DNA from: an uncultured Ruminococcus sp.
Lineage (GTDB): Bacteria > Bacillota > Clostridia > Oscillospirales > CAG-272
Assembly: GCA_964617165.1 (NCBI GenBank)
Contig: CAZTWE010000001.1
Location: 6,510-70,509 of the forward strand
Length of the DNA stretch: 64,000 nucleotides
Direction of reading: 5' to 3'
The notes beneath the pieces are model-generated. The model had not been told where the DNA came from. It saw only the letters and a list, made by a program, of their open reading frames with translations, and did not search any database. Shown piece after piece: positions 1 to 64,000 of the stretch (the stretch's first letter is position 1; every line of letters begins with the position of its first letter). A program made the translations under genes and the position numbers.

Positions 1-380
1 GAAAACTCTACACGCTTGTGGGGATACTGATGCAAAACATGGCATATCAGCCCATCTCTCGGCATGCCGAGCTGATAAATAAGGTCAGGGAGCTGATAGA
101 GGAAACCCCGGAGCTTACCGTGAGCGATATAGCAAAGCGATGCGCTGTCTGCGAATCCGCATTGTATACTTTATTTAAAAATCACTCGGACAAAAGCATC
201 GGTGAAACAAAGCGCGAAATTATAATGGAAAAAGCAAAAAGCTTGCTCCTCTCCTGCGATTATCCGATAGAGCAGCTCAGCAGAACTCTCGGCTTCAGCT
301 CAGGAGCGTATTTCAGAAAATGCTTCAAGGAGCATTTCGGCATTTCCCCACGCGAAATGAGAAAAAATCTCAGTATCTGA
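1..380 (+). CDS. AraC/XylS-family transcriptional regulator, C-terminal HTH part (N-terminus probably outside the window)
   Basis: ORF 18..380. The frame stays open back to nt 3, so the GTG at 18 is probably not the true start. AraC double-HTH signature: TVSDIAKRCAVCESALYTLFK and LGFSSGAYFRKCFKEHFGISPREMR. Confidence 0.8.
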   Translation, partial: KLYTLVGILMQNMAYQPISRHAELINKVRELIEETPELTVSDIAKRCAVCESALYTLFKNHSDKSIGETKREIIMEKAKSLLLSCDYPIEQLSRTLGFSSGAYFRKCFKEHFGISPREMRKNLSI

Positions 381-419
381 ATTTTTAAAAATATCGCTGT
401 ATTCAGCTATACCAAGGCA

Positions 420-1169
420 TCACAAAACGGTCAGAGACGGAAACATATCCTTGTATTTCAATAATCCGTCACTATCGGATATCGCTATATCCACCTCGGC
501 TATGGAGCACTGCTTATATACCGAGAGCTTATCTATCTTACTTCCGTCACACAGGAATATCTTTTGTGCGGCGTTATTCAGCATAGCACAGCGCACGAAG
601 ATCTCCTCCTCCGTGCAATCGGTGATTACACCGTCGGCAGATAGGGCATTCGCTGAGAAAAACGCGTGGTCCGCGTAGATTTCGGTAAATGCCCTTTGCG
701 CGTTATTGCCTATAAGGCAATTCCTGTTTTTTCGGCTTATCACCCCTCCTGTGGAATGAACGGCTATATTGGTATGCGAAAGCAGGCTGAGTATCTCTAT
801 ATTGTTGCTGACGACCGTAAGATTGCTGTAATTCATCAGGGAAAGCGCAAGAAAATACGAGGTTGAGGACTGATCGAGAAAAACTACGTCTCCCTCATTT
901 ATCAGCGTTACCGCCTTTTGTGATATTACACGTTTTTCATCAACCGCTCGGTAGCTTCTTGCCCGGAACGGCAGAACGCTTTCTGCACCTCCTACGGCAC
1001 AGGCTCCGCCCCACTCACGCTTGACAAGCCCCTCGTTCTCCATTTGTGCAAGATCGCGACGTATGCTTGACTCGCTTGTGTAAAGAAGCTCTCCAAGCTC
1101 GCTAACGCTCGCAAACGTGCGCTCGCTGAGTATTTTATAGATCTGATGCTGACGTTCGTTTTTAAACAT
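420..1169 (-). CDS. DeoR/GlpR-family transcriptional repressor
   Basis: N-terminal wHTH (RQHQIYKILSERTFASVSELGELLYTSESSIRRDLAQMENEGLVKR) plus a DeoR-type C-terminal effector domain. Start moved to ATG 1169 (MFKNERQ) because AAGGAG lies 6 nt upstream; the track start at 1220 has no RBS. Confidence 0.85.
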   Translation of the reverse strand: MFKNERQHQIYKILSERTFASVSELGELLYTSESSIRRDLAQMENEGLVKREWGGACAVGGAESVLPFRARSYRAVDEKRVISQKAVTLINEGDVVFLDQSSTSYFLALSLMNYSNLTVVSNNIEILSLLSHTNIAVHSTGGVISRKNRNCLIGNNAQRAFTEIYADHAFFSANALSADGVITDCTEEEIFVRCAMLNNAAQKIFLCDGSKIDKLSVYKQCSIAEVDIAISDSDGLLKYKDMFPSLTVL

Positions 1170-1254
1170 ATTTTGCTCCTTTTGCGCACTATCGGATAAA
1201 TAAGCATTTATTTTGCTCAAATTATCAAAAATTGCGCATTGTTTATGAAAGATA

Positions 1255-1283
1255 TTGACTGATTTGTTTTTCTATAGTATACT
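1255..1283 (+). promoter_or_regulatory. sigmaA-type promoter of the G1PDH-like/HAD operon
   Basis: TTGACT (1255-1260), 17-nt spacer, TATACT (1278-1283), about 30 nt upstream of the ATG at 1313. Confidence 0.55.
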
Positions 1284-1312
1284 ACAAATAAAAAAAGGAG
1301 TCAAGATACATT

Positions 1313-2578
1313 ATGGACATAAACGAACTTCTCCGCGGCATCAGCTGTAGCTGCGGCAAGCATCACACGTGTGCTATCAAGCAAGTATGGATTGGAGACG
1401 GTGCTATTGCACACCTTACAGATCTTACCTCGGAATACCGAAAGATCCTGATCGTTGCGGATGAAAACACCTACCGCGCCGCAGGAGAGGAAACCGAGAG
1501 ATATCTTTCCGATAAGGACGTTACAAGGCTGATATTCCCCGGTGACACAGTACTTGTTCCGAACGAGGCGGCGATCGCGGCAACCGAAGCGACTCTCGGC
1601 TCATCGGAGCTCATTATCGGTATCGGCTCCGGTGTTATTCAGGATCTTTGCAAATACGTATCTCATTTTTCACACGTTCCCTATTTTGTGATTGCGACAG
1701 CTCCCTCAATGGACGGCTACGCCTCCTCCGGTGCCGCAATGATTACCGACGGAATGAAGGTTACGTACTCCGCGGGCGTACCCGAAGCTATTCTTGCCGA
1801 TACGAACGTGCTGAAAGATGCACCGCTTGAGATGATAAAGGCAGGCTATGGAGATATAATAGGTAAATACTCCGCTCTCAACGACTGGCGGCTCGGTCAT
1901 ATAGTGAACGGTGAGTATTTCTGCGATTACATATACACACTTACTTACGACATGGTAAAAAATGTGCTTCCGCTTGCAAAGAAGCTGCTCGCACGCGACA
2001 AGGAAAGTGTAAAAACGCTCATGGAAGCACTCATATTCGTAGGCATAGCCATGAGCTTCGCAGGCAATTCGCGCCCCGCCTCGGGCAGTGAGCATCACCT
2101 CTCACACTTCTTTGAGATAACGGGAATAATAGACAAAGAGGATTATTTCCCACACGGTATAGACGTTGTATACTCAACCGCTATAACCTGTAAAATAAGG
2201 GAAATTATCGCGGCCAGCACTTTCCCGAAGGAGCAATTTACAATGGATGAGCAAACGTATGCGAAAGAGATGACGAGAGTTTACAAATCGGTGGCAGACG
2301 GATGCATGCAGCTACAGAAAAAGCTCGGAACCTACAGTGCATGCAGAACGGATATCTACCTTGCCAAGGAAGAGGAGATAAAAGCTGTGCTGAGAGATGC
2401 CCCTACCTCCCACGAGATACTTGATATTCTCGGTGATATCGGGCTTGATATAAACGAATTTTACAGCATGTACTCCGAGAGTAAGCTGTCTGATGCTATT
2501 CGCTATGCAAAGGACCTCAAGGACAGATATACGGTGCTTTGGATGTATTACGACATGTTCGGCACAAAGGAGATATGA
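1313..2578 (+). CDS. sn-glycerol-1-phosphate dehydrogenase-like enzyme (AraM/EgsA type, iron-ADH/DHQS superfamily)
   Basis: Glycine-rich NAD(P) loop GIGSGVIQDLCKY, PSMDGYASSG, metal-ligand cluster ASGSEHHLSHF. Length (421 aa) and motif spacing resemble AraM-type G1PDH. Confidence 0.7.
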   Translation: MDINELLRGISCSCGKHHTCAIKQVWIGDGAIAHLTDLTSEYRKILIVADENTYRAAGEETERYLSDKDVTRLIFPGDTVLVPNEAAIAATEATLGSSELIIGIGSGVIQDLCKYVSHFSHVPYFVIATAPSMDGYASSGAAMITDGMKVTYSAGVPEAILADTNVLKDAPLEMIKAGYGDIIGKYSALNDWRLGHIVNGEYFCDYIYTLTYDMVKNVLPLAKKLLARDKESVKTLMEALIFVGIAMSFAGNSRPASGSEHHLSHFFEITGIIDKEDYFPHGIDVVYSTAITCKIREIIAASTFPKEQFTMDEQTYAKEMTRVYKSVADGCMQLQKKLGTYSACRTDIYLAKEEEIKAVLRDAPTSHEILDILGDIGLDINEFYSMYSESKLSDAIRYAKDLKDRYTVLWMYYDMFGTKEI

Positions 2579-2579
2579 G

Positions 2580-3296
2580 ATGAATAATATAAAGCTTATA
2601 GCCATGGATCTTGACGGTACGCTCACGCAGCACAAAACACCGCTTTCCGAGGAACACAGGGCGATACTCGAACACCTTTCCGAAAAATACAAGCTTCTCA
2701 TGGTCGGTGCCGGAATGTGCAGAAGAATATTCAATCAAATGAATAAGTTCCCGATAGACATTCTCGGCAATTACGGAATGCAGTACGCTGAATACGATCC
2801 CGATATAGACGACATAAAAATCGTTTTTGACGAGGTACGTGAATGCGACAAGGAAAGCATTGAGGCTCGCGTTACCGCTGTGCGTGAAAAATACGGATAT
2901 ACGGAGTTTTCGGGAAATAACGTTGAGTATCACAGCTCGGGTTGTGTTACTCTGCCGCTTCTCGGAACGGCTGCAAAGCAGGAGGACAAGCTTGCATTCG
3001 ACCCCGACAGAAAGAAAAGGCGCGCGTTTTACGAGGACGTTAAATCCACATTCAGCGATTACAACGTTTTTGTCGGAGGCTCTTCATCCTTTGATATGGC
3101 TCCCTCGCCCTTTGATAAAAGATACGCGCTTGAAAAATACTGCGATGAGCGCGGTATAACATACAGCGAGGTCGTTTACATCGGAGACGATTACGGTGAG
3201 GGCGGAAATGACGAAAGTGTATACAAGTCCGATTTCAATTATCTTACGATCGATGATTACCGAGATTTCCCCAAGGTAGTGAAAGATCTGCTTTAA
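2580..3296 (+). CDS. HAD-IIB family sugar-phosphate phosphatase
   Basis: HAD motif I MDLDGTLT directly after ATG 2580, which lies 2 nt past the upstream stop at 2576-2578. Motif IV is YIGDDYGEGGNDE. The track start at 2493 overlaps the upstream gene and is rejected. Confidence 0.8.
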   Translation: MNNIKLIAMDLDGTLTQHKTPLSEEHRAILEHLSEKYKLLMVGAGMCRRIFNQMNKFPIDILGNYGMQYAEYDPDIDDIKIVFDEVRECDKESIEARVTAVREKYGYTEFSGNNVEYHSSGCVTLPLLGTAAKQEDKLAFDPDRKKRRAFYEDVKSTFSDYNVFVGGSSSFDMAPSPFDKRYALEKYCDERGITYSEVVYIGDDYGEGGNDESVYKSDFNYLTIDDYRDFPKVVKDLL

Positions 3297-3302
3297 ATAA
3301 AA

Positions 3303-3332
3303 CGAGGCATCGGGATAGCTCCCTTTGCCTCG
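3303..3332. terminator. bidirectional hairpin between convergent genes
   Basis: CGAGGCA (3303-3309) pairs with TGCCTCG (3326-3332), followed by AATTTTA. It sits between the HAD gene (+) and the AraC gene (-). Confidence 0.45.
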
Positions 3333-3336
3333 AATT

Positions 3337-4161
3337 TTAATTTGTGACGTTTTGCTTGTATTTTAGCGGAGTAATTCCGAAAAACGAGCGAAACGTTGCT
3401 ATGTAATTTGAGTAATCGGAAAATCCGCTTCGCTCACACGCCTCGGAAACCGAAGCGCCCTCTCGCAAAAGACGGGCTGAATGAAGCAGTCGCTTTTTGC
3501 GGAGCATGGCAAACGGACTCAACGAGAAATATTTTTTGAAGTGCCGCTCCAAGGTGTTTATGCTTACGAACGAGCACTTTGCAAGCTGATTTGTATCTAT
3601 CGGCTCGGCAATATGCTCATCCATATATTTCAGTGCATACAGCACGTCCCTGGGTAGCAGCGTTGCCGAGAGGCTCTCCGAGGTGGAAGCATGACTTGAA
3701 AGCAGCTCAACCGCTCGCAGCAATGCTATCTGACCGTTAAGAGCCGACGTGTCGTGAGAAAGCAAAGTATCAAGAAATCCCGACAGCTCCGTAAGTTCAT
3801 TCTCCGAGAGGCGTATCAAATTGCCGTCCTCATCCCTGTTTTCAAAAAGATGCTCGATGATAGCGTCATTCTGACCGCCGATCAGTACCCAATAATGCCT
3901 ATGCAGACAATCGCTACGGTAGATGCAATGATGATATTCATAAGGGCGTGTTATTATAACACTTCCGCGAGTTATGTTGTATATTCTGTTTTCAACCTCA
4001 AAATCCACGTCTCCGCTGAGATTAACGTATATCTCACATTCTCCGTGAATATGCGTTTCATTTTGGTTTTCGGGAGAGCTGCGCTCTATCTCAACGTAGT
4101 TTACGAAAACATCGGTCTCTCCCACCGCTGAGAGCTGCACCGTATTACTCTTTTTTTTCAT
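3337..4161 (-). CDS. AraC-family transcriptional regulator (cupin sensor + HTH)
   Basis: N-terminal cupin-like region (HIHGECEIYVNLSGDVDFEV) and C-terminal AraC HTH (SGFSDYSNYIATFRSFFGITPLKYK). Confidence 0.85.
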   Translation of the reverse strand: MKKKSNTVQLSAVGETDVFVNYVEIERSSPENQNETHIHGECEIYVNLSGDVDFEVENRIYNITRGSVIITRPYEYHHCIYRSDCLHRHYWVLIGGQNDAIIEHLFENRDEDGNLIRLSENELTELSGFLDTLLSHDTSALNGQIALLRAVELLSSHASTSESLSATLLPRDVLYALKYMDEHIAEPIDTNQLAKCSFVSINTLERHFKKYFSLSPFAMLRKKRLLHSARLLREGASVSEACERSGFSDYSNYIATFRSFFGITPLKYKQNVTN

Positions 4162-4277
4162 AGGCTGCCCCTTTTTGTCTTTTTGATGATTTTAACATAT
4201 TTTTTGGTGAATTGTCAATGGAAATACCGAAATAAATATGATAAACTATATATAGATAAAATGAACGAGGTATTCCA

Positions 4278-5147
4278 ATGGAAAATTATTTGCTTATAAT
4301 AGGCGCAACGGTGCTCCTTGCACTTGATTTTGCGCTCTCAAAAAAGTATCAGTCAAAGGTTGGAACCACAGCCAAGGCGGGCCTTTTCTTCAACGCGGCA
4401 AACGGCTTGCTCACCGCAATCGTGTTCTTTGCCATAAGCGGCTTTAAGTTCACCTTTACGCCTTATTCCGCAATCATGGCGGCGCTTATGTCCTGCTTTG
4501 CAATGTGCTACTCCATAATCGGCTTCAAGGTTCTGAAAATGGGAAGCATGTCGCTTTACACCGTATTTCTCATGACGGGTGGAATGATCCTGCCCTACAT
4601 ATACGGAACTATACTGCTCGACGAGGAATTTTCAATACTCAGGCTGATAGGACTTATAATGATATTCGGTGCTATAATTCTCTCCAATGCCGGAAAAACC
4701 AAGGCAACGAAGTGGCTCGTGCTCTTGTGTGTAGCAGTATTCGTACTCAACGGTCTTGTAAGTATCGTTTCAAAGCAGCATCAGATCGAAAGCACGTATG
4801 CTACCGTAAGTGCCTCCGAGTTCGTTATGTGGTCGGGTATTACCAAGCTTATCATAAGCGGTATCGGCTTCCTCTTCGTAATGAAAGATAAAAGCTCCGT
4901 TACAGAGGGTGAGCTCGTTCGCGCGCTGCCTATAGTTGCCATATCTGCGGTTATCGGTGGAGTGTCCTATCTGCTTCAGCTGATAGGCGCTGCCGAGCTC
5001 CCCGCAACTATGCTCTACCCTTGCGTAACGGGTGGAAGCATTATCTTCTCAAGCCTTGCGGGACTTATCTTCTTCAAGGAGAAGATAAGCGTTAAGCAAT
5101 GGTGTGCCGTCGCGCTTTGCTTCGTAGGCACGTGTATGTTCATCTGA
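4278..5147 (+). CDS. DMT/EamA-like multi-pass membrane transporter (probable sugar uptake)
   Basis: 289 aa, almost entirely hydrophobic helices in two similar halves. Divergent from the AraC gene and immediately upstream of GH36. Confidence 0.55.
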   Translation: MENYLLIIGATVLLALDFALSKKYQSKVGTTAKAGLFFNAANGLLTAIVFFAISGFKFTFTPYSAIMAALMSCFAMCYSIIGFKVLKMGSMSLYTVFLMTGGMILPYIYGTILLDEEFSILRLIGLIMIFGAIILSNAGKTKATKWLVLLCVAVFVLNGLVSIVSKQHQIESTYATVSASEFVMWSGITKLIISGIGFLFVMKDKSSVTEGELVRALPIVAISAVIGGVSYLLQLIGAAELPATMLYPCVTGGSIIFSSLAGLIFFKEKISVKQWCAVALCFVGTCMFI

Positions 5148-5183
5148 TAAGTAAATCCATTTGATAAACAAAGGAGAGCTTCT

Positions 5184-7142
5184 ATGAATTTTTTGAAGAA
5201 TAACACAAGATTTTCCCTGGCACTCGGCGGGGTGCCGCTCTCAGAGCAGAAATATACCGTTGAGCATAAAGAAAACGGATGCGAGCTTACCGCCGTGTAC
5301 ACATTTGATTGTGGATTAAAGATTACAAATATCGCTAAAAAATATGAGGGCTTCGATGCATACGAGTGGGTCAGCTGGCTCGAAAACACGTCGAAAGAAA
5401 GTACGGAGATAATATCCGAGCTTTGCGACGGTGATTTTGAGCTTGCTCTCGGAGAGATCAAGCAGAAGGTACGCAGCCCATGGATACCCGATCCCGACGA
5501 GCTTTTGAAGATATACAATCCCTGCGGCTCAAACTGGTCGAAAAATGAATTCTCCTCTTTCCCCGAAGAGCTTGCGGGTGACAGATTTGTAAACTGCATC
5601 CGTGCAGGCGAGGAAAGAAGCTTCCGCGCGGCAGGCGGCAGAAGCTCAGGCGGTGTCAATGCCCCCTTCTTCAATATACATAACAACGGTGTCGGTGCAG
5701 TTGTGGCAATCGGCTGGACGGGTCAGTGGAACTGCAAAATACAGGCAAAATGCGACACGGTACGGGTGCAAACCAAAATTGAGGACACACACTTTGTACT
5801 TCTCCCCGGAGAGAAAATAAGAACCTCATCGGTGGTTGTAATGAACTATACGGGAGATTTCTTTGACGGTCAGAACAAGTGGAGACGGCTTGTAAAGGAA
5901 GAATTTTCCGTTATTACGAAGCGCGGCGGCAAGGGACCGTTCTGCGCCGGTATATGGGGAGGAATGACCTCGGATCGCGTAATAGAGAGAGTTGACATAC
6001 TGAGCGAGAACGGTATCCCTGTAGAATATATATGGATGGATGCCGGATGGTACGGTGAGACGACTCAGCCTACTCTCAGTGAATATGAGGGAGACTGGGC
6101 TGAGCATACGGGTGATTGGACTGTCAGCCCACATATACACCCTCTCGGAATGAAGGATATAACGGCACGCATACGGGAAGTCGGAAAGAAATTTATACTT
6201 TGGTTTGAGCCTGAGAGGATAAGAAAAAACGCTCCCATTGTCAAGGAGCATCCTGAATATCTTATCGCACTGGAAAATACAAACAACGTTCTTTTAAATC
6301 TCGGAAACGAGGAAGCCTTTGATTACATACACGGTCTGCTCTCTTCCTACATAAGAGAGATCGGTATCAACTGCTATAGGCAGGACTTTAATTTTGAGCC
6401 GCTTCCCTATTGGAGATCGGCTGACAGCGACACACGCCGCGGAATTACCGAAATAAAGCACATCATGGGGCTTTACCGCCTTTGGGATGCGCTGCTTGAG
6501 GAATTCCCCGAGCTTATCATAGACAACTGTGCAAGCGGCGGCAGACGCCTTGATATTGAGACCTTGAAGCGCAGCCTACCGCTTTGGAGAAGCGATGCTC
6601 AATGCCCTGCTAACCCAATTCCCGAGATGACGCAGATGCATACGATGAACTTCGCTCTGTGGATGCCCTATCATGGAAGCGGCAGCGGCAGAGTGTACGA
6701 TACGTACAGATTCAGGAGCGCATTCTCCCCCTCAATGACAACGAACTATACCTTCTCCGCATCCGATACGTTCGGTGATGACAAGGAGAAGCTTGAATGG
6801 TTCAGAAAAATGGGTGAGGAATATCTCAGCGTAAGGCAATATTTCTCATGCGACGTTTATCACCTCTGTGTTCCTGACGTAAGCGTGGGCTCATGGAATG
6901 CCGCTCAGTGGAACCGCCCCGAGCAAAAGGACGGCATGATACAAATTTTCAAGCACTCCAGCTCACCCTTTAACACTGCAAGCTTCAAGCTGAGAGGCAT
7001 AGACCCCGAAAAGAACTATCTCATACGTGATATTGACGGCGGTGAGCGTACGGTTAGCGGTCAGGTGCTTTGTACCGAGGGCTTGACAGTTACTCTCACA
7101 GAGGGAAATACCGCAAAGATATATATCTATAAACAGATATGA
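5184..7142 (+). CDS. glycoside hydrolase family 36 (alpha-galactosidase-like)
   Basis: GH36-type motifs: YIWMDAGWY, INCYRQDFN, IIDNCASGGRRLD (CxxGGxR nucleophile region), WRSDAQ. Confidence 0.8.
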   Translation: MNFLKNNTRFSLALGGVPLSEQKYTVEHKENGCELTAVYTFDCGLKITNIAKKYEGFDAYEWVSWLENTSKESTEIISELCDGDFELALGEIKQKVRSPWIPDPDELLKIYNPCGSNWSKNEFSSFPEELAGDRFVNCIRAGEERSFRAAGGRSSGGVNAPFFNIHNNGVGAVVAIGWTGQWNCKIQAKCDTVRVQTKIEDTHFVLLPGEKIRTSSVVVMNYTGDFFDGQNKWRRLVKEEFSVITKRGGKGPFCAGIWGGMTSDRVIERVDILSENGIPVEYIWMDAGWYGETTQPTLSEYEGDWAEHTGDWTVSPHIHPLGMKDITARIREVGKKFILWFEPERIRKNAPIVKEHPEYLIALENTNNVLLNLGNEEAFDYIHGLLSSYIREIGINCYRQDFNFEPLPYWRSADSDTRRGITEIKHIMGLYRLWDALLEEFPELIIDNCASGGRRLDIETLKRSLPLWRSDAQCPANPIPEMTQMHTMNFALWMPYHGSGSGRVYDTYRFRSAFSPSMTTNYTFSASDTFGDDKEKLEWFRKMGEEYLSVRQYFSCDVYHLCVPDVSVGSWNAAQWNRPEQKDGMIQIFKHSSSPFNTASFKLRGIDPEKNYLIRDIDGGERTVSGQVLCTEGLTVTLTEGNTAKIYIYKQI

Positions 7143-7146
7143 TGCG

Positions 7147-7701
7147 CTACTTTTTATTCATTTTTCTCCAATCGGACGGAGAAATGCCGAAATACGCTTT
7201 GAATGCCGTGCTGAAATAATATTCATTGTTATAGGAAAACGCCTCGCTTATTTCCTTAAATGAGGCGTTGCCCTCGGCAACAGCATCACCTATTTTCTTC
7301 ATGCGCACTCCCGTGATGTATTTTGCAAGGGATATCCCCTCGTAACGTACGAAAAGCCTTGACAGCTGCTTTGCACTGAGATGAACGTAGCTTGACACGT
7401 CAGAGACGGACAGTGACTCACCTATGTTATCCAAAATAAAGCTTTTTGCTAATGCCACCCTTTCATCAGGACTCTGCTCCTGCTCTGTGAGGGTGGCTTC
7501 TTCATATCCGCTGAGCCGAATAAGGCTGACTATTATCTCAAAAATACGGTTTTCTATGAGAACTGACGATATACTTTTTTGTGCTTTTGCTTCGGACAGA
7601 ACAAAGGCAATTCCCTCTTTTACGTTATCCGTTATACTCCCGAAGTATACCGAGTTCAAAGAAAGCTTGTCCGAGCTGAAGGTTATCGAATGTTTTTTCA
7701 T
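7147..7701 (-). CDS. short AraC-family HTH regulator
   Basis: C-terminal AraC HTH (LSVSDVSSYVHLSAKQLSRLFVRY ... FSYNNEYYFSTAFKAYFGISPSDWRK). Confidence 0.75.
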   Translation of the reverse strand: MKKHSITFSSDKLSLNSVYFGSITDNVKEGIAFVLSEAKAQKSISSVLIENRIFEIIVSLIRLSGYEEATLTEQEQSPDERVALAKSFILDNIGESLSVSDVSSYVHLSAKQLSRLFVRYEGISLAKYITGVRMKKIGDAVAEGNASFKEISEAFSYNNEYYFSTAFKAYFGISPSDWRKMNKK

Positions 7702-7747
7702 ATCCTCGGATGCCTTACCGGTGGTATGCTTGACCCTCGGCGGAATA

Positions 7748-9064
7748 ATGGCTAATTTCCACCCTTACTTATACTCATGGTTATGTAAAAATTACGATAA
7801 AGCCCCGGAGCGTGCCGGGTTTGTGCAGGCTGTTATAGGAAATTTCGGTTTTACCGAGGCAGGTATACCTTATCCGCTGACAGCTAAATACAATATGGGA
7901 CTTTGCGGTATCGACACGGACTATGAATTTTTTGTTGAAGCAGGCGTAAAGCGCAGCGCAACAAGGCTTGCCCGTGTCGGCAAGAGTGTGGGAACTACAG
8001 TAAATTATCTGCACCCCGACGATACCGCATACGCATTCTCCGGCAGATATCTTTGCTCGCCCTCTCTCGTAATTCATCCCGACGGATATATGCTCGCATC
8101 CATGGACCTTTTCGCCTTATCTCATCCGCAAAATCTGACTATGATATTCCGCTCGGATGACGGTGGGGAGAGCTGGCACTACGTGAGTGAGCTTATGCCC
8201 TGCTTCTGGGGAAAGCTCTTCATTCACAAGGGAGAAGTGTATATGCTTTCCTGCTCGACCGAATACGGAGACCTTTTGATAGGAAAATCAACCGACGGCG
8301 GCAAGACCTTCACCGCCCCCGTAACGCTGCTCTGCGGCTCAAACGGTAAAAACGGAAACAGCGGTATACATAAAAATCCGCAAAATATATTTATCCATAA
8401 CGGCAGAATATATGAGACTCTTGAATGGGGAGCATGGGCAAACAAGGAATTCGGTCACGCCGCCATGGTCATGTCCTGCGACGTAAACGACGATCTGCTC
8501 GTGCCGCAAAATTGGAGCTTTACCGAGCCTATGCCTTTCAGCTGCTTCGGTGAGGAGCTTTGCGGTCTTGCACCTACCACAATGCAGATAGAGGGTACCC
8601 TCGTCCTCTCACAGGACGGTAAGCTTATGAACGTAATGCGCTTCGGCAAACGAGGCTACGCTATATGCTATGAGGTAGATACTGAAAATCATGAAGCGCC
8701 TCTCAGATACAGTCGCTTAATGAAATTCCCTGCTAACTTTTCGAAATTCATGATAAAATACGACACCGTGAGCAAAAAATATTACTCTGTTGCCACAAGG
8801 CTGTATGACGGATGCATCGACAATGCAAGAAATCTTCTCTCGCTTATGGTCTCAAAGGATCTTGTCAGCTGGCAAAATCTTACCGACCTGCACGACTTTT
8901 GCGATGCAGACGTTAATAAGGTTGGCTTCCAATACGTTGATTTTGAGCTTGACGGTGAGGATATTATCTACCTGTGCCGAACAGCAATAAACGGTGCGCA
9001 TAACTACCATGATTCAAACTATTGCACGTTCCACAGAATAAAGAATTTCCGTGATATAAAATAG
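7748..9064 (+). CDS. BNR/Asp-box repeat protein, sialidase-like glycoside hydrolase
   Basis: Asp-box motifs SDDGGESW and STDGGKTF. Start set to ATG 7748 (MANFHPY); the 7424..7747 part of the ORF is antisense to the AraC gene. Confidence 0.6.
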   Translation: MANFHPYLYSWLCKNYDKAPERAGFVQAVIGNFGFTEAGIPYPLTAKYNMGLCGIDTDYEFFVEAGVKRSATRLARVGKSVGTTVNYLHPDDTAYAFSGRYLCSPSLVIHPDGYMLASMDLFALSHPQNLTMIFRSDDGGESWHYVSELMPCFWGKLFIHKGEVYMLSCSTEYGDLLIGKSTDGGKTFTAPVTLLCGSNGKNGNSGIHKNPQNIFIHNGRIYETLEWGAWANKEFGHAAMVMSCDVNDDLLVPQNWSFTEPMPFSCFGEELCGLAPTTMQIEGTLVLSQDGKLMNVMRFGKRGYAICYEVDTENHEAPLRYSRLMKFPANFSKFMIKYDTVSKKYYSVATRLYDGCIDNARNLLSLMVSKDLVSWQNLTDLHDFCDADVNKVGFQYVDFELDGEDIIYLCRTAINGAHNYHDSNYCTFHRIKNFRDIK

Positions 9065-9108
9065 TTTAAAAAACACTATAATTTCAAACTTAACTTTACA
9101 AATAATAC

Positions 9109-9158
9109 AAAAATCAAGCGAGGACACTGTACTTTGCAAATGTCCTCGCTTGATTTTT
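9109..9158. terminator. bidirectional rho-independent terminator
   Basis: Perfect 18-bp stem: AAAAATCAAGCGAGGACA (9109-9126) pairs with TGTCCTCGCTTGATTTTT (9141-9158). A/T runs lie on both sides. It sits between convergent genes. Confidence 0.8.
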
Positions 9159-9168
9159 GCTTGTAAAA

Positions 9169-11076
9169 TTACTTTACCTCTTTCATCTCATCGGACTCCT
9201 CGGCGGTCTTATTGACCTCCTCGGGAGAATGAAAAGTGGGTATCACCTTTTTCATGGTTTCGGTTATGGTCGCGGAAGCTATCTTGCCCTCTTCGGCTTC
9301 GACTACTTCGCGCAAAATACGGAGCTTTTCTTCAACCTCTTCTCTTGTAAGAGGCTTATCCTTTTCAATGAAGATAAGGTCATTATCGGTCTTTTGCAGC
9401 TCCTCTGTCTTTATGAGCAGCTCCTCATAAAGCTTTTCACCCGGACGCAATCCGATCTCAACGATATCAATATCAATGTGCGGCTTGAAGCCGGAAAGAC
9501 GGATCATATTCTCCGCAAGATCGTATATCTTTACGGGCTTGCCCATATCCAGAACGAACAGCTCTCCGCATTCCGCCATGGCACCTGCCTGCATAACAAG
9601 TCCGGAGGCTTCGGGAATAGTCATGAAATAGCGGATTATACGTTTATCCGTAATTGTGATGGGACCGCCTGCCGCTATCTGTGCATTGAACAGCGGAATT
9701 ACCGAGCCGTTTGAGCCGAGAACGTTACCGAATCTTACTGCGCTGAATGCTGTCTTGCTATCGGTTCTGCACTGGATAACCATTTCGCACATTCTCTTCG
9801 ATGCGCCCATGACGTTCGTAGGATTTACCGCCTTATCGCTCGAAACAAGAATAAACTTTTTAACACCGTATTTTTCAGCCATATCGGCAGTGTTATATGT
9901 ACCGATAACGTTATTCTTTATTGCCTCGCAGTTGCTGTGCTCCATTAGCGGAACGTGTTTATGTGCCGCTGCATGGAAAACGATCTCGGGACGGTAGTGA
10001 TCGAAGGTGGCATTCAGCCTTGCCCTGTCACGCACCGAGCCTATTTCTACCGAAAGATCAAGCGATGCACCGTACTTACGCACAAGCTCCTGCTGTATCT
10101 CGTATGCGTTATTTTCGTATATGTCAAATATTACAAGCTTCCTCGGAGAGCATTTTGCTATCTGACGGCAAAGCTCGCTGCCGATAGATCCGCCGCCACC
10201 CGTTACAAGAACTACCTTGTCACGATAGAATTCCGCAGTGGAAGAATCGGTCACCTTTATGGTATTTCTGAAAAGCAGATCCTCTATTTTGAATTCTCTT
10301 ATCAGCTTTGCCCCGACGGAGGTAACGGAATCCGCATGGCGGGAGAAATCATAAAGCTTTACCTTGTACTCACCCTGATTGTAATAATTGAAAAGCTCCT
10401 TTGCTCTCTCACCGTCAAGCTGGGGGATCGCTATAAATATTTCCTGCACGGGGAAAGAAGAAAATTTTTCAAAAATGCCCTCGTCCTGCGCATACACGGG
10501 AAGCCCCGCAACCTTACTCCCAACCTTCCCCTCATCTACGTCAACAAAGCAAACCGGACGGTAATGCGAGCCCTTGTAGGAAAGCAGCTCTTCCGCAAGA
10601 AGCGAGCCGACTGTGCCTGCACCGACTATGGCTACGGTTATTTTCTTATCCTTTTGCTCGGAGTGCTGCATAGAGCTGCGCTTGTACTGTTGCTGATATA
10701 AGAATCGGGAGAAGAGCGTACCGAGGCAAAATATAGCAACCGTAGCAATGCTTTTCCAACCGCCGATAGATGTATACTTCGAAAGCAAGAGCGAAATACC
10801 AAGTCCGACAGCGCCGCCCACGGCATCCGCGAGCACCATTTCAAGATACGCTTTGGTATTTGCATATCTCCACACGTTCAGATAAATTCCGAAGCATATT
10901 CTGGATATAAAAATGCATACCGCAAATATGGGGAAGCTTAGTAAATACTTCGTGATCTCATTCGTGTTATCTCCCGAAATCAGCGACAACAGGTAGGAAA
11001 CCAAAAACGCTCCCGCGAGTATGCCGAGATCTATCATCATGAGCAAAAATTTTCTCTTATGCTTAAACTGTACCAT
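9169..11076 (-). CDS. membrane-anchored UDP-GlcNAc 4,6-dehydratase (CapD/PglF/EpsC family)
   Basis: N-terminal TM helices, two Rossmann regions (VAIVGAGTVGS; VLVTGGGGSIGSELCRQI), and SDKAVNPTNVMGASKR catalytic region. Confidence 0.9.
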   Translation of the reverse strand: MVQFKHKRKFLLMMIDLGILAGAFLVSYLLSLISGDNTNEITKYLLSFPIFAVCIFISRICFGIYLNVWRYANTKAYLEMVLADAVGGAVGLGISLLLSKYTSIGGWKSIATVAIFCLGTLFSRFLYQQQYKRSSMQHSEQKDKKITVAIVGAGTVGSLLAEELLSYKGSHYRPVCFVDVDEGKVGSKVAGLPVYAQDEGIFEKFSSFPVQEIFIAIPQLDGERAKELFNYYNQGEYKVKLYDFSRHADSVTSVGAKLIREFKIEDLLFRNTIKVTDSSTAEFYRDKVVLVTGGGGSIGSELCRQIAKCSPRKLVIFDIYENNAYEIQQELVRKYGASLDLSVEIGSVRDRARLNATFDHYRPEIVFHAAAHKHVPLMEHSNCEAIKNNVIGTYNTADMAEKYGVKKFILVSSDKAVNPTNVMGASKRMCEMVIQCRTDSKTAFSAVRFGNVLGSNGSVIPLFNAQIAAGGPITITDKRIIRYFMTIPEASGLVMQAGAMAECGELFVLDMGKPVKIYDLAENMIRLSGFKPHIDIDIVEIGLRPGEKLYEELLIKTEELQKTDNDLIFIEKDKPLTREEVEEKLRILREVVEAEEGKIASATITETMKKVIPTFHSPEEVNKTAEESDEMKEVK

Positions 11077-11109
11077 TTAAATCTCCTTTTGCCACATAGT
11101 AACCTTTAT

Positions 11110-12276
11110 TTAAAGCTCCAACTGCTTCAGGTGAGCTTGTATAAACATCTTATCTTCATCCGTAACGTTGCTTGTTGCTCTGAGTTCTGCAACGGAGCGT
11201 TTTCTGCTCTGTTTTGAAAAGATCAGCCTGCACCATCTTTTAACCTCGTAAAAGGGCAAAAGCCACCGCCTGCCGTTGAGCGAGGGGTAATAGAACCTCA
11301 GATCATCATAGGGCAACCATATACGCGATATGGCATATCTGAACTTACCGCCGCGCTTGGACTGCTGTATAACAACGTAATTTTCGCGGTTGCCATAAAC
11401 ACCGCCGCCGAGTATAAGCCGCTCCATTTGCTGCGTCAGGTCGGTATGCTCAGCATCTGAAAACCATACACGGGCAAGGTGCAACGCACTTTTGGCAAAT
11501 GTCGAAAGACCGCCTCGCGAGAGTAAGCTCTCGCGCTCGCGAAGAATATCCGCATCCTCCGTATCAAGCAGGATAAGATCGGCAAGGGGCCGTATTCCGC
11601 AGCCACCGTGCATATAATGCTTCGCCATGTGCGCTGTGTGATAATAATAAAACATGCTGTCCGAAAGGCGGCAGTGATACTCGCTGCCCCCAATGGGCTC
11701 CGCGTATTGCCACACGTTTTTAAGCACCTCGTCGAACGCTGCAAACTCATCCTCTTCAATGAGCGAGTAATGAAGCTCAAAATGAACTCCGCTCGGAGAG
11801 ATCATTCCTATATCGTGCGAGTTTACTTTTCCTGCCTCGTATTCAAGCTTGCTGACAATGATATTCTTAGCACGCTCCAGGTCCACTTCGCGCACAAGAA
11901 TGTCTATATCGCAGCTTGTTCTCATCCAAGGCTCCGGATAATAGCTGCGCATGACTGAGCCTTTCAAGGGAATAAACTGTATCCCCGCCTCCTCAAGCAC
12001 CGAGCAAAGCGATCTGAACTCATGAGCGAACTGAGCATATCGGAACGTAGCAAGCAGCTTTTGTATTTTCAGCTTTTTTGCGTACTCACTGTCAAAAGTG
12101 AGCTCTGCATGCTCCAATGCCGATGCTACAAGATGCGCCATATCATGCTTTTTAGAAAGCGAATAAAGCTTTTCGACGTCGTCTGTGCCGATGCTGTCGC
12201 GAAGCTCCGCGGATATTGGCTTACCGCATATTTCGCTCTTTATGAGCTGCATGAGAAAAAGGGTTGTACGCTCCAT
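11110..12276 (-). CDS. uncharacterised nucleotidyltransferase-fold protein (NTP_transf_5-like)
   Basis: PLKGSVMRSYYPEPWMRTSCDIDILV motif of the polymerase-beta NTase fold. Start set to ATG 12276 (MERTTLF) with AGGAGG upstream; the track start at 12468 runs into the upstream gene. Confidence 0.6.
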   Translation of the reverse strand: MERTTLFLMQLIKSEICGKPISAELRDSIGTDDVEKLYSLSKKHDMAHLVASALEHAELTFDSEYAKKLKIQKLLATFRYAQFAHEFRSLCSVLEEAGIQFIPLKGSVMRSYYPEPWMRTSCDIDILVREVDLERAKNIIVSKLEYEAGKVNSHDIGMISPSGVHFELHYSLIEEDEFAAFDEVLKNVWQYAEPIGGSEYHCRLSDSMFYYYHTAHMAKHYMHGGCGIRPLADLILLDTEDADILRERESLLSRGGLSTFAKSALHLARVWFSDAEHTDLTQQMERLILGGGVYGNRENYVVIQQSKRGGKFRYAISRIWLPYDDLRFYYPSLNGRRWLLPFYEVKRWCRLIFSKQSRKRSVAELRATSNVTDEDKMFIQAHLKQLEL

Positions 12277-12298
12277 TCGCTCCTCCTGTAAGTTTAGT

Positions 12299-13378
12299 TT
12301 ATTCGTTGCCGCAATAGAATACCTTATACCATTCGGCAAAGCGGCGAAGTCCCTCGCGAAGCGGAGTCGCGGGCTTAAAGCCGAAATCGCGCAGCAATGC
12401 GGAGGTATCCGCATAAGTAACGGGCACGTCTCCCGCCTGCATAGGCACAAGACGGCGGTGCGCCTCAAAATCGTAATCCTCGGGAAGAACGCCTGCTCTC
12501 ACAAGCTCCTCACAAAGAATATTGACAAAATCCAAAAGATTTTCGGGGTTGCTGTTGCCTATATTATATACACGGTATGGGGGTACGGGCAATCCGTCCT
12601 CACCAACGGCGTGCTCGGGAGCGCATCTCATAATACGCTTAACTCCCTCGACTATATCGTCAACGTACGTGAAATCTCTCTTGCAATTACCGTAGTTGAA
12701 TATATCTATTACGTCACCGCGTATGAGCTTATTTGTAAAGCCGAAATACGCCATGTCGGGTCTGCCGGCAGGACCGTAGACGGTGAAGAAGCGCAATCCC
12801 GTTGTCGGAATATCGTAAAGCTTTGAGTACGCATGAGCAAAAAGCTCGTTGGACTTTTTCGTTGCCGCGTAGAGCGACACGGGATTGTCCACCTTATCAT
12901 CCGTAGAATACGGGATCTTTTTGTTTGAGCCGTAGACCGACGAGCTTGAAGCATATACAAGATGCGACACGGGGTAGCGTCTGCACGCTTCAAGTATATT
13001 GTAGAAGCCTATAATATTAGCCTCTATATATGCATCGGGATTGGTTATAGAATAGCGCACGCCCGCCTGAGCCGCAAGGTTTACAACGATCTTAGGGCGG
13101 TATTCCGAGAATACTCTCTCTATCTCAGCCTTATCCGCTATATTAGCACGAACGAACGTCCACCCGGAGCCTGTTTTTACCGAAGCAAGCTCCTCAATCT
13201 TTTGGAGTCGGTACTCTTTTATGGAAACGTCATAATACTCGTTCATATTATCCATACCGATAATATGTATATTATCAACCGTTGACAGCAGCTCTGTCAC
13301 AAGATTTGCACCGACGAAGCCTGCCGCACCTGTAACAAGTACAGTGCTGCCCGAAAGCTTAACGTTTGGAGTCAGCAT
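12299..13378 (-). CDS. NAD-dependent UDP-glucuronate 4-epimerase-like SDR
   Basis: VLVTGAAGFVGANL Rossmann motif, MDNMNEYYD, YAATKKSNE (YxxxK), RFFTVYGPAGRPDMAYF; typical of the Cap1J/GAE-type subfamily. Confidence 0.75.
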   Translation of the reverse strand: MLTPNVKLSGSTVLVTGAAGFVGANLVTELLSTVDNIHIIGMDNMNEYYDVSIKEYRLQKIEELASVKTGSGWTFVRANIADKAEIERVFSEYRPKIVVNLAAQAGVRYSITNPDAYIEANIIGFYNILEACRRYPVSHLVYASSSSVYGSNKKIPYSTDDKVDNPVSLYAATKKSNELFAHAYSKLYDIPTTGLRFFTVYGPAGRPDMAYFGFTNKLIRGDVIDIFNYGNCKRDFTYVDDIVEGVKRIMRCAPEHAVGEDGLPVPPYRVYNIGNSNPENLLDFVNILCEELVRAGVLPEDYDFEAHRRLVPMQAGDVPVTYADTSALLRDFGFKPATPLREGLRRFAEWYKVFYCGNE

Positions 13379-14112
13379 ACCGTGATCCCCCTGTAATTTT
13401 TCTTTACCTCTTCGTAGCTTTCAAGATTACCTATATCATAACGCTTGCCGGGCATCTGCATCGCATGAACGGCAGTTACGCCGCACAGCCATGCGATATA
13501 GCTTCCGGGGGCATCCGTGCCGCAGCCTGCGGCAATGCCGCAGCCGACGCGCTTAGCATCTTCCTTAGTATAATAATAGAAAGGCGGGCAGCACCAATGC
13601 GATTCGGGCACAGCGGGCTTTTCTACCATTTTTACGATGAGGTCGTTCTCGTCTGTAGTGAGTACACCGCACTTGGTAAGCTTCTTTTCGCTTTCCTCGT
13701 AATATCTCATTACGGCAGACGTGTTCTTTTCCTTAGCGTAGGAAATAAATTTTGTGAGACTGAAATCAAGAACGTTATCTCCTGCAATAACGAGCATATC
13801 ATCGTCAAGCGCGAGCTTATCAATGGCAAACTGCACGTCACGCACAGCGCCGAGGCGCGTCTCATTGCTATCCGTTCCGTCGTCAACGACGGTTATTTTA
13901 TACGGCTTTGTCGCAGCCCATGCATCGAAATGATGCGCAAACTTATGATTGGATATAACGACAAATTCATCGACCTCGCCCGACTCGTTTATATCGTCCA
14001 GAAGCCAATCCAGTATAGTCTTATCTCCTACTTTAAGCAACGGCTTAGGGAAATTCTCCGTCAGCGGATAGAGCCTTGTTGCATACCCTGCCGCCAGTAT
14101 CAAGCATTTCAT
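13372..14112 (-). CDS. sugar-1-phosphate nucleotidyltransferase
   Basis: N-terminal LILAAGYATRLYPLTENFPKPLLKV signature. It overlaps the neighbouring genes by 4 and 7 nt. Confidence 0.8.
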   Translation of the reverse strand: MKCLILAAGYATRLYPLTENFPKPLLKVGDKTILDWLLDDINESGEVDEFVVISNHKFAHHFDAWAATKPYKITVVDDGTDSNETRLGAVRDVQFAIDKLALDDDMLVIAGDNVLDFSLTKFISYAKEKNTSAVMRYYEESEKKLTKCGVLTTDENDLIVKMVEKPAVPESHWCCPPFYYYTKEDAKRVGCGIAAGCGTDAPGSYIAWLCGVTAVHAMQMPGKRYDIGNLESYEEVKKNYRGITVC

Positions 14113-15320
14113 TTAATGTCGTCCTCCTCGTCAAATATATCGCTCTCACCGAGATGCACACCGTCCGAGCTGTCGCATATATATGCGGAATATTTACCGC
14201 GAAGCTCAGGGAATTCCTTGAGATATTCGCGCTCCACGCGCTCCTTTATACTGTCCTCATAAGAGGGATCTATAATAGCCATACAGCAGCCCTTGAAGCC
14301 TGCTCCCGAAAATCTTCCGCCGTATATACCGTCGGTGGTAAGCATTATCTCATAGAGCTTTTTCAGCTCGGGAGAGCCTGTCTGCCAGTTATATATAGAC
14401 GAGCGTCCACTCTCGAAGCTGAGCCTGCCAAACTCCTCTATATCACCGCGCCGCCAAGCCTCAGCACCGCGCTCGACTCTGTCAAACTCGGTGTACCAAT
14501 GCTCCGCTCTCTTGTAGAAGCTTTCGGGCAGTCTATGCCCATGCTCGCGGAACACCTCATACGGAACGTCACGCAGGTTTGTTTCGGCAAGCTTGCCGTA
14601 GGGCATCCCCGAAAAGGCTTTCAGCATATATGCCGCCGAGCGACATTCGTCAACGCGCATATTGAACGCTGAGCCTGCAAGCGAACGCTCCACGCCAGAG
14701 AAGAATATAGCAAACTTATAAGGCTTCATTTTGGGGCTTGTAGGAATAAGCTCAAAGCTATCGTCAAGCAGATCCATATACAGAAGATGATCGCGCTTGC
14801 AATAGATCTCGCAGCTCTGATCGAGCTTTCCGCATGCCACGCCTACGTACCTGTTCTCCGCCTCCTGCGATATTTCTATAAGCTCCTTTGCGGTAAGCGA
14901 AATGTTATTCAACCTGCACAGCGCGGAAATAAAGGTTATTATAACCGCCGCCGATGAGGACAAGCCGCCGATCGGCAGCTCACCGTCAACCACCGCGCAA
15001 AGTCCGACTCTCAGCGGATAACGCCTGTTCAGCGCCTGCGTTGCACCGCGCAAATGATCCGCCCAGTCGCCCTCCCGCACGGGCGGCACCGACGAAACAT
15101 GCCACTGCGCCCTCTTCGGGAACTGCATTGAGGATATTTCCACAACACCGTTCATCTTCGCCCCGTAGGCAATATATATTCCCTTGTCAATCGCGAAGCC
15201 CGTGATCTTTCCGAGCTGATGGTCGCTGTGCGCCCCTATCGGACAGATGCGGTACGGCGTAAACGCCACACCCATCGGCTCACGCTTGTAGATTTCATGA
15301 AAATATTTGTTATGATTCAT
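14109..15320 (-). CDS. GHMP-family sugar-1-kinase (galactokinase-like, non-canonical signature)
   Basis: GHMP ATP motif PIGGLSSSAAV. The galactokinase-signature position reads YRICPIGAHSDHQLG instead of GEHxDY. Confidence 0.75.
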   Translation of the reverse strand: MNHNKYFHEIYKREPMGVAFTPYRICPIGAHSDHQLGKITGFAIDKGIYIAYGAKMNGVVEISSMQFPKRAQWHVSSVPPVREGDWADHLRGATQALNRRYPLRVGLCAVVDGELPIGGLSSSAAVIITFISALCRLNNISLTAKELIEISQEAENRYVGVACGKLDQSCEIYCKRDHLLYMDLLDDSFELIPTSPKMKPYKFAIFFSGVERSLAGSAFNMRVDECRSAAYMLKAFSGMPYGKLAETNLRDVPYEVFREHGHRLPESFYKRAEHWYTEFDRVERGAEAWRRGDIEEFGRLSFESGRSSIYNWQTGSPELKKLYEIMLTTDGIYGGRFSGAGFKGCCMAIIDPSYEDSIKERVEREYLKEFPELRGKYSAYICDSSDGVHLGESDIFDEEDDIK

Positions 15321-15894
15321 TTAGATACTCCGTTGTTACTTTTATTCCAAGTTTGCGAACCGTTATCGCTGATTTTCTTTGCAGGAACACCGGCTACTGC
15401 TATACCAGCTTCTAAAACGTCTTTGTTTACGACTGCATTTGCACCGATTGCAACATTGTCCGCAACATGAATACCACCAACTAAAACTGCACCAACACCG
15501 ATAATCACATTGTTCCCAAGGATCGGTGCTTCATTAGTTCTTCCGCCTGCAACCAGCGCTGTATTCATGTGTATAATACACAATTTTCGCCAACCTTCGA
15601 TTTATAATTTATCAAAATCGGACCTACATGCATAATTCTTAATCCCTTTTCACAAACATTTAAAGGAATATGCAAGGAATATTTATTAGACATCTTCATC
15701 AGTCTAATTCTAAATATGAGCGCTCGAAGCTTTTTATTGGTATTAAGATAGTATTCGGAGTTGCGTAAAAGCCACAAATATTTTCTAATAATATCTCTCT
15801 CGCCAATCTGCAAATGATATGTTATAAAATTAAATTTATAACGAGAAAGCTCTAAATCGAGATAATCTCTTAACTGTGCTTTTGTTTTTATCAT
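15317..15894 (-). pseudogene. frameshifted hexapeptide-repeat O-acetyltransferase (WcaB/CysE-like)
   Basis: The N-terminal part (15565..15894, ends ...VGENCVLYT*) and the left-handed beta-helix part (15317..15583, ...NTALVAGGRTNEAPILGNNVIIGVGAVLVGGIHVADNVAIGANAVV...) lie in different frames. The break maps to the GAAAATTG stretch (T4 run at plus 15584-15587). Confidence 0.7.
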
Positions 15895-16001
15895 TAAATT
15901 TCTCCTAACTGCAAAAATAAAATTCCCGTACTCTTTCTACAAAACTGTTCCCATCCGGCTCACGATTGTAATTCTCATAGAATATTCTTTAAGTCCTATT
16001 T

Positions 16002-16187
16002 CTAATGCACTATCTTTCCTTTTATCAGCTTTGACAGCATATTTTGAATAACGCATGCCAAAATCGCAAATCCCAATGCAAAAATATAACTCACAAAAGC
16101 ATTTGTGTTTAAATTTTCTTTCGATATTATGTTAATGGGAATTATATGCCACAAAAACAGCCACAATGAATTCTTAGATACCCACAC
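16002..16187 (-). pseudogene. C-terminal remnant of a membrane acyltransferase (acyltransferase-3-like)
   Basis: 61-aa hydrophobic ORF with SLWLFLWHIIPI, resembling the conserved C-terminal LWH motif of about 340-aa O-acyltransferases. There is no room for the missing N-terminal about 280 aa. Confidence 0.4.
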
Positions 16188-16207
16188 ATTTAATTCTATA
16201 TAGCTGT

Positions 16208-17674
16208 TTATTTAGATCTTTGCGAAAATATGCGAGAGAGGAACGGTATTTGCGATAACTGTTTTCTTCCGTTTGGGAAAGCCATAAAGCAAATGGTATA
16301 AATAACTATGCATATAAATATCGAAAGCACTTGCCATAGTATGTTATCGGATATTTGAAGCATCAAAAATCCGAATGTTCCCATTACAACAGCCGACAAC
16401 AATGAGGGGAGTGTGTTATTTAAAACATCTATAAATCTTATCTTCATTGAAATCTGTGATATCGTAGACGTTATTATAATCAGAATAACCGCTGAAATGG
16501 TATTACAAATAGTTACCGCAGCATAATCAATCGAAGCACCGTAGTACAATACCGGAATTAAAACGACAAGATACAGCGATTGAGCAAGCATGGATAATTT
16601 GGGTTTTCCTCTGCTTCTGAAAACCTCACTATTTAAATAACTGTATACTATCAACAACGCCTGAACCAATGAGCGCATTCCTAAAAACAGAGACGTCTCA
16701 GACCATTGATTTCCCAATAATATTTTTGTAACCAATTCATGATATACAAACATGCCGACTCCCAAAGGAATTAGCAACATGGCAAGAAAACATTGAAATT
16801 TAAAAAATACATTTTGAAATTCAACTTCATTATCCTGAACCCTGGACAATGCGGAAAACATAACAGGGATTGCCGATTGCTGTATGATGCCGAAATAACT
16901 TGATACTGTTGTTATAGTTGTTTTATATAAACCTAAATAGTAAGAGCCAAGTAATGAAGCTAAAATTAAAGTTCCAATATTTGTGCTTAACCATATAGTA
17001 ATATTCTCAGCAATTGTCCATACGCTGAATGATAGCATTGCTTTTAATTCTTTAAAGTTATAGTTAAATCCCGGTTTCCATTTTGAAAGAAAAGTCAACG
17101 CAACGGCATTTACAACATCTTTAGCGAGAATTCCAATGACCAACGCCCAATAACTATGGAAGATAAAAGCAATAGGCACCGTCACAACCAACGGTATGAA
17201 TGAAACCACCATACGAATGGGAAACAGTCTCTTGAAATCGAAATCTCGCTTAAACCTAGCTAGCTGAATGCTGGAAAAAGCCAACAAGGGAATTTCCGCA
17301 CTTATTATTATGATAGCAAGTTCATGCCCCGCTGAGCCTACAAGTGATGCTATAGGTTTAACGAAAACGGCAATAACACCCCAAATCAAAAATGATAATA
17401 TGAGATTTGTCCAAAAAGCTACGTTTGTACTAAGATTGTATTCTTTCTCATTTTCAAATTCATGCTGAATTAAATATTTTTGAAAACCTGCATCAGTGAA
17501 AATCTCAGCAAAGGTTGTTACCATTGTAAGAGTAGCAACTACTCCGAATGCTTCCGGAACTAAAAGTCTTGCAAGAATAGCATTAGTTATTGGAGCAACT
17601 AATTTTGAAACGATTTCTGTTATCGTTGACCACTTTGTGGCCTGTCCAATTTTTTTATTCAATTCTTCGGACAA
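16208..17674 (-). CDS. wzx: Wzx-type oligosaccharide flippase (MOP superfamily)
   Basis: 488 aa, multi-pass membrane protein. N-terminus KWSTITEIVSKLVAPITNAILARLLVPEAFG is typical of polysaccharide-biosynthesis flippases. Confidence 0.85.
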   Translation of the reverse strand: MSEELNKKIGQATKWSTITEIVSKLVAPITNAILARLLVPEAFGVVATLTMVTTFAEIFTDAGFQKYLIQHEFENEKEYNLSTNVAFWTNLILSFLIWGVIAVFVKPIASLVGSAGHELAIIIISAEIPLLAFSSIQLARFKRDFDFKRLFPIRMVVSFIPLVVTVPIAFIFHSYWALVIGILAKDVVNAVALTFLSKWKPGFNYNFKELKAMLSFSVWTIAENITIWLSTNIGTLILASLLGSYYLGLYKTTITTVSSYFGIIQQSAIPVMFSALSRVQDNEVEFQNVFFKFQCFLAMLLIPLGVGMFVYHELVTKILLGNQWSETSLFLGMRSLVQALLIVYSYLNSEVFRSRGKPKLSMLAQSLYLVVLIPVLYYGASIDYAAVTICNTISAVILIIITSTISQISMKIRFIDVLNNTLPSLLSAVVMGTFGFLMLQISDNILWQVLSIFICIVIYTICFMAFPNGRKQLSQIPFLSRIFSQRSK

Positions 17675-17732
17675 ATTATCACCTCATTTCATATTAGCTT
17701 ACACCGCTTTGCCAGCTCGCCTTATGTATTAA

Positions 17733-18866
17733 CTACTTGTATATTCTGGAAACCCTATTTGATATATTACATAAAATCTCATAGCCGATAGTATCTATAG
17801 ATGAAGCGATATCATCGGCTGTGATTACTTGATCTCCGCTTCTTCCGATAAGGACAACCTCATCACCGAGTTTTACGTCAGGAATATCCGAAACATCAAT
17901 CATCATTTGATCCATGCATATACGTCCTAAAATTCCGGCTTTCTTTCCTTTTATAAGAACGTATCCCTTGTTTGACAAGGCTCTGCTGTAACCGTCTGCA
18001 TATCCGGTTGAGACCGTTGCGACAAGCATCTCGCTCTCAGCCTTAAATGTTCTTCCGTAGCCTATTGTGCTGTCAGCGGGAACGCGCTTTACCATTGTTA
18101 CAACGCTTTTCCATTCGAGTGCAGGACGAATTTCTTTCGGCAAAGATACATCTGATGACGGTTTGAGCCCGTACAATGAAATTCCAAGCCTGACAACGTT
18201 ATGAACAGACTTCGGAAGTCGTATTTGAGATAAGCCGCCAGCGGAGTTGAGACAATGAACATACTGTAAGTTCAAATGTGAAAGCTTACTTGCAACAACA
18301 CCGAAAATTTCGATTTGCTTCTCTGTAAATTCAAGATTTTCATCTGATGCGGAATCAGCCACAGCCAAATGAGTAAAAATACCGTTTAAATTGAATATTT
18401 TCGAATATTTTTCAACTATAGCTACAGTTTTATCAATGTCAGATGCATTCAAACCAATCCTGTTCATACCGGTATCTATAGCAAACTGACACTTTATTTT
18501 ACCGTTTGTTTTGTTTGTTTTGTGTGAAAGCTGCTCAGCATATTCCTCGGAAATCAACGTCTGCGTAAGATCATATTCTGACAAAGCTTCAAAACTCTCT
18601 GTCGGAGTATAACCAAGTATAAGAATTTCGCCTTTAACGTTTCCACGGCGCAGTCTTATTGCTTCTTCAACGTTGGAAACTGCAAAATAATCAATACCGA
18701 TGCTTTCCAATGCCTTTGCAACTTCGATATCCCCGTGACCGTATGCATTAGCTTTTACTACTGCTATAATATCCTTTGTATTTTCATATTTGCAAAAGAT
18801 TGAACAGTTTTGTTTTATTTGGTTTAAATCAATTTCACACCAAGATCTTTTTATACTATCCCACAT
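17733..18866 (-). CDS. alr: alanine racemase
   Basis: PLP-lysine motif AVVKANAYGHG, DTGMNRIGL, C-terminal beta-domain (GYGRTF ... GYADGY ... RICMDQ). The start ATG lies 2 nt after the ATP-grasp stop codon. Confidence 0.9.
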   Translation of the reverse strand: MWDSIKRSWCEIDLNQIKQNCSIFCKYENTKDIIAVVKANAYGHGDIEVAKALESIGIDYFAVSNVEEAIRLRRGNVKGEILILGYTPTESFEALSEYDLTQTLISEEYAEQLSHKTNKTNGKIKCQFAIDTGMNRIGLNASDIDKTVAIVEKYSKIFNLNGIFTHLAVADSASDENLEFTEKQIEIFGVVASKLSHLNLQYVHCLNSAGGLSQIRLPKSVHNVVRLGISLYGLKPSSDVSLPKEIRPALEWKSVVTMVKRVPADSTIGYGRTFKAESEMLVATVSTGYADGYSRALSNKGYVLIKGKKAGILGRICMDQMMIDVSDIPDVKLGDEVVLIGRSGDQVITADDIASSIDTIGYEILCNISNRVSRIYK

Positions 18867-18868
18867 TT

Positions 18869-19786
18869 TTATTTCTTATCAGGCAAAATCAACATGTTTC
18901 CAAGCTCTAAATCATGATCGGGATTTTTGAAAGGCATAGTTCCCGACGTTGGGAAAAACGTTAATTCTGAAAAATAAATTTTACTGTTTATTTCATAAAG
19001 ATCAACCCTCAAAAAAGGTATACCCGACGAGAGTTTTTTCGCTATTTCTATCATTTCATCAAAGCAAACAGGCTTTTGAGGAAGTTCCTCATACGGGAGA
19101 TAATCACTTCTCTGATACGGTGCAAACTGCCAATCCAAGGTTACGAAACTTATCCTTGCAGTTGAATGATCTTCAAGCCCTTTGGATATGTAAAGGAATT
19201 TAGGGTCTCCGTTAAAGCAATAAAACTTATAATCTGTCAGTCCGCTTGCAGCAACATGATCCTCCATGTACTGTTCAGCTATGATTCTCGGCTTCACATC
19301 CTTATACGGCCATTCTCTGCCGCTCCAATAATAGTTTCTTCCCAAACTACGTTGGATTTTTTTCTTAGCTCTGTCAAAATCAAAGGTAGCCTTATTTTTG
19401 CATATTGCTAAACCACCACTATCATGAGTGCATTTTAAAACAAATTCATTGGGAAGATTGTCAAAATCAATATCCTCAAATTTTTCCCAAACTCCAAGTG
19501 TAGGAATTATGTACTCTTCACCTATTTTTTGAGATACGTAGCGCTTAGCCTCATATTTGTCTACCATTTGAGTATACAATGGTTTTCTATCATAGAGCTT
19601 TAACCACTGTAGTTTTTCATTAAAAGTTCTTACATTCTTCAAATTTAAAGGTTTTTTCAAGGTTGACTTATATGCACATCTTAAATATACCGAGTCGGGA
19701 AGCCATTTCATGTATCCTCTGGAGCATAATGACGTTATCAAACTCGAAGGATGCGAAATCAAATGCAATATTTTTTTGAGATTCAT
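18869..19786 (-). CDS. ATP-grasp amidoligase, TupA-like
   Basis: KLQWLKLYDRKPLYTQMVDKYEAKRYV ... EFVLKCTHDSGGLAICKNK ... FLRVDLYEINSKIYFSELTFFP resembles the TupA-like ATP-grasp family (from memory). Start set to ATG 19786 (GGAG 7 nt upstream) rather than TTG 19798. Confidence 0.7.
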   Translation of the reverse strand: MNLKKILHLISHPSSLITSLCSRGYMKWLPDSVYLRCAYKSTLKKPLNLKNVRTFNEKLQWLKLYDRKPLYTQMVDKYEAKRYVSQKIGEEYIIPTLGVWEKFEDIDFDNLPNEFVLKCTHDSGGLAICKNKATFDFDRAKKKIQRSLGRNYYWSGREWPYKDVKPRIIAEQYMEDHVAASGLTDYKFYCFNGDPKFLYISKGLEDHSTARISFVTLDWQFAPYQRSDYLPYEELPQKPVCFDEMIEIAKKLSSGIPFLRVDLYEINSKIYFSELTFFPTSGTMPFKNPDHDLELGNMLILPDKK

Positions 19787-19798
19787 ATTACACTCCAA

Positions 19799-20890
19799 TT
19801 AGTTTTCAAGTAATTTATTTGCAAATGTTAGCCATTTATTCCCTATAATTTCACTATTAAAATCCTCGCGCACTTTGCTTGCATTGGCTGCTAATTTGGT
19901 TGCAAGCTCTTTGTTTTCGACAATTTCAACCATGGCATTATATAAAGATTTTGCATCTCCGACAGGAACTAAAATTCCATTTTCGCCATTGCGTATAAGC
20001 ATACGCGGTCCACCGCAAGGACAATCGGTAGATATACAAGGTAATCCAATCGCCATAGCCTCCATAAGTGCATTTGGCATTCCCTCAAAATCAGAAGATA
20101 AAACAAAAAGTCTTGCATCCTTGATGAGATCTAAAACGTTGAGCTTATTACCGGGTAAATCTATATGACACTGTAGGGATTTTTCCGCTATATATTTCTC
20201 CGTTTCTTCTCTCAAACCGCCCTCACCGTATATAGTAAGTCTCATTTCGGGATGCTTTTCTAACAGCAATTCAAAAGCATCTATAAGCAGCTTATGATTC
20301 TTCTGAGGATTCAATCGTCCCATTGTTACAATTGTATTACTCTTTGGCGAATAATCAATCAATGGGATCTCTCCATCCGGAATTGGATTAGGTATTATTA
20401 CGCTTTTCGATGCAATCTTTTTACCGTAAAAATCGCGTGCATCAGGAGTTTGAAAAACATACCCATCACTAAATTTCATGAAGAATCTTGCTACAGTTAT
20501 AGCCAATTTATTACCCGCAAAATGTGCAGGATCGTTTCTTTCGGATACTATCACTTTTGCCCCTATTCCGAAAGTGGATGGAATAATATACGAACAGTCC
20601 GGGACACTCATGACTATAATTACTTTAGGTTTTAACTCTTTTAAAATCTTATGATAGATTTTTATAGCACCAAAATATTCCTTTGGTCTCATATATGTAG
20701 TCTTATCACGCGCAGAAACTCGCAAAACTCTCTCGTCAAGCTCATATTCATTTTCTGTAGGCGCTGTTGATGTTACAATAGCTACTTTTTTGCCATTATC
20801 AGCAAAATACTTAGCCAATCTTACAGTAACACGTTCAGCACCACCGCGTTTCAAGCTTCCCATGATAGCAATATCTATGTTTTGTGACAT
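19799..20890 (-). CDS. GT-B glycosyltransferase (GT4-like)
   Basis: C-terminal EX7E-type region LSSDFEGMPNALMEAMAIGLPCISTDCPCGGPRMLI. Confidence 0.85.
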   Translation of the reverse strand: MSQNIDIAIMGSLKRGGAERVTVRLAKYFADNGKKVAIVTSTAPTENEYELDERVLRVSARDKTTYMRPKEYFGAIKIYHKILKELKPKVIIVMSVPDCSYIIPSTFGIGAKVIVSERNDPAHFAGNKLAITVARFFMKFSDGYVFQTPDARDFYGKKIASKSVIIPNPIPDGEIPLIDYSPKSNTIVTMGRLNPQKNHKLLIDAFELLLEKHPEMRLTIYGEGGLREETEKYIAEKSLQCHIDLPGNKLNVLDLIKDARLFVLSSDFEGMPNALMEAMAIGLPCISTDCPCGGPRMLIRNGENGILVPVGDAKSLYNAMVEIVENKELATKLAANASKVREDFNSEIIGNKWLTFANKLLEN

Positions 20891-20901
20891 CTCTAACCCC
20901 T

Positions 20902-22020
20902 TTATTGATAGAATGTGTAATACGGAAAATAAGTATATGCATCAGACCAACCGTAATACAGCAAAAAGTACACCACGCACATTCCTAATATAATTATGCG
21001 TGCAAAAAACTTTTTATATCCCGTAGAATTCTCAACTGCCTTAGCAAATGCGATAGCGTTAACGCATCCAAAATAGTAGCTCATTCTATACAAAAAATAA
21101 GATGTGTATCCTGCTAATCTGGATGGAAAGACAAGCATGATGGTATTACTGATTTTACGTTCACGATCTATTCGTCTGCGATAAAAAAGTGCCGGAATAA
21201 CTGTGGGAATCATAGTTAATACAAGCCCCAATCCCAAACTGACCGCCTCATATCCTACGAAATATTTCTCGTAATATTTCGTTCCAACAAATAATCTTCC
21301 CACAACAGACATGATAGGTTCAAGAGCAAATGCTGATACAGCAATCAAAATAAAATAAACTAGCTGTCTTACATTGGATTTTCTGTTAAATTGAACTGCA
21401 TATGTAAGCACGGCAGCGGGTATCGCACTCATGTGTATCAATCCGGCAATGACAGATAAAAATACGTATGGCTTAATCTTTTTGTTATAAGCATACCAAT
21501 ATGCATACAACATAATCGATACTGCTATCATCTGTCTCGCCTGATTAAATAGCAAAGGACCATAACAACTTAAGAATACAAGTATTGCAAACGCAGATTC
21601 TTTTATTTTCCACTTTTCTATGGTCAATATAACAAAATACATCGTAATAAAAGCGATAAGAGAAAAGTATATTTGAACGTTTGCATCTGTCATCCTGCTA
21701 ACCAACCAACGAAAAAGTTGAAACAGTACGGCTGATGCATCTTCTGCAAGTGCCTGTTCAAGAGACATTCCGCTTTGACTTACATATACATTCCACATAT
21801 TGAACGTATCTGCGCCTACCGTTTGACCTCTTATTCCAACCATTATGGAAATAGGAGCGATAACTATAATTCTAAGTATGAACTTAATTACAAACGGTAA
21901 TTTCACCTTAATGCATATAACGTTGTTATAGAAATATACCATTGCAGATGAAATCAAAAACACAATCCATAATTTTACTATAGATTCACCGTAGAAACTC
22001 AAGCTTTGAAAAAAACTCAT
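20902..22020 (-). CDS. EpsG/Wzy-like polysaccharide polymerase
   Basis: 372-aa highly hydrophobic multi-pass protein with no soluble domain, placed among glycosyltransferases; composition typical of the EpsG family. Confidence 0.65.
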   Translation of the reverse strand: MSFFQSLSFYGESIVKLWIVFLISSAMVYFYNNVICIKVKLPFVIKFILRIIVIAPISIMVGIRGQTVGADTFNMWNVYVSQSGMSLEQALAEDASAVLFQLFRWLVSRMTDANVQIYFSLIAFITMYFVILTIEKWKIKESAFAILVFLSCYGPLLFNQARQMIAVSIMLYAYWYAYNKKIKPYVFLSVIAGLIHMSAIPAAVLTYAVQFNRKSNVRQLVYFILIAVSAFALEPIMSVVGRLFVGTKYYEKYFVGYEAVSLGLGLVLTMIPTVIPALFYRRRIDRERKISNTIMLVFPSRLAGYTSYFLYRMSYYFGCVNAIAFAKAVENSTGYKKFFARIIILGMCVVYFLLYYGWSDAYTYFPYYTFYQ

Positions 22021-22023
22021 ACC

Positions 22024-23187
22024 TCATCCTTTTGAAGCAACATCAATACCGGCAGCCTCACTGATAAATATTTTACGCTTATGGTTAATTTTGTCAAACT
22101 CATATTCTTTCGCAGATTCAAAATTCTTTTTTGCTTGCGCATACATCTCATCACGTGTCATACTCTCTATGCATTTGCATATATCAGAAACCGATTTTCT
22201 TCGGCAAACGTATTTCTTATCAATAAGCTCCGGGATTCCGGCGGTTTTGAAGCCTATCGCGGGCATGGCACAGCTCATTGCCTCAATCATAGCACGCGGC
22301 AATCCTTCTTGCAACGAAGGCTGTATGTATATATCAGCTTTAGATAAATGATCGTATACCTCATCATGCTTTATGGAACCTGTAAATATTACATTATCCG
22401 TCAGTTCATAACGTTCGCACAAATTACGGAGTCTGTCTTGGTTGCCGCCACCTATTATGATATATCGCAAATCATATCCCTTTTTCTTCAATTTGTACAT
22501 GGCTTCCAAAACATAAGCCTGTCCTTTGTATTTTACATCAACCGCAGCAGTTGTACACAATGTCATTGTCTTCATATCGGTTGACTCTATCTTTTCAAGT
22601 CTTTGCGCCAAAGCTTCTTCTCGAATACCGGTAATTTTAACATTGGATATTCCTATAGATTTTCCATTTGTAGGATACTCTTTTTGCAAAAACTGCTGTG
22701 TTACATAAACAACATAGTTTGCATTCTTAATCATATTTTTTGCTTGGATTTCAAAATAAGGCGCAACAAGCTTTCCTTTCAGTGAATAATTCCAATTTGC
22801 ATCCCAAGAGCTACCTACAACCTCTACAACATAAGGCTTATTATATTTTTTGGCATACTTTACAGCTATTGCTGCAAAAAAAGACTGCCGTGCTATTACA
22901 AAATCGACTGCTAATACCTCTTTTTCGATGTATGCCTCTATTTCTTTACGTTTAGTAAAATATTCGATTGCATTAAGCCCCAATTTGGTAAGATGAAAGT
23001 TTACATTATCTGTGCTTGATATCGTATACCGTTCCGGATTATCACATTCTTTGACACGTCCCACAATGTTAAGTTCATCAAAAATATTTAAGTATCTTTC
23101 CTGCCATACAGTGGCAGTTTGGGAAGTTTCATAGTAAAGTTCTCCATGTTTCATATACTTGGTTGAATAGACGAACAAAGCTTTCAT
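22024..23187 (-). CDS. GT-B glycosyltransferase (GT4-like)
   Basis: QPSLQEGLPRAMIEAMSCAMPAIGFKTAGIPELI. Start set to ATG 23187 (MKALFVY, AAAGGGGA upstream), 1 nt after the upstream stop. Confidence 0.85.
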   Translation of the reverse strand: MKALFVYSTKYMKHGELYYETSQTATVWQERYLNIFDELNIVGRVKECDNPERYTISSTDNVNFHLTKLGLNAIEYFTKRKEIEAYIEKEVLAVDFVIARQSFFAAIAVKYAKKYNKPYVVEVVGSSWDANWNYSLKGKLVAPYFEIQAKNMIKNANYVVYVTQQFLQKEYPTNGKSIGISNVKITGIREEALAQRLEKIESTDMKTMTLCTTAAVDVKYKGQAYVLEAMYKLKKKGYDLRYIIIGGGNQDRLRNLCERYELTDNVIFTGSIKHDEVYDHLSKADIYIQPSLQEGLPRAMIEAMSCAMPAIGFKTAGIPELIDKKYVCRRKSVSDICKCIESMTRDEMYAQAKKNFESAKEYEFDKINHKRKIFISEAAGIDVASKG

Positions 23188-23188
23188 T

Positions 23189-24349
23189 TTAAAAATCCCC
23201 TTTCTTGGCATAATACGGTTTTAGGAAATCATCTGTAATACTATCCCACGAATAATTTCTTGCTGCATATTCTCTCATTTCCTGTGCAACGTTTTTATTA
23301 TCTTTGTAAGACAAATAAAACTCTTCTACTGCGTGCATGTCGACCAAGCTTTCATCATCAGGAATTTCCATCACATAAGGGTAATTTTGAGGAACGCAGA
23401 CTTCTTCACCCGCGTAAAAATACGGAATGCCTATTCCGAAATATTCTTTTGTTTTCAAACCTGTACCCTTTTTACCGCCTACACGATGCTGACAAACAGG
23501 ACCAATTCCTAAATTACATAAGCTGTATATATCGGTTAATTCCTGTCCAAACTTCTTTCCGTATAAAAATACATGATTTTCCAAACCAAGATCATTCACA
23601 AGTTTTTTTGTGCTGTCATTTATTGTACCAACTAAATGTAGATTGATTCTCCTAGCACCAGGAAAAGCTTTATTGTATTCGTACAAACTCTTTATCAGCC
23701 TATCATATCCATGGTATGGTCTCTCAATAGCGACCGATATCATATTTATTTCCTCAGGATCACCAACATACACATGCTTTTCCAGTTTATCTAATGATAT
23801 ACCGATAGATGCATGAACTGTTTTTTTGCCCCATAAATATTCCAAATCTCCCTCTGTTAGAAACGTATCAATTTGTTCAGCCGCAATCTTGTGAAACAAA
23901 TCAGTATTGAATGTCATGTATTTGCTTTTCAAGTTTGAAAACTTGATACCGGGAAAGTAACTATGCATGTCAACAATAACATGCGATTTTTTTCGCTTTT
24001 TTATTGTTTTCAGTAGTGCAATGTACGGAATATCAAACCCAAGCCATCTCAAAAAGGCAATATCAACTTTGGGTTCAAAATTTTTTAAATACGAATTGGC
24101 AACACTCAACAATTCAAATCGCCTTGAAATCGCTCTAAGCTTTTCATTTTTAAATAGATACTTCTTTTCATAAATAAGTTGATCATTGTTATCAAACACT
24201 TGTATCCCATTTTCCCCATACGCTGTATAAAATACTGCATGTCCTTTTTTTCTAAAAGCATCTATAGTACCTTTTAATTTTTTTGTAACGCCTATACTAT
24301 CATCCGAAGGAGTAAAATTAACGACCATAAAAATATTCAGCAATTCCAT
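23189..24349 (-). CDS. divergent GT-B-fold glycosyltransferase
   Basis: Two Rossmann-like halves and a C-terminal GKKGTGLKTKEYFGIGIPYFYAG. It lacks a clean EX7E motif. Confidence 0.55.
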   Translation of the reverse strand: MELLNIFMVVNFTPSDDSIGVTKKLKGTIDAFRKKGHAVFYTAYGENGIQVFDNNDQLIYEKKYLFKNEKLRAISRRFELLSVANSYLKNFEPKVDIAFLRWLGFDIPYIALLKTIKKRKKSHVIVDMHSYFPGIKFSNLKSKYMTFNTDLFHKIAAEQIDTFLTEGDLEYLWGKKTVHASIGISLDKLEKHVYVGDPEEINMISVAIERPYHGYDRLIKSLYEYNKAFPGARRINLHLVGTINDSTKKLVNDLGLENHVFLYGKKFGQELTDIYSLCNLGIGPVCQHRVGGKKGTGLKTKEYFGIGIPYFYAGEEVCVPQNYPYVMEIPDDESLVDMHAVEEFYLSYKDNKNVAQEMREYAARNYSWDSITDDFLKPYYAKKGDF

Positions 24350-24358
24350 GTAAAAACC

Positions 24359-25537
24359 TCATTTAACTTGTAGTAAGGAATCATGATAGATACCTGTCAA
24401 CGAATCATAGAGCATGATGTAACCTAGAACGTTGTTCTCCAACGTATATTCGCTGTGAACACGTTTATAATTGCGTTCTTTAACCTGATTTAATGCATTT
24501 CTGTCTTTATCCCATGCTTCTATGTGAGCGGCAAACTCGCTTGCCTGTTCACAAACCGTATCGGGATCGCTTACTACCTCGACAGAGCCGCCCGCATCGG
24601 TTGTAAGCACTGCTGTTTTTCTACTCATCGCTTCAACTATGGTTCTTCCGAAAGATTCGGATTTCGGGTAAGACGTTAAAACATAAACGTCGATATTGTA
24701 ATAAAAGCTCTCCATATCTGCGAACGGAACGTTTATCTTGCCCTCAAATCTATCACCGTACTTGGAGCGCATCCTGTCAAACAATTGCTCTGTTTCACAT
24801 TTTGAAGCATCATCCAAACAGCTGATATACATAACGTATCTGGCGTTTGGTACAAGCTTTTCGGTCTCGGAACATATTTCCTCTGCCAAGGGCCAGCCTT
24901 TCCAATCGCACATTCTACCCGCAAAGCCTACCGTCAGAAAATCATTATTACCGACCCTTGACTCGTCTATACTCTCGTAAATTTCTCCTGCAGTATTGTA
25001 AATCACACGGTATTCAAGCGAAATTTTCTTTTTCTCATTAGCTTCAACCCAGCTTTGCTTGTTGAAATCAGTAGTCGTAACGAGCACGTCCAAGTATTTG
25101 AAAGAAAAATGGAAAAGGTTCCTGAAAAAAGAATTATATTTGGTGTAAAGTCCTCTATCGGTATGTACAAGCGTAATTTTTCTGCTTATCATTCTGAATC
25201 TTTTCAGCATTGAAACGATAAAGAAGCTTACCTGACTGTTTGAATGAATTATTTTGGGGTTTATCTTTTCTATAAGTGCGGCTATCTTAAACATGTACCC
25301 CAAGAACGCAAAAGGATTTTTTATAAGCTCTTTCATTCTTTTGCATTTAGTCCGCCAATAAAAATCAACGTTGTCTATTTTTTCGTTAAATTCCCCGGGC
25401 TGTATAACCGCAATCTTATGTTTTTTGCTTGCCCCGTTAATTATTATCAGCTGCGACTCTCTTTCACCGCCGAGAAATCCTAAATTGTTATCGTTTATAA
25501 TAACAATTTCAGCCTCTTTAACCGTTTCGTTTTTCAT
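24359..25537 (-). CDS. GT-B glycosyltransferase (GT4-like)
   Basis: LTSYPKSESFGRTIVEAMSRKTAVLTTDAGGSVEVV. Confidence 0.85.
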   Translation of the reverse strand: MKNETVKEAEIVIINDNNLGFLGGERESQLIIINGASKKHKIAVIQPGEFNEKIDNVDFYWRTKCKRMKELIKNPFAFLGYMFKIAALIEKINPKIIHSNSQVSFFIVSMLKRFRMISRKITLVHTDRGLYTKYNSFFRNLFHFSFKYLDVLVTTTDFNKQSWVEANEKKKISLEYRVIYNTAGEIYESIDESRVGNNDFLTVGFAGRMCDWKGWPLAEEICSETEKLVPNARYVMYISCLDDASKCETEQLFDRMRSKYGDRFEGKINVPFADMESFYYNIDVYVLTSYPKSESFGRTIVEAMSRKTAVLTTDAGGSVEVVSDPDTVCEQASEFAAHIEAWDKDRNALNQVKERNYKRVHSEYTLENNVLGYIMLYDSLTGIYHDSLLQVK

Positions 25538-25538
25538 T

Positions 25539-26246
25539 CTAGACCTCCAAAAGCTCTTTTGCGGACTTTTGACCGCTGAGGTATTCAGCCTCAGTTATTT
25601 CGCCTTTTTGAAGCAGATAGTCTCCGAAATCAAGATCGGAGGCTGTACCGTCTCTGACGGTATCCGAGCGCTTCAAAACCTTGGCTACGGTTTTGAATAT
25701 TATCTTTATATCTCCGAGCAGCGAAATTCCGCTGTCTATGTATTCAAGATCGTATTCGAATTTCTTTTCCCACGTGATGTTGTTTCTGCCGTTCACCTGT
25801 GCAAGCCCTGTCAGCCCCGGGCGCACGTCATGGCGGCGGCGTTGCTCGCCCGTCATAAATACCATATCGCGGACAAGCTGAGGTCTCGGACCTACTATTG
25901 AGAGGTCGCCTTTGAGAATATTTATAAGCGAGGGAAGCTCGTCTGCCGAGGTGGAGCGCAGGAACTTACCGTAGGCATTGAGGCGCATCTCGTCGGGCAG
26001 AAGATTTCCGTGCTCATCCTTGGCATTGGACATCGTGCGCAGCTTCAGAAGATAGAAGATCTTTTCATTGCCGTTCTTGTCCTTTTTGCCGGGGCGCGGT
26101 TGTACGAAGATCGGGTTCCCTCTCATTGCTATCGCACCGATCAGCATCAATATCAAAAGAAACGGTGCAAGTATTATCAGGGCGATGAGCGATAAGAGAA
26201 AGTCCAAAAGGCGTTTGAAAAATTTAGAATACATAACAGTCTCCAA
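25539..26246 (-). CDS. small monotopic phosphoglycosyl transferase (PglC/EpsL-like initiating sugar transferase)
   Basis: Single N-terminal re-entrant helix, PIFVQPRPGKK, DELPSLINILKGDLSIVGPRP, PGLTGLAQVNGRN. Confidence 0.9.
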   Translation of the reverse strand: METVMYSKFFKRLLDFLLSLIALIILAPFLLILMLIGAIAMRGNPIFVQPRPGKKDKNGNEKIFYLLKLRTMSNAKDEHGNLLPDEMRLNAYGKFLRSTSADELPSLINILKGDLSIVGPRPQLVRDMVFMTGEQRRRHDVRPGLTGLAQVNGRNNITWEKKFEYDLEYIDSGISLLGDIKIIFKTVAKVLKRSDTVRDGTASDLDFGDYLLQKGEITEAEYLSGQKSAKELLEV

Positions 26247-26254
26247 GGTGAGTA

Positions 26255-27484
26255 TTATTCAAAGCAGGCTCTGATTATTTCGATTATCTTGTTCTGCTCT
26301 TCCACAGTCATTTTATTGTCACTCGGCAGGCAAAGGCCGCGAGCGAAAATGTCCGAGACGACGTCTGCCGCGCCGCTGCTTGCTATGTAGGCGTTGGTTG
26401 CGCCTCTGGCGTTGCCGTTCCTTGTGACAAACGGATTCATGCGGTAGATCGGCTGAGAGTGCATAGGCTTCCATATCGGTCTGCCCTCAGCGTTGTGCTT
26501 TTCCAACGCTTCCAATATCTCGGTAGGGCAGCTCTTGCCGGGCTCTTTTACGTAGCATGCCTCACTGTCACTGCGCACCTGGCGGCACATAGCGTCCTTA
26601 TCTATGATAAGGCAGGAGAGCCAGAAGTTCGGCTCCATGATTTCGCGGATGTACGGATTCATCGAAACGGGGAGATCGGATAACCCCTCTTTATATCTCA
26701 TATATATTGCCTTCTTTGCGGCAATATGCTCGGAAAGATACGGATACTGACCGCGTACAACGCCTGCAATAACGTTGCTCATACGGTAGTTGTAGCCTAC
26801 CTCCTCATGCTGATACCACGGAGCATCCTCTCTGCTCTGAGTTGACCATTTGCGCGCTCTGTTTGCCGCGTCAAGATCATCGGTAAGAAGCATTCCGCCC
26901 GAGGAGCCCGTTATCATCTTGTTACCGTTGAAGGAGATGACGTTGTATTTGCCGAAGGTACCGGTCTCGGCTCCCTTGTACGTAGCTCCGAGCGATTCGG
27001 CAGCATCCTCAATAAGCGTTGCACCGTGCTTATCGCAGATCGCACGGATCTCGTCAAGCTTGGCGGGTGTGCCGTATAGGTTTGCAAGCATAACCAGCTT
27101 TGTATCGGGATAAAGCTCAAACGCACGCTCAAGCGCTACGGGGTCCATGTTCCATGTTTCATACTCGGAATCAATGAAAATAGGATTTCCTTTTTCGTAA
27201 ACCACGGGATTTACGGTAGCCGCAAAGGTAAGATCGGTGCAGAACACATTGTCTCCCGGCTTAACGCCCGCAAGCTTTACAGCTAAGTGGAGCGCGGCGG
27301 TTCCTGCGGAAAGCGCAACGGCATATTTGCAGCCGATGATCTCGGCTGTCATTCGCTCTACCTCGTTGATGTTCTTACCTACTGTGGACATCCAGTTGGT
27401 TTCATAAGCTTCTGTCATGTACCTCAGCTCATCCCCATGCATGGTGGGAGAGGAGAGGTATACTCTTTTCTTGAAGGGTTCCAT
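26255..27484 (-). CDS. DegT/EpsN/PglE-family PLP-dependent sugar aminotransferase
   Basis: ALSAGTAALHLA, IEDAAESLGATY, SFNGNKMITGSSGG (PLP lysine). RBS GAAAGGA lies upstream of ATG 27484. Confidence 0.9.
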   Translation of the reverse strand: MEPFKKRVYLSSPTMHGDELRYMTEAYETNWMSTVGKNINEVERMTAEIIGCKYAVALSAGTAALHLAVKLAGVKPGDNVFCTDLTFAATVNPVVYEKGNPIFIDSEYETWNMDPVALERAFELYPDTKLVMLANLYGTPAKLDEIRAICDKHGATLIEDAAESLGATYKGAETGTFGKYNVISFNGNKMITGSSGGMLLTDDLDAANRARKWSTQSREDAPWYQHEEVGYNYRMSNVIAGVVRGQYPYLSEHIAAKKAIYMRYKEGLSDLPVSMNPYIREIMEPNFWLSCLIIDKDAMCRQVRSDSEACYVKEPGKSCPTEILEALEKHNAEGRPIWKPMHSQPIYRMNPFVTRNGNARGATNAYIASSGAADVVSDIFARGLCLPSDNKMTVEEQNKIIEIIRACFE

Positions 27485-27501
27485 TTTTCTTTTTCCTTTC
27501 G

Positions 27502-27778
27502 TAGCCGTAAGAGAGTCGAACGCACAAGGTTTTAGGTAATAGATTTTCCCATATTCATCACCGAAATTATCTTAAATATCCGCATATTCCTCGATAATTT
27601 TGGCTCGCCTATGAAAAAATCTATTTACCTAAAACTGCTCTGCACCTACGGCAAATAAATTTTTTGTGGATTTTGGTGTACTTCGTCGCAGTAAAGTGAG
27701 CACTTTGCAAGGCGGAGTACGACGAAAGACACTAAAATTTATTGCCGTAGGCTTGTGTGGTCGGCTCTCTTACGGCTA
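27502..27778. other. 277-nt nested inverted-repeat element (three-way-junction topology) between the predicted EPS promoter and the first EPS gene
   Basis: Outer stem 27502-27528 : 27752-27778 (27 positions; 1 mismatch, 2 G/T). Arm A 27529-27547 : 27616-27635 (19 bp, 1 bulge) with inner 27561-27571 : 27593-27603. Arm B 27645-27663 : 27734-27751 (18 bp, 1 bulge) with inner 27676-27688 : 27720-27732. Confidence 0.6.
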
Positions 27779-27899
27779 AGCTCGCTATCTGCTAAAAAAC
27801 ATAAGAATAGCCGATTGGTTGCTTTCGTCATTGTTGAGAACAGCTGAAAATCGGCGGAGGCATTAAATATTTGCATTGTGAGTATCATTCATGACCAAT

Positions 27900-27928
27900 A
27901 GTATACCACTTCATACGCAAAAAGTCAA
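27900..27928 (-). promoter_or_regulatory. candidate sigmaA promoter of the EPS operon
   Basis: Minus strand reads TTGACT (27928-27923), 17 nt, TATACT (27905-27900). This implies a leader of about 400 nt before ATG 27484. Confidence 0.4.
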
Positions 27929-28084
27929 TATTTATGCGCTGTTTTTTTGCTCGATATGCAAATAAAAAGCCCGTAGTTTGCCTTATTTTGCCATAAATGG
28001 TTGAATATTGGTATTTTATAACTCCCTCTCTACAAATTAACAATTGAGGCGCGCGTTTTATTGCACCGATGCGTAACAAAAGAA

Positions 28085-28129
28085 CAAAGCCGATATTTTT
28101 ACCGCATGGACAGCGGCATATCGGCTTTG
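28085..28129 (-). terminator. rho-independent terminator after the pfkB-family gene
   Basis: Perfect 12-bp stem: CAAAGCCGATAT (28085-28096) pairs with ATATCGGCTTTG (28118-28129). On the minus strand it is followed by TTCTTTTGTT. Confidence 0.65.
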
Positions 28130-28136
28130 TTAAAAT

Positions 28137-29072
28137 TCAGTTTTTGAGAAATTTCTCTACGTCTGCTACCTTAGGAGGCCTTGTGCCGGGTGTGAGGCAT
28201 GCCGCGCTCCCGAAAGCAACGGCGACCCTGAGCGCAGCCTCAAACTCCATACCTCCGGCAAGGGCATGCAAAAATCCCGCTATTGAGCTGTCACCCGCAC
28301 CTATCGTGGAGATCGGCTTTATTTTCGGGGCAGGGGCATGGTATGTGGCATCCCGTGTCACAAGCACCGCACCCTTTGCACCGAGGCTGATCATAACGTT
28401 TTCAATTCCCGCGTTGCAAAGCTCTCTGCCTGCCTCGGCTGCCGCTTCGGGGGTTTGTACAGCTCTTCCCATATAAGCTGCGATCTCTTCCTCATTGGGT
28501 TTTATAAGGAACGGCCTTGTCTCGATAAGATCATCAAGCGTGAAGGAGCGGGAATCTATGACCACCTTTACGCCACGCTCACTGAGTCTTTTGACGTAGG
28601 ACTTGACGTCGGATAGCGAAACACCGTCCGGCACTCTGCCCGTCAAGGTCAGAATTGTCCCCCGGGAAGCCAGATTATCCGTCGTATTTTCGACACGGGT
28701 AAGCAGGTCGGCGGATGCAGAGGTGCCTTTAAAGCTTATTCGCGTTTCGTTACCGTCGGCTGTATGAATGGTGATATTTTCCCGTATTCTTCCCTTTTCC
28801 CATATCGGGTGATATGATATACCGTCACTTGCGAGGGCGCGTGCAAAGCTATCGCCGTTTTCCTCACCCAGAACTACGACAGCCTCGCTCTCCGTTCCGA
28901 ATGAGCTGAGTGCTCTTGATATGTTCACTCCTTTTCCGCCTGCATCATAATCGGTTATCGTTGCAAGGTTCTCGTGGTTTACTTCTATTCTCTCGGCATT
29001 GCAATGTATATCGAATGCAGAAGAGAGCGTTAACGTCACTATTTTCATATTCATCTGTGCGAAATTTGACAC
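28137..29072 (-). CDS. 1-phosphofructokinase-type PfkB-family sugar-phosphate kinase
   Basis: AGGKGVNISRAL, LIKPNEEE, and C-terminal ISTIGAGDSSIAGFLHAL (PfkB signature 2). Confidence 0.75.
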   Translation of the reverse strand: MSNFAQMNMKIVTLTLSSAFDIHCNAERIEVNHENLATITDYDAGGKGVNISRALSSFGTESEAVVVLGEENGDSFARALASDGISYHPIWEKGRIRENITIHTADGNETRISFKGTSASADLLTRVENTTDNLASRGTILTLTGRVPDGVSLSDVKSYVKRLSERGVKVVIDSRSFTLDDLIETRPFLIKPNEEEIAAYMGRAVQTPEAAAEAGRELCNAGIENVMISLGAKGAVLVTRDATYHAPAPKIKPISTIGAGDSSIAGFLHALAGGMEFEAALRVAVAFGSAACLTPGTRPPKVADVEKFLKN

Positions 29073-29099
29073 TCACTCTACCTTTCATTAAATTCGCGC

Positions 29100-30353
29100 T
29101 CACACGCGAGGCGCGTTTTCAAGCAAATACTTCTCTGCCTCGGCACACCAGATGCCACCGTTTTTCGCTACTATATCGGCAAGCTCGCGGTAAAGAGGAT
29201 CGCTCTTTCCGAGCTCTCCAAGCTCATCTACTGCTATATAGGGAATGTCAAGCTCAGTGTAGCATACCTTTTTCGCTCCGTCGGGATTTGCGAGGGCAAG
29301 CGTTGCATCAATGTAAGCGGGCAGACCCATGATGTGAGATATTATAGCTCCCGCGTTGATTTTTTTCTCTTCTATCAGCTTTATCGTATCAACGGTATCG
29401 GCAGGAATACTTCCCGCAGTGCCCACAACGTGGATGCCGTCGTAATGCACCCGATATAAATTGAGTGAACCGCACATGTCCTTTACTGCGGGGCCTGCGA
29501 AGAAGTTCACGCATCCATCCTCACGGCATATCTGCTCCGCCATTGAAAACAGAGCGGGCACGGGAACCATTACGAATACGTCGTCAAATCCGCCGTCCGA
29601 CATCTCTATAAGCGTCTTTGCGGGATCGGCAAGCCCCGAGGTATTAAGATACGTAAGCTCGCAGCCCTGCTTTGCTGCATCCTCGGGGGTACATTTACTT
29701 TTCGCATAAGCAAGTCTTGATTCGGAAAGATCGGTAACAACGACCCGACTGACACCCGCATAGCCCTTAGCAAGCTCTACTGCGGCAATTCCCATAGGTC
29801 CTGCTCCACCGAGAATGGCAAGCTTGCCGCCGCGTTTCGCACCGTCTGTCCTCACGTAGTTGGTGTAGTCTGTATGATAAAATCCCTTATATCCGCGAAG
29901 CACGCAGCCGATGGACTCGACAAGCGAGCCCTCAAAATAGCTCTCACCGTCATAATGCACAAGGCAGCCTCTTTCCGTAACTATGCGCGGCACGATAACG
30001 TACGTTGCCGCTCCGCCCACGTATTTGTATGCATATCCCGGATCCTGACCGCTCTCCAGCTTGAGCGCGGGCTGAATAACAGCGCGCTCCCCAACTTTCC
30101 ACTCACCGCGAAGCTCTTCTCCTACCTCTATTATCTCACCGCACATCTCATGCCCGATGATAACGGGCTCCGTAGCAATATTATTGGGCACGCGCTTGTG
30201 TGCAGTTCCCTGCTTTACCGCTTTATAGGTCGATGCGCACAGCGTGTCTGAGACAACTCTCATCAAGATTTCATCGCTCCCTATCGGGGGCAGTTCAAAC
30301 TCTTCCATTCGAAGATCAAAGGCACCGTACATTCTTACCGCTTTTGTTTTCAT
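29100..30353 (-). CDS. zinc-dependent MDR-family dehydrogenase (sorbose-1-phosphate-reductase-like size class)
   Basis: GHEMCGEIIEVGE zinc/catalytic motif and GGAGPMGIAAVELAK Rossmann motif. At 417 aa it is longer than classical ADHs. Confidence 0.65.
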   Translation of the reverse strand: MKTKAVRMYGAFDLRMEEFELPPIGSDEILMRVVSDTLCASTYKAVKQGTAHKRVPNNIATEPVIIGHEMCGEIIEVGEELRGEWKVGERAVIQPALKLESGQDPGYAYKYVGGAATYVIVPRIVTERGCLVHYDGESYFEGSLVESIGCVLRGYKGFYHTDYTNYVRTDGAKRGGKLAILGGAGPMGIAAVELAKGYAGVSRVVVTDLSESRLAYAKSKCTPEDAAKQGCELTYLNTSGLADPAKTLIEMSDGGFDDVFVMVPVPALFSMAEQICREDGCVNFFAGPAVKDMCGSLNLYRVHYDGIHVVGTAGSIPADTVDTIKLIEEKKINAGAIISHIMGLPAYIDATLALANPDGAKKVCYTELDIPYIAVDELGELGKSDPLYRELADIVAKNGGIWCAEAEKYLLENAPRV

Positions 30354-30378
30354 AAATTTTGCTCCTTTGTATTTACAA

Positions 30379-30488
30379 ATGATTATTTTTGTATTATAAT
30401 TAAATCAAAAAATCACCTTTATGTCAATACACTCCATATTTTTTTATAAATAATCATCAAAAACTCAAAAATAATCATAAATAATCTT
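30379..30488. promoter_or_regulatory. array of AATAATCAT 9-mers in the divergent promoter region (candidate DeoR operators)
   Basis: AATAATCAT at 30449-30457 and 30470-30478, AATAATCTT at 30480-30488, and an inverted copy (ATGATTATT) at 30379-30387. Confidence 0.4.
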
Positions 30489-30500
30489 GAAGGTAACGTT

Positions 30501-31241
30501 ATGCTTATAGAAGAAAGGCATCGTATGATATTGGAGCTTCTTTCCGAGAAGCCCGATATTACGGTAAGAGAGCTCGCTAAAACGCTTTCGGTGAGCGAGC
30601 CGACGGTAAGAAGAGATTTCACAGAGCTGCACGAAAGAAAGCTTATTACAAAGGTTTGGGGCGGTGCGATACTTAATCAGGGAACTGCCGACAGAGAAAT
30701 TCCGTTCCTTTTGCGCGAGAACGAGGGCAGCCTTGCAAAGTCCGAAATCGGAAAGCGTGCGGCAAAGCTTGTGGAGGACGGTATGGTGATAATGCTTGAC
30801 GGATCTACCAGCGCATATCATCTCGTTCCCTATCTGACCGATAAAAAGGATATAATGGTAATAACCAGCGGTGCAAAGACGGCTGTTGCGCTTGCCGAGG
30901 CAAATATAAAGACCTTTTCCACAGGCGGAAAAATGATAATACATTCATTTTCCTACGTAGGCAAAAGTGCCGAGGAATTCGTAAAAAGCATAAATGCAGA
31001 TATCCTTTTCTTCTCATGCAGAGGGCTTGATCTTTCGGGAAGCATGACGGATAGATCCATAGATGAGGCAAATCTGCGGCGCGTCATGTTTGAACACTGC
31101 GAGAAAAAAGTGCTGCTTTGCAGCTCTGAGAAGATAGGCAAGAAGTATTTTTACAATATGGGACACGTTGGCAATATAGACGAAATAATATCCGACAAAA
31201 AGCTCCCGGAGCAGCTGTATTCAATGCTGAAAAAGCACTGA
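30501..31241 (+). CDS. DeoR/GlpR-family transcriptional repressor
   Basis: wHTH ERHRMILELLSEKPDITVRELAKTLSVSEPTVRRDFTELHERKLI plus a DeoR C-terminal domain. Confidence 0.85.
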   Translation: MLIEERHRMILELLSEKPDITVRELAKTLSVSEPTVRRDFTELHERKLITKVWGGAILNQGTADREIPFLLRENEGSLAKSEIGKRAAKLVEDGMVIMLDGSTSAYHLVPYLTDKKDIMVITSGAKTAVALAEANIKTFSTGGKMIIHSFSYVGKSAEEFVKSINADILFFSCRGLDLSGSMTDRSIDEANLRRVMFEHCEKKVLLCSSEKIGKKYFYNMGHVGNIDEIISDKKLPEQLYSMLKKH

Positions 31242-31308
31242 GCAGGCGCATTTTGCCCTTAAAAGGCGTGCGAAAAGCAGCGAAAAGCAGCGGCATATAG
31301 AGGCAAAA

Positions 31309-31357
31309 CTCACAAGTATTGACATTTTAATTATTTTGTGTTATAATTGCTTGTGAG
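31309..31357 (+). promoter_or_regulatory. consensus sigmaA promoter bracketed by an inverted repeat (candidate MarR operator)
   Basis: TTGACA (31319-31324), 17 nt, TATAAT (31342-31347). CTCACAAG (31309-31316) and CTTGTGAG (31350-31357) flank it. Confidence 0.6.
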
Positions 31358-31424
31358 ATATTGATTTTTCAACATATATTCACTGAAAGGACAGGCAGGT
31401 TATACTTGCCAATTACAACGCGTT

Positions 31425-31889
31425 ATGCTTAACAGATTTGAAAAATTCACGTTTTTCATCGAAGAGGTCTCAAGAGTTCTGCACAAGATCATGGGTGATG
31501 AAATGGAATTTTTCGGACTTAAGGGCCCGAGTGCCTTTTATATCCTGGCTCTGTCGAGCCATTCCGAGGGAATAACCATATCGGCTATTGCAGAAAAATG
31601 CGGAAGAGACAAGGCTGACGTTTCGCGCGCTGTTACCTCGCTTTGTGCGAAAGGACTGGTCCACAGAAAGAGTGGCACAAAAAACAACTACCGAGCCTTG
31701 ATACTACTTACCGAGAAGGGGGAGGATCTTGCAGCAAGACTTCGCAAAAAGGCAAAAAACGCCGTGGAATATGCAAGCCACGACGTATCTGACGATGACA
31801 GACGTATATTTTACGACACCCTTGAAACCATATACACAAACCTGTGTACTATGAGTAAGATCGGAGTTCCGGACGGAACAAACGATTAA
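31425..31889 (+). CDS. MarR-family transcriptional regulator
   Basis: 154 aa with a winged-HTH core ITISAIAEKCGRDKADVSRAVTSLCAKGLVHRK. Confidence 0.85.
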   Translation: MLNRFEKFTFFIEEVSRVLHKIMGDEMEFFGLKGPSAFYILALSSHSEGITISAIAEKCGRDKADVSRAVTSLCAKGLVHRKSGTKNNYRALILLTEKGEDLAARLRKKAKNAVEYASHDVSDDDRRIFYDTLETIYTNLCTMSKIGVPDGTND

Positions 31890-31943
31890 AACAAACGCTA
31901 CGGTCAATAATTTCAGTACCTGATATAAGAAAGGATCATCACC

Positions 31944-32810
31944 GTGAAGGATTATGTTATCTATACCGATTCGGCTTGTGATATAAAGCCGGAAATATTA
32001 AATGATTGGGGAGTGCTCCACTCTTCTCTTACTCTGAGATTTCAGGACTCCGAAGAGGAATATCTGAACGATGACATCGATGCATACGAATTCTACAAAA
32101 AGATGCGCGAGGGCGGCATCGCAAAAACTGCCGCAATAAATTCCGAAACCTTCCGCGAGGAATTCAAAAAAGTGCTTGATGGCGGAAAAGATCTGCTTTA
32201 CCTCGGATTTTCTTCCGGTCTCAGCACTACGTACAATTCAGCACACCTTGCCGCTGAATCACTGGCAACCGAGTATCCCGACAGTAAGATATGCGTTATT
32301 GATACGCTTTCTGCTTCTGCAGGCTTTGGACTTCTGCTCTACCTTGTTCTTGAAAAGAAAAATGCGGGAGCAACCATAGAGGAGGCGGGGGCTTATGCAG
32401 AAGAGCTTGTTCCCAAGCTTTGCCATTGGTTTACGGTTGACGACCTTGCTTACCTCAAGCGCGGCGGAAGAATAAGTCCTACCGCAGCATTCGTCGGAAA
32501 CATGCTCGGCATCAAACCCGTTCTCCACATGGATGATGCGGGTCACCTTATAAACCGCGCTAAGGTGCGCGGCAGGAGAACCGCCATATCCTCACTCGCA
32601 GATAAATACGGTGAGCTTGCAGAGGACAAGGTAGGCGGTACCGTATTCATCTCTCAGGCTGACTGCCTTGAGGATGCAAAGCTTCTGGAAAACATGCTTG
32701 CGGAACGCTACGGTGCTTCCGTTAAGCTCATAACCGACGTTGGCCCCGTAATAGGCGCTCACTCAGGTCCCGGAACTCTCGCTTTATTCTTTGTTGGCAA
32801 AAACAGATAA
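31944..32810 (+). CDS. fakB: DegV-family fatty-acid-binding protein (FakB-like)
   Basis: GTG start. N-terminus VIYTDSACDI, SSGLSTTYNSA, HSGPGTLALFF; typical DegV. Confidence 0.8.
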   Translation: MKDYVIYTDSACDIKPEILNDWGVLHSSLTLRFQDSEEEYLNDDIDAYEFYKKMREGGIAKTAAINSETFREEFKKVLDGGKDLLYLGFSSGLSTTYNSAHLAAESLATEYPDSKICVIDTLSASAGFGLLLYLVLEKKNAGATIEEAGAYAEELVPKLCHWFTVDDLAYLKRGGRISPTAAFVGNMLGIKPVLHMDDAGHLINRAKVRGRRTAISSLADKYGELAEDKVGGTVFISQADCLEDAKLLENMLAERYGASVKLITDVGPVIGAHSGPGTLALFFVGKNR

Positions 32811-32831
32811 AACTTTATGGGGATTACGGCT

Positions 32832-34631
32832 ATGGCTAAAAAAGAAAAAAAGATTGAAAAGAAACCGCAACCGAAAGTTACTGTAAAAAAGTCAAAGGAC
32901 AAAAAGCAAAAAAGTGAAAAACGAGGAATAAGATACCTCGGAGGTCTTTTGCTTGCAAAAATGGCAAGAGGCGGTGCCGCTGAGCTCCGCTCAAATGCGG
33001 AAGAGGTAAACAATCTCAACGTATTCCCCGTTCCGGACGGTGATACGGGAGACAACATGAGAATGACTATAGAAAGCGGTATTGCTGCTATAGAAAATCT
33101 TGAAACCGATAATCTCGGAGAGGTGATGGAAGAGTTTTCCCACGGTATGCTTCTCGGAGCGAGAGGAAACTCCGGTGTTATACTTTCGCAGTTCTTTGCC
33201 GGAATAGCCCAGGGCTTGAAAAACTCAGAGGAGGCCAATCCCGAAACACTCGGTGCGGCTCTCAAAATGGGTGTTGATCAGGCTTATGCAACCGTTATGA
33301 CTCCCACAGAGGGAACTATACTTACGGTTGCCCGCGAGGCGGTAGATTACGCAGTTTCAAAGATCACCCCACAGACCACCATAAGAAGCTTCTTTGCTAA
33401 TTTCGTCAAGGAAATGCACGCATCCGTTGAAAGAACTCCCGATCTGCTTCCGCAGCTCAAGGAGGCAGGCGTTGTTGATAGCGGAGGGGCAGGACTTTAT
33501 TATATCATCGACGGCTTTAACCGTGCGCTCAACGGTCAGGAGATAGCCGCGGATGAGGGCGCGGAAGCTACAGCGGCAAGCAAGCCTACATCGGTACTCA
33601 CCACAGGCTTCGGCCCCGACAGTAAGATGACCTACGCATACTGCACCGAGCTTCTCGTTCAGTTGCTGAATGCAAAATGCGATATAGAGAAGTTCGACGT
33701 TGATGCGCTTCGTGCTTTTCTCGGAAGTGTCGGTGACTCCGTTGTGGCTTTCAAAACTGACAGTATCGTAAAGATCCACGTGCACACACTTACTCCCGAG
33801 CGTGTTCTCGGATATATGAGAGAATACGGTGAATTTATAACCGTAAAGATCGAAAACATGTCTGTTCAGCACACCGATAACGAGGCAGCGGCAAAGGATG
33901 CACCCAAGAGTGAATCCACAACCTCTGCATTTTCGGCAAAGCAGCCCGAGGCACCCAAGAAGGTATCAAAAAAACACGGTGTGGTTGCCGTTGCGAACGG
34001 CGCGGGCATTGACTCACTGTTCCACGAGCTCGGTGCTGATGAAACGATCTGGGGCGGTCAGACCAATAACCCATCTGCACAGGATTTCATAGATGCGTTT
34101 GAGAAGATCGGCGCAGAGAATATTTTCGTATATCCCAACAACTCAAATATCATGCTAGCAGCACAGCAGGCAGCGGGAATATATGAAAACGCAAAGATAC
34201 ACATAATCCCCAGCAAGAGTATCGGAACAGGATACGTTGCGCTCGCAACAATGGATTTCGAAGCTCCCGATGCGGAAACGATAGTCAGCCAGGCAACAGA
34301 GGCAATAGAAAGCGTTATCTGCGGATACGTATCCCCCGCGATAAGAGACACTCAGATGAACGGTATCGAAATCAAGAACGGTGATACTATCGGCATAATA
34401 GGCAAGGAGATCGTTGTCGCACACGAGGATAAGTTCACAGCCGCGCTGGAGCTTGCAAACACACTTCTCGGAAGTGAAAGGTTTATGCTTACCCTCTTCT
34501 GCGGTCTGGATACCACCGCCGAGGAATGTGCTCTGATGGAAGAAAAGATCAGAGTTGCAAATCCCAATGCCGAGATATATACTATTGATGCAGGTCAGGA
34601 AATTTATCCCTTCATATTCGTTGCAGAATAA
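32832..34631 (+). CDS. fakA: DAK2-domain protein YloV/FakA-like (fatty acid kinase ATP-binding subunit) with a lysine-rich N-terminal tail
   Basis: LNVFPVPDGDTGDNM and GARGNSGVILSQ (Dak2 motifs). Start chosen at ATG 32832 (GGGGA 8 nt upstream) over ATG 32817. Confidence 0.75.
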   Translation: MAKKEKKIEKKPQPKVTVKKSKDKKQKSEKRGIRYLGGLLLAKMARGGAAELRSNAEEVNNLNVFPVPDGDTGDNMRMTIESGIAAIENLETDNLGEVMEEFSHGMLLGARGNSGVILSQFFAGIAQGLKNSEEANPETLGAALKMGVDQAYATVMTPTEGTILTVAREAVDYAVSKITPQTTIRSFFANFVKEMHASVERTPDLLPQLKEAGVVDSGGAGLYYIIDGFNRALNGQEIAADEGAEATAASKPTSVLTTGFGPDSKMTYAYCTELLVQLLNAKCDIEKFDVDALRAFLGSVGDSVVAFKTDSIVKIHVHTLTPERVLGYMREYGEFITVKIENMSVQHTDNEAAAKDAPKSESTTSAFSAKQPEAPKKVSKKHGVVAVANGAGIDSLFHELGADETIWGGQTNNPSAQDFIDAFEKIGAENIFVYPNNSNIMLAAQQAAGIYENAKIHIIPSKSIGTGYVALATMDFEAPDAETIVSQATEAIESVICGYVSPAIRDTQMNGIEIKNGDTIGIIGKEIVVAHEDKFTAALELANTLLGSERFMLTLFCGLDTTAEECALMEEKIRVANPNAEIYTIDAGQEIYPFIFVAE

Positions 34632-34637
34632 CTGACA

Positions 34638-34688
34638 AAAGTGCAAAATCCACGCCATCCTATAACCCGTGCGTGGATTTTGCACTTT
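34638..34688 (+). terminator. rho-independent terminator after fakA
   Basis: Perfect 18-bp stem: AAAGTGCAAAATCCACGC (34638-34655) pairs with GCGTGGATTTTGCACTTT (34671-34688). Confidence 0.75.
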
Positions 34689-34692
34689 CTCA

Positions 34693-34721
34693 TTGACTTT
34701 TATTTGAAATTACAGTATAAT
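34693..34721 (+). promoter_or_regulatory. sigmaA-type promoter
   Basis: TTGACT (34693-34698), 17 nt, TATAAT (34716-34721). Confidence 0.6.
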
Positions 34722-34759
34722 TTTCTCATACACATACAAAATGCGGAAAGGAGCTTACA

Positions 34760-35245
34760 TTGTCTTACCTGAAGGAATTACGAATTTACAAAAAGCTAAC
34801 TCAAGTGCAGGCGTGTGAGGTGCTCGGTATCTGCCGTCGCACTTATATAACGTATGAAAACGACAAAGCGAGGCTCAACACACGCAAATACTGTAACATG
34901 GTTGAGACACTTGAAAGATATAACCCTATTGACGGGACGCACGGATTGGTTACTGTAAAAGCTATAAAAAAGGCGTGTAGCTCGGTATTTCAAAGCTATC
35001 CGATAGAACGCTGTATTCTTCTCGGTGATTACGCCAACGGGGTTGAGACCGAGAGCAGTACGATTGAGCTTCTGGTATTCAGCAATTCCGAATGTCTCGG
35101 ATTGAATATTATCACGGAAAGGCTCAAAGATGCGCTGCATAAAAGTATCATACTAATCGATGCAAGAAGCTGTTACGGTGATGCGCAGGAACGAAAACAG
35201 CTTACAAAGGGCGGAAAAAGAGTATACAAGAGAAAAGAAGAATAA
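34760..35245 (+). CDS. XRE-type HTH fused to a degenerate MNT-like nucleotidyltransferase domain
   Basis: TTG start with GGAAAGGAG upstream. HTH: LTQVQACEVLGICRRTYITYEN. NTase-like core: RCILLGDYANGVETESSTIELLVF, where canonical proteins have GSxxxG...DxD. Confidence 0.5.
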   Translation: MSYLKELRIYKKLTQVQACEVLGICRRTYITYENDKARLNTRKYCNMVETLERYNPIDGTHGLVTVKAIKKACSSVFQSYPIERCILLGDYANGVETESSTIELLVFSNSECLGLNIITERLKDALHKSIILIDARSCYGDAQERKQLTKGGKRVYKRKEE

Positions 35246-35287
35246 GGGATGTACATATTGCTACAAAAAAATCGTTAGTTTGCCGAT

Positions 35288-35316
35288 TTGACAACAGACG
35301 TAAAGAATGTTATAAT
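35288..35316 (+). promoter_or_regulatory. consensus sigmaA promoter of the lipoprotein gene
   Basis: TTGACA (35288-35293), 17 nt, TATAAT (35311-35316). The TTG that the ORF track uses as a start is the -35 box. Confidence 0.65.
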
Positions 35317-35344
35317 TAAATTACCATTTTTAAGGAGATTTACT

Positions 35345-35959
35345 ATGAAAAAATTTTTATCTATCCTTCTTCTTACCGCTACGCTCTTTGCGGTATGCTC
35401 CGTACTCGGCTCCTGTAACGGTGACACTGCTGCAGCAGGCTTGATCGAAGCTGACGGAAAAACCTATTTTATCGCAGCAGGCGGTACCGTAGTTATTGAG
35501 AACGGCAATGCAAAACCTGCGGATGGGGGCGCAGTATCGGGCACACCCGTGTCAAAAAAATTCGATGCGCCTGATACAACCGAGGATTATTTCGTTTATT
35601 CGGAAATTAACGGAAAGATCAACATTACGGGGCTTACCGAGGCAGGCAAGGCACAATCGGTAATAATTCTTCCCCAAACGATCGGCGGCAAGGAAGTTGC
35701 GCTTGTTTCGGCAGGTGCCCTCGACGGTCTTGATTCGCTTATAATAGCTACCCCAAAGAGTGCTATTACTATTTCGGACAACGCATTCAGCGGTGTAAAG
35801 AACGTATATCTTGCTACCGATCCCGCTACTGTTACTGTCGGTGCAAATTTGTTCTCAAGCACCACGGGCGTCAACGTGTTCGTATGTGCTGATGAGTATT
35901 CTGATTACAAATCCCATTACAACTGGGGTGCTCACAGCGATAAGCTTACAGCATACTGA
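35345..35959 (+). CDS. lipoprotein with BspA-type leucine-rich repeats
   Basis: Signal peptide plus lipobox MKKFLSILLLTATLFAVCSVLGSC. LRR_5-like segments IILPQTIGGKEVALVSAGAL... and ITISDNAFSGVKNVYL. AGGAG RBS upstream. Confidence 0.7.
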   Translation: MKKFLSILLLTATLFAVCSVLGSCNGDTAAAGLIEADGKTYFIAAGGTVVIENGNAKPADGGAVSGTPVSKKFDAPDTTEDYFVYSEINGKINITGLTEAGKAQSVIILPQTIGGKEVALVSAGALDGLDSLIIATPKSAITISDNAFSGVKNVYLATDPATVTVGANLFSSTTGVNVFVCADEYSDYKSHYNWGAHSDKLTAY

Positions 35960-36009
35960 TATCTATAATTCCAACCTTGGGGTAGATCAGAATTTAATAA
36001 TTTTAGGGA

Positions 36010-36094
36010 CTGAGTCATTAAGAATTTACTTTCCTTTAATTTGTGCTGCTTTTCTCGTTTTTTCTCTGATTTTCTTCAATTCTTAATGACTCAG
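36010..36094. repeat. 17-bp perfect inverted repeat with a 51-nt pyrimidine-rich loop
   Basis: CTGAGTCATTAAGAATT (36010-36026) pairs with AATTCTTAATGACTCAG (36078-36094), followed by CTCTTTTCGTTT. It lies between convergent genes. Confidence 0.6.
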
Positions 36095-36152
36095 CTCTTT
36101 TCGTTTATGCCTGAATGAAGCAACCACTTTGCAGGCAGCACCGCTCGCGTAT

Positions 36153-38681
36153 TTAATCGATAACCTTGTATCCCGCGTCGGTAACTATCTTTACAAGCTC
36201 TTCTGCGGCACATTCCCGGTTGAGTGTTATTATCGCATCCATTCTCTCATGAGATACATCTGCCGATGCTACCGCAGGATGAGCCTCAAGCGCTGATTTT
36301 ACTCTGCCTGAGCAATGAGGGCACATCATGCCTTGAATTTTCAATGTTACTGTTTTCATTTCTTTTACCTCGCTTTTGTTAATATTTGTTTGCATTTTAT
36401 CCTTGTTTTGTATTGGGCGGTAGAAATTCAACCTCAAGGCATTGCTCACCACAAGGAAGCTGGAAATACTCATTGCCAAAGCACCGAACATCGGCTGAAG
36501 CTCCCAACCGAACAAAGGTATAAAAGCTCCTGCGGCAAGCGGTATTCCTATAACGTTATAGCAAAATGCCCAGAAGAGGTTTTCGTATATATTGATAAGC
36601 ACCCGTCGGCCCAGCTTTATAGCTGAAGCAACGTCAAGAATACTGCTTCTCTTCAGGACAACGTCAGCGGAATCTATGGCAACGTCAGCCCCTGCTCCTA
36701 TTGCGATGCCCACGTCAGCCTCCGTAAGCGCTACCGAATCGTTAATTCCGTCACCAACCATGGCAACAGTTCCACTCTCGCTTGAAAGCTGCTTTACGTG
36801 TTTTGCCTTATCACCGGGAAGAACCTCGGCTATAACGCGCTCAATTCCGACCTGCTTTGCAACGTATTCCGCACACGCCCGATTGTCTCCCGTTATCATA
36901 ACGGAGGTTATTCCCATTTTACGAAGCTCGCGTACAGCCTCGGCACTGTCGTCTCTTATCCTGTCGGATATAGCAATCAGACCGAGAACGGTATCTTTTT
37001 TTGCAAATATGAGCACCGTTTTTCCCTCGCGCGAGAGCGAGTCATAATAGGAAAGCAAGCTTTTGGAAAGCAAGCTTTCGGAAAGCTCTGCACCGAGACT
37101 TTCATTTATATATTTGAGATTGCCGCCAAATATCCGCTCTGTGCAGATAACACCGCTTACTCCGCCTACATCGGCACGGAAATCCGTTGCCGCATCGGGA
37201 GTTATGTTTTTTTCATTCTTAGCGAACTCAACCACTGCTTTTGCCAGCGGATGCTCGCTTTTTATCTCCAGTGAATAGGCACAGCGAATAAGCTCTTCTT
37301 CGGTTGCTCCTATCGGTATAACGCTGTCAACCGCAGGTTTACCCACGGTAACGGTTCCCGTTTTATCAAAGGCAACGGTTTTTATTTTCCCCGATGCTTC
37401 AAGCGATGCGGCAGTCTTAAAGAGTATTCCGTGTTTTGCACCGACTCCGCTACCAACCATTACAGCAACGGGAGTAGCCAGCCCTAATGCGCAAGGACAG
37501 CTTATAACAAGAACGCAAACAGCTCTTGCAAGCGCATATCCTATTTCCCCATCGACCAGCATCCAGATCAGTGCGGTTACGAATGCTATGCACAGTACAA
37601 CAGGTACAAATACGCCTGCAACCTTATCCGCAGCCTTGGCAACGGGTGCCTTGCTGCCCGATGCCTCCTTAACCATTTTAATTACCTCAGCGATTGCGGT
37701 TTGCTCACCGACCTTTATCGCTCTGAGCTTCGCATAACCCGAAAGCACGGTCGTTGCTCCAAGAACCGTATCTCCTACGCCTAGATCGCGCGGAATACTT
37801 TCGCCTGTGAGTGCGGATTCGTCAACTGACAGCTCGCCCTCGCATATTTCGGCATCCGCGGGAACGTTTTCCCCTCGCTTTACGATAATAATATCACCGA
37901 CGGAAATATCTTTTGCAGGTATTACGACCTCGACACCGTCTCTTACCACCGTTGCCATTTTTGGAGTGAGGTCCATAAGTGAGCGTATCGCAGAGGTGGT
38001 TTTTCCTTTTGCGCGTGCTTCAAGAAGCTTACCGACAGTTATAAGAACGAGTATCATTGCCGCAGACTCAAAATAAAGCTCATGCAGTCTTTCGTGCATC
38101 ATACCGATATCCGAAGCCATGGCATCCGCGCTCATGGCATAAAGCACGCACACGCTATAGGCAAACGAGGCAAACGAGCCGAGCGCAACCAGGGTATCCA
38201 TATTCGGTGATAAATGCAAAATTCCTTTTACACCGCTTACAAAGAAATTCTTGTTTATCAGCATTATTACAAGCGAGAGCAGCATTTGAGTTATAGCAAC
38301 AGACAGCGCGTTGCCGTCAAGCGGAGGCGGCAGCGGCAAGCTCCACATCACGTGCCCCATTGAAATATACATGAGGAGCAAAAGCAACACAGCCGACGGT
38401 ACAAGGCGATAAAGAACGCCCCTTGCGGTACTCGACTCACCCTCTCGCGGCACATCAGAGGTGCCTCTATTTTCGGTTCCCTCAACACTTGCAGAGTAGC
38501 CTGCAGAGGTAACTGCCGCAATGATCGCATCATCGCTCACGTCTCCCTCAACGCTCATGCTGCCGAGCAACAGATTTACCTCGCAGCTTTGCACGCCGCT
38601 GACTCCTTTGACGCTCTTCTCTACCCTTGCAACACATGCGGCACAGTTCATGCCGCCTACCTTATATTTTTTCTTCATCAT
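36153..38681 (-). CDS. copA: copper-translocating P1B-type ATPase with N- and C-terminal HMA domains
   Basis: N-terminal GMNCAAC, SCPCALGLATP (CPC), FDKTGTVT, MITGDN, VGDGINDS, and a C-terminal second HMA domain (LKIQGMMCPHCSGRV). Confidence 0.92.
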   Translation of the reverse strand: MMKKKYKVGGMNCAACVARVEKSVKGVSGVQSCEVNLLLGSMSVEGDVSDDAIIAAVTSAGYSASVEGTENRGTSDVPREGESSTARGVLYRLVPSAVLLLLLMYISMGHVMWSLPLPPPLDGNALSVAITQMLLSLVIMLINKNFFVSGVKGILHLSPNMDTLVALGSFASFAYSVCVLYAMSADAMASDIGMMHERLHELYFESAAMILVLITVGKLLEARAKGKTTSAIRSLMDLTPKMATVVRDGVEVVIPAKDISVGDIIIVKRGENVPADAEICEGELSVDESALTGESIPRDLGVGDTVLGATTVLSGYAKLRAIKVGEQTAIAEVIKMVKEASGSKAPVAKAADKVAGVFVPVVLCIAFVTALIWMLVDGEIGYALARAVCVLVISCPCALGLATPVAVMVGSGVGAKHGILFKTAASLEASGKIKTVAFDKTGTVTVGKPAVDSVIPIGATEEELIRCAYSLEIKSEHPLAKAVVEFAKNEKNITPDAATDFRADVGGVSGVICTERIFGGNLKYINESLGAELSESLLSKSLLSYYDSLSREGKTVLIFAKKDTVLGLIAISDRIRDDSAEAVRELRKMGITSVMITGDNRACAEYVAKQVGIERVIAEVLPGDKAKHVKQLSSESGTVAMVGDGINDSVALTEADVGIAIGAGADVAIDSADVVLKRSSILDVASAIKLGRRVLINIYENLFWAFCYNVIGIPLAAGAFIPLFGWELQPMFGALAMSISSFLVVSNALRLNFYRPIQNKDKMQTNINKSEVKEMKTVTLKIQGMMCPHCSGRVKSALEAHPAVASADVSHERMDAIITLNRECAAEELVKIVTDAGYKVID

Positions 38682-38977
38682 TTCATCAAACCTTCCAAAA
38701 GCTTGGATAATTCCTCAGCGGCACCATCGCGCCCAGCTCTTATATCGCTTAAAACACAGGTGTTTATATGCTCTGTAAGCATCGCCCGTGACAGTGCTGA
38801 GAGCGCAGATGCGGCTGCGGATATTTGTATTATTATATCCGGACAGTATGCATCCTCTTCTATCATTCGCTTGATGCCTCTTATCTGCCCCTCTATCCTG
38901 CTCGTACGGTTTATCAAGCTTTTCTTTTCATCGTCGCCCCTGTGCTTTTGGCGACATTCACACTTGCAATTACTCAC
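38678..38977 (-). CDS. csoR: CsoR-family copper-sensing repressor
   Basis: RIEGQIRGIKRMIEEDAYCPDIIIQISA...TEHINTC (the C-H-C ligand pattern). GTG start with GGAGGG RBS. Overlaps copA by 4 nt. Confidence 0.85.
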   Translation of the reverse strand: MSNCKCECRQKHRGDDEKKSLINRTSRIEGQIRGIKRMIEEDAYCPDIIIQISAAASALSALSRAMLTEHINTCVLSDIRAGRDGAAEELSKLLEGLMK

Positions 38978-39012
38978 GTTACCCTCCTTATAACTTTATT
39001 TCTTACGTGTAT

Positions 39013-39041
39013 ATTATATACCCCCCATGGGTATTTGTCAA
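39013..39041 (-). promoter_or_regulatory. consensus promoter of csoR-copA with a CsoR-type operator in the spacer
   Basis: Minus strand reads TTGACA (39041-39036), 17 nt, TATAAT (39018-39013). The spacer contains ATACCC-N5-GGGTAT (39018-39034), matching the GC-tract pseudo-palindrome class of CsoR operators. Confidence 0.65.
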
Positions 39042-39180
39042 CATAAAAATGCCTATTTTAAAGATAGGCAATAATTTTTTCTAAAAAACTGATGCTTTTT
39101 CCCGGTTATTATGATAGAATATACTTATCATATCCGAGCACTTTAATATTCATTCGTGCGCGGCTGTTATCGGAGGTTAT

Positions 39181-40512
39181 ATGAATTCGAAATTTACAAA
39201 AAGAAGCTTTACCGTACTCTTGCTCTTTGGTATTATAGGTCAGATAGCATGGGCGGTTGAAAACATGTATTTCAATCTCTTTGTCTTTGACACTATAGAG
39301 CCTAATCTGAATGCTATCACTCTCATGGTTCAGTCAAGCGGAATTGCCGCAACCGTTGCAACGCTCATTGCGGGCACCGTATCGGACAAGCTCGGAAACA
39401 GGCGCTCCTTTATAAGCATAGGCTACATAATATGGGGTATAACCGTGATGCTCTTCGGATTTATAGCACCCGAATACGCATCGAAGCTTTTCGGGATCTC
39501 CGAGGAAGGTGCCGTACGTCTGTGCCTTATTACAGTTATTGTCGGTGACTGCATTATGACACTTTTCGGCTCATCCGCAAACGATGCTGCTTTCTCCTCA
39601 TGGGTCACTGACAATACGGACAACACAAACAGAGGTAGGATAGAAAGCATTGTCGCGATCTTCCCGCTTCTCTCTCTTTTGATAGTCGCAGGAGGCTTTG
39701 GCATTATTAAAGAGGCTATCGGATATCGCCTTATGTTTCTCCTTCTCGGTGCTGTGATAAGCATCTCGGGAATTGCCGGTATTTTTATTATACGTGACAG
39801 TGATACGCTCAGGCAAAACGGAACCCTCCGCGATATGCTTTACGGCTTTAAACCGTCCGTAATAAAGAGTAACACACCGTTTTATATGGCTCTTCTCATA
39901 ACCTGTATATATTCAATAGCATGTCAGGTATTTATGCCTTATCTCATAATCTATATGACCGAGTATCTTCATTTTGAGGTTATTGAATACAGTCTTGTTT
40001 TCGGTCTCGCGATACTTCTCGGAGCTACTGTAAATCTCTTTCTCGGAAAGCTATCCGACAAGGTAAACAAGATAAACTGCATGTACGTAGCAACCGCCGT
40101 TTTCGCCGCAGGGCTTTTTGCAATGTATCTTTCGCACGGCTTCGGTAAGCTCGCCACAATAATGACGTTCGGTATCAGCGGTTTCGTAATGATATGCGGC
40201 TACATATACATATCGGCTCTTACCGGTGCAATAGTGCGCGATTACACTCCAAAAGAGGATACGGGAAAGCTGCAGGGTGTCAGAATGTTATTCTTCGTGC
40301 TCATCCCAATGCTGGTAGGCCCTGCGATCGGTAATGCCATAAATGCAGCAAAAGGAGAGCGACTCTCGGATCAGTCAAGCGCGGATACGATGACCACTCT
40401 GTTTATTCCCGCATCTGAAATATTCCTTGCAGGTGCGCTTATATCACTTATACTCTTCGCGCTTATTCCGATACTCTCAAGGCTCGCAAATAAATCGACC
40501 GGCGACAAGTAA
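39181..40512 (+). CDS. MFS transporter
   Basis: 443 aa with about 12 hydrophobic helices. Loop motif GTVSDKLGNRRS lies between TM2 and TM3. Confidence 0.7.
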   Translation: MNSKFTKRSFTVLLLFGIIGQIAWAVENMYFNLFVFDTIEPNLNAITLMVQSSGIAATVATLIAGTVSDKLGNRRSFISIGYIIWGITVMLFGFIAPEYASKLFGISEEGAVRLCLITVIVGDCIMTLFGSSANDAAFSSWVTDNTDNTNRGRIESIVAIFPLLSLLIVAGGFGIIKEAIGYRLMFLLLGAVISISGIAGIFIIRDSDTLRQNGTLRDMLYGFKPSVIKSNTPFYMALLITCIYSIACQVFMPYLIIYMTEYLHFEVIEYSLVFGLAILLGATVNLFLGKLSDKVNKINCMYVATAVFAAGLFAMYLSHGFGKLATIMTFGISGFVMICGYIYISALTGAIVRDYTPKEDTGKLQGVRMLFFVLIPMLVGPAIGNAINAAKGERLSDQSSADTMTTLFIPASEIFLAGALISLILFALIPILSRLANKSTGDK

Positions 40513-40524
40513 ATATTTATTTAT

Positions 40525-40574
40525 AAAAAAGTGCTCTCCCATACGAAAAACGTGTTACGGGTGAGCACTTTTTA
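40525..40574. terminator. bidirectional terminator
   Basis: AAAAAAGTGCTCTCCC (40525-40540) pairs with GGGTGAGCACTTTTT (40559-40573), with one mismatch. It lies between convergent genes. Confidence 0.65.
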
Positions 40575-40576
40575 TA

Positions 40577-41524
40577 CTATATAAGCGGCATAAGGAGCAT
40601 CAGCAACGGCAGCGTAGCTATGCTCAGTATGGTACTGACAAGAACAAGATTTGCCGCAGAGTCCTGCCCCTCTCCTATTATCTCGGAGAAATTAAGAACT
40701 ATGGATGCCGCAGGGCAAGCGCAGGTCACAAAAAGAGTTCTTCGAAGATCGGCATCAACGTCCTTAAATATGAGAACCACGCAAAAGGCAATAAGCGGCA
40801 TAACGACGTGCTTTATGGCTATTGTTGCATATATGCGAAGATCTGCGAATACACGTTTGAGATCCATTGTGGCAAGGCGCATGCCCATTACTATCATGGA
40901 AAGCGGAGTTGCCATTCTGGCGGTGTACTCTATCATATTGTCTACCTCAACGCTGAAATCTATCCTCAAAACGTATATCAGAACAGCCACTACCGCACCT
41001 ATCATTGCAGGATTGAGGAATATTTGCTTTACGGATATGTACTTTGTATTCTGAGAGATTATCGCAGAGCCGACAGTCCATCCGAGCACGTTCATAACCA
41101 CAGCGTAAACCGTTGTATAAACGATCAGCTCCGAAGCAACCTCGGGCATAAGAGCCTCAATGATCGGTATTCCGAAAAAGGCGCAATTTCCGAAGGTGGT
41201 TCCTATCGTAATAATTCTGTAAATAGGCTCCTTTGCCTTTTTACGAAGCACAAGGTACGCACCGCCCAGCATAACAGCGTGTATCAAAATTATGAGCAAA
41301 GCAAAGATACCGAGGTTGATCAGTACCTCTGTCGAAAATTCCAGCATGCTGAAGCTGAAAACCGCAAGGCACGGCTGGCAGACGAACAGAAGCACCTTTG
41401 AAAATCCGGGAATGCACTGCTCCCCTATCATCCGCTTTTTCATAAGAATATAACCCGGCACTGCTATTATAAGCAGCAAGGCTACCGCTTTAAGTGCAAT
41501 AAATAAAGTTGACATATCTATCAA
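40577..41524 (-). CDS. AEC-family (auxin-efflux-carrier-type) permease
   Basis: 315 aa, about 10 TM helices in two halves. Overlaps the upstream gene by 4 nt. Confidence 0.6.
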   Translation of the reverse strand: MIDMSTLFIALKAVALLLIIAVPGYILMKKRMIGEQCIPGFSKVLLFVCQPCLAVFSFSMLEFSTEVLINLGIFALLIILIHAVMLGGAYLVLRKKAKEPIYRIITIGTTFGNCAFFGIPIIEALMPEVASELIVYTTVYAVVMNVLGWTVGSAIISQNTKYISVKQIFLNPAMIGAVVAVLIYVLRIDFSVEVDNMIEYTARMATPLSMIVMGMRLATMDLKRVFADLRIYATIAIKHVVMPLIAFCVVLIFKDVDADLRRTLFVTCACPAASIVLNFSEIIGEGQDSAANLVLVSTILSIATLPLLMLLMPLI

Positions 41525-42795
41525 AAACCTCTGACAATATACGTATCGTTATAAGGAAGCGAAACGAGATCTACAAGCGACCATTTATCGCGGATCTCAA
41601 GCTCACTCTCAAGTGCCTCTACCATTTCCAAAAAACGCTTATTTGCCACAAGTGCGTAGAAATCATCGAAATATCCGTACTCATCTTTTCCGAGATACGC
41701 ACTCTCCTCGCACTCGTTACGGTAAATAAATCCGCTGCCGATAAACGAATTGCCATCATCGGAAGAGCTGTCATCCACGCGCCCGAGCTCATATACCTCA
41801 AGCCCGAAGGCAGCATCGGTAAATGCGCTGTATTTTGCCGATAGCTCGGTTTCAAACGCCGATCCGTCTGTGATATAGCAGTCATAGAGCTCTACGTTAT
41901 TTTCCTTTTGATATTTAAGCCATATATCCTCATAAAGAGCAAGCTCGTACTTACCGTCGATAATTCCCTGAAGCTTCTCTATGTCAGCGAGTCTCTCAGC
42001 ACGTTCATCCGAGGAAAGCTCACGGGTCGTGTACTTATTATCATCACCGATAACGGGATTGCCCTCCTCATCGTAAACGTAAGTGTTTTCAGTCCTTATA
42101 AACAGGAAGCTGACACGCGCGTATCTGCTGTAAAATTCCTCGCAAAACGCCGTATCGGATGCTATTCCTTCACCGTTTGAGCCAAAGAGCTTTGTTATGA
42201 CAAAATTGGTTTTATAAAGCATTTCCGTAGCCGTTACAAAATCGTCAAAATCAAAGCCGTACTTTGCAGCTTCCTCGTTGAAGGTATCAACGTCTCCGCT
42301 ATGTCTGTAGTTGAGTATCTCCTGCGTTGCCACAGCGATCTCGGCTCTGTCCTCATAATCCAGCTTTGCGCCCGAATCGAAAATACTGTTCGCAATAACT
42401 ACGTACTTGATATTGGTTTCTACGTATATGCGCAGATAATCGGCGTAGGTAGTAGTAACGTCCGGATGCACCTTCTGACTCCAGAATGCCTTAGTATCTG
42501 CAACGTTTCCGCTGGCACCAAGACTATCGGCAAGTATAGCCTTGTATTTTGCCTTGTAATACGATGCCAGATAGTTTGTAACGCCCTCATCAATTCCAAC
42601 ACCGTCAACGTACATAACGTAGGAAGCATTGCGTACGGCAAGAACTATTCCGAGAACTATACCCAGAATTATAGCAGCTCCGACGAGTGCGCTTACTATT
42701 ATTATCACAAGCCGACGCGTTTTCTTTCCGCTATCGCTCTCCTTTTGCAAGGCGGCTGACTCAGGCTGCTTTTGTTTTTTAATTTTTCTGCTCAT
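41521..42795 (-). CDS. membrane-anchored hypothetical protein (position of the PrsA/SurA-like foldase downstream of mfd; no PPIase motif seen)
   Basis: Basic N-terminus, one TM helix (LVIIIVSALVGAAIILGIVLGIVLAV), then an acidic extracytoplasmic domain of about 370 aa with no catalytic motif I recognise. Confidence 0.35.
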   Translation of the reverse strand: MSRKIKKQKQPESAALQKESDSGKKTRRLVIIIVSALVGAAIILGIVLGIVLAVRNASYVMYVDGVGIDEGVTNYLASYYKAKYKAILADSLGASGNVADTKAFWSQKVHPDVTTTYADYLRIYVETNIKYVVIANSIFDSGAKLDYEDRAEIAVATQEILNYRHSGDVDTFNEEAAKYGFDFDDFVTATEMLYKTNFVITKLFGSNGEGIASDTAFCEEFYSRYARVSFLFIRTENTYVYDEEGNPVIGDDNKYTTRELSSDERAERLADIEKLQGIIDGKYELALYEDIWLKYQKENNVELYDCYITDGSAFETELSAKYSAFTDAAFGLEVYELGRVDDSSSDDGNSFIGSGFIYRNECEESAYLGKDEYGYFDDFYALVANKRFLEMVEALESELEIRDKWSLVDLVSLPYNDTYIVRGF

Positions 42796-42807
42796 TTTCC
42801 GTTTCCT

Positions 42808-45800
42808 TTATCCTTTAGAATTCATTTCTTTGTAATACTCCTGCGCGATAGTGCAGAGCGCGTTTACCGGATCCTCACCGCGCCCGAGCTTATATACTAT
42901 CGGTGCGGGCCCCGCGGCTCCCATGAGCCGACCGTCATGCTTATCAAGCAGCATCGACCACACTGCAAGATCGGGCTTGTCGGTATGGAACAGTATAGAC
43001 GTACCGCGTAACTCGACACGGGGTATCCTTGCTGCTTCTGCAACGGCTCTTGAAAGTGCTATCCTCAAAAGCCTGTCAACGGGCTTTGGAACGTCACCGA
43101 AGCGGTCTGTAAGCTCATCGTATATATCGCGCATATCACTCGGTGTTTTTATGTGTGATATTTTCTTGTATATCTCCATTCTGAACGCACTTCGTGAAAT
43201 ATAGTATTCGGGAATATTGGCATCGACCTTAAAATCGATATTCGATTCAAAGCCCCCCTCGCGTGCAATACCGCGTTCTTCAAGCACTGCTTCGTTAAGC
43301 AGCTTAACGTAAAGGTCGTAACCGACACTGTCTATATATCCGTGCTGCTCAGCACCGAGAAGATTTCCTGCACCGCGGATCTCAAGGTCGCAAAGCGCAA
43401 CCTTAAAGCCTGCACCGAACTCAGCATAACGCCTTATAGCCTCCAGGCGTTTTTTTGCTATATCGCTCAGTGCCTTACCGGGTCTGTAAGTGAAATAAGC
43501 ATAAGCCTGACGCTCGCTTCTTCCGACACGCCCCCGTATCTGATGCAGCTGAGATAGTCCCATTTTATCCGCATTCTCAATAATCAGCGTGTTCGCTGAC
43601 GGCAGATCAATACCCGTCTCGATTATAGTCGTACATACGAGAACGTCTATCTCTCCCGCAACGAGAGATTGCCAGATATCTTCAAGCTCATCCCGTTCCA
43701 TTCTCCCGTGCGCATACGCAACTCTTGCCTCGGGTATCTCTGACATTATCTTTGCAGCAACGTGATCTATACTTTCTATGTTGTTATAGAGATACAGCAC
43801 CTGACCGCTTCTCGAAATCTCGCGCCTTATGGCATCATATATCACTATCTCATCATGTTCAAGAACGTAAGTCTGCACCGGTCGGCGGTTTTCGGGTGCT
43901 TCATCAAGCACCGACATATCACTGATGCCGTTGATAGCCATATTGAGAGTTCTTGGGATAGGCGTTGCGGAAAGGGTCAGCACGTCAACCCCGGCAAACT
44001 GCTCTTTAAGCCTTTCCTTTTGCGCAACTCCGAATCTCTGCTCCTCGTCAACGATCAGAAGTCCGAGATCCCTGAATTCTATTTTTTTGCCAAGAAGCTT
44101 GTGCGTGCCGATAAGAATATCTATCTTGCCCTGCTTCAGCTCCTCGATTATCCTTGATTGCTCGCGAGGCGTTTTAAATCGCGACAGCATCTCTACAGTT
44201 ACGGGATAACCTCTCATTCGGGAAACCGCTGTCTGATAATGCTGCAATGTAAGGATAGTTGTGGGCACCAAAATGGCTACCTGCTTTCCGCCCATAATAG
44301 CCTTAAACGCAGCACGCAGTGCCACCTCTGTCTTTCCAAAGCCAACGTCTCCGCAAAGAAGTCTGTTCATCGGTGATGGGCTTGTCATATCCGATTTTAT
44401 ATCTGAGATAGCCGCAAGCTGTGACTCGGTCTCCACGTATTCAAAATCCGATGCAAACTCATCCTCAAGCTCGGAATCGGGCGGAAAGGCGAAGCCCGGA
44501 GTTCTCTTTCTCTCAGCGTACAGCTTTATGAGTTTTTCTGCAATATCACGCACCGCTGATTTAGCACGGGTCTTAGCTCTATGCCAATCGGTACCGCCCA
44601 TTTTAGAGAGCTTGACACTTCCGTCCTCTTCCCTTGCACCTATGTATTTTCCTATCATCTCAAGTCGGTCACAGGGTACGAAAAGCTTATCGGTGCCTGC
44701 ATAGCGTATGGTTATATAATCCTTTGTAACACCGTCTATGCGAACGCTCTGCATGCCCTCAAAAAGTCCTATACCGTAATTCGCGTGAACAACGTAATCA
44801 CCGACCTCAAGATCGGCATAGCTCATTATGCGCTGACCTGCTCCGCCGGAGCGCCTGAGAATTCTTTGCCTGCGCCTGTGAGCCATGACAGCCCTTCCCT
44901 CGTCTTTTGCCATCGAAAGCAGTGCTATTTTCGGCATGATAAGATCAAAGCCCTCAAGATCGCCTATAATGACACTTATAGAAGCTCTGTCGGGAAGCAC
45001 CAGGCTCTCGGGATCCCTTTGCTCCGTCAGGGTGAAGCCCTGCTCGGTGAGTAATTTTTTGGTTGCCTCCGCGCCCTGCTTGTTCTCGCTTTGTATAATG
45101 ATGCGATATCCGCTGTTTATATAGCTGTTTATATCCTCAAGGAGCATGGACGGATTGTTTCCGTACGAAACCGTTCTTTTGCATCGGAAGCCGAAAATTC
45201 CACCTACCTCGCCCATTCCCGAGGTTCCCGCAAAGGGATTTATATGAAGCACGGGTACCCGCGAAAGATACTTTTTATAAAAATCCGCACTCGCGGAATA
45301 TGCCGCGCACTCTTTAGTTATCAATCCGCTCGCAAGCATTCCATCTGCCGCTTTGTCAATAACGTCAAGATGCTTTTTCAAAGCCTCGTTACATTCGGAT
45401 GTTCCGAATATCAGCGTTGCACACTTGCCTACGGAAAGAAAATAATCGAGGAGCGATACGCATTTTTCGTATATTATTCCAAGATACTTATCCCTTGAAT
45501 TGAGTACCTCTGCCCCCTCAAGCTCGCAAAGCTCCCTTTTCAGTGCAGTACGAACACTGTCGCCCTCGGCATGCGAATAAAGACGCTCGACCGTGCTCCG
45601 CACGCGCTCTCTTGCCGAGCTGCTAATCATAACCTCTATTGCAGGCATAAGCTTAACTTCATCAAGTGCCGATATCGCTCGCTGAGTAATCGCATCAAAT
45701 GATACAAGTCTATCTATCTCATCCCCGAAAAACTCAACACGTACCGGGTCTGCATCGGCATCGGCAGAGAAATCAACGATACCTCCGCGGCGAGCGAATT

Positions 45801-46332
45801 GCCCTGCGGATTCCACAAGCTCGCATCTCACAAAGCCAAGTGTCAGCAGCTTTTCGCAAAGCAGCTCGGGAGATATCTGTTGCCCCACACTGAGGGTCGT
45901 AACAAGAGATGTAAGTATATCGTAAGGTACCGTTGCCTGCACTGCGGCATCGGGCGTAGTCACTATCACGTCCGCCTCCGCAGATATAAGGGACAGAAGC
46001 ACCGAGAGCCTCTCACGTTCATTATCGTGAGAGGCAGAAATGCTATGAAAGACAAAATCTCGTTTTTTGTAACAAAAAGCTCTCAGCCCCGCATCGGCAA
46101 GCATCCCGCAAAGCTTCTCGCAGAGTGCCTCACTCGGAACCAGCACAAGAACGGGGGAGCTTCCCGACAGCTCCCTTGCACACTCTATAACGTATGCATA
46201 GGATGCACCGCCGCAAAGACCGTTTATTATAACGGGTAGCGAAGTTTCATTCTTCATCTGCTCCGTCACCGCATCAACAGATGCCAAGAACTCCTTATCC
46301 CGCGTTATAAGAGATGTGATCCTATTCATCAA
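42808..46332 (-). CDS. mfd: transcription-repair coupling factor
   Basis: 1174 aa. RNAP-interacting CarD-like region (DYVVHANYGIG), SF2 helicase motifs (LLCGDVGFGKTEVA, DEEQRFGV, LSATPIPRT), and position downstream of pth. Confidence 0.95.
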   Translation of the reverse strand: MMNRITSLITRDKEFLASVDAVTEQMKNETSLPVIINGLCGGASYAYVIECARELSGSSPVLVLVPSEALCEKLCGMLADAGLRAFCYKKRDFVFHSISASHDNERERLSVLLSLISAEADVIVTTPDAAVQATVPYDILTSLVTTLSVGQQISPELLCEKLLTLGFVRCELVESAGQFARRGGIVDFSADADADPVRVEFFGDEIDRLVSFDAITQRAISALDEVKLMPAIEVMISSSARERVRSTVERLYSHAEGDSVRTALKRELCELEGAEVLNSRDKYLGIIYEKCVSLLDYFLSVGKCATLIFGTSECNEALKKHLDVIDKAADGMLASGLITKECAAYSASADFYKKYLSRVPVLHINPFAGTSGMGEVGGIFGFRCKRTVSYGNNPSMLLEDINSYINSGYRIIIQSENKQGAEATKKLLTEQGFTLTEQRDPESLVLPDRASISVIIGDLEGFDLIMPKIALLSMAKDEGRAVMAHRRRQRILRRSGGAGQRIMSYADLEVGDYVVHANYGIGLFEGMQSVRIDGVTKDYITIRYAGTDKLFVPCDRLEMIGKYIGAREEDGSVKLSKMGGTDWHRAKTRAKSAVRDIAEKLIKLYAERKRTPGFAFPPDSELEDEFASDFEYVETESQLAAISDIKSDMTSPSPMNRLLCGDVGFGKTEVALRAAFKAIMGGKQVAILVPTTILTLQHYQTAVSRMRGYPVTVEMLSRFKTPREQSRIIEELKQGKIDILIGTHKLLGKKIEFRDLGLLIVDEEQRFGVAQKERLKEQFAGVDVLTLSATPIPRTLNMAINGISDMSVLDEAPENRRPVQTYVLEHDEIVIYDAIRREISRSGQVLYLYNNIESIDHVAAKIMSEIPEARVAYAHGRMERDELEDIWQSLVAGEIDVLVCTTIIETGIDLPSANTLIIENADKMGLSQLHQIRGRVGRSERQAYAYFTYRPGKALSDIAKKRLEAIRRYAEFGAGFKVALCDLEIRGAGNLLGAEQHGYIDSVGYDLYVKLLNEAVLEERGIAREGGFESNIDFKVDANIPEYYISRSAFRMEIYKKISHIKTPSDMRDIYDELTDRFGDVPKPVDRLLRIALSRAVAEAARIPRVELRGTSILFHTDKPDLAVWSMLLDKHDGRLMGAAGPAPIVYKLGRGEDPVNALCTIAQEYYKEMNSKG

Positions 46333-46349
46333 AAATCCTTTTTAAGATA

Positions 46350-46973
46350 CTATTTGGAATACTTGTTCATCGCTTCTTCTGTTTTTCCCGAAAGCATAAG
46401 CTCAACAGAGGCGATTATCGCCTCACATTCTTCACTGAGAGTCGCAAGATCGTCAGATGAAAATTTGCCAAGGACAAAGTCCACTAAATCGTAATCGGGC
46501 AAGGGCTTCTTTCCAACGCCTATCTTTATTCTGGGGAAGGTATCCGCACCGAGATGAGCAATTATGCTCTTCAAGCCGTTATGACCTCCTGCTGAGCCCT
46601 TGCGACGTATGCGCATAACACCGACGTCAAAGCTTATCTCATCGTGAAGCACTATAATATTCTCGGGTGATATTTTGTAAAACGCGGCCGCTTCGGCTAT
46701 CGCTACGCCCGAATTATTCATAAAGGTCGTAGGCTTCATAAGCAATACACGGGTACCCGAAATATTAGCCTCGGCTACCGTTGCATGAAATTTCAAGCGG
46801 TCTATTTTTACACCGTACTTCTGTGCGAGAGCATCAATGGCGATAAAGCCTGCATTATGCCTCGTTTTTTCGTATTCCGCACCTACGTTTCCAAGACCTA
46901 CGACAATATGAGTTATAGGCCCTGTGGCACAGGTGCTTTCTATTTTTTTAAACAAATCAAAAATATTCGCCAT
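46350..46973 (-). CDS. pth: peptidyl-tRNA hydrolase
   Basis: VVGLGNVGAEYEKTRHNAGF, GSAGGHNGLKSI. There is an N-terminal extension of about 20 aa relative to typical Pth. Confidence 0.9.
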   Translation of the reverse strand: MANIFDLFKKIESTCATGPITHIVVGLGNVGAEYEKTRHNAGFIAIDALAQKYGVKIDRLKFHATVAEANISGTRVLLMKPTTFMNNSGVAIAEAAAFYKISPENIIVLHDEISFDVGVMRIRRKGSAGGHNGLKSIIAHLGADTFPRIKIGVGKKPLPDYDLVDFVLGKFSSDDLATLSEECEAIIASVELMLSGKTEEAMNKYSK

Positions 46974-47008
46974 CAGATCATCCTGCTATGTCGGCTGACA
47001 AGCTATTG

Positions 47009-47647
47009 TCAGTTGCCATCCGATCCGTCCTTTTTTACAAGAATAAGCTCCTTCGCGTAAGGAAGCGCCTCTATTGCTTTGCAAAGAGTATGCCACTCGG
47101 CAAGCTTATGATGCCGCCTTGCATAGTATACGTTTATAAGCACTTCATAGTTCATAGTAACAGTGCGCATCTGATTAAAGGACGAAGGGAGAAGCTGTAT
47201 CATATTGTGCCATGCCGCCTTATCCTTTGTCTCGTTAAATCTGACACGCTCCCCCTCAAGAAACGCAATCAGTGCATCAAGCGCGGCAATTGCCTCGTCA
47301 GTGAGCCTATCGTGTGAAAAATCGTCACGCACGAACTCCTTTGCCTGTATCTTATGCATTGTAGAACAGGAATTTGCCACCGTACCGACCTTATACGTAT
47401 CGAACTCCTTCCACCAATAAAGCGGAGCGGTTATATCCATTGACACTATTATCTGACGCAAAAATTTTCTGTGATCGGAGCCTGCCACAGCAAGTCTCGT
47501 TGCCAATGACAGATCGTTCTCACCGAGAACGAAATTCCCGTTATCATCATAATAACTGTCCATTCTTGCCCAGCTGTTCATCGGATTTCTCGCGCCTCTT
47601 ATGGCGTTTTCCATATTCATTACCGATATTCTTTCTACTTTAAGCAT
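47009..47647 (-). CDS. ThyX-fold protein lacking the canonical RHRxxS / SxRY motif
   Basis: ThyX-like architecture: SDHRKFLRQIIVSMDITAPLYWWKEFDTYKVGTVANSCSTMH ... LLPSSFNQMRTVTMNYEVLINVYYARRHHKLAEW. TYKVGT/STMH occupies the expected RHRxxS/SQRY positions. Start at ATG 47647 with GGAGG 7 nt upstream. Confidence 0.55.
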   Translation of the reverse strand: MLKVERISVMNMENAIRGARNPMNSWARMDSYYDDNGNFVLGENDLSLATRLAVAGSDHRKFLRQIIVSMDITAPLYWWKEFDTYKVGTVANSCSTMHKIQAKEFVRDDFSHDRLTDEAIAALDALIAFLEGERVRFNETKDKAAWHNMIQLLPSSFNQMRTVTMNYEVLINVYYARRHHKLAEWHTLCKAIEALPYAKELILVKKDGSDGN

Positions 47648-47679
47648 CCTTTGCCTCCGAAATCTTTTTACAGCTATAT

Positions 47680-47708
47680 ATTTTATCATATATTTAAGGG
47701 CTTGTCAA
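47680..47708 (-). promoter_or_regulatory. sigmaA-type promoter of the ThyX-like gene
   Basis: Minus strand reads TTGACA (47708-47703), 17 nt, TAAAAT (47685-47680). Confidence 0.55.
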
Positions 47709-47942
47709 CAGTAAAAATCGTTTTACACCGCGTTTTTGCGTTTTTGCGCCTGCGCATTTTCGGTATCGCTCAGATGTCACGAAAAGCGTTTGGCAGACCG
47801 CCTCTTGCGAAGCCTTAAATTCGGAACGGATATTTTTCATCGCTCTGTGATAGACGAGAAAAGGCAACCAGCGTTCTGAAAATATTCTTGCTCAAAAGTT
47901 TTGATTTGTCCATAACATCACACTCCGATGATAAATCAGGAA

Positions 47943-48788
47943 TTACAGCTCGACGTCAATGTATACAGGCAGATGATCGGAAAGAGTCATGTAATACTCT
48001 TCATTGAAACGCTCAAAGCGGCGAACGAAGCCCTCGGGAGCGTTTTTGACAAAAACGCGATCAAGCGCTTTAATTGGATCGGCGGGCACGTAAGGCGCGT
48101 AGCCATCTTCACCGCACTTATGCATTCCGTGACCGCTGTCGGCATAATCCGTAGCAATCTCACGAGCATCGGAATATCCTCTCTCATACGCACTCTTAAC
48201 GCAGGGAGAGCCTCCCCAGGCGTTCATATCTCCAACCAGAACTATCGGACAGTTATACTTATCGGAAAGCTCCTCGACCTTATCCATCATGAGCCCGAGC
48301 TGATAAACACGCGCCTCGTCAGAGCCGGGACGGAAGTGACGCGCAGCGGGATTGCTGCTCATATACCAAAGATGTGTGGTTCCGAAAATAATCATCTTTC
48401 CGTCTTCCTTAGAGCGCAAAACGGCTATGCAATAGGATTTTGTGTTTAAATTATTGAACTCGCCCTCAATCCCGGGAACCGCCTCCGGATATACAAGATA
48501 AGCCGAGTCTACAAGCTCAAATTTATCGGTTTTGTAGAGTATCGGCGTATCGCGTCCCCAGAGCAAGGCGTAATTCATACCCGCCTCGCTAAAGCCTCTC
48601 ATCTCCATATCAGCCATAATCATTGAGCATTCCTGAAGCCCGATAATGTCAGGATCCGTTTCCTTGAACATACGAAGGAATCCCGGAACTCTTACCTTTG
48701 CAGAGCAGTCCATCCCCATTTCCTTCCATGCGGGTTTGTTTTGATCGCTCCACCACTGATTGTTGCTCATAATTCTTAGTTTACTCAT
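47943..48788 (-). CDS. endonuclease/exonuclease/phosphatase (EEP) family protein
   Basis: EEP motifs IIGLQECS, LVGDMNAW, LSDHLPVY. The start is either ATG 48788 (MSKLRIM, GGAG upstream) or 48830. Confidence 0.75.
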   Translation of the reverse strand: MSKLRIMSNNQWWSDQNKPAWKEMGMDCSAKVRVPGFLRMFKETDPDIIGLQECSMIMADMEMRGFSEAGMNYALLWGRDTPILYKTDKFELVDSAYLVYPEAVPGIEGEFNNLNTKSYCIAVLRSKEDGKMIIFGTTHLWYMSSNPAARHFRPGSDEARVYQLGLMMDKVEELSDKYNCPIVLVGDMNAWGGSPCVKSAYERGYSDAREIATDYADSGHGMHKCGEDGYAPYVPADPIKALDRVFVKNAPEGFVRRFERFNEEYYMTLSDHLPVYIDVEL

Positions 48789-48836
48789 TTTTCCGTACAC
48801 TCCATTTATCTTATTTAAATTTTTATTCAATACGGC

Positions 48837-50990
48837 TCACTGTTCGGTATAGCCAAAAATTCCGTAGGTAAGAAGCGCATATCCGTTATTTGCTCCGATA
48901 AGCTCTGCCGAAGCTACGCACTTTCTTCCATTAAATGGTATAACTATTTTGTTTATAACGTAACACTCAAAGCTCTTGTCGTACGAAAACTCGGCAAATC
49001 TCTCTGCTCTCTCGGCTACGGGATTTATCCTTGATGAACGGTAGGTGGTATAAACGCTTGTCACCTCTATACCGTTACGAAGCGATATGTCAATACTGTC
49101 ACCGCCCTCAAAATTCAATCTCAGCGTTGCAGCGCACTCACCCCGCTCACCCGAAAGCGGATAACCGACGGTAGCGCTGACACCGCCTATAAGGGTTATT
49201 CCTTCAAATTCTCTGTCGGCACTAAAGGATATCTTATCCGCTCCGATGAGTACAAGAGGCTCGCAATACATACCGTCTATCGGTGGTTTTTCGCACACGG
49301 GTCCCACCTTTATCACTCTCGGACGCTGTTCGGTGAGAAAATCAGGCTTCGGCGCACCGTAAAGCTCATCTTTAAGAACTCCGTACGGGGTACCTCCGCT
49401 CAAGTATTCAAGCCGAGTCAGTTTCCAAGGCAGCTGAGCAGTGCTCTCGATGCAAAAAGGCGCGTGGTATTCAGGCTCGTTCCATGCATCTCGGAAAGTG
49501 TCGAAGCAAAGCTGCGGATTTCTCTTAGCATCCACAAGCCCCTCAAGCAATCTTCCGTCAACCACAGCAGGTCTTCCGCGATTGAAATCGTTCACCTCCG
49601 CAAACGCCCAAAGAAAAGCTCCTGCCAATGCTCCGCTGTCCGAATTTGCCGAATATAGCTTCTTCATTTCGAAGATAAACTCTCGCATGAGCTTGGGATT
49701 GTCATAAACGAAATGTCCGCCCCATTCGGTAAACACGAGGGGCTTATCGTTCAGAAGCTTAGCTGAACGCCGAGCGCGCTCAAACGTCTGCGCATAGGGA
49801 TGCATCGTGTAAAAATCAAAGCCGCAGACGTTAAAGTATTTCAAAGTTTCCTCATCACTCATACAATTTGCACCGGATACAAGTCTCGTCGGATCGGTAA
49901 GCTTGCACATCCCTGCACTTCTTATGAGAAAGTCCTCTGTAAATTTACACTCGTTAAAGCAAAGCCAGAATACTATTGAGGGATGATTTCTGTCTCTCAG
50001 TATAGTTCGCCTCAGCACCTCAATACTACCGTCGGCAACAGCCACATCCGAAGTATCGGACCACCAAAGCCCGGGCTCCTCGGAAACCATAAGACCCATC
50101 TCATCCGCAATATCAAGCACTGCCTTACCGTGCGGATAGTGAACGAGGCGAACGAAATTACATCCCAGCTCCTTTATCATTCTCATGTCACGCACAACAT
50201 CCTCGTACTCCACGGTATGTCCGGAATCTGCTATCATCTCATGCTTACAAACGCCCTTCAAGAATATCGGCTCACCGTTAAGCAAAAACCTATGGCGTTC
50301 GCATTTGATTTCCCTGAACCCTACTCTTTCGGTGTATACATCCTTTATTACACTGTTTTTGACAAGTTTTATTTGCAAATTATAAAGATTTGGTACATCA
50401 GGGCTCCAAAGCTTTACATCATTTACCGTTTCGTAATATGTACTTTCCGCAGCATTTATTTCGGCAAAAAGCAGTTCTTCCGCATCATTAAACAGGCTTA
50501 TCTCGTACGTACAACCCTCTGAAGAAGCACTCTCAATACACAGCTTTATCCGTGCATCTCTGTAACCGTTTTGCAGCTCCGAGGAGAAGAAAACGTTTTC
50601 AATGCGCTCGGTATTTCTGAAAACCACGTATACGTCACGGATTATACCGCCAAAGTTCTCCCATCCCGCAACGGGTCCGAATTCGGGAGCTATATCCTCA
50701 AGCTCAATATGTAAAGAATTATCCCGAGGCTTGACTGTCTCGGTTATATCGAAGCTGTACTCGCAGTACGGAAGCATTTTACCGAGCAAAGCACCGTTCA
50801 GATATACGTCGGCTGAATAGGTTATCCCGTCAAGCCTTAACTCAACACGCTCCCCACTCTCTTCAAGATTAAAAGTTCTCTCACATTCAGAGTGTCCGAC
50901 AGGGAGCGCTGAAAACGGAACCTCTCTTTCGCTCCACGCTCCCTTGCCTATCCGATATTTCCAAGTGCCGTTAAGGCTCTGCTTTTTCAT
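48837..50990 (-). CDS. glycoside hydrolase family 2
   Basis: Sugar-binding/Ig/TIM order. NHPSIVFWLCFNECKF (acid/base region) and PLVFTEWGG (nucleophile region). Confidence 0.8.
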   Translation of the reverse strand: MKKQSLNGTWKYRIGKGAWSEREVPFSALPVGHSECERTFNLEESGERVELRLDGITYSADVYLNGALLGKMLPYCEYSFDITETVKPRDNSLHIELEDIAPEFGPVAGWENFGGIIRDVYVVFRNTERIENVFFSSELQNGYRDARIKLCIESASSEGCTYEISLFNDAEELLFAEINAAESTYYETVNDVKLWSPDVPNLYNLQIKLVKNSVIKDVYTERVGFREIKCERHRFLLNGEPIFLKGVCKHEMIADSGHTVEYEDVVRDMRMIKELGCNFVRLVHYPHGKAVLDIADEMGLMVSEEPGLWWSDTSDVAVADGSIEVLRRTILRDRNHPSIVFWLCFNECKFTEDFLIRSAGMCKLTDPTRLVSGANCMSDEETLKYFNVCGFDFYTMHPYAQTFERARRSAKLLNDKPLVFTEWGGHFVYDNPKLMREFIFEMKKLYSANSDSGALAGAFLWAFAEVNDFNRGRPAVVDGRLLEGLVDAKRNPQLCFDTFRDAWNEPEYHAPFCIESTAQLPWKLTRLEYLSGGTPYGVLKDELYGAPKPDFLTEQRPRVIKVGPVCEKPPIDGMYCEPLVLIGADKISFSADREFEGITLIGGVSATVGYPLSGERGECAATLRLNFEGGDSIDISLRNGIEVTSVYTTYRSSRINPVAERAERFAEFSYDKSFECYVINKIVIPFNGRKCVASAELIGANNGYALLTYGIFGYTEQ

Positions 50991-51534
50991 TTTTATCGCT
51001 CTCCTTTTTGAAATCGTATCTGCACATAGCTATTATTATCGACACAAGCGAAACGCTCTCGGTTACAATTCCGCCTATAGCGAAATTTATTATATTGTAG
51101 GTAAGCCAGAACGGTGCATTTACAAGACCCAAAATTCTTACCTTTTTAGCTTCGCCCAGATAGTAGCTTACAGTCGTTATCAACATTCCGACAACGGGCA
51201 GCAGCTCAACCCCATAGTTTCGCAGTGTACCTGCCGTGCCGAACAGGGTGAACGAAAGAATGTATACCGCAACGTACATAGCACCGAAAGCAAATACCCA
51301 AACGATCTTATCCGTGCGGAAACGCTCGCGCTGCCAATAGGCGGTAGCTCTCATTATCCCGACGATATTGAGCAGTGCCCCGGCGAACGCACCGATCATG
51401 AAATAGTTCACAGCAAAAAACATCGATCCTATCATTTGCATAAATATGATATTCTTTTGCTCTTTTCTCTGGAAAGACAGAATATTCATTGTCATTCCTA
51501 CCAGACCGAACGCTTGTGCTACGTATTCAACCAT
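50971..51534 (-). CDS. YgjV-family inner-membrane protein
   Basis: About 188 aa with 5-6 TM helices. Start set to ATG 51534 (MVEYVAQAFGLVGM), just after the ROK stop. Overlaps the GH2 start by 20 nt. Confidence 0.55.
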   Translation of the reverse strand: MVEYVAQAFGLVGMTMNILSFQRKEQKNIIFMQMIGSMFFAVNYFMIGAFAGALLNIVGIMRATAYWQRERFRTDKIVWVFAFGAMYVAVYILSFTLFGTAGTLRNYGVELLPVVGMLITTVSYYLGEAKKVRILGLVNAPFWLTYNIINFAIGGIVTESVSLVSIIIAMCRYDFKKESDKNEKAEP

Positions 51535-51541
51535 AAAATTA

Positions 51542-52546
51542 TCACCTTTCTTTGGGTACGATAGGATATTCGGAAATTGCAAGCAGTGCCGCTCCCTCAG
51601 ATGCGTCAGCAACGTCACTCACCACGTATTCAATAGATGGGCTGACTCGTCGGAAGCTTGCATCAAACAGCACCTCTACCTTGTCAAACCATTCTATTAT
51701 TCCGCCGACTATGAATACCTTTTTTAATCCGAGAAGCTTTGCAAGATTTGCCGCAGCGAGTCCGAGCTCCTCTGCGATCCTTGTATAATCTCCACTCGCT
51801 TCGCTGTCGTTCAGAATACTTTTGAGCTTTTTATCACCTATATAAATGTGCCCCATATCTAGCGGAACTTCAAGTATTCTTCCATTTTTCATGGCAGCAA
51901 CGCCTATATCATTATCTACTCTCAGAGTCATAGAGTCAACCGAAATATTATCCATTACCGCATACAGCATACACTCGGGGTCATGCCTTACAAATACCGG
52001 AAGCGAAAAGCAATTTTCAATAGCTGCCTTAGGATCAAATTTTACGTACCCGCCTCTCGCAGGATAGATCCACCTGTCACCGTCAGCGCGCGATCCCTGC
52101 ATGGCAACGCCTATTCCGCAGCAATCCTCGGTATTCTTCAACACGTATCCTATCTTATCACACACGGAGGCTGCAAGCTCATCCCCGTTATCGAAAATCT
52201 CCGCTTCCCACTTTTTATAATCGACTTTTTTCCCGTTAAGATCGAGAACGGTTATCGCAACACCCGTATCATTGATATCAACACCGAGAAAATACTTTTC
52301 GGAATTGAGAGTGAGATAGGTTGGTGTTCTTCCAACGGTATCCCCATGTGCCGTACCGCTTCTTCTTTTAGACTCCAGCAGTACTTTCTGCTCCATAAGA
52401 AGTGAAACCAGATCAGAGACGCAAGCCCAGCTAAGAGATAGGCCCGAAGAAATCTCCGGGCGGGTTGCCGCTCCCTTACTTCTCACAAAGGATATTATCG
52501 AGGCAATATTGTCTCTTCTTTCAATAAACTGTTTTATACTAGCCAT
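51542..52546 (-). CDS. ROK-family transcriptional regulator
   Basis: N-terminal wHTH (GAATRPEISSGLSLSWACVSDLVSLLMEQKVL) plus a ROK sugar-kinase-like domain. Start at ATG 52546 with AAGGAG upstream. Confidence 0.75.
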   Translation of the reverse strand: MASIKQFIERRDNIASIISFVRSKGAATRPEISSGLSLSWACVSDLVSLLMEQKVLLESKRRSGTAHGDTVGRTPTYLTLNSEKYFLGVDINDTGVAITVLDLNGKKVDYKKWEAEIFDNGDELAASVCDKIGYVLKNTEDCCGIGVAMQGSRADGDRWIYPARGGYVKFDPKAAIENCFSLPVFVRHDPECMLYAVMDNISVDSMTLRVDNDIGVAAMKNGRILEVPLDMGHIYIGDKKLKSILNDSEASGDYTRIAEELGLAAANLAKLLGLKKVFIVGGIIEWFDKVEVLFDASFRRVSPSIEYVVSDVADASEGAALLAISEYPIVPKER

Positions 52547-52682
52547 TTTTTCTCCTTTTATCGACCGTCGATAAAATAATAGCACACTTATATCGGTTTG
52601 TCAATAGCGTAAATACTTTTTTTAAAAATTCTATCATACAACCGAATTTTACAGCACTTTCTAAAAAAATTTCATCTAGTGC

Positions 52683-52711
52683 TTGACATAAAAATAAAAT
52701 AGTGATATAAT
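52683..52711 (+). promoter_or_regulatory. perfect consensus sigmaA promoter of the thrS leader
   Basis: TTGACA (52683-52688), 17 nt, TATAAT (52706-52711). Confidence 0.8.
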
Positions 52712-52717
52712 TCTATA

Positions 52718-52946
52718 AACCAAAGGCTACGACGGAAAGAGTAGCATAAAAGAAAAGCATACCAGAGAAGGGGGCATTTGCTGGAAGCCTCTGTGCCGAG
52801 TATTTTTTGTGAAGACCACTCCCGAGCTGCGATGCGGTAACAAGCATCGACGTTATCCGCGTTAAGGTATTTTGAGTTAAACATCAAGGTGGAACCGTGC
52901 TATGCACCCTTGATAGCCGTTATTTGCGGCTGTCGGGGCTTTTTTA
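52718..52946 (+). promoter_or_regulatory. T-box riboswitch leader, threonine specifier (ACC)
   Basis: AGAGA-box region (CCAGAGAAG near 52761-52769). Specifier-loop context GAAGACCA with ACC at 52815-52817. T-box sequence AAGGTGGAACCGTG (52887-52900). Terminator CCCTTGATAGCCG...CGGCTGTCGGGGCTTTTTT ends near 52946. Located directly upstream of thrS. Confidence 0.85.
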
Positions 52947-52976
52947 TTTAAAAAATAATTTTTAGGAGAAACGTAT

Positions 52977-54740
52977 ATGAAAGTAATTTACGCAAACGGC
53001 ACTGTCGGCGAGTGCGCTCCCGAGGAAGAGCTGCACATACTTCGCCACACAGCTGCGCACATCATGGCTCAGGCGATCAAGCGCCTTTGGCCCGAAGCAG
53101 ATTTTGCATACGGACCTGCTAACGAAAAAGGCTTCTACTATGACGTAGATCTCGGAGACAAAATGCTCACCGAGGACGATCTTGCAAAGATTGAAGCTGA
53201 GATGAAGAAGATAGTCAAAGAAAATCTTCCGATCAAGCCCTCTATACTTCCTCGCGAGAAGGCTATTGCTCTTATGGAAGAGCGCGGTGAGAAGTACAAG
53301 GTGGAGCACATCGGCGATCTTGCTCCCGATGCCGAGATCAGCTTCTTCAAGCAGGGTGAATACGTTGATATGTGTACAGGCCCTCACCTCTGCTACACCA
53401 AGGCGTTGAAGGCGTTCAAGATAATGGGCGTTTCGGGTGCTTACTGGAAAAATGACAAAAACAATAAGATGCTTACCCGTGTCAAGGGAACTGCATTCAA
53501 GACACAGCAGGAGCTTGACGAATATCTCAAGCTTCTCGAAGAAGCAGAGAAACGCGATCACCGCAAGATAGGAAAGGAAATGGGTCTTTTCATGTTCCGT
53601 GACGAGGCTCCCGGATTTCCCTTCTTCCTCCCCAAGGGTATGCTGCTTAAAAATGCTCTTATCGAATATTGGAGAGAGATACACACGCGCGATAACTACG
53701 TTGAGATATCAACTCCCCTCATTATGAACCGTCAGCTTTGGGAAACAAGCGGACACTGGGATCATTACAAGGACAATATGTATTCAACGGAGATCGACGA
53801 GGAAACCTATTGCGTTAAGCCCATGAACTGCCCCGGCGGAGTTCTTGTTTACCGTAATCAGCCTCACAGCTACCGCGAGCTTCCCATGCGTGTCGGTGAG
53901 CTCGGTATCGTACACCGCCATGAGCTCAAGGGTGCTCTGCACGGTCTGTTCCGCGTTCGTTGCTTCACTCAGGATGATGCGCACGTATTCATGCGCCGCG
54001 ATCAGATAACGGATGAGATAATCGCTGTCGTTGATCTTATCAACGAGGTTTACACAAAATTCGGCTTCAAGTATTCCATTGAGCTTTCCACAAGACCCGA
54101 GAACAGCATGGGAAGCGATGAGGATTGGGAAGCAGCTACAAACGGACTCAAGGCTGCGCTTGAAAAGCTCTCTCTTCCTTATACGGTAAACGAGGGAGAC
54201 GGTGCGTTCTACGGTCCTAAGATCGACTTCCACCTTGAGGACACGCTCGGAAGAACGTGGCAGTGCGGAACAATTCAGCTTGATTTCCAGCTTCCCCAGA
54301 ACTTCGAGCTTGAGTATACAGACGAGAACAACGAAAAGCAAAGACCTATAATGATACACAGAGTTTGCTATGGCTCTATTGAGAGATTTATAGGTATTCT
54401 TACCGAGCACTTTGCAGGTAAATTCCCGCTTTGGCTTGCTCCCACTCAGGCAAAGGTACTGCTTGTTTCGGAAAAGTGCGCCGAGTACGGTAACAAGGTT
54501 TACGAGGCTCTCCGTTCCGCGAAGATACGCGTTGAGCTTGATAACAGAAATGAAAAGATAGGCTACATGATCCGTGAGGCTCAGGTAGTCGGAAGAGTTC
54601 CTTACATGGTTATCATAGGTCAGCAGGAGGCAGAGAACGGTACGGTTTCAGTCCGTAACCGCGATACAGCCGAGACAACGACAATGACCCTTGACGAGTT
54701 TATCGAAAAGATCACTCGCGAGAACAAGGACAGAGTATAA
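52977..54740 (+). CDS. thrS: threonine--tRNA ligase (short form, N-terminal TGS domain largely absent)
   Basis: Editing-domain HxxxH (RHTAAHIMAQ) and CTGPH; class II motifs (FRDEAPGFPFFLPKG, HRHELKGALHGLFRVRCFTQDDAH, GAFYGPKID); anticodon-binding domain. Confidence 0.95.
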   Translation: MKVIYANGTVGECAPEEELHILRHTAAHIMAQAIKRLWPEADFAYGPANEKGFYYDVDLGDKMLTEDDLAKIEAEMKKIVKENLPIKPSILPREKAIALMEERGEKYKVEHIGDLAPDAEISFFKQGEYVDMCTGPHLCYTKALKAFKIMGVSGAYWKNDKNNKMLTRVKGTAFKTQQELDEYLKLLEEAEKRDHRKIGKEMGLFMFRDEAPGFPFFLPKGMLLKNALIEYWREIHTRDNYVEISTPLIMNRQLWETSGHWDHYKDNMYSTEIDEETYCVKPMNCPGGVLVYRNQPHSYRELPMRVGELGIVHRHELKGALHGLFRVRCFTQDDAHVFMRRDQITDEIIAVVDLINEVYTKFGFKYSIELSTRPENSMGSDEDWEAATNGLKAALEKLSLPYTVNEGDGAFYGPKIDFHLEDTLGRTWQCGTIQLDFQLPQNFELEYTDENNEKQRPIMIHRVCYGSIERFIGILTEHFAGKFPLWLAPTQAKVLLVSEKCAEYGNKVYEALRSAKIRVELDNRNEKIGYMIREAQVVGRVPYMVIIGQQEAENGTVSVRNRDTAETTTMTLDEFIEKITRENKDRV

Positions 54741-54771
54741 TCACGCTAATCCAAAACCCATATAACACCAG

Positions 54772-54815
54772 AAAGAGCAAACACGCAAGACTAAAACTTG
54801 TATGTTTGCTCTTTT
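54772..54815 (+). terminator. rho-independent terminator of thrS
   Basis: AGAGCAAACA (54774-54783) pairs with TGTTTGCTCT (54803-54812), followed by TTT. Confidence 0.75.
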
Positions 54816-54819
54816 CCTT

Positions 54820-55090
54820 GTCGGTTAAATGAATCGTTGCACGGCAACGATGAAATCTTCACTTCGTTCAGATGAAGTCCAAGAACAAGTCCCCCGGATG
54901 AAATCAAATCCGTCTAACTTGTAGCCCTGCAAAGCAGGATTTCATCGCGAAAGCTCATACCGCTTGCGGTCTCTTGCGTTATTCGTCGTATCCGACCGAC
55001 GAATAGCAAATTTCATCCACGGGAGGCGGATTTCACCCGTCAAAGACGGATTTGACTGCGTGATTGTCAGTTCGGGACATCACGCTTTTC
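54820..55090 (+). other. hairpin-dense intergenic region with a repeated GATGAAATC motif (candidate structured RNA or protein-binding array)
   Basis: Forward copies at 54849, 54871 (variant GATGAAGTC) and 54897. Reverse-complement copies at 54938, 55009, 55029 and 55049 (variants). At least seven local hairpins, the last (GCGTGAT 55058-55064 : ATCACGC 55079-55085) followed by TTTT. Confidence 0.3.
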
Positions 55091-55103
55091 GGGGAATATT
55101 TTC

Positions 55104-56063
55104 TTACTTTATTATTTTATTTCTGAACACTCTGCCTGTCGCGGCAATGAGTCCAAGCCATGGCGAAACAAGCTCGCGGTCAATTGTATTTACACTTGTC
55201 TGGTTATAGGTCTCAAACGAAAGATCACCGTCATATCCGATTGCCGCAAGTGCCTCGCAGAAATCATCCCACCGTATCGAGCCGGTATACGGAGCAAGGT
55301 GTTGATCTGTGGTACCGTCATTGTCATGAACGTGCAAGCACTTTATACGTCTGCCGAGTATCTGAACGTACTTTTTGAACGGTATTTTCATTAAATTGAG
55401 ATGCCCTGTATCAAGGCATAAGCCGAAGCACTCCTTACCCGCTACTTCATTAAGCATATCTATCTCGGCAACAGCCTCATAGGGGTTTGAGCAGTGACCG
55501 CTGTACAAGGTCTTATATCCCTTTTTATCAGTATACCATGAGAAAAGGTTTTCAAGGCATACCGTAACGTTACACGCGCGGAGCGTGGGAATCAAGGAGG
55601 TATAAAGCTTCATGTTCAGCTCATCAACCGCATCCTGTGTGTCAACCTTATCGTCTACGTGCAAGGATATTCCGTGAATAACAAGATTTTTAACACCTAT
55701 TACGTTACAGAATTCTATTGAAGTTTTGTATATTTCGACCATATAGTCGAGGGTTTCGGGCTTGCCTGATACGTATGAGGGGAACGGTGCGTGCATCTGT
55801 GTAATTTCAAGACCGTTCCTACGAATGGCATCGAGCTCTGCCGCATATTGCGCAATTACAGCTCCGACGCCCCCTTCGATTACCGAGTGACCCTTATAGG
55901 TGCCGGCTCGAAGAGTTTTGGCATCAAGCGCATGATCCAAATTAAAATCAAGGCACTCAAAGCCCGCAGCTTTTATCATTCTATAGCCCTCTTCAATACC
56001 AAAATCCTTTATAACGTCACCTGTCTGAACTCCTATTTTCATAAATTCTCTATCCTCTTTCAA
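55104..56063 (-). CDS. xylose-isomerase-like TIM-barrel sugar-phosphate isomerase/epimerase
   Basis: Family-typical pattern: MHAPF, LVIHG, CLEN, LCLDTGHLNL, LHVHDNDG. Confidence 0.75.
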   Translation of the reverse strand: MKEDREFMKIGVQTGDVIKDFGIEEGYRMIKAAGFECLDFNLDHALDAKTLRAGTYKGHSVIEGGVGAVIAQYAAELDAIRRNGLEITQMHAPFPSYVSGKPETLDYMVEIYKTSIEFCNVIGVKNLVIHGISLHVDDKVDTQDAVDELNMKLYTSLIPTLRACNVTVCLENLFSWYTDKKGYKTLYSGHCSNPYEAVAEIDMLNEVAGKECFGLCLDTGHLNLMKIPFKKYVQILGRRIKCLHVHDNDGTTDQHLAPYTGSIRWDDFCEALAAIGYDGDLSFETYNQTSVNTIDRELVSPWLGLIAATGRVFRNKIIK

Positions 56064-56072
56064 AAAGCTTTT

Positions 56073-57293
56073 TTACTTTTTATCCGCTATCTCCATGGGA
56101 TAATACTTGGCAAGTCCTCCTACCGAGGTCTCTCTGTAGCCGAGAGGCAGATCGCAACCCGTGTTATACATTGTTTTAACTATGAGATCAAAGGTTATCT
56201 TTCTTGAATCGGAAAGAAAATTAGCAAGCGAAAGTGCGTTGATAGCTCGCATTGCCGCAACGGCATTTCTCTCAATACAAGGTATCTGCACAAGGCCGCA
56301 GATCGGATCGCAGGTCAAGCCCAGATGATGCTCCATTGCCACCTCTGCGGCATATTCTATCTGCCCAAGCCCCATTCCGAAAAGCTCACCGAGGGCGGCG
56401 GCGGCCATAGAGCAAGCCGAGCCTATCTCTGCCTGACATCCGCACTCCGCACCGCTGATAGAGGCATTAGTGCGTATCAGATTTCCTATCAGTGCGGCAG
56501 TTGCCAGTGCATGGAATATCTCTCTGTCGGAAAAGCCGCGGCTATCCTGCATGTATTTCAGCACCGACGGAAGAACTCCGCACGAGCCGCATGTAGGTGC
56601 GGTAACTATAGTTCCGCCTGCCGCATTCTGCTCGCTTACTGCGAAAGCATAAGCCGAAACAAGGCGGTTTTCTCTTGTCTGTGCCGACTCGTCTATATGA
56701 TTTTTCTCGAAAAGAGTTCTCGCCTTACGAGCGGTATCAAGCCCTCCGGGAAGAGTGCCCGTAGCGCAAAGCCCCTCGTGAATAGAGCGTTTCATAATAT
56801 CCCAAACTGCATCGAGATAGTCGTATATATCCTCTCCCTCTTTTTCGACAACGTACTGCCAAAGTCGGATATTACGCCTCTTGCACTCCTCGGCAATCTC
56901 GGAAAAGGTTGATAGCTCATATATATCGGGAGCAGCGGCACTCTTGCCCTCACCCTCTATTTCAATAGAGCCACCTCCAATGCTGTAAAACCTGACACGG
57001 CACAGTGCCTTTCCGTCAACTATGGGGGATATATCCATAGTATTGGGATGCACGGGTGTCTGGGTATTCGTATCGATGATTATTTCCGAGGGGGTAGGAG
57101 CAAGCGTTTCTCTGATTATCCTGTCCGTACCGTGTCCCTCGCCTGTCAGAGCAAGCGAGCCGAAAAGCACTACCGAAAAGCTCTGTGCCTCTGGATATCT
57201 TTCTTTCATAACAAGGCACGCTCTCTCGGGCCCCATTGTATGAGACGAGGACGGACCTCTTCCTATCTTGTATAAGCTTCTGATACTTTCCAT
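56073..57293 (-). CDS. sdaA: L-serine ammonia-lyase, iron-sulfur dependent (single-chain)
   Basis: N-terminus YKIGRGPSSSHTMGP; TAPTCGSCGVLP; GAECGCQAEIGSA; GLTCDPICGLVQIPCIERNA. Confidence 0.88.
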   Translation of the reverse strand: MESIRSLYKIGRGPSSSHTMGPERACLVMKERYPEAQSFSVVLFGSLALTGEGHGTDRIIRETLAPTPSEIIIDTNTQTPVHPNTMDISPIVDGKALCRVRFYSIGGGSIEIEGEGKSAAAPDIYELSTFSEIAEECKRRNIRLWQYVVEKEGEDIYDYLDAVWDIMKRSIHEGLCATGTLPGGLDTARKARTLFEKNHIDESAQTRENRLVSAYAFAVSEQNAAGGTIVTAPTCGSCGVLPSVLKYMQDSRGFSDREIFHALATAALIGNLIRTNASISGAECGCQAEIGSACSMAAAALGELFGMGLGQIEYAAEVAMEHHLGLTCDPICGLVQIPCIERNAVAAMRAINALSLANFLSDSRKITFDLIVKTMYNTGCDLPLGYRETSVGGLAKYYPMEIADKK

Positions 57294-57310
57294 ATATACT
57301 CTCCGAAAAA

Positions 57311-57946
57311 TTATAAATTTTCGTAATCTATTTTTCTGTCGCGGTAATAATACACCTTGTCACGCTCACCGATAGGGCGCAAAGCTCTGCACGGGTTGCC
57401 TACTGCAACTACGTTCGCAGGTATATCCTTCGTAACAACGCTGCCTGCTCCTATAACGGTATTGTCACCTATCGTAACGCCCGGCAATATCACAGCACCC
57501 GCACCTATCCAGCAATTCTTTCCTATATGCACCTCAAGGTTGTACTGATATGCACCCGCCCTGAGCGTTGGGTCTATCGGATGTGCGGCTGTTGCTACAA
57601 CAACGTTCGGAGCAAACATCGTTCCGTCTCCAACGTAGATATGAGCATCATCGACCAACGTCAGGTTAAAATTCGCGTATACGTTATTTCCAAAATGAAC
57701 GTGTTTACCTGCCCAATTTGCGTGTAACGGCGGCTCTATGTAGCACCCCGTGCCGATTTCTGCAAACATTTCACCTAAAAGCTCCTGCCTTTTTCCTTGC
57801 TCGCTCGGGCGCGTGGCATTAAAGTCGTAAAGTTTATCCAAAGCAGCGAGCTGCTCTGCCATAAGCGCCTCTCCGCTCGGGTAATATACCTTACCGCTCC
57901 ACATTCTCTCTTTTATTTCATCAAGGGTCATATTTTTCTCAGCCAT
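57311..57946 (-). CDS. maltose/galactoside O-acetyltransferase-type hexapeptide acetyltransferase
   Basis: Mac-type N-terminal domain (MWSGKVYYP...LYDFNATRP) and hexapeptide repeats IGKNCWIGAGAVILPGVTIGDNTVIGAGSVVTKDIPANVVAVGNPCR. Confidence 0.85.
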   Translation of the reverse strand: MAEKNMTLDEIKERMWSGKVYYPSGEALMAEQLAALDKLYDFNATRPSEQGKRQELLGEMFAEIGTGCYIEPPLHANWAGKHVHFGNNVYANFNLTLVDDAHIYVGDGTMFAPNVVVATAAHPIDPTLRAGAYQYNLEVHIGKNCWIGAGAVILPGVTIGDNTVIGAGSVVTKDIPANVVAVGNPCRALRPIGERDKVYYYRDRKIDYENL

Positions 57947-57969
57947 TCTTCGGTCCTCCGTTTCTTACA

Positions 57970-58818
57970 TCAATCTATCGGGCTGTTTCTGTATTCTCTC
58001 GGTCTTATACCGACTTTTTTGTAAAATACGGTCGAAAAATAATGCTCATCAAAAATACAAAGCTTATCCGCTATTTCCCTTATGGAAAGCTTTGTTTCCT
58101 TCAAGAGTATTTTCGCGCTCTCCATTTTCTGCTCAAGAAGATAATTGTACGGTGTTACACCGTAGCTCTTCTTGAACTCCCTTATCATATTTGATTTTGA
58201 CATATGCAGCTTTTCGGCAAGCTCGTCCAGGTTGATCTTTTTATAAATATACGTGCTTATCAGCCTGCGGATACCGTATTTATCCTCGGTCTCCGACCTT
58301 TCGTTTTCTATTGCCGCCGAGCGTATTATCTTATGTATTCTGTCCGCTATGGAAAATGCGGTATGTTCATCGAGAGAGGAAGCCTTTGTCAGCTTTATAA
58401 GCTCTTCAAAATAAACCTTTACCGATTCTGAATGATATACGCCGCTCTTCACACCGTAGCTTGATAACAGGCTGTCCGTATAATCGGCAACGTAATTCAC
58501 CCACAGCTTTTCCCACGGGTCACTCCTGCTCGCGCGGTAATCGTGCGCCTCACCGCACCGCAGAATGTAAAAATCTCCTGCCCGAACGCTCTGCCACGCA
58601 CCGTCCACCAGCACCTCACCCTCGCCTGAGATTACGTACTCGAAGAGCGTTATTCTGGACGGTTCTCTTGACACGCAATAATCCGCATCGGGATAGGTTA
58701 TTCCAACGGCTGCGCTGCTGAATGGGATTCTATTATGCGGAACAAATACGTATGCTTTTTCCTTTACGGGATACTTAACGGGATATTCCTTTACATCTAT
58801 GCTTTTATTGTTACTCAT
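57970..58818 (-). CDS. AraC-family transcriptional regulator (cupin + HTH)
   Basis: Cupin region (GEGEVLVDGAWQSVRAGDFYIL) and AraC HTH (LSIREIADKLCIFDEHYFSTVFYKKVGIRPREYR). Confidence 0.85.
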   Translation of the reverse strand: MSNNKSIDVKEYPVKYPVKEKAYVFVPHNRIPFSSAAVGITYPDADYCVSREPSRITLFEYVISGEGEVLVDGAWQSVRAGDFYILRCGEAHDYRASRSDPWEKLWVNYVADYTDSLLSSYGVKSGVYHSESVKVYFEELIKLTKASSLDEHTAFSIADRIHKIIRSAAIENERSETEDKYGIRRLISTYIYKKINLDELAEKLHMSKSNMIREFKKSYGVTPYNYLLEQKMESAKILLKETKLSIREIADKLCIFDEHYFSTVFYKKVGIRPREYRNSPID

Positions 58819-58915
58819 ATCTCACCGTTTGAAAAAAAGTTGTTTTTATAAGTATAATACAAACCGAAAATAATATCAATAGCTTTTCGTGAATTTATTT
58901 TTTTGGCGAGAAGTG

Positions 58916-58944
58916 TTGACAAAGGCATAAAAAGCTTTTATAAT
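58916..58944 (+). promoter_or_regulatory. perfect consensus sigmaA promoter
   Basis: TTGACA (58916-58921), 17 nt, TATAAT (58939-58944). Confidence 0.65.
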
Positions 58945-58979
58945 ATATTTTATTATCATATTGCAAGTGAGGCATAAAA

Positions 58980-60215
58980 ATGAATAAAAAGAACAGAAAA
59001 AAGCAAGGAAAGGTGAAAAAGTCCGTTATATCCGGTAAAGCATTGATAGCTATCATTGCGGTGTCGGTCATTTTGCTCGCAGCCGTGATAACCACCGTTA
59101 TACTTGTAACTCGCGGCAATGACGGAAGCGCAGGCTGGCAAGAGGTAGCTGCCTCAGACGTAGACAAAGATTTTTCCGAGCGTTTTATACTGAATTATGA
59201 CGTGGACGAGAAAAACGGTGCCGATTATGATACCATATCAAAACTTTACGGCAGTGAGCTCTCGCGCCTTTATTCCATATTTTACGATACATCCGACGAA
59301 ATGGATATCAAGGGGCTGAGCTACCTCAATGCACGCGTAGGCCTTGTAACGGAGGTAGAGCCTGAGCTGTACCATGCATTTGAGCTTTGCTCAAATCACG
59401 GTGACAGACTCTTTACTCTCGGTCCTGTATTCGAATACTACAACAAAATATTTGAATCACCGCGTGATTCCGCGGCGGCTCTTTACGATCCCCACAAAAA
59501 TTCGAATTCGGAAAATATATGCATGCAGCTGCTGAGCTATGCATCAGACGATAACTTTATCCGTGTCGAGCTCTACGGTGAGAACCGTGTTCTGATAAAC
59601 GTCTCAAGCGAGTACTCGGAGCTGATGAGCGATCTGCGCCTGAAATCTTACGTTGGCTTCGGATGGCTTACCGATGCTTTCATTGTGGACGAAATAGCGG
59701 ATGCATTTACAAGCGAGGGCTATACGCACGGCTCTATTTCCTCTTACGATGGATTTATAAGGAACATGACTACCGACAACTCCGACTATTCCTTCGGACT
59801 TTACGACCTTTACAGAGATAACGTATATCTTGCCGCATCCATCAGCTACAAGGGTGCGCTTTCAACCGTAAATTACAAAAAATTTTCCATGAACGATATC
59901 GACGGAAAGTATCTGTATTCCTACGGTGGAGGAGACGTTGCACACCGATACGTTGACGCAGAGACCGGAAAATATCTTGCCGCATGCGACAGTATGCTCT
60001 TCCACGCAAAAGAGATGGGATGTGCCGACCTTGCGCTCTCGACGTATTCACAATACGTACGCGAGGTTGAGGATAAGGAAGCTATATCGGAGCTTCTTGA
60101 GCTTGGCATCGGTGCCGTATACTGTGACGGAACAAACATCATACACACGTCTGACGACATATCAATTCACGATCTTTATTCCTCGGACAGCGTAAATTAC
60201 ACCGTTACAAAATAA
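58980..60215 (+). CDS. membrane-anchored, divergent ApbE-like (FAD:protein FMN transferase family) protein
   Basis: Basic N-terminus plus one TM helix. Weak ApbE-like landmarks: ELSRLYSIF, VEPELYHAFELC, LFTLGPVFEYYNKIF, HRYVDAETGKYL, CADLALSTY. Confidence 0.35.
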   Translation: MNKKNRKKQGKVKKSVISGKALIAIIAVSVILLAAVITTVILVTRGNDGSAGWQEVAASDVDKDFSERFILNYDVDEKNGADYDTISKLYGSELSRLYSIFYDTSDEMDIKGLSYLNARVGLVTEVEPELYHAFELCSNHGDRLFTLGPVFEYYNKIFESPRDSAAALYDPHKNSNSENICMQLLSYASDDNFIRVELYGENRVLINVSSEYSELMSDLRLKSYVGFGWLTDAFIVDEIADAFTSEGYTHGSISSYDGFIRNMTTDNSDYSFGLYDLYRDNVYLAASISYKGALSTVNYKKFSMNDIDGKYLYSYGGGDVAHRYVDAETGKYLAACDSMLFHAKEMGCADLALSTYSQYVREVEDKEAISELLELGIGAVYCDGTNIIHTSDDISIHDLYSSDSVNYTVTK

Positions 60216-60285
60216 ATCCGAGTGATTAAAAAGGGACTCTTGCGGTAAGAATAATAGCATATAAACCGAACGTGAGGTATATGCT

Positions 60286-61536
60286 ATGAATTTCAATCCA
60301 TTTGAAGAGAAAACAAAAGACATCGAGCACGTTATTATGAGCTGGCAGGATATCTTTGTCAAGCCATACAACAAAAACGAGGTATCACCCTACACAAAAA
60401 CCCGATGCATTCTTATGAACGGCACGGAATATGAGGCGGTCTGGTGCAAGCATCACTTCAACCGCCACTACACCGATAACGATGCGAGGCGCGAGGTTGC
60501 AATGCTCCGCCGCAGCGAGCAGCAACAGCAAAAGCTCATTTCCCTTTTGAAGCCTACCGATGAAACGCTCCTTGAAACTACCATATCATACGAGCAGCTT
60601 GCAGTCGATCTTACGGCATTCTTAGCGAAGCGGGCAAAGAACGAAAACCTCAAAAAAACTCTTGATTTTGCTCTTCTTGAGGACTTTGACCATCTTTACA
60701 GATACGCCAATCTGCTTGAAACGGACATGGGAATACACGCTGAGAGATTGGTTGGCGGCTATACCGAAATAACACCCGGCAGACCTACTATCGCGCATCA
60801 CCGCCACCCCTATGATACGGTAAAGCCTGCGTTCACCGCAGCGGATGAGCTTACCGCCAAGCTTGACGTGGGCATAATCACGGCAGCCGAGCAGCAAACG
60901 ATGAACTACTATATGAACATCGGAGCGTTCTATGAAAATCAGCACGGCAGGGAGCTTTATGCGGATATAGCTATGGTTGAGGAGGATCACGTATCCCAAT
61001 ACGGCTCGCTTATGGACACAAAGGCAACTGTGTTTGAAAATCTGCTGCTTCACGAATACACCGAATGTTATCTGTATTATTCCATGTATCACGATGAGAC
61101 CGACGAGAGAATAAAACAACTGTGGGAAATGCTGACGTATCAGGAAATAGCGCATCTGCACGTTGCCGAGCAGCTGCTCGGTAAATACGAGGGCAAATCC
61201 CGCGAAGAGGTAATTCCCGGCGGCTCTTTCCCCGAGCTGCTGAAGCTTCATGAAAACGTTGATTACGTAAGAGGTATTCTTGAATCAACCGTTCGCAATA
61301 CTGCCGATCGCGAGGGCTTTATCGCGGTAGATAAGCTACCCGACGGTGCCGATTTCTTTAAGTATCAAAAGGCTGTGAACGCACCGCCCGAGCAAGAGCG
61401 AGGGCATACTGTGATAGTGTCGCACGTTGAAAAATACGGTACCGACTACCGCTATGAGAAAAAAGAAAATCCCGTACCTGCGCTAAGATGCCGCACTGAG
61501 GATAACTATACCTTAGGCATATCGAAAGGAGAGTAA
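60286..61536 (+). CDS. ferritin-like (di-iron carboxylate four-helix-bundle) protein of unknown function
   Basis: Repeated E...(E/D)xxH pairs: EYEAV / LEDFDHLY, AAEQQ / VEEDHVSQY, HEYTECY / YQEIAHLH. Confidence 0.5.
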   Translation: MNFNPFEEKTKDIEHVIMSWQDIFVKPYNKNEVSPYTKTRCILMNGTEYEAVWCKHHFNRHYTDNDARREVAMLRRSEQQQQKLISLLKPTDETLLETTISYEQLAVDLTAFLAKRAKNENLKKTLDFALLEDFDHLYRYANLLETDMGIHAERLVGGYTEITPGRPTIAHHRHPYDTVKPAFTAADELTAKLDVGIITAAEQQTMNYYMNIGAFYENQHGRELYADIAMVEEDHVSQYGSLMDTKATVFENLLLHEYTECYLYYSMYHDETDERIKQLWEMLTYQEIAHLHVAEQLLGKYEGKSREEVIPGGSFPELLKLHENVDYVRGILESTVRNTADREGFIAVDKLPDGADFFKYQKAVNAPPEQERGHTVIVSHVEKYGTDYRYEKKENPVPALRCRTEDNYTLGISKGE

Positions 61537-61539
61537 GGG

Positions 61540-61923
61540 ATGAAGCATTTTAACTGTAAAAGCTGCGGTAATCTTATCGCAATGATAAATAACAGTGGAA
61601 ACCGCGTATCCTGCTGCGATAAATCCATGGACGAGGTCGTACCTAAATTTGATGATAGCGGCAAAGAAAAGCACGCACCGCAAATACACGTTGAAAACGG
61701 CACGGTCAGGATAACGGTAGGGTCTGCCGATAATATGCATCCAATGGAAAACGAGCACGGAATAGCATGGGTATGCCTTGTTACCACAGGCGGAACGCAA
61801 AGAAAAATGCTTCTGCCGAACGGAAAGTCAGAGGCTGTTTTCCACATTGGAAAGGACGAAAGAGTTGTCAGCGCATTTGCATACTGTAATCTTCACGGAC
61901 TGTGGGTAACAGAGTGTAAATAA
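61540..61923 (+). CDS. dfx: desulfoferrodoxin (2Fe superoxide reductase)
   Basis: N-terminal desulforedoxin-like CxxC...CC (CKSCGN...SCCDK). SOR centre ligands EKHAPQ, HPMENEHGI, CNLHGLW. Start is 3 nt after the upstream stop. Confidence 0.9.
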   Translation: MKHFNCKSCGNLIAMINNSGNRVSCCDKSMDEVVPKFDDSGKEKHAPQIHVENGTVRITVGSADNMHPMENEHGIAWVCLVTTGGTQRKMLLPNGKSEAVFHIGKDERVVSAFAYCNLHGLWVTECK

Positions 61924-61956
61924 GAAATTTTATAACATTAGTTTACTTTTTCAAGC

Positions 61957-61990
61957 AAAAACAGGTTGAAATACAATCAACCTGTTTTTT
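61957..61990. terminator. bidirectional rho-independent terminator
   Basis: AAAAACAGGTTGA (61957-61969) pairs with TCAACCTGTTTTTT (61977-61990). It lies between convergent genes. Confidence 0.75.
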
Positions 61991-61996
61991 ATAATA

Positions 61997-63307
61997 TTAT
62001 AAATCCACGTTCACTACAAGAACGCTAGCCTTGCCGATGATCTTAGGGACGCGAGAGCCGCAGGGCGAAAGATTTCTGCCCTCGTCAATGATCTTACATT
62101 CGAATACCTCGCCCTCAAAATCAAGCTCAAGTGCAACGTCCTCATCCGTAGGATTGGTTATCATTATCGCACCGTGACGCTCATTCCTTGCGGCACAAAT
62201 ATAGAGTCCATCGGAATTTTTTACATCTACGCGGCACTCGTCCCCGAGCCTGTAAAGCTCGTTGAACGCCATAAAGGAGTAGTACGTTGGCAGCGGAAGC
62301 TGAGTCATCGGATTAAACATTCCGCCGTAAATACTGACCCCCATACGCGCATCATAGAACATCGCGCTGTCAACAGGCTCCTCTTGACATATAATAAGGA
62401 TCGAGCCGCACAGTGCCGCATGCTTGGCAGTTCCGCGAAGCGTTGGCTGTGAGTTCCACTCGGTAAGAGAGGTTACCGTATCGGTATACCCTGCTTCATC
62501 AAGGCGGCATCTTGCATATCTTGCATAGGCTCTGACGTTCTCCACGTCACCGGCATAGGTGTGCCATGAGAAGAAGTCAAAGGGGGAGCCGTGCTCCTTT
62601 ATGTAATTTATGAAGCCGTTGAAGAATTCGATAAAATATTCGTGGCGCGGTGAGCAATTACCCGAGTTCTGCTTTGTCTCGGTAATAGCATAAAATCCGC
62701 AGCTCGCATATCCGCCTATCATGAGGTGGGGGAAGCACTTTTTCAGGTGCTTTGCCGTAACGTCATAAAGCTCATAGTATTCCTCTTTCGTGCCTGCCCA
62801 TCCGTTATTATCGGGATACGTCTCGTAATTGTCGGGCTCGTTCCATATTTCCCAATACTTTATATCAAAATAATATCCGTCAGCCCAGCCCTCCGTATAA
62901 TGGCGTATAACGCCCTCGCATATCTGTGCCCATTTCATAGGATTCTTGGGCGGAAAAACGTGATACCCTTTGATAGCCGTATAGTTTTCAAACGTAACAC
63001 CGAGTCTCCAGAACGGCTCAACGCCGGCATCGACAAGACCCTTTACCAAAACGTCTGCAAATGCAAAATCATAAGAGCTTTCATCATACGGATCAGCATC
63101 GAAATCGGGGAACATACCCGGAATATCAACAGGATTGCAGTGCGCAGTCATGATCAAAAAGTCGTGGAGCCTTGAATAAGGTATGCCGGCTTCAGTAAGA
63201 TACTTGAAATTATGAGTATGGAGGTTGTGAGTAGGCGCCTGACCTACACCGTGCACCGGCTTCATTTTTCCCGTTACGTCATCAAACCGAATATTAAACT
63301 CTGCCAT
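61997..63307 (-). CDS. clan GH-A TIM-barrel glycoside hydrolase (GH39-like)
   Basis: YWEIWNEPD (acid/base NEP) and SLTEWN (nucleophile region). Start set to ATG 63307 (MAEFNIRF) with GGAGG 8 nt upstream. Confidence 0.6.
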   Translation of the reverse strand: MAEFNIRFDDVTGKMKPVHGVGQAPTHNLHTHNFKYLTEAGIPYSRLHDFLIMTAHCNPVDIPGMFPDFDADPYDESSYDFAFADVLVKGLVDAGVEPFWRLGVTFENYTAIKGYHVFPPKNPMKWAQICEGVIRHYTEGWADGYYFDIKYWEIWNEPDNYETYPDNNGWAGTKEEYYELYDVTAKHLKKCFPHLMIGGYASCGFYAITETKQNSGNCSPRHEYFIEFFNGFINYIKEHGSPFDFFSWHTYAGDVENVRAYARYARCRLDEAGYTDTVTSLTEWNSQPTLRGTAKHAALCGSILIICQEEPVDSAMFYDARMGVSIYGGMFNPMTQLPLPTYYSFMAFNELYRLGDECRVDVKNSDGLYICAARNERHGAIMITNPTDEDVALELDFEGEVFECKIIDEGRNLSPCGSRVPKIIGKASVLVVNVDL

Positions 63308-63323
63308 TGTTATTCCTCCTACG

Positions 63324-64000
63324 TCAAAGCTCAACTATTTTAATCAAATAAGTGGAATGAAGCGGCATGGTGATGTACGCTGAGAATTCCTCTGCGGTAA
63401 ATATCTCTTCTCTTATAAGCTTGCAATCGTTGTCCTTATCGTTAATATAGTATTCAACGCGTACACCGTTTTTGGAAGTAACGTTTTTGAACGTTACCTT
63501 AACGTCCTTTTTGGCTGCGGCATTATCGTCATCATTATAATACGTGAGCATTGCGGCAGTATCGGTTCCCGAGGCAGCACAAACCCACACGTCACTGTCA
63601 GCGTCAACCTCGCTTGCAACCTGCGCGGTGTTTACGTAAAGCTGATTGAACATGTAGAACGGATAGTAGCCTTTAAGTATGATGCTTACCATATCGGTGC
63701 AGAACATACCGTTCATTCCGCCCGGGCGCGCATCATAGTACATAAGATTGTCAAGCGGCTCGCTCTGGCTCATCAGCATTGTAGCGGCAATAAATGCGGC
63801 ACCCTTTTCATTTTTCATCTGGCGTAGCGAATACAACCAATCGTCGCTTTCCCAGCCTCTTACGTAGTTCCACTCGTTGAGAATGCTCTCGCACTCGGTA
63901 AGTCCGTTTTTGTCAAGTATCTCACGCACAAAGCGTATCTGGCGGCGCATCTTTTCAATAGTTGAGCCGTATACGTGCCATGATACGAAGTCGGGCTTTA
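63324..64000 (-). CDS. paralogous GH39-like hydrolase, C-terminal part (5' end beyond the window)
   Basis: The frame is open to nt 64000. The upstream translation ...KPDFVSWHVYGSTIEKMRRQIRFVREILDKNGLTECESILNEWN aligns with ...FDFFSWHTYAGDVENVRAYARYARCRLDEAGYTDTVTSLTEWN of the neighbouring gene. Confidence 0.6.
   Translation of the reverse strand, partial: KPDFVSWHVYGSTIEKMRRQIRFVREILDKNGLTECESILNEWNYVRGWESDDWLYSLRQMKNEKGAAFIAATMLMSQSEPLDNLMYYDARPGGMNGMFCTDMVSIILKGYYPFYMFNQLYVNTAQVASEVDADSDVWVCAASGTDTAAMLTYYNDDDNAAAKKDVKVTFKNVTSKNGVRVEYYINDKDNDCKLIREEIFTAEEFSAYITMPLHSTYLIKIVEL

Follow-up and report, generated by a model that had tools for sequence, protein, structure and literature searches.

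A recurrent gene pair of a TupA-like ATP-grasp and an alanine racemase is predicted to decorate clostridial surface polysaccharides with D-alanine

In a surface-polysaccharide locus of an uncultured Ruminococcus sp., a gene for a TupA-like ATP-grasp is followed at once by a gene for an alanine racemase, and the same two genes adjoin in at least 10 other surface-polysaccharide loci whose glycosyltransferase sets differ. Judged from gene order, this pairing is beyond chance. Because the pair recurs in so many other clusters, the surface polysaccharides made by loci that carry it probably bear D-alanine. We propose, with moderate confidence, that the racemase feeds D-alanine to the ATP-grasp and that the latter acts as an amidoligase on a uronic acid in the repeat unit; both the acceptor and the way round in which the bond is made are predicted only.

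The window, by which we mean the whole stretch of 64,000 nucleotides (64 kb) that was analyzed, carries the pair as follows.

18869..19786, minus strand: TupA-like ATP-grasp amidoligase, 305 amino acids, predicted to form an amide bond to D-alanine
18867..18868, minus strand: spacer AA (2 nt) between the ATP-grasp TAA and the racemase ATG, read from the sequence
17733..18866, minus strand: cassette-borne alanine racemase, 377 amino acids, predicted dedicated supply of D-alanine

The ATP-grasp reading frame (19786 to 18869) starts with ATG, has GGAG 6 nt upstream, and stops with TAA at 18871-18869. The junction reads ...GATAAGAAATAA-AA-ATGTGG..., with exactly 2 nt from that stop to the racemase ATG at 18866, and the racemase frame continues to 17733 and includes VVKANAYGHG. 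Direct reading of the sequence therefore confirmed the 2-nt spacing, the TAA end, and the full-length racemase start that had been described in the original prediction. At the junction, the racemase start lacks a Shine-Dalgarno sequence of its own, which is consistent with translational coupling. No terminator was found between the two genes in a promoter and terminator scan, the counts of which were no higher than those for shuffled sequence. The pair had also been placed between a GT4 gene and the Wzx flippase gene in an AT-rich cassette, and this is where it lies (between 19799..20890 and 16208..17674). The GC3 of both genes is 0.34 (0.336 for the racemase), as in the variable block (0.29-0.43 across 15317..25537), whereas the conserved flanking genes of the locus have values of 0.52-0.62. 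The cassette (12.5 kb) also occurs, with 100% identity, in L001, an independent public assembly.

The Wzx/Wzy locus spans 18 kb, and all 16 of its genes are on the minus strand, from 27484 to 9169. A phosphoglycosyltransferase, four to five glycosyltransferases, an EpsG-type polymerase, and a flippase thus form one codirectional cluster. Besides the pair, it contains the following.

26255..27484, minus strand: DegT/PglE-type sugar aminotransferase (PF01041, 262 bits), first gene, in the conserved higher-GC part
25539..26234, minus strand: small PglC-like initiating phosphoglycosyltransferase, 231 amino acids from the ATG, start checked (PF02397, 178 bits)
19799..25537, minus strand: low-GC variable block (GC3 0.29-0.43), comprising the next five genes, assigned by Pfam matches
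24359..25537, minus strand: GT4
23189..24349, minus strand: GT-like
22024..23187, minus strand: GT4
20902..22020, minus strand: EpsG-family Wzy-like polymerase
19799..20890, minus strand: GT4, the upstream neighbor of the ATP-grasp
16208..17674, minus strand: Wzx/MOP flippase, 488 amino acids (PF13440, 254 bits; PF01943, 98 bits), the downstream neighbor of the racemase
15317..15894, minus strand: hexapeptide (CysE/EpsC-like) acetyltransferase, split into overlapping frames 15565..15894 and 15317..15583
14109..15320, minus strand: galactokinase-like GHMP sugar-1-kinase (130 bits against PDB galactokinases)
13372..14112, minus strand: sugar-1-phosphate nucleotidyltransferase (family matches)
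12299..13378, minus strand: SDR epimerase, nearest to the UDP-hexuronate 4-epimerase type (5U4Q, 361 bits; 6ZL6, 128 bits)
11110..12276, minus strand: PF14907 uncharacterized nucleotidyltransferase (136 bits)
9169..11076, minus strand: membrane-anchored PglF/CapD-type UDP-GlcNAc 4,6-dehydratase (PF02719, 401 bits), end of the locus

Several models were matched under their cut-offs: the LegC-family model TIGR04181 by the aminotransferase (313 bits, cut-off 420), the TuaB and MOP flippase models by the flippase, and the PseB/FnlA models by the dehydratase. A promoter-like site lies near the aminotransferase gene at 27928..27900, in a scan at background level. The split acetyltransferase is of the CysE/EpsC O-acetyltransferase type, its Hexapep and EpsC/CysE matches are confined to the 3' piece, and it is two genes in L001 as well; it is a probable pseudogene. 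The higher-GC triad of kinase, nucleotidyltransferase, and SDR (12299..15320) is, from its family matches, a candidate for acidic-sugar supply. For the SDR, 6ZL6 is the UDP-GlcA 4-epimerase of Bacillus cereus, the literature yielded nothing useful on the function of 5U4Q, and a plasmid tblastn search returned generic names only. Genes for a chain-length regulator and tyrosine kinase (CpsC/D) or for LytR-type attachment were not found among the larger reading frames of the 64-kb window; another part of the genome may carry them.

As had been expected for the ATP-grasp frame, it matched the TupA-like family (PF14305, ATPgrasp_TupA) with 240.3 bits over profile positions 1-240 of 241, and a PDB sequence search with it gave no match. 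Its AlphaFold model (pLDDT of 91.5, pTM of 0.89) was matched by Foldseek to Ddl, LysX/ArgX, PsnB, and RizA with E values of about 1e-6, the top fold match being Ddl at a TM score of only about 0.4. Among 32 homologues, K118, E171, R260, D262, and E274 are invariant, and we predict nucleotide- or Mg-binding roles for these residues.

We infer that D-alanine donates the amine, that a uronate accepts it, and at what stage of synthesis this happens. The cassette-borne racemase would convert cytoplasmic L-alanine to D-alanine, and having its own racemase would free a horizontally exchangeable cassette from the D-alanine pool that is needed for peptidoglycan. The accepting carboxylate would most probably be C6 of a uronic acid (GalA or GlcA, for instance) that has already been built into the repeat unit on undecaprenyl diphosphate. 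Attack of the D-alanine amino group on an acyl-phosphate would then give an N-(uronoyl)-D-alanine amide. Because ATP is required, amidation would take place on the cytoplasmic face, before the unit is flipped by Wzx and joined to others by the EpsG-type polymerase. The original prediction took a UDP-GlcA 4-epimerase-like SDR as a sign of GalA. The likeness holds (6ZL6, 128 bits). A motif search of the 64-kb window and the related loci found no UDP-glucose 6-dehydrogenase (Ugd). A uronic acid in the repeat unit would thus follow only from the homology of the SDR.

The absence of Ugd from the window also fits an alternative of reverse polarity, in which the carboxylate of D-alanine is activated and joined to the 4-amino group of an initiating 2-acetamido-4-amino-2,4,6-trideoxyhexose of the bacillosamine or AATGal type. 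The predicted product would be an N-(D-alanyl) amino sugar with the alanine amine free and cationic. The locus has the PglF-type dehydratase, the DegT aminotransferase, and the small PglC-like transferase for such a sugar, and DegT also occurs together with the pair in L162-L164. Furthermore, D-alanine is activated at its carboxylate by ATP-grasps such as Ddl, which is also the top fold match, although that match is generic to the ATP-grasp fold. However, the pair occurs without an aminotransferase in L070, L165, L170, and L172, within the 12 kb seen. The lack of a PglD-type N-acetyltransferase, which the original prediction raised in favor of a 4-amino acceptor, is correct in that no intact one is present, but it does not require such an acceptor, because free-amine AATGal arises likewise: it is made by a dehydratase, an aminotransferase, and a small phosphoglycosyltransferase, with no acetyltransferase. 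The only biochemically characterized TupA-like member activates a sugar carboxylate (PMC11800379). We therefore consider reverse polarity unlikely, and the uronate carboxylate would be favored over the 4-amino sugar solely by precedent.

The original prediction proposed to look in other loci for co-occurrence of alr with TupA-like ATP-grasp genes. It was found there. Eleven racemase homologues (56-97% identity) were looked up, and in 7 of them the gene directly upstream is ATPgrasp_TupA, across a junction of -8 to +21 nt. One of the remaining four is in a polysaccharide locus (L171, contig cut upstream) and three are in nonpolysaccharide contexts. The two genes are also adjacent in L025, L070, and L083. 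The order of ATP-grasp and then alr, with junctions of -8 to +21 nt, holds in 9 other loci; in L070, the order is reversed, with a gap of 88 nt. L070, a Wzy/Wzx locus, has alanine dehydrogenase, alr, and ATP-grasp in a row, the dehydrogenase scoring 499.6 bits against TIGR00518 (cut-off, 391.85). In a set of 80 loci from species-representative genomes, each encoding a related ATP-grasp, 2 have an alr no more than 100 bp away, where chance would give about 0.1 by a rough estimate. The other 78, which include the closest one (L002, 69% identity), have no alr, and the ATP-grasp family thus does not generally need a dedicated racemase. Racemase relatives from metagenomes with identities of up to 49% numbered 78, and none had a polysaccharide-locus gene within 6 kb.

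Other genes of the locus recur with the pair as well. GHMP kinase and nucleotidyltransferase genes accompany it in L165, L170, and L173 and accompany the lone racemase in L171; an SDR was confirmed in L170 and L171, and L173 ends with an SDR behind its nucleotidyltransferase. L171 comes from another strain of the same species. Its racemase directly adjoins the GHMP kinase, and no likeness to the 3' end of the ATP-grasp gene is apparent in the 84 bp that precede the racemase.

Neighbor-joining trees without support values were made for both proteins. The ATP-grasps of the window, L165, L170, L172, L173, and L174, all alr adjacent, form one clade (61-66% identity). Further paralogues of the ATP-grasp that are encoded in these loci (47-48% identity) are placed elsewhere in the tree, and the other 4 alr-adjacent ATP-grasps also fall outside the clade. 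The polysaccharide-linked racemases are scattered, and a single polysaccharide-specific racemase clade was not found, although the subclade of the window's own racemase is all linked. Racemases of housekeeping contexts (PGK-TIM...alr...CLC) are 57-58% identical, the same as polysaccharide-linked ones. Given this equal similarity and the scatter, no sequence signature marks the polysaccharide-linked racemases. In L082, an apparent fusion of alr to a phosphoglycosyltransferase (594 amino acids) was rejected as Rosetta-stone evidence. It has a TAT codon right after ...RVFLK, exactly where a 93%-identical relative terminates, its transferase retains its own GGAGG and GTG, and no such fusion was found in the 120 best database matches; only the gene adjacency stands.

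These comparisons bear on a second alternative. Here the racemase would be an additional or housekeeping alr for peptidoglycan, carried along with the cassette (to offset a metabolic load, for instance), and the ATP-grasp would add a different amine, perhaps ethanolamine or an L-amino acid. The lack of alr from most TupA-like ATP-grasp loci and the equal similarity of housekeeping-context racemases are in keeping with it, as are the racemase kept in L171 with no adjacent ATP-grasp visible and the absence of a second alr from the 64-kb window. Set against it are the tight junctions (reversed and longer only in L070), the differing glycosyltransferase sets around the pair, the clade of six alr-adjacent ATP-grasps, the alanine dehydrogenase in L070, and an alr GC3 that is like that of the acquired cassette and unlike that of the core genome. 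We judge this explanation improbable, somewhat more so than reverse polarity. The claim of a dedicated D-alanine supply for an ATP-dependent amide ligation thus gained support from recurrence, the L070 dehydrogenase, and the six-member clade, as well as from the alanine-type residues described below.

The racemase has the N-terminal barrel (PF01168, 191 bits) and C-terminal domain (PF00842, 169 bits) of its family and scored 362.2 bits against the NCBIfam alr model TIGR00492 (cut-off, 168). In Geobacillus stearothermophilus numbering, it keeps the equivalents of Lys39 (the pyridoxal phosphate lysine), Arg136, Arg219, Tyr265 (Tyr265', the second catalytic base), Met312, Asp313, and Tyr354; all but the last are invariant or nearly so among 151 aligned relatives. 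A third alternative is that the enzyme is VanT-like and makes D-serine, or is broad spectrum, so that the decoration would be a D-serine amide. Its top NCBIfam score is indeed to the VanT-G catalytic subunit (vanT-G-Cterm, 399.8 bits), and its best PDB match is the VanTG serine racemase 4ECL (266 bits). However, the VanT-G score is under the cut-off of 460, whereas that of the alr model is passed, and the other VanT models are far under their cut-offs. At the position that discriminates alanine from serine, the racemase reads IGYEIL where 4ECL has ITNELL, with Tyr in place of Asn as in alanine racemases; this Tyr (the Tyr354 equivalent) is found in 144 of the 151 relatives. On the missed cut-off and the Tyr, the serine racemase reading was rejected. 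The equivalent of the carbamylated Lys129 is Ala, which could be taken to favor an altered specificity. The same exchange is present in 132 of the 151 relatives, including some in housekeeping contexts, making it a lineage trait and no mark of this racemase, and we dropped it as a sign. With an alanine dehydrogenase beside the pair in L070, D-serine decoration is very unlikely, and by its sequence the cassette racemase is of the alanine type and not the VanT serine type.

Least probable of all is a D-alanyl ester on a sugar hydroxyl, a Dlt-independent D-alanylation of a surface glycopolymer, even though D-alanyl esters are the classical D-alanine decoration of Gram-positive wall polymers, the 64-kb window has no dlt genes, and ester formation is known for some ATP-grasps, one of which, the omega-ester peptide ligase PsnB, is a fold match here. 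An ester-forming TupA-like enzyme is not known, the characterized member makes a uronate amide (PMC11800379), and the K17 capsule discussed below has an amide (PMC9676051). A wider picture, in which the module leaves uronates alone, activates D-alanine, and attaches it with a free amine to the repeat unit at an amino group or a hydroxyl, cytoplasmically and independently of Dlt, making an acidic capsule or wall polymer of gut Clostridia zwitterionic, is also unlikely. If it were true, the cassette's own racemase, with the alanine dehydrogenase added in L070, would let the trait move between strains self-sufficiently.

If the preferred reading, uronate amidation with D-alanine, is true, a TupA-like ATP-grasp gene followed directly by alr would be a two-gene signature from which surface polysaccharides with D-alanine could be predicted in uncultured Clostridia of the gut and rumen, bacteria of little-known capsule chemistry. 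D-Amino acid decorations alter capsule charge, antigenicity, phage receptors, and enzymatic degradability. The design of a ligase plus a donor-making enzyme, biochemically shown only in Campylobacter jejuni, would then reach amino acid racemases, and the enzyme pair is a possible tool for installing D-alanine amides on glycans. A literature search on alr inside EPS, CPS, or O-antigen loci returned no relevant paper, and a dedicated racemase in a glycan locus was not found described. The statement that no alr and ATP-grasp tailoring pair has been characterized thus stands as far as the literature found, but the novelty is lower than it implied, given the precedents in C. jejuni and K17. Earlier examples are available for the family of the ligase, for the logic of donor supply, and for the D-alanine-uronamide product, and no new category is opened.

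In C. jejuni, the TupA-like ATP-grasp Cj1438C joins amines to the C6 carboxylate of GlcA as the capsule grows, and Cj1436 and Cj1437, encoded in the same locus, make these amine donors (PMC11800379, PMC12409886). The HS:2 locus is like the window in having an ATP-dependent amide former in a surface-polysaccharide locus with its own donor-making enzyme; the two enzymes are in the same family by the TupA-like fold described in the paper and by the PF14305 match here. However, in C. jejuni a decarboxylase or a transaminase makes the donor, which is ethanolamine phosphate or serinol phosphate and loses its phosphate later, whereas the predicted donor here is D-alanine from a racemase. Furthermore, Cj1438C is a domain of a three-domain polymerizing glycosyltransferase in an ABC-transporter capsule system, whereas the enzyme in the window stands alone, and its locus is of the Wzx/Wzy type and belongs to a Gram-positive lineage. 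TupA (Bacillus halodurans teichuronopeptide) and the WemR-type ATP-grasps (Proteus O-antigen) are founder and named members of PF14305. Their loci make acidic surface polymers carrying amino acids, which the ATP-grasps are predicted to add (PMC13419641, citing Iyer et al. 2009); in the parts available, no associated racemase is reported.

The product predicted for the window is closest in kind to the K17 capsule of Acinetobacter baumannii, a Gram-negative bacterium: a D-alanine amide on a hexuronic acid, in a Wzx/Wzy unit, with one dedicated gene. The product of that gene, Alt1, is presumably a PF14305 protein. In K17, D-GalNAcA is amidated with D-alanine, and alt1 was assigned as the D-alanine transferase (PMC9676051, PMC7200062) from structure and genetics. 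Alt1 is rare, occurring in only 3 K loci, and a racemase at the K locus is not mentioned in the same papers (PMC9676051, PMC7200062, bioRxiv 10.64898/2026.07.20.739706).

The enterococcal vancomycin resistance operons with VanT and the VanC or VanG D-Ala:D-Ser ligase follow the same logic, in that a fold-type III pyridoxal phosphate racemase of the alr family feeds a coencoded ATP-grasp. That ligase is of the Ddl family and not TupA-like, its product is a peptidoglycan precursor dipeptide, and VanT differs from the racemase in the window by the Asn and the model cut-offs noted above. Finally, the Dlt system puts D-alanine from the cytoplasmic, alr-made pool onto a Gram-positive surface glycopolymer, the teichoic acids, and forms labile esters outside the cell by means of an adenylating enzyme and a carrier protein, together with membrane transfer. 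The pair described here would likewise put D-alanine on a Gram-positive surface glycopolymer but would do so with a cytoplasmic ATP-grasp and as a predicted stable amide.

All of the genes from 27484 down to 9169 of the window lie on the minus strand. In transcription order, they make up an 18-kb Wzx/Wzy polysaccharide locus as follows.

Start at 27484, minus strand, DegT/PglE-type aminotransferase
After the aminotransferase, minus strand, small PglC-like phosphoglycosyltransferase
Next three genes, minus strand, GT4, GT-like protein, and second GT4
After the second GT4, minus strand, EpsG-family (Wzy-like) polymerase
Between the polymerase and the ATP-grasp gene, minus strand, third GT4
ATG at 19786 to TAA at 18871-18869, minus strand, ATP-grasp, 305 aa, GGAG 6 nt 5' of the start
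18866 to 17733, minus strand, alanine racemase (alr), 377 aa
After alr, minus strand, Wzx flippase
15317..15894, minus strand, hexapeptide acetyltransferase in two frames
12299..15320, minus strand, galactokinase-like GHMP kinase, sugar-1-phosphate nucleotidyltransferase, and SDR epimerase (the triad)
11110..12276, minus strand, PF14907 nucleotidyltransferase
End at 9169, minus strand, membrane-anchored PglF/CapD-type 4,6-dehydratase, last gene of the locus

The original prediction placed the racemase ATG 2 nt past the ATP-grasp stop and the pair between a GT4 gene and the flippase. Both points were borne out, the first by reading the sequence (AA-ATG after the TAA) and the second by Pfam matches to a GT4 glycosyltransferase upstream and a Wzx/MOP flippase downstream. 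As expected, the product of 18869..19786 is one of the TupA-like ATP-grasps, covering the entire PF14305 profile at 240 bits. The racemase matches PF01168 and PF00842 and passes the NCBIfam alr equivalog (362 bits; cut-off, 168). Assignment of the pair to an AT-rich, serotype-type cassette also held, with a third-position GC of 0.343 for the ATP-grasp gene and 0.336 for alr; values are 0.29 to 0.43 in the block 15317..25537 and 0.52 to 0.62 at both ends of the locus. In base composition, the pair therefore goes with the variable core rather than with the conserved frame. An independent assembly (L001) contains the cassette at 100% identity.

Outside the locus, the window carries housekeeping genes (Mfd, Pth, ThrRS, FakA, DegV, glycoside hydrolases, and regulators). 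Within its 64 kb, we found no second alr, Ugd, Ddl, or Dlt and no chain-length regulator/tyrosine kinase (CpsC/D) or LytR-type ligase. Finding neither CpsC/D nor LytR in the window is atypical of a Gram-positive Wzx/Wzy locus (here 9169..27484). The acetyltransferase at 15317..15894 (minus strand) is CysE/EpsC-like and split into overlapping frames of 109 aa and 88 aa, identically in L001. Probably, this is a pseudogene that has suffered a frameshift, in which case the polymer may be without an O-acetyl group carried by relatives. The PF14907 "uncharacterised nucleotidyltransferase" recurs at the ends of polysaccharide loci, namely, those of the window, L070 (9970..11106), L170 (12350..), and L171 (4286..5452), the L numbers denoting retrieved homologous loci.

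The main inference of the original prediction, a dedicated D-Ala supply for an amide ligation, is supported by comparative genomics. Relatives of the ATP-grasp (41 to 69% identity) were found in 80 loci of species-representative genomes, and in 2 of these alr lies within 100 bp: L070, from a goat-omasum Clostridia MAG, and L025, from an Acutalibacteraceae MAG. By our estimate from 1 to 2 alr genes per ~2,500 genes, ~0.1 adjacencies would be expected by chance. The other 78 have no alr, including the closest, L002 (69%), and L003 from Tetragenococcus. With the racemase as the query, 80 metagenome loci were retrieved, and the two closest relatives are both polysaccharide linked: L083 (57%) has an ATP-grasp gene directly 5' of the racemase, and in L082 (54%) the racemase is followed by a phosphoglycosyltransferase. 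Among the remaining 78 (≤49% identity), none is within 6 kb of a gene belonging to such a locus. We also looked up the context of 11 racemase homologues from a larger protein collection. Seven (56 to 61% identity; L162, L163/164, L165/166, L170, L172, L173, and L174) lie in a polysaccharide locus with ATPgrasp_TupA immediately upstream, at junctions of -8 to +21 nt. One (97%; L171) comes from another strain of the same species, and three (57 to 58%) lie in settings that are unrelated, PGK-TIM...alr...CLC for two and MlrC-alr for the third. Adjacency in 7 of the 11, plus L070, L025, and L083, shows that the pair recurs in other loci. The relatives belong to uncultured Oscillospiraceae or to other Clostridia of gut and rumen.

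A 594-aa alr-phosphoglycosyltransferase fusion in L082 (1170..2954) was considered and rejected as a lost stop codon. TAT stands directly after ...RVFLK, where a 93%-identical standalone relative terminates; the transferase retains its own GGAGG and GTG; and the 120 best database matches include no fused homologue.

The strongest argument for alanine as the substrate comes from L070, because its row of alanine dehydrogenase, alr, and TupA-like ATP-grasp (3668..6948) leads from pyruvate to L-Ala, to D-Ala, and to the ligase. This dehydrogenase passes the alaDH equivalog TIGR00518 (499.6 bits; cut-off, 391.85), and the locus order is GT4, ATP-grasp, GT4, alanine dehydrogenase, alr, ATP-grasp, Wzy, and Wzx. 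The gene sets of L070, L025, L162 to L164, L172, and L174 are quite unlike that of the window. The window's GHMP kinase and nucleotidyltransferase have counterparts of 72 to 79% identity in L165, L170, and L173, whose glycosyltransferase sets differ; the SDR was confirmed in L170 (78%), and L173 ends with an SDR after the nucleotidyltransferase. These three loci are homologues from related species, and in every one the variable part contains the pair.

L070, L173, and L174 each hold two or three TupA-like ATP-grasp genes. These paralogues are divergent, and only one copy adjoins alr (L174, 1604..5561; L173, 1..808 and 5082..6008; L070, 1339..2322 and 6001..6948). Several paralogues per locus suggest that a single polymer bears more than one kind of amide decoration, or else a short peptide. 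In a neighbor-joining tree without support values, the alr-adjacent ATP-grasps of the window, L165, L170, L172, L173, and L174 form one clade (61 to 66% identity to that of the window), with those of L162/163 nearby, those of L070 and L025 outside, and the extra paralogues of the clade's loci (47 to 48%) also outside. The clade fits a putative subfamily specialized for the racemase's product. The racemases form no single clean clade; in the subclade of the window's own racemase, all four members looked up are linked, as is one member of a neighboring subclade.

L171 limits how tightly the two genes are held together. Its flank is 97% identical to the window at the DNA level, and its racemase has 95.6% nucleotide identity. 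There, the racemase directly adjoins the GHMP kinase, and Wzx and the acetyltransferase remnant are missing (L171 1..1250 versus window 15331..18847). The 84 bp 5' of the racemase are the end of a different ORF, at which the contig stops; an ATP-grasp gene may lie further upstream. Because L171 keeps the racemase with a different ORF upstream, the pair is not inseparable, and because its arrangement differs from that of the window, the cassette is mosaic around alr.

A serine-type racemase had to be weighed, since the top NCBIfam score (399.8) and the top PDB match (4ECL; 266 bits) are both to the VanT-G serine racemase. However, 399.8 is below the VanT model cut-off of 460, and in the 4ECL alignment the Asn of VanTG (ITNELL) is matched by Tyr (IGYEIL) in the window racemase. 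This site, Tyr354 of the Geobacillus stearothermophilus enzyme, tells alanine from serine racemases. Equivalents of Lys39, Arg136, Arg219, Tyr265, Met312, and Asp313 are all present. Ala replaces the carbamylated Lys129, but this exchange is uninformative for specificity because 132 of the 151 relatives from Clostridia share it, housekeeping-context ones among them. The enzyme is thus predicted to be an ordinary, intact alanine racemase.

No PDB sequence relative of the ATP-grasp was found. A confident model made with AlphaFold from 32 homologues (pLDDT, 91.5; pTM, 0.89) confirmed the predicted ATP-grasp fold of the ligase, and the solved structures are all distant: the Foldseek neighbors, D-Ala:D-Ala ligases, LysX/ArgX, PsnB, and RizA, have a TM of ~0.4 and 10 to 16% identity. 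Ddl as the top match should not be read as evidence on the substrate. Many top-scoring homologues (among the proteins P0001 to P0023) are long forms of 440 to 490 aa that seem to carry an additional copy of the domain's C-terminal half; in L025 (5992..7352), this additional part is a separate 126-aa ORF.

For the acceptor, a motif search of the 64-kb window and of related loci yielded no UDP-glucose dehydrogenase. The SDR's top PDB relative, 5U4Q (361 bits), bears a generic name in its deposition and is probably the Klebsiella UDP-galacturonate 4-epimerase; the score to the Bacillus cereus UDP-GlcA 4-epimerase is 128 bits. The GHMP kinase is galactokinase-like and scores under the galactokinase cut-offs. 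The triad of GHMP kinase, nucleotidyltransferase, and UDP-hexuronate-4-epimerase-like SDR is conserved (compare L165, L170, L171, and L173). It could be a salvage route from a sugar or uronic acid through sugar-1-P and NDP-sugar to the epimer, feeding the polymer.

By analogy with Campylobacter jejuni, we propose a three-step scheme. The racemase would produce D-Ala, the ATP-grasp would put an acyl-phosphate on a uronate of the lipid-linked repeat unit, and the amine of D-Ala would attack it, in the cytoplasm ahead of flipping. We infer this polarity, with the uronate carboxylate activated, from the same analogy. The reverse, with the D-Ala carboxylate joined to a 4-amino sugar, is possible. 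A free 4-amino group alone does not argue for this reverse polarity: such a gene set, lacking an acetyltransferase, is just what produces AATGal-type sugars.

Activation of the uronate would follow the sole assayed family member, Cj1438 of C. jejuni, whose C-terminal domain carries out ATP-dependent amidation of the GlcA C6 carboxylate in the growing chain; in the same locus, Cj1436 and Cj1437 make the amine donors ethanolamine-P and serinol-P and Cj1441 makes UDP-GlcA (PMC11800379, PMC12409886). For TupA-like ATP-grasps generally, the predicted role is to decorate surface polysaccharides with amino acids (PMC13419641, citing Iyer et al. 2009). In the Acinetobacter baumannii K17 capsule, D-GalNAcA is amidated with D-alanine, and alt1, annotated as a D-alanine transferase, occurs in three K loci only; a search of these three sources turned up no mention of a racemase (PMC9676051, PMC7200062, bioRxiv 10.64898/2026.07.20.739706). 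The pair had been thought to be without characterized precedent, and this stands in part. A literature search found no report that an EPS, CPS, or O-antigen locus contains an alanine racemase, but the ligase family, the principle of a locus-encoded amine-donor maker, and the D-Ala-uronamide product are already known separately. What is new here is the recurrent ATP-grasp and alr (sometimes with alaDH) pairing as a predicted module of Clostridia glycan loci. The Cj1438 locus likewise encodes the maker of its amine donor, which is ethanolamine-P or serinol-P there and is predicted to be D-Ala here.

Follow-up and report, generated by a model that had tools for sequence, protein, structure and literature searches.

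The REP, BIME and REPIN sequences are palindromic repeats of intergenic regions with conserved hairpins. They occur in arrays, persist for a long time at orthologous sites and are more strongly conserved than would be expected of junk DNA. Bacterial MITEs are recognised by terminal inverted repeats, a terminal TA, a target-site duplication, A+T richness and highly structured transcripts (PMC2229807). Many accepted bacterial MITEs, e.g. the Correia elements, have no related autonomous insertion sequence (IS) (PMC2229807). RNase III binds Correia elements and then either cleaves or protects them (PMC2649163). Small mobile repeats have barely been described in uncultured gut Clostridia.

The window analysed here, i.e. 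the whole stretch of 64,000 nucleotides from an uncultured Ruminococcus sp., contained a 277-nt nested palindrome directly in front of an operon for polysaccharide (EPS) synthesis. It is highly probable that this palindrome is one copy of a non-coding, multi-copy and TA-flanked mobile repeat of about 278 nt, MITE-like or REPIN-like, which belongs to uncultured gut Clostridia and landed at the EPS locus. The element works most like the Correia/NEMIS, RUP and ERIC elements (PMC2229807, PMC10969869). The Correia elements of Neisseria (CREE/NEMIS) resemble it in being non-coding, multi-copy and intergenic, with terminal inverted repeats of about 24-26 bp and a terminal TA with duplication; they also have no identified transposase, are often found just upstream of genes, are co-transcribed and form long hairpins (PMC2649163, PMC2229807). 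However, they measure 100-155 bp and fold into one hairpin, whereas the window element has 277 nt and two nested arms, and they come from another phylum and have no sequence similarity to it. The ends of Correia elements can create promoters and their core has an IHF site, whereas the window element is without a promoter match. RUP of Streptococcus pneumoniae is a MITE of the Firmicutes with terminal inverted repeats which inserts at TA, is presumed to be moved in trans and enters other mobile elements (PMC2229807). In contrast to the window family, for which no matching IS was found, RUP is 107 bp long and has terminal repeats that match IS630-Spn1. ERIC/IRU and YPAL are imperfect palindromes of 127-168 bp in transcribed intergenic regions, and ERIC has a terminal TA with duplication (PMC2229807), but both are unrelated in sequence, shorter, composed of a single hairpin and found in another phylum. 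With its TA-sharing arrays and conserved orthologous copies the window family is also reminiscent of REP and REPIN sequences. These differ in size (20-40 nt for REPs and about 70-110 nt for REPIN doublets) and in their GTAG-type head, and they are defined by a linked RAYT (Y1 HUH) gene, of which none recurred in the loci fetched; the units of the window family comprise about 278 nt with long repeats flanked by TA. As to length, 277 nt exceeds the classical limit for bacterial MITEs of <200 bp (PMC2229807). None of the known families compared here has any sequence in common with the element, which stems from another lineage, is larger than they are and has two nested arms in place of one hairpin. 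A described MITE of such a kind from Clostridia was found neither in the searchable literature nor in Rfam. The features of the palindrome and of its immediate surroundings are listed in Table 1.

Table 1. Features of the nested palindrome and its neighbourhood (positions in the window)
Feature	Position	Strand	Basis
Complete 277-nt copy of the dispersed nested-palindrome repeat, both terminal TA included	27502-27778		End-to-end alignment with about 25 full-length copies
Left flanking/terminal TA, probable target-site duplication	27502-27503		TA at 121 of 127 distinct ends
Right flanking/terminal TA	27777-27778		Shared with the left end
Left terminal inverted repeat, 5' strand of the outer stem	27502-27528	+	Hardly any variation in the first 20 nt within family 1
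Right terminal inverted repeat, 3' strand of the outer stem	27752-27778	+	3 of 27 positions non-Watson-Crick against the left arm
Arm A hairpin	27529-27635		Consensus helices 2-5; compensatory changes in 26 of 36 pairs
Arm A apex with family-wide motif TCTTAAATATCCGCATATTCCTC	27570-27592	+	Core ATAT....ATAT invariant; columns in A1 and A2
Junction of arms A and B, TGCTCTGCA	27636-27644	+	Small 3-bp helix in the consensus
Arm B hairpin	27645-27751		Consensus helices 7-10; compensatory changes in 22 of 36 pairs
Conserved arm B motif GGATTTTGG	27668-27676	+	Consensus partner CGAAAGAC (27723-27730), largely G.T wobbles
Arm B apex with family-wide motif CAGTAAAGTGAGCACTTTGCAAGG	27689-27712	+	Kept in three subfamilies; end point of half-copies L050 and L051
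GAAAGGA, Shine-Dalgarno sequence for the DegT-family aminotransferase, separated from the palindrome by 1 nt	27494-27500	-	Read from the sequence
DegT/DnrJ/EryC1-family aminotransferase, first EPS gene (neighbour, not part of the palindrome)	26255-27484	-	Pfam, 1.5e-77
Sigma-70-like promoter match TTGACT-17-TATACT, upstream of the palindrome	27900-27928	-	Consensus match, 10 of 12 hexamer positions; TG before the second hexamer

All helices listed in the preliminary description of this DNA were located by direct reading of the sequence. Twenty-four of the 27 pairs in the outer stem are Watson-Crick pairs and there is one true mismatch (A27520:G27760); T27516:G27764 and G27522:T27758 form wobble pairs on the plus strand. 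The outer helix of arm A pairs 27529-27547 with 27616-27635 and the inner helix 27561-27571 with 27593-27603. The corresponding helices of arm B are formed by 27645-27663 with 27734-27751 and by 27670-27688 with 27720-27738. Two positions within the arms distinguish the strands, as had been noted before: G27563:T27601 fits the plus strand only and C27681:A27727 the minus strand only. The three-way topology was recovered as the minimum-energy fold of both strands. As RNA, the plus strand folded with -132.3 kcal/mol (z -14.8) and the minus strand with -119.6 kcal/mol (z -11.0); as DNA, the plus strand reached -75.7 kcal/mol (z -13.5). In each case none of 200 shuffled sequences was as low.

The palindrome is non-coding, with stops in all six frames and a longest open stretch of 48 codons, and its G+C content is 0.404 compared to 0.451 for the window. 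Rfam gave no match over positions 26500-29000 at E <= 1. On six other loci bearing a copy its matches were confined to a neighbouring tRNA and to chance similarities below threshold (e.g. MIR7807, with 32 bits against a cut-off of 90). Two ideas about the make-up of the element were rejected. Arms A and B might have arisen by internal duplication, but their alignment score was only 1.5 sd above that of shuffled sequences. The terminal GGTTCGA resembles a T-arm, but on reading the sequence the tRNA-like ends proved to be without a complementary T-stem.

The palindrome is not restricted to the EPS locus. When a 20-mer of the outer arm was scanned against genome contigs, with one genome per species, it was found in 86 stretches compared to about 17 expected by chance, distributed over at least 17 MAGs. 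Nearly all of the stretches lay in MAGs assigned to Clostridia, Eubacteriales, Oscillospiraceae or Candidatus Scatosoma by their labels; where MAG titles named a host, the source was a ruminant gut. In a single MAG up to about 18 contigs were hit. Among the matches listed, the record prefixes JAFVQL01, JAZORO01, JAZNDN01 and JAFTQT01 accounted for about 18, 15, 12 and 12 stretches, respectively. Many of the matches were located 119-141 nt from the ends of k141 contigs, which is the classic signature of a repeat that breaks assemblies. BLAST and nhmmer together gave about 95 matches. These included about 25 full-length copies of 276-279 nt with 74-84% identity to the window copy. Similarity among the copies is confined precisely to TAGCCGTAAGAGAG...CTCTCTTACGGCTA; beyond these ends the flanking DNA is unrelated. 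In all, the family occupies more than 60 unrelated intergenic sites in at least 17 genomes, and its distinct flanks number more than 120. Each copy has terminal inverted repeats of 20-27 bp (TA-GCCGTAAGAGAGTCGAAC...) around two long internal hairpins.

The copies examined were intergenic among the main genes of their loci, and only a few overlapped short or poorly supported ORFs. They were found between tandem, divergent and convergent genes, with the element in either orientation. The family combines terminal inverted repeats, a lack of coding capacity, dispersed intergenic copies, A+T richness and stable stem-loops, as MITEs do. Such a large and unusually structured MITE/REPIN-like family is hereby documented for uncultured gut Clostridia. 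Within the 64-kb window no further copy was detected by BLAST, by nhmmer or with an arm pattern allowing 3 mismatches. The element had no match in viral contigs or in plasmid and phage collections. A metagenome scan with a 20-mer of the terminal repeat returned 6 stretches only, none of them closer to the window copy.

The genome from which the window was taken lay outside the scanned set, and its multi-copy status is therefore judged from two assembly breaks. In the source sample SRR14307642 both Logan contigs carrying the flanking genes break inside the palindrome, at positions 27578 and 27701. The repeat nature of the palindrome explains why short-read assemblies break at the EPS locus.

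It might be thought from its position that the palindrome serves the EPS genes. The headline reading of the preliminary description was indeed an RNA leader dedicated to cis-regulation of the EPS operon, selected for a role in antitermination, translational control or RNase III processing. The aminotransferase gene heads a run of polysaccharide genes on the minus strand which extends to at least position 16208 and probably to about 9169. The palindrome lies between this gene and the sole good promoter-like site, and it forms an extremely stable structure. As described previously, the outer stem has its base (27502) next to the Shine-Dalgarno sequence, at a distance of 1 nt; a distance of 17 nt separates it from the ATG (27484). 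The promoter-like match was also recovered: TTGACT-17-TATACT was the best of four consensus matches between 27000 and 28600 and the sole good candidate in the intergenic region of 652 nt. However, homologous copies adjoin unrelated genes, lie between convergent genes and take both orientations with respect to downstream genes. A copy 0-5 nt in front of the Shine-Dalgarno sequence was found at no fewer than six unrelated genes (loci L075, L073, L031/L091, L002/L076, L043/L061 and L060). Since these genes share it, the position next to the Shine-Dalgarno sequence is customary for the family, or is simply tolerated there, and does not characterise the EPS operon.

Moreover, an Rfam match is lacking, positions 27000 to 28600 contain no terminator-like site and the flank has no U-tract. 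Nor does the leader, as its fold is predicted, sequester the Shine-Dalgarno sequence. Its probability of being unpaired was 0.45 with the palindrome and 0.25 without it, so that it is no more paired when the palindrome is present. Many copies at unrelated sites had been named beforehand as the observation that would speak against an EPS regulator, and with copies that are 74-84% identical this is what the search returned. A leader made for the EPS operon is accordingly very improbable. The miniature inverted-repeat insertion, which the preliminary description had put among its possible readings, was borne out by the many dispersed copies at unrelated sites; of the earlier interpretation, then, the mobile insertion was supported and the dedicated EPS leader was not. 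Being dispersed next to unrelated genes in many genomes, the palindrome is therefore an insertion of the parasitic type rather than a regulator made for EPS synthesis. In searches for regulatory RNAs it should be masked as a repeat and not be taken for an EPS riboswitch or leader.

As a mobile repeat, the element would have inserted with its end 1 nt before the Shine-Dalgarno sequence of the leading EPS gene, where it is most simply regarded as a passenger. Probably it rides in the EPS leader. If transcripts start at the upstream promoter-like site, their leader would measure about 400 nt and would contain the palindrome as a structure of its own with about -120 kcal/mol. According to the model of the leader it is predicted to fold on its own and not to mask the Shine-Dalgarno sequence. 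By analogy with Correia elements it is plausible that the long duplexes (27 bp and more) would be a substrate of RNase III, which might alter processing or stability of the mRNA. We infer that any effect on EPS expression would be secondary.

Inverted repeats upstream of polysaccharide loci are also the typical layout of invertons, which are common in gut bacteria. In the palindrome 27-bp inverted repeats enclose about 220 bp, an operon for surface polysaccharide follows immediately and the organism is a gut anaerobe; across different genomes both orientations of the element to the downstream gene were seen. One might therefore imagine an invertase that flips the 223-bp segment between the 27-bp repeats, causing phase variation of EPS expression. 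Several observations make this hardly credible. A sigma-70-like promoter was absent from the inside of the palindrome on both strands in the consensus scan of 27000-28600. Copies between convergent genes, in tandem, nested or truncated are not what would be expected of a switch, and in all three pairs of orthologous loci the orientation was the same. The two Logan contigs break about 50 nt inside the repeats, whereas mixed orientations would break at the repeat boundary. Finally, neither a recombinase nor a transposase was present among the 40 ORFs of the window that were scanned.

Returning to the mobile repeat, nearly all of its ends are flanked by TA (Table 1). Seven ends abut another element, and in the adjoining copies that were read the two elements have a single TA in common (L012, L035, L044, L054, L070 and L071). 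At locus L026 a family-1 copy is inserted in a family-3 copy, giving GGACT-TA-[element]-TA-GCAAGAG, where the intact family-3 sequence is GGACTTTGCAAGAG. Judged from the sequence, such nesting would fit either a duplicated TA target or a TA crossover core. The target flank has Y at -4, G at -3, G or C at -2 (96 of 115) and T at -1. It can be written roughly as (T)GST|TA and is not A/T-rich. With its G-S-Y|TA the preferred flank is similar to CGGC|TA, the end of the element itself. The target of IS630 is reported as CTAG. The TA flank would suit a MITE of the IS630/Tc1-mariner type, but (T)GST|TA is not CTAG, and an IS630-like partner was not found in the loci searched.

An empty site was sought in two ways. 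A metagenome scan for joined flanks with a gap of 0-4 nt gave 0 matches, and exact-protein look-ups of the flanking genes led only to contigs of the same sample. Since the nearest relative of the flanking kinase was only 65% identical, there was no near relative in the collections in which an empty site could be compared. Because no empty site was recovered, mobility and TA duplication are deduced from the tandem and nested copies, and a duplicated TA, a TA owned by the element and a TA crossover core are not separable.

Movement of the element would depend on a transposase or recombinase that acts in trans and is specific for TA. Candidates would be an enzyme of the IS630/Tc1 type, one of the IS5 (IS427) type or a site-specific one whose core is TA. 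In 87 loci there were no pairs of terminal repeats 1-2 kb apart, and no autonomous IS with matching terminal repeats was found in these loci or in the plasmid and phage collections. Neither a transposase-like nor a RAYT-like ORF recurred near the copies in the loci fetched. The sole ORF family that did recur resembles, on reading of its sequence, sugar-type oxidoreductases.

Copies of family 1 are adjoined by members of sister subfamilies which have equal length and architecture but other stems and other terminal repeats, for example TAGGGACAAGAGAGCGA...GAAC in L071 and TAGGCAAGAGAGAATAATCCGAAC in L044 and L075. Some motifs are common to all subfamilies: the tip AATAT-YNNY-ATATT in arm A, GATTTTG with CGAAAG and the tip CAAGT...ACTTTRCAAG in arm B, and AAAACTGC at the junction. 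A consensus fold of 22 sequences from three subfamilies kept the three-way topology that had been noted for the window copy, with 94.2% of cells paired. Compensatory changes were present in 65 of 100 pairs, compared to 39 +/- 3 after shuffling of columns and 20-26 with slid partners. Because the stems covary between subfamilies and the loop motifs are fixed, the nested hairpins are probably needed for propagation or persistence. A transposase that reads the terminal repeats alone explains neither the covariation of the internal arms nor the higher conservation of orthologous copies compared to the DNA on either side. The latter was observed in three pairs of orthologous loci from different species-level MAGs, all of which kept the orientation of the element. 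The orthologous copies were 98.6-99.6% identical, compared to 87.5-97.8% for the mostly coding flanks. Judged from these three pairs only, the higher conservation points to constraint or to homogenisation among copies.

These data could be taken to mean more than passive dispersal of a MITE, namely that the element is under purifying selection for its single-stranded form. There are two ways in which this might come about. The element might be beneficial to the host in the manner of REP sequences, stabilising mRNA or organising the nucleoid, or it might move via a folded single-stranded DNA or RNA which is read by a HUH/RAYT-like enzyme or a TA-core recombinase. The covariation speaks in favour of such selection, together with loop and junction motifs that stay invariant across three subfamilies with differing stems and terminal repeats, and so does the conservation of orthologous copies. 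Furthermore, 214 G.T pairs compared to 8 A.C pairs in arm B favour the plus strand of the window and point to one folding strand. The similarity of the target flank to the end CGGC|TA is expected of a recombinase reading similar half-sites in donor and target, and a DDE transposase partner was not seen.

However, intrastrand template switching can produce covariation in DNA palindromes without any selection, and gene conversion among copies could also raise the conservation that was seen in the three orthologous pairs. The strand signal is not uniform either. With 44 A.C pairs compared to 31 G.T pairs, arm A leans slightly to the opposite strand, and the mean folding energies of the two strands across the family are almost equal (-120.0 and -117.6 kcal/mol). 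The preliminary description had found wobble positions in favour of either strand, and at the family level the two arms conflict as well. Nor was there a significant bias in orientation, either by GC skew (29:21) or by coding strand (23:14), unlike in IS200/IS605 or REP systems. Palindromic elements derived from IS200/IS605 (PATE) have no terminal inverted repeats, insert strand-specifically 3' of a fixed tetra- or pentanucleotide and are oriented with the replication strand; the window family departs from them in its long terminal repeats and in this lack of orientation bias.

Selection on the folded strand is, on balance, possible but the less likely account. The same tentative standing applies to its wider form, in which these T-shaped elements of about 278 nt would be an undescribed superfamily kept by selection on the folded single strand, either moved by an enzyme or domesticated in a REP-like fashion, and not decaying derivatives of an IS. 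A selected structure is the more interesting rival of the simple mobile repeat, and it cannot be separated yet from homogenisation of DNA palindromes by template switching. In any case, the family is repeatedly placed against ribosome-binding sites, its evolution preserves the structure and its orthologous copies are well conserved. If this conservation reflects function, it would provide a handle on the mobilising enzyme or on REP-like post-transcriptional effects in gut Clostridia.

In addition to full-length copies the mobile repeat has left a number of derivatives. The apex of arm A is a hot spot for breakpoints in truncated copies: half-copies from six independent loci have their break at, or no more than about 4 nt from, TTAAATAT, most of them ending with this sequence, and other half-copies are broken at the tip of arm B. 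The ORFs beside truncated copies look like ordinary host genes. Further derivatives were solo outer stems of 38-46 nt, a one-arm form of 163 nt and chimeras between subfamilies, and one copy carried an insertion of 146 nt at the tip of arm A.

Three insertions of the nested-palindrome repeat (277 nt in the window copy) are shared by orthologous loci in different species-level MAGs of gut Clostridia (see table). Between the members of each pair the repeat was 98.6-99.6% identical, compared with 87.5-97.8% for the 400-nt flanks on each side. Judged by sequence, the neighbouring coding DNA of these three pairs is changing faster than the repeat.

Copies of the repeat and its derivatives (coordinates local to each locus)
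Feature	Locus	Position	Orthologous insertion
Orthologous pair	L002	6528-6806	L076 3808-4086
Orthologous pair	L061	6953-7230	L043 423-700
Orthologous pair	L031	2649-2927	L091 1023-1300
Sister-subfamily copy	L071	2203-2478	
Sister-subfamily copy	L044	1984-2261	
Sister-subfamily copy	L075	1253-1529	
Sister-subfamily copy	L026	~5529-5733 and stretch left of 5253	
Arm-A half-copy	L014	3544-3622	
Arm-A half-copy	L054	256-332	
Arm-A half-copy	L058	6284-6362	
Arm-A half-copy	L060	3407-3484	
Arm-A half-copy	L080	2038-2120	
Arm-A half-copy	L083	2874-2953	
Arm-B half-copy	L050		
Arm-B half-copy	L051		
Mini-derivative	L010	3716-3761	
Mini-derivative	L048	4746-4791	
Mini-derivative	L016	1178-1215	
Mini-derivative	L055	~7019-7056	
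Mini-derivative	L086	5453-5498	

Independent half-copies break off at the hairpin tips; most of those from arm A stop no more than about 4 nt from TTAAATAT. Such endpoints suggest that the tips are cut, whether by the host (SbcCD-like) or by the enzyme that mobilises the repeat. At L060 an unrelated insert of 146 nt lies at the same arm-A breakpoint. The mini-derivatives (38-46 nt) consist of the outer stem alone or of the left end of family 1, to which the window copy belongs, fused to a family-3-like right end; they look like footprints of internal deletion or recombination.

The sister subfamilies match family 1 in length, three-way architecture and loop motifs and differ from it in terminal repeats and stems. 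The listed copies abut family-1 copies, with a TA common to both, and in L026 the family-1 copy splits its neighbour. A family-2 copy at L012 2862-3200 appears to be broken shortly past its left terminal repeat by unlike G+C-rich sequence, possibly another repeat family.

The sequence flanking the target site is not A/T-rich. Across about 120 element ends in loci L002-L095, the consensus preceding the TA was approximately (T)G-S-T, with G or C at position -2 in 96 of 115. This consensus, (T)G-S-T/TA, is similar to the repeat's own terminus, CGGC/TA.

Around the window copy, the G+C fraction falls to 0.35-0.37 in window 16001-24000 from about 0.46 elsewhere, which suggests that the central EPS genes may be a variable cassette gained horizontally. 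The low-G+C segment spans glycosyltransferase, EpsG, ATP-grasp, alanine-racemase-like and flippase genes. The 887 nt that separate the flippase gene from the galactokinase-like gene (15321-16207) contain no ORF of at least 150 aa. A possible operator lies upstream of the window copy: a 22-nt imperfect inverted repeat (27864-27885 and 27913-27934, with 77% complementarity) that surrounds and partly covers the promoter-like TTGACT-17-TATACT. At 27863-27876, TTAAATATTTGCAT shares 12 of 14 positions with the motif at the tip of arm A, probably by chance.
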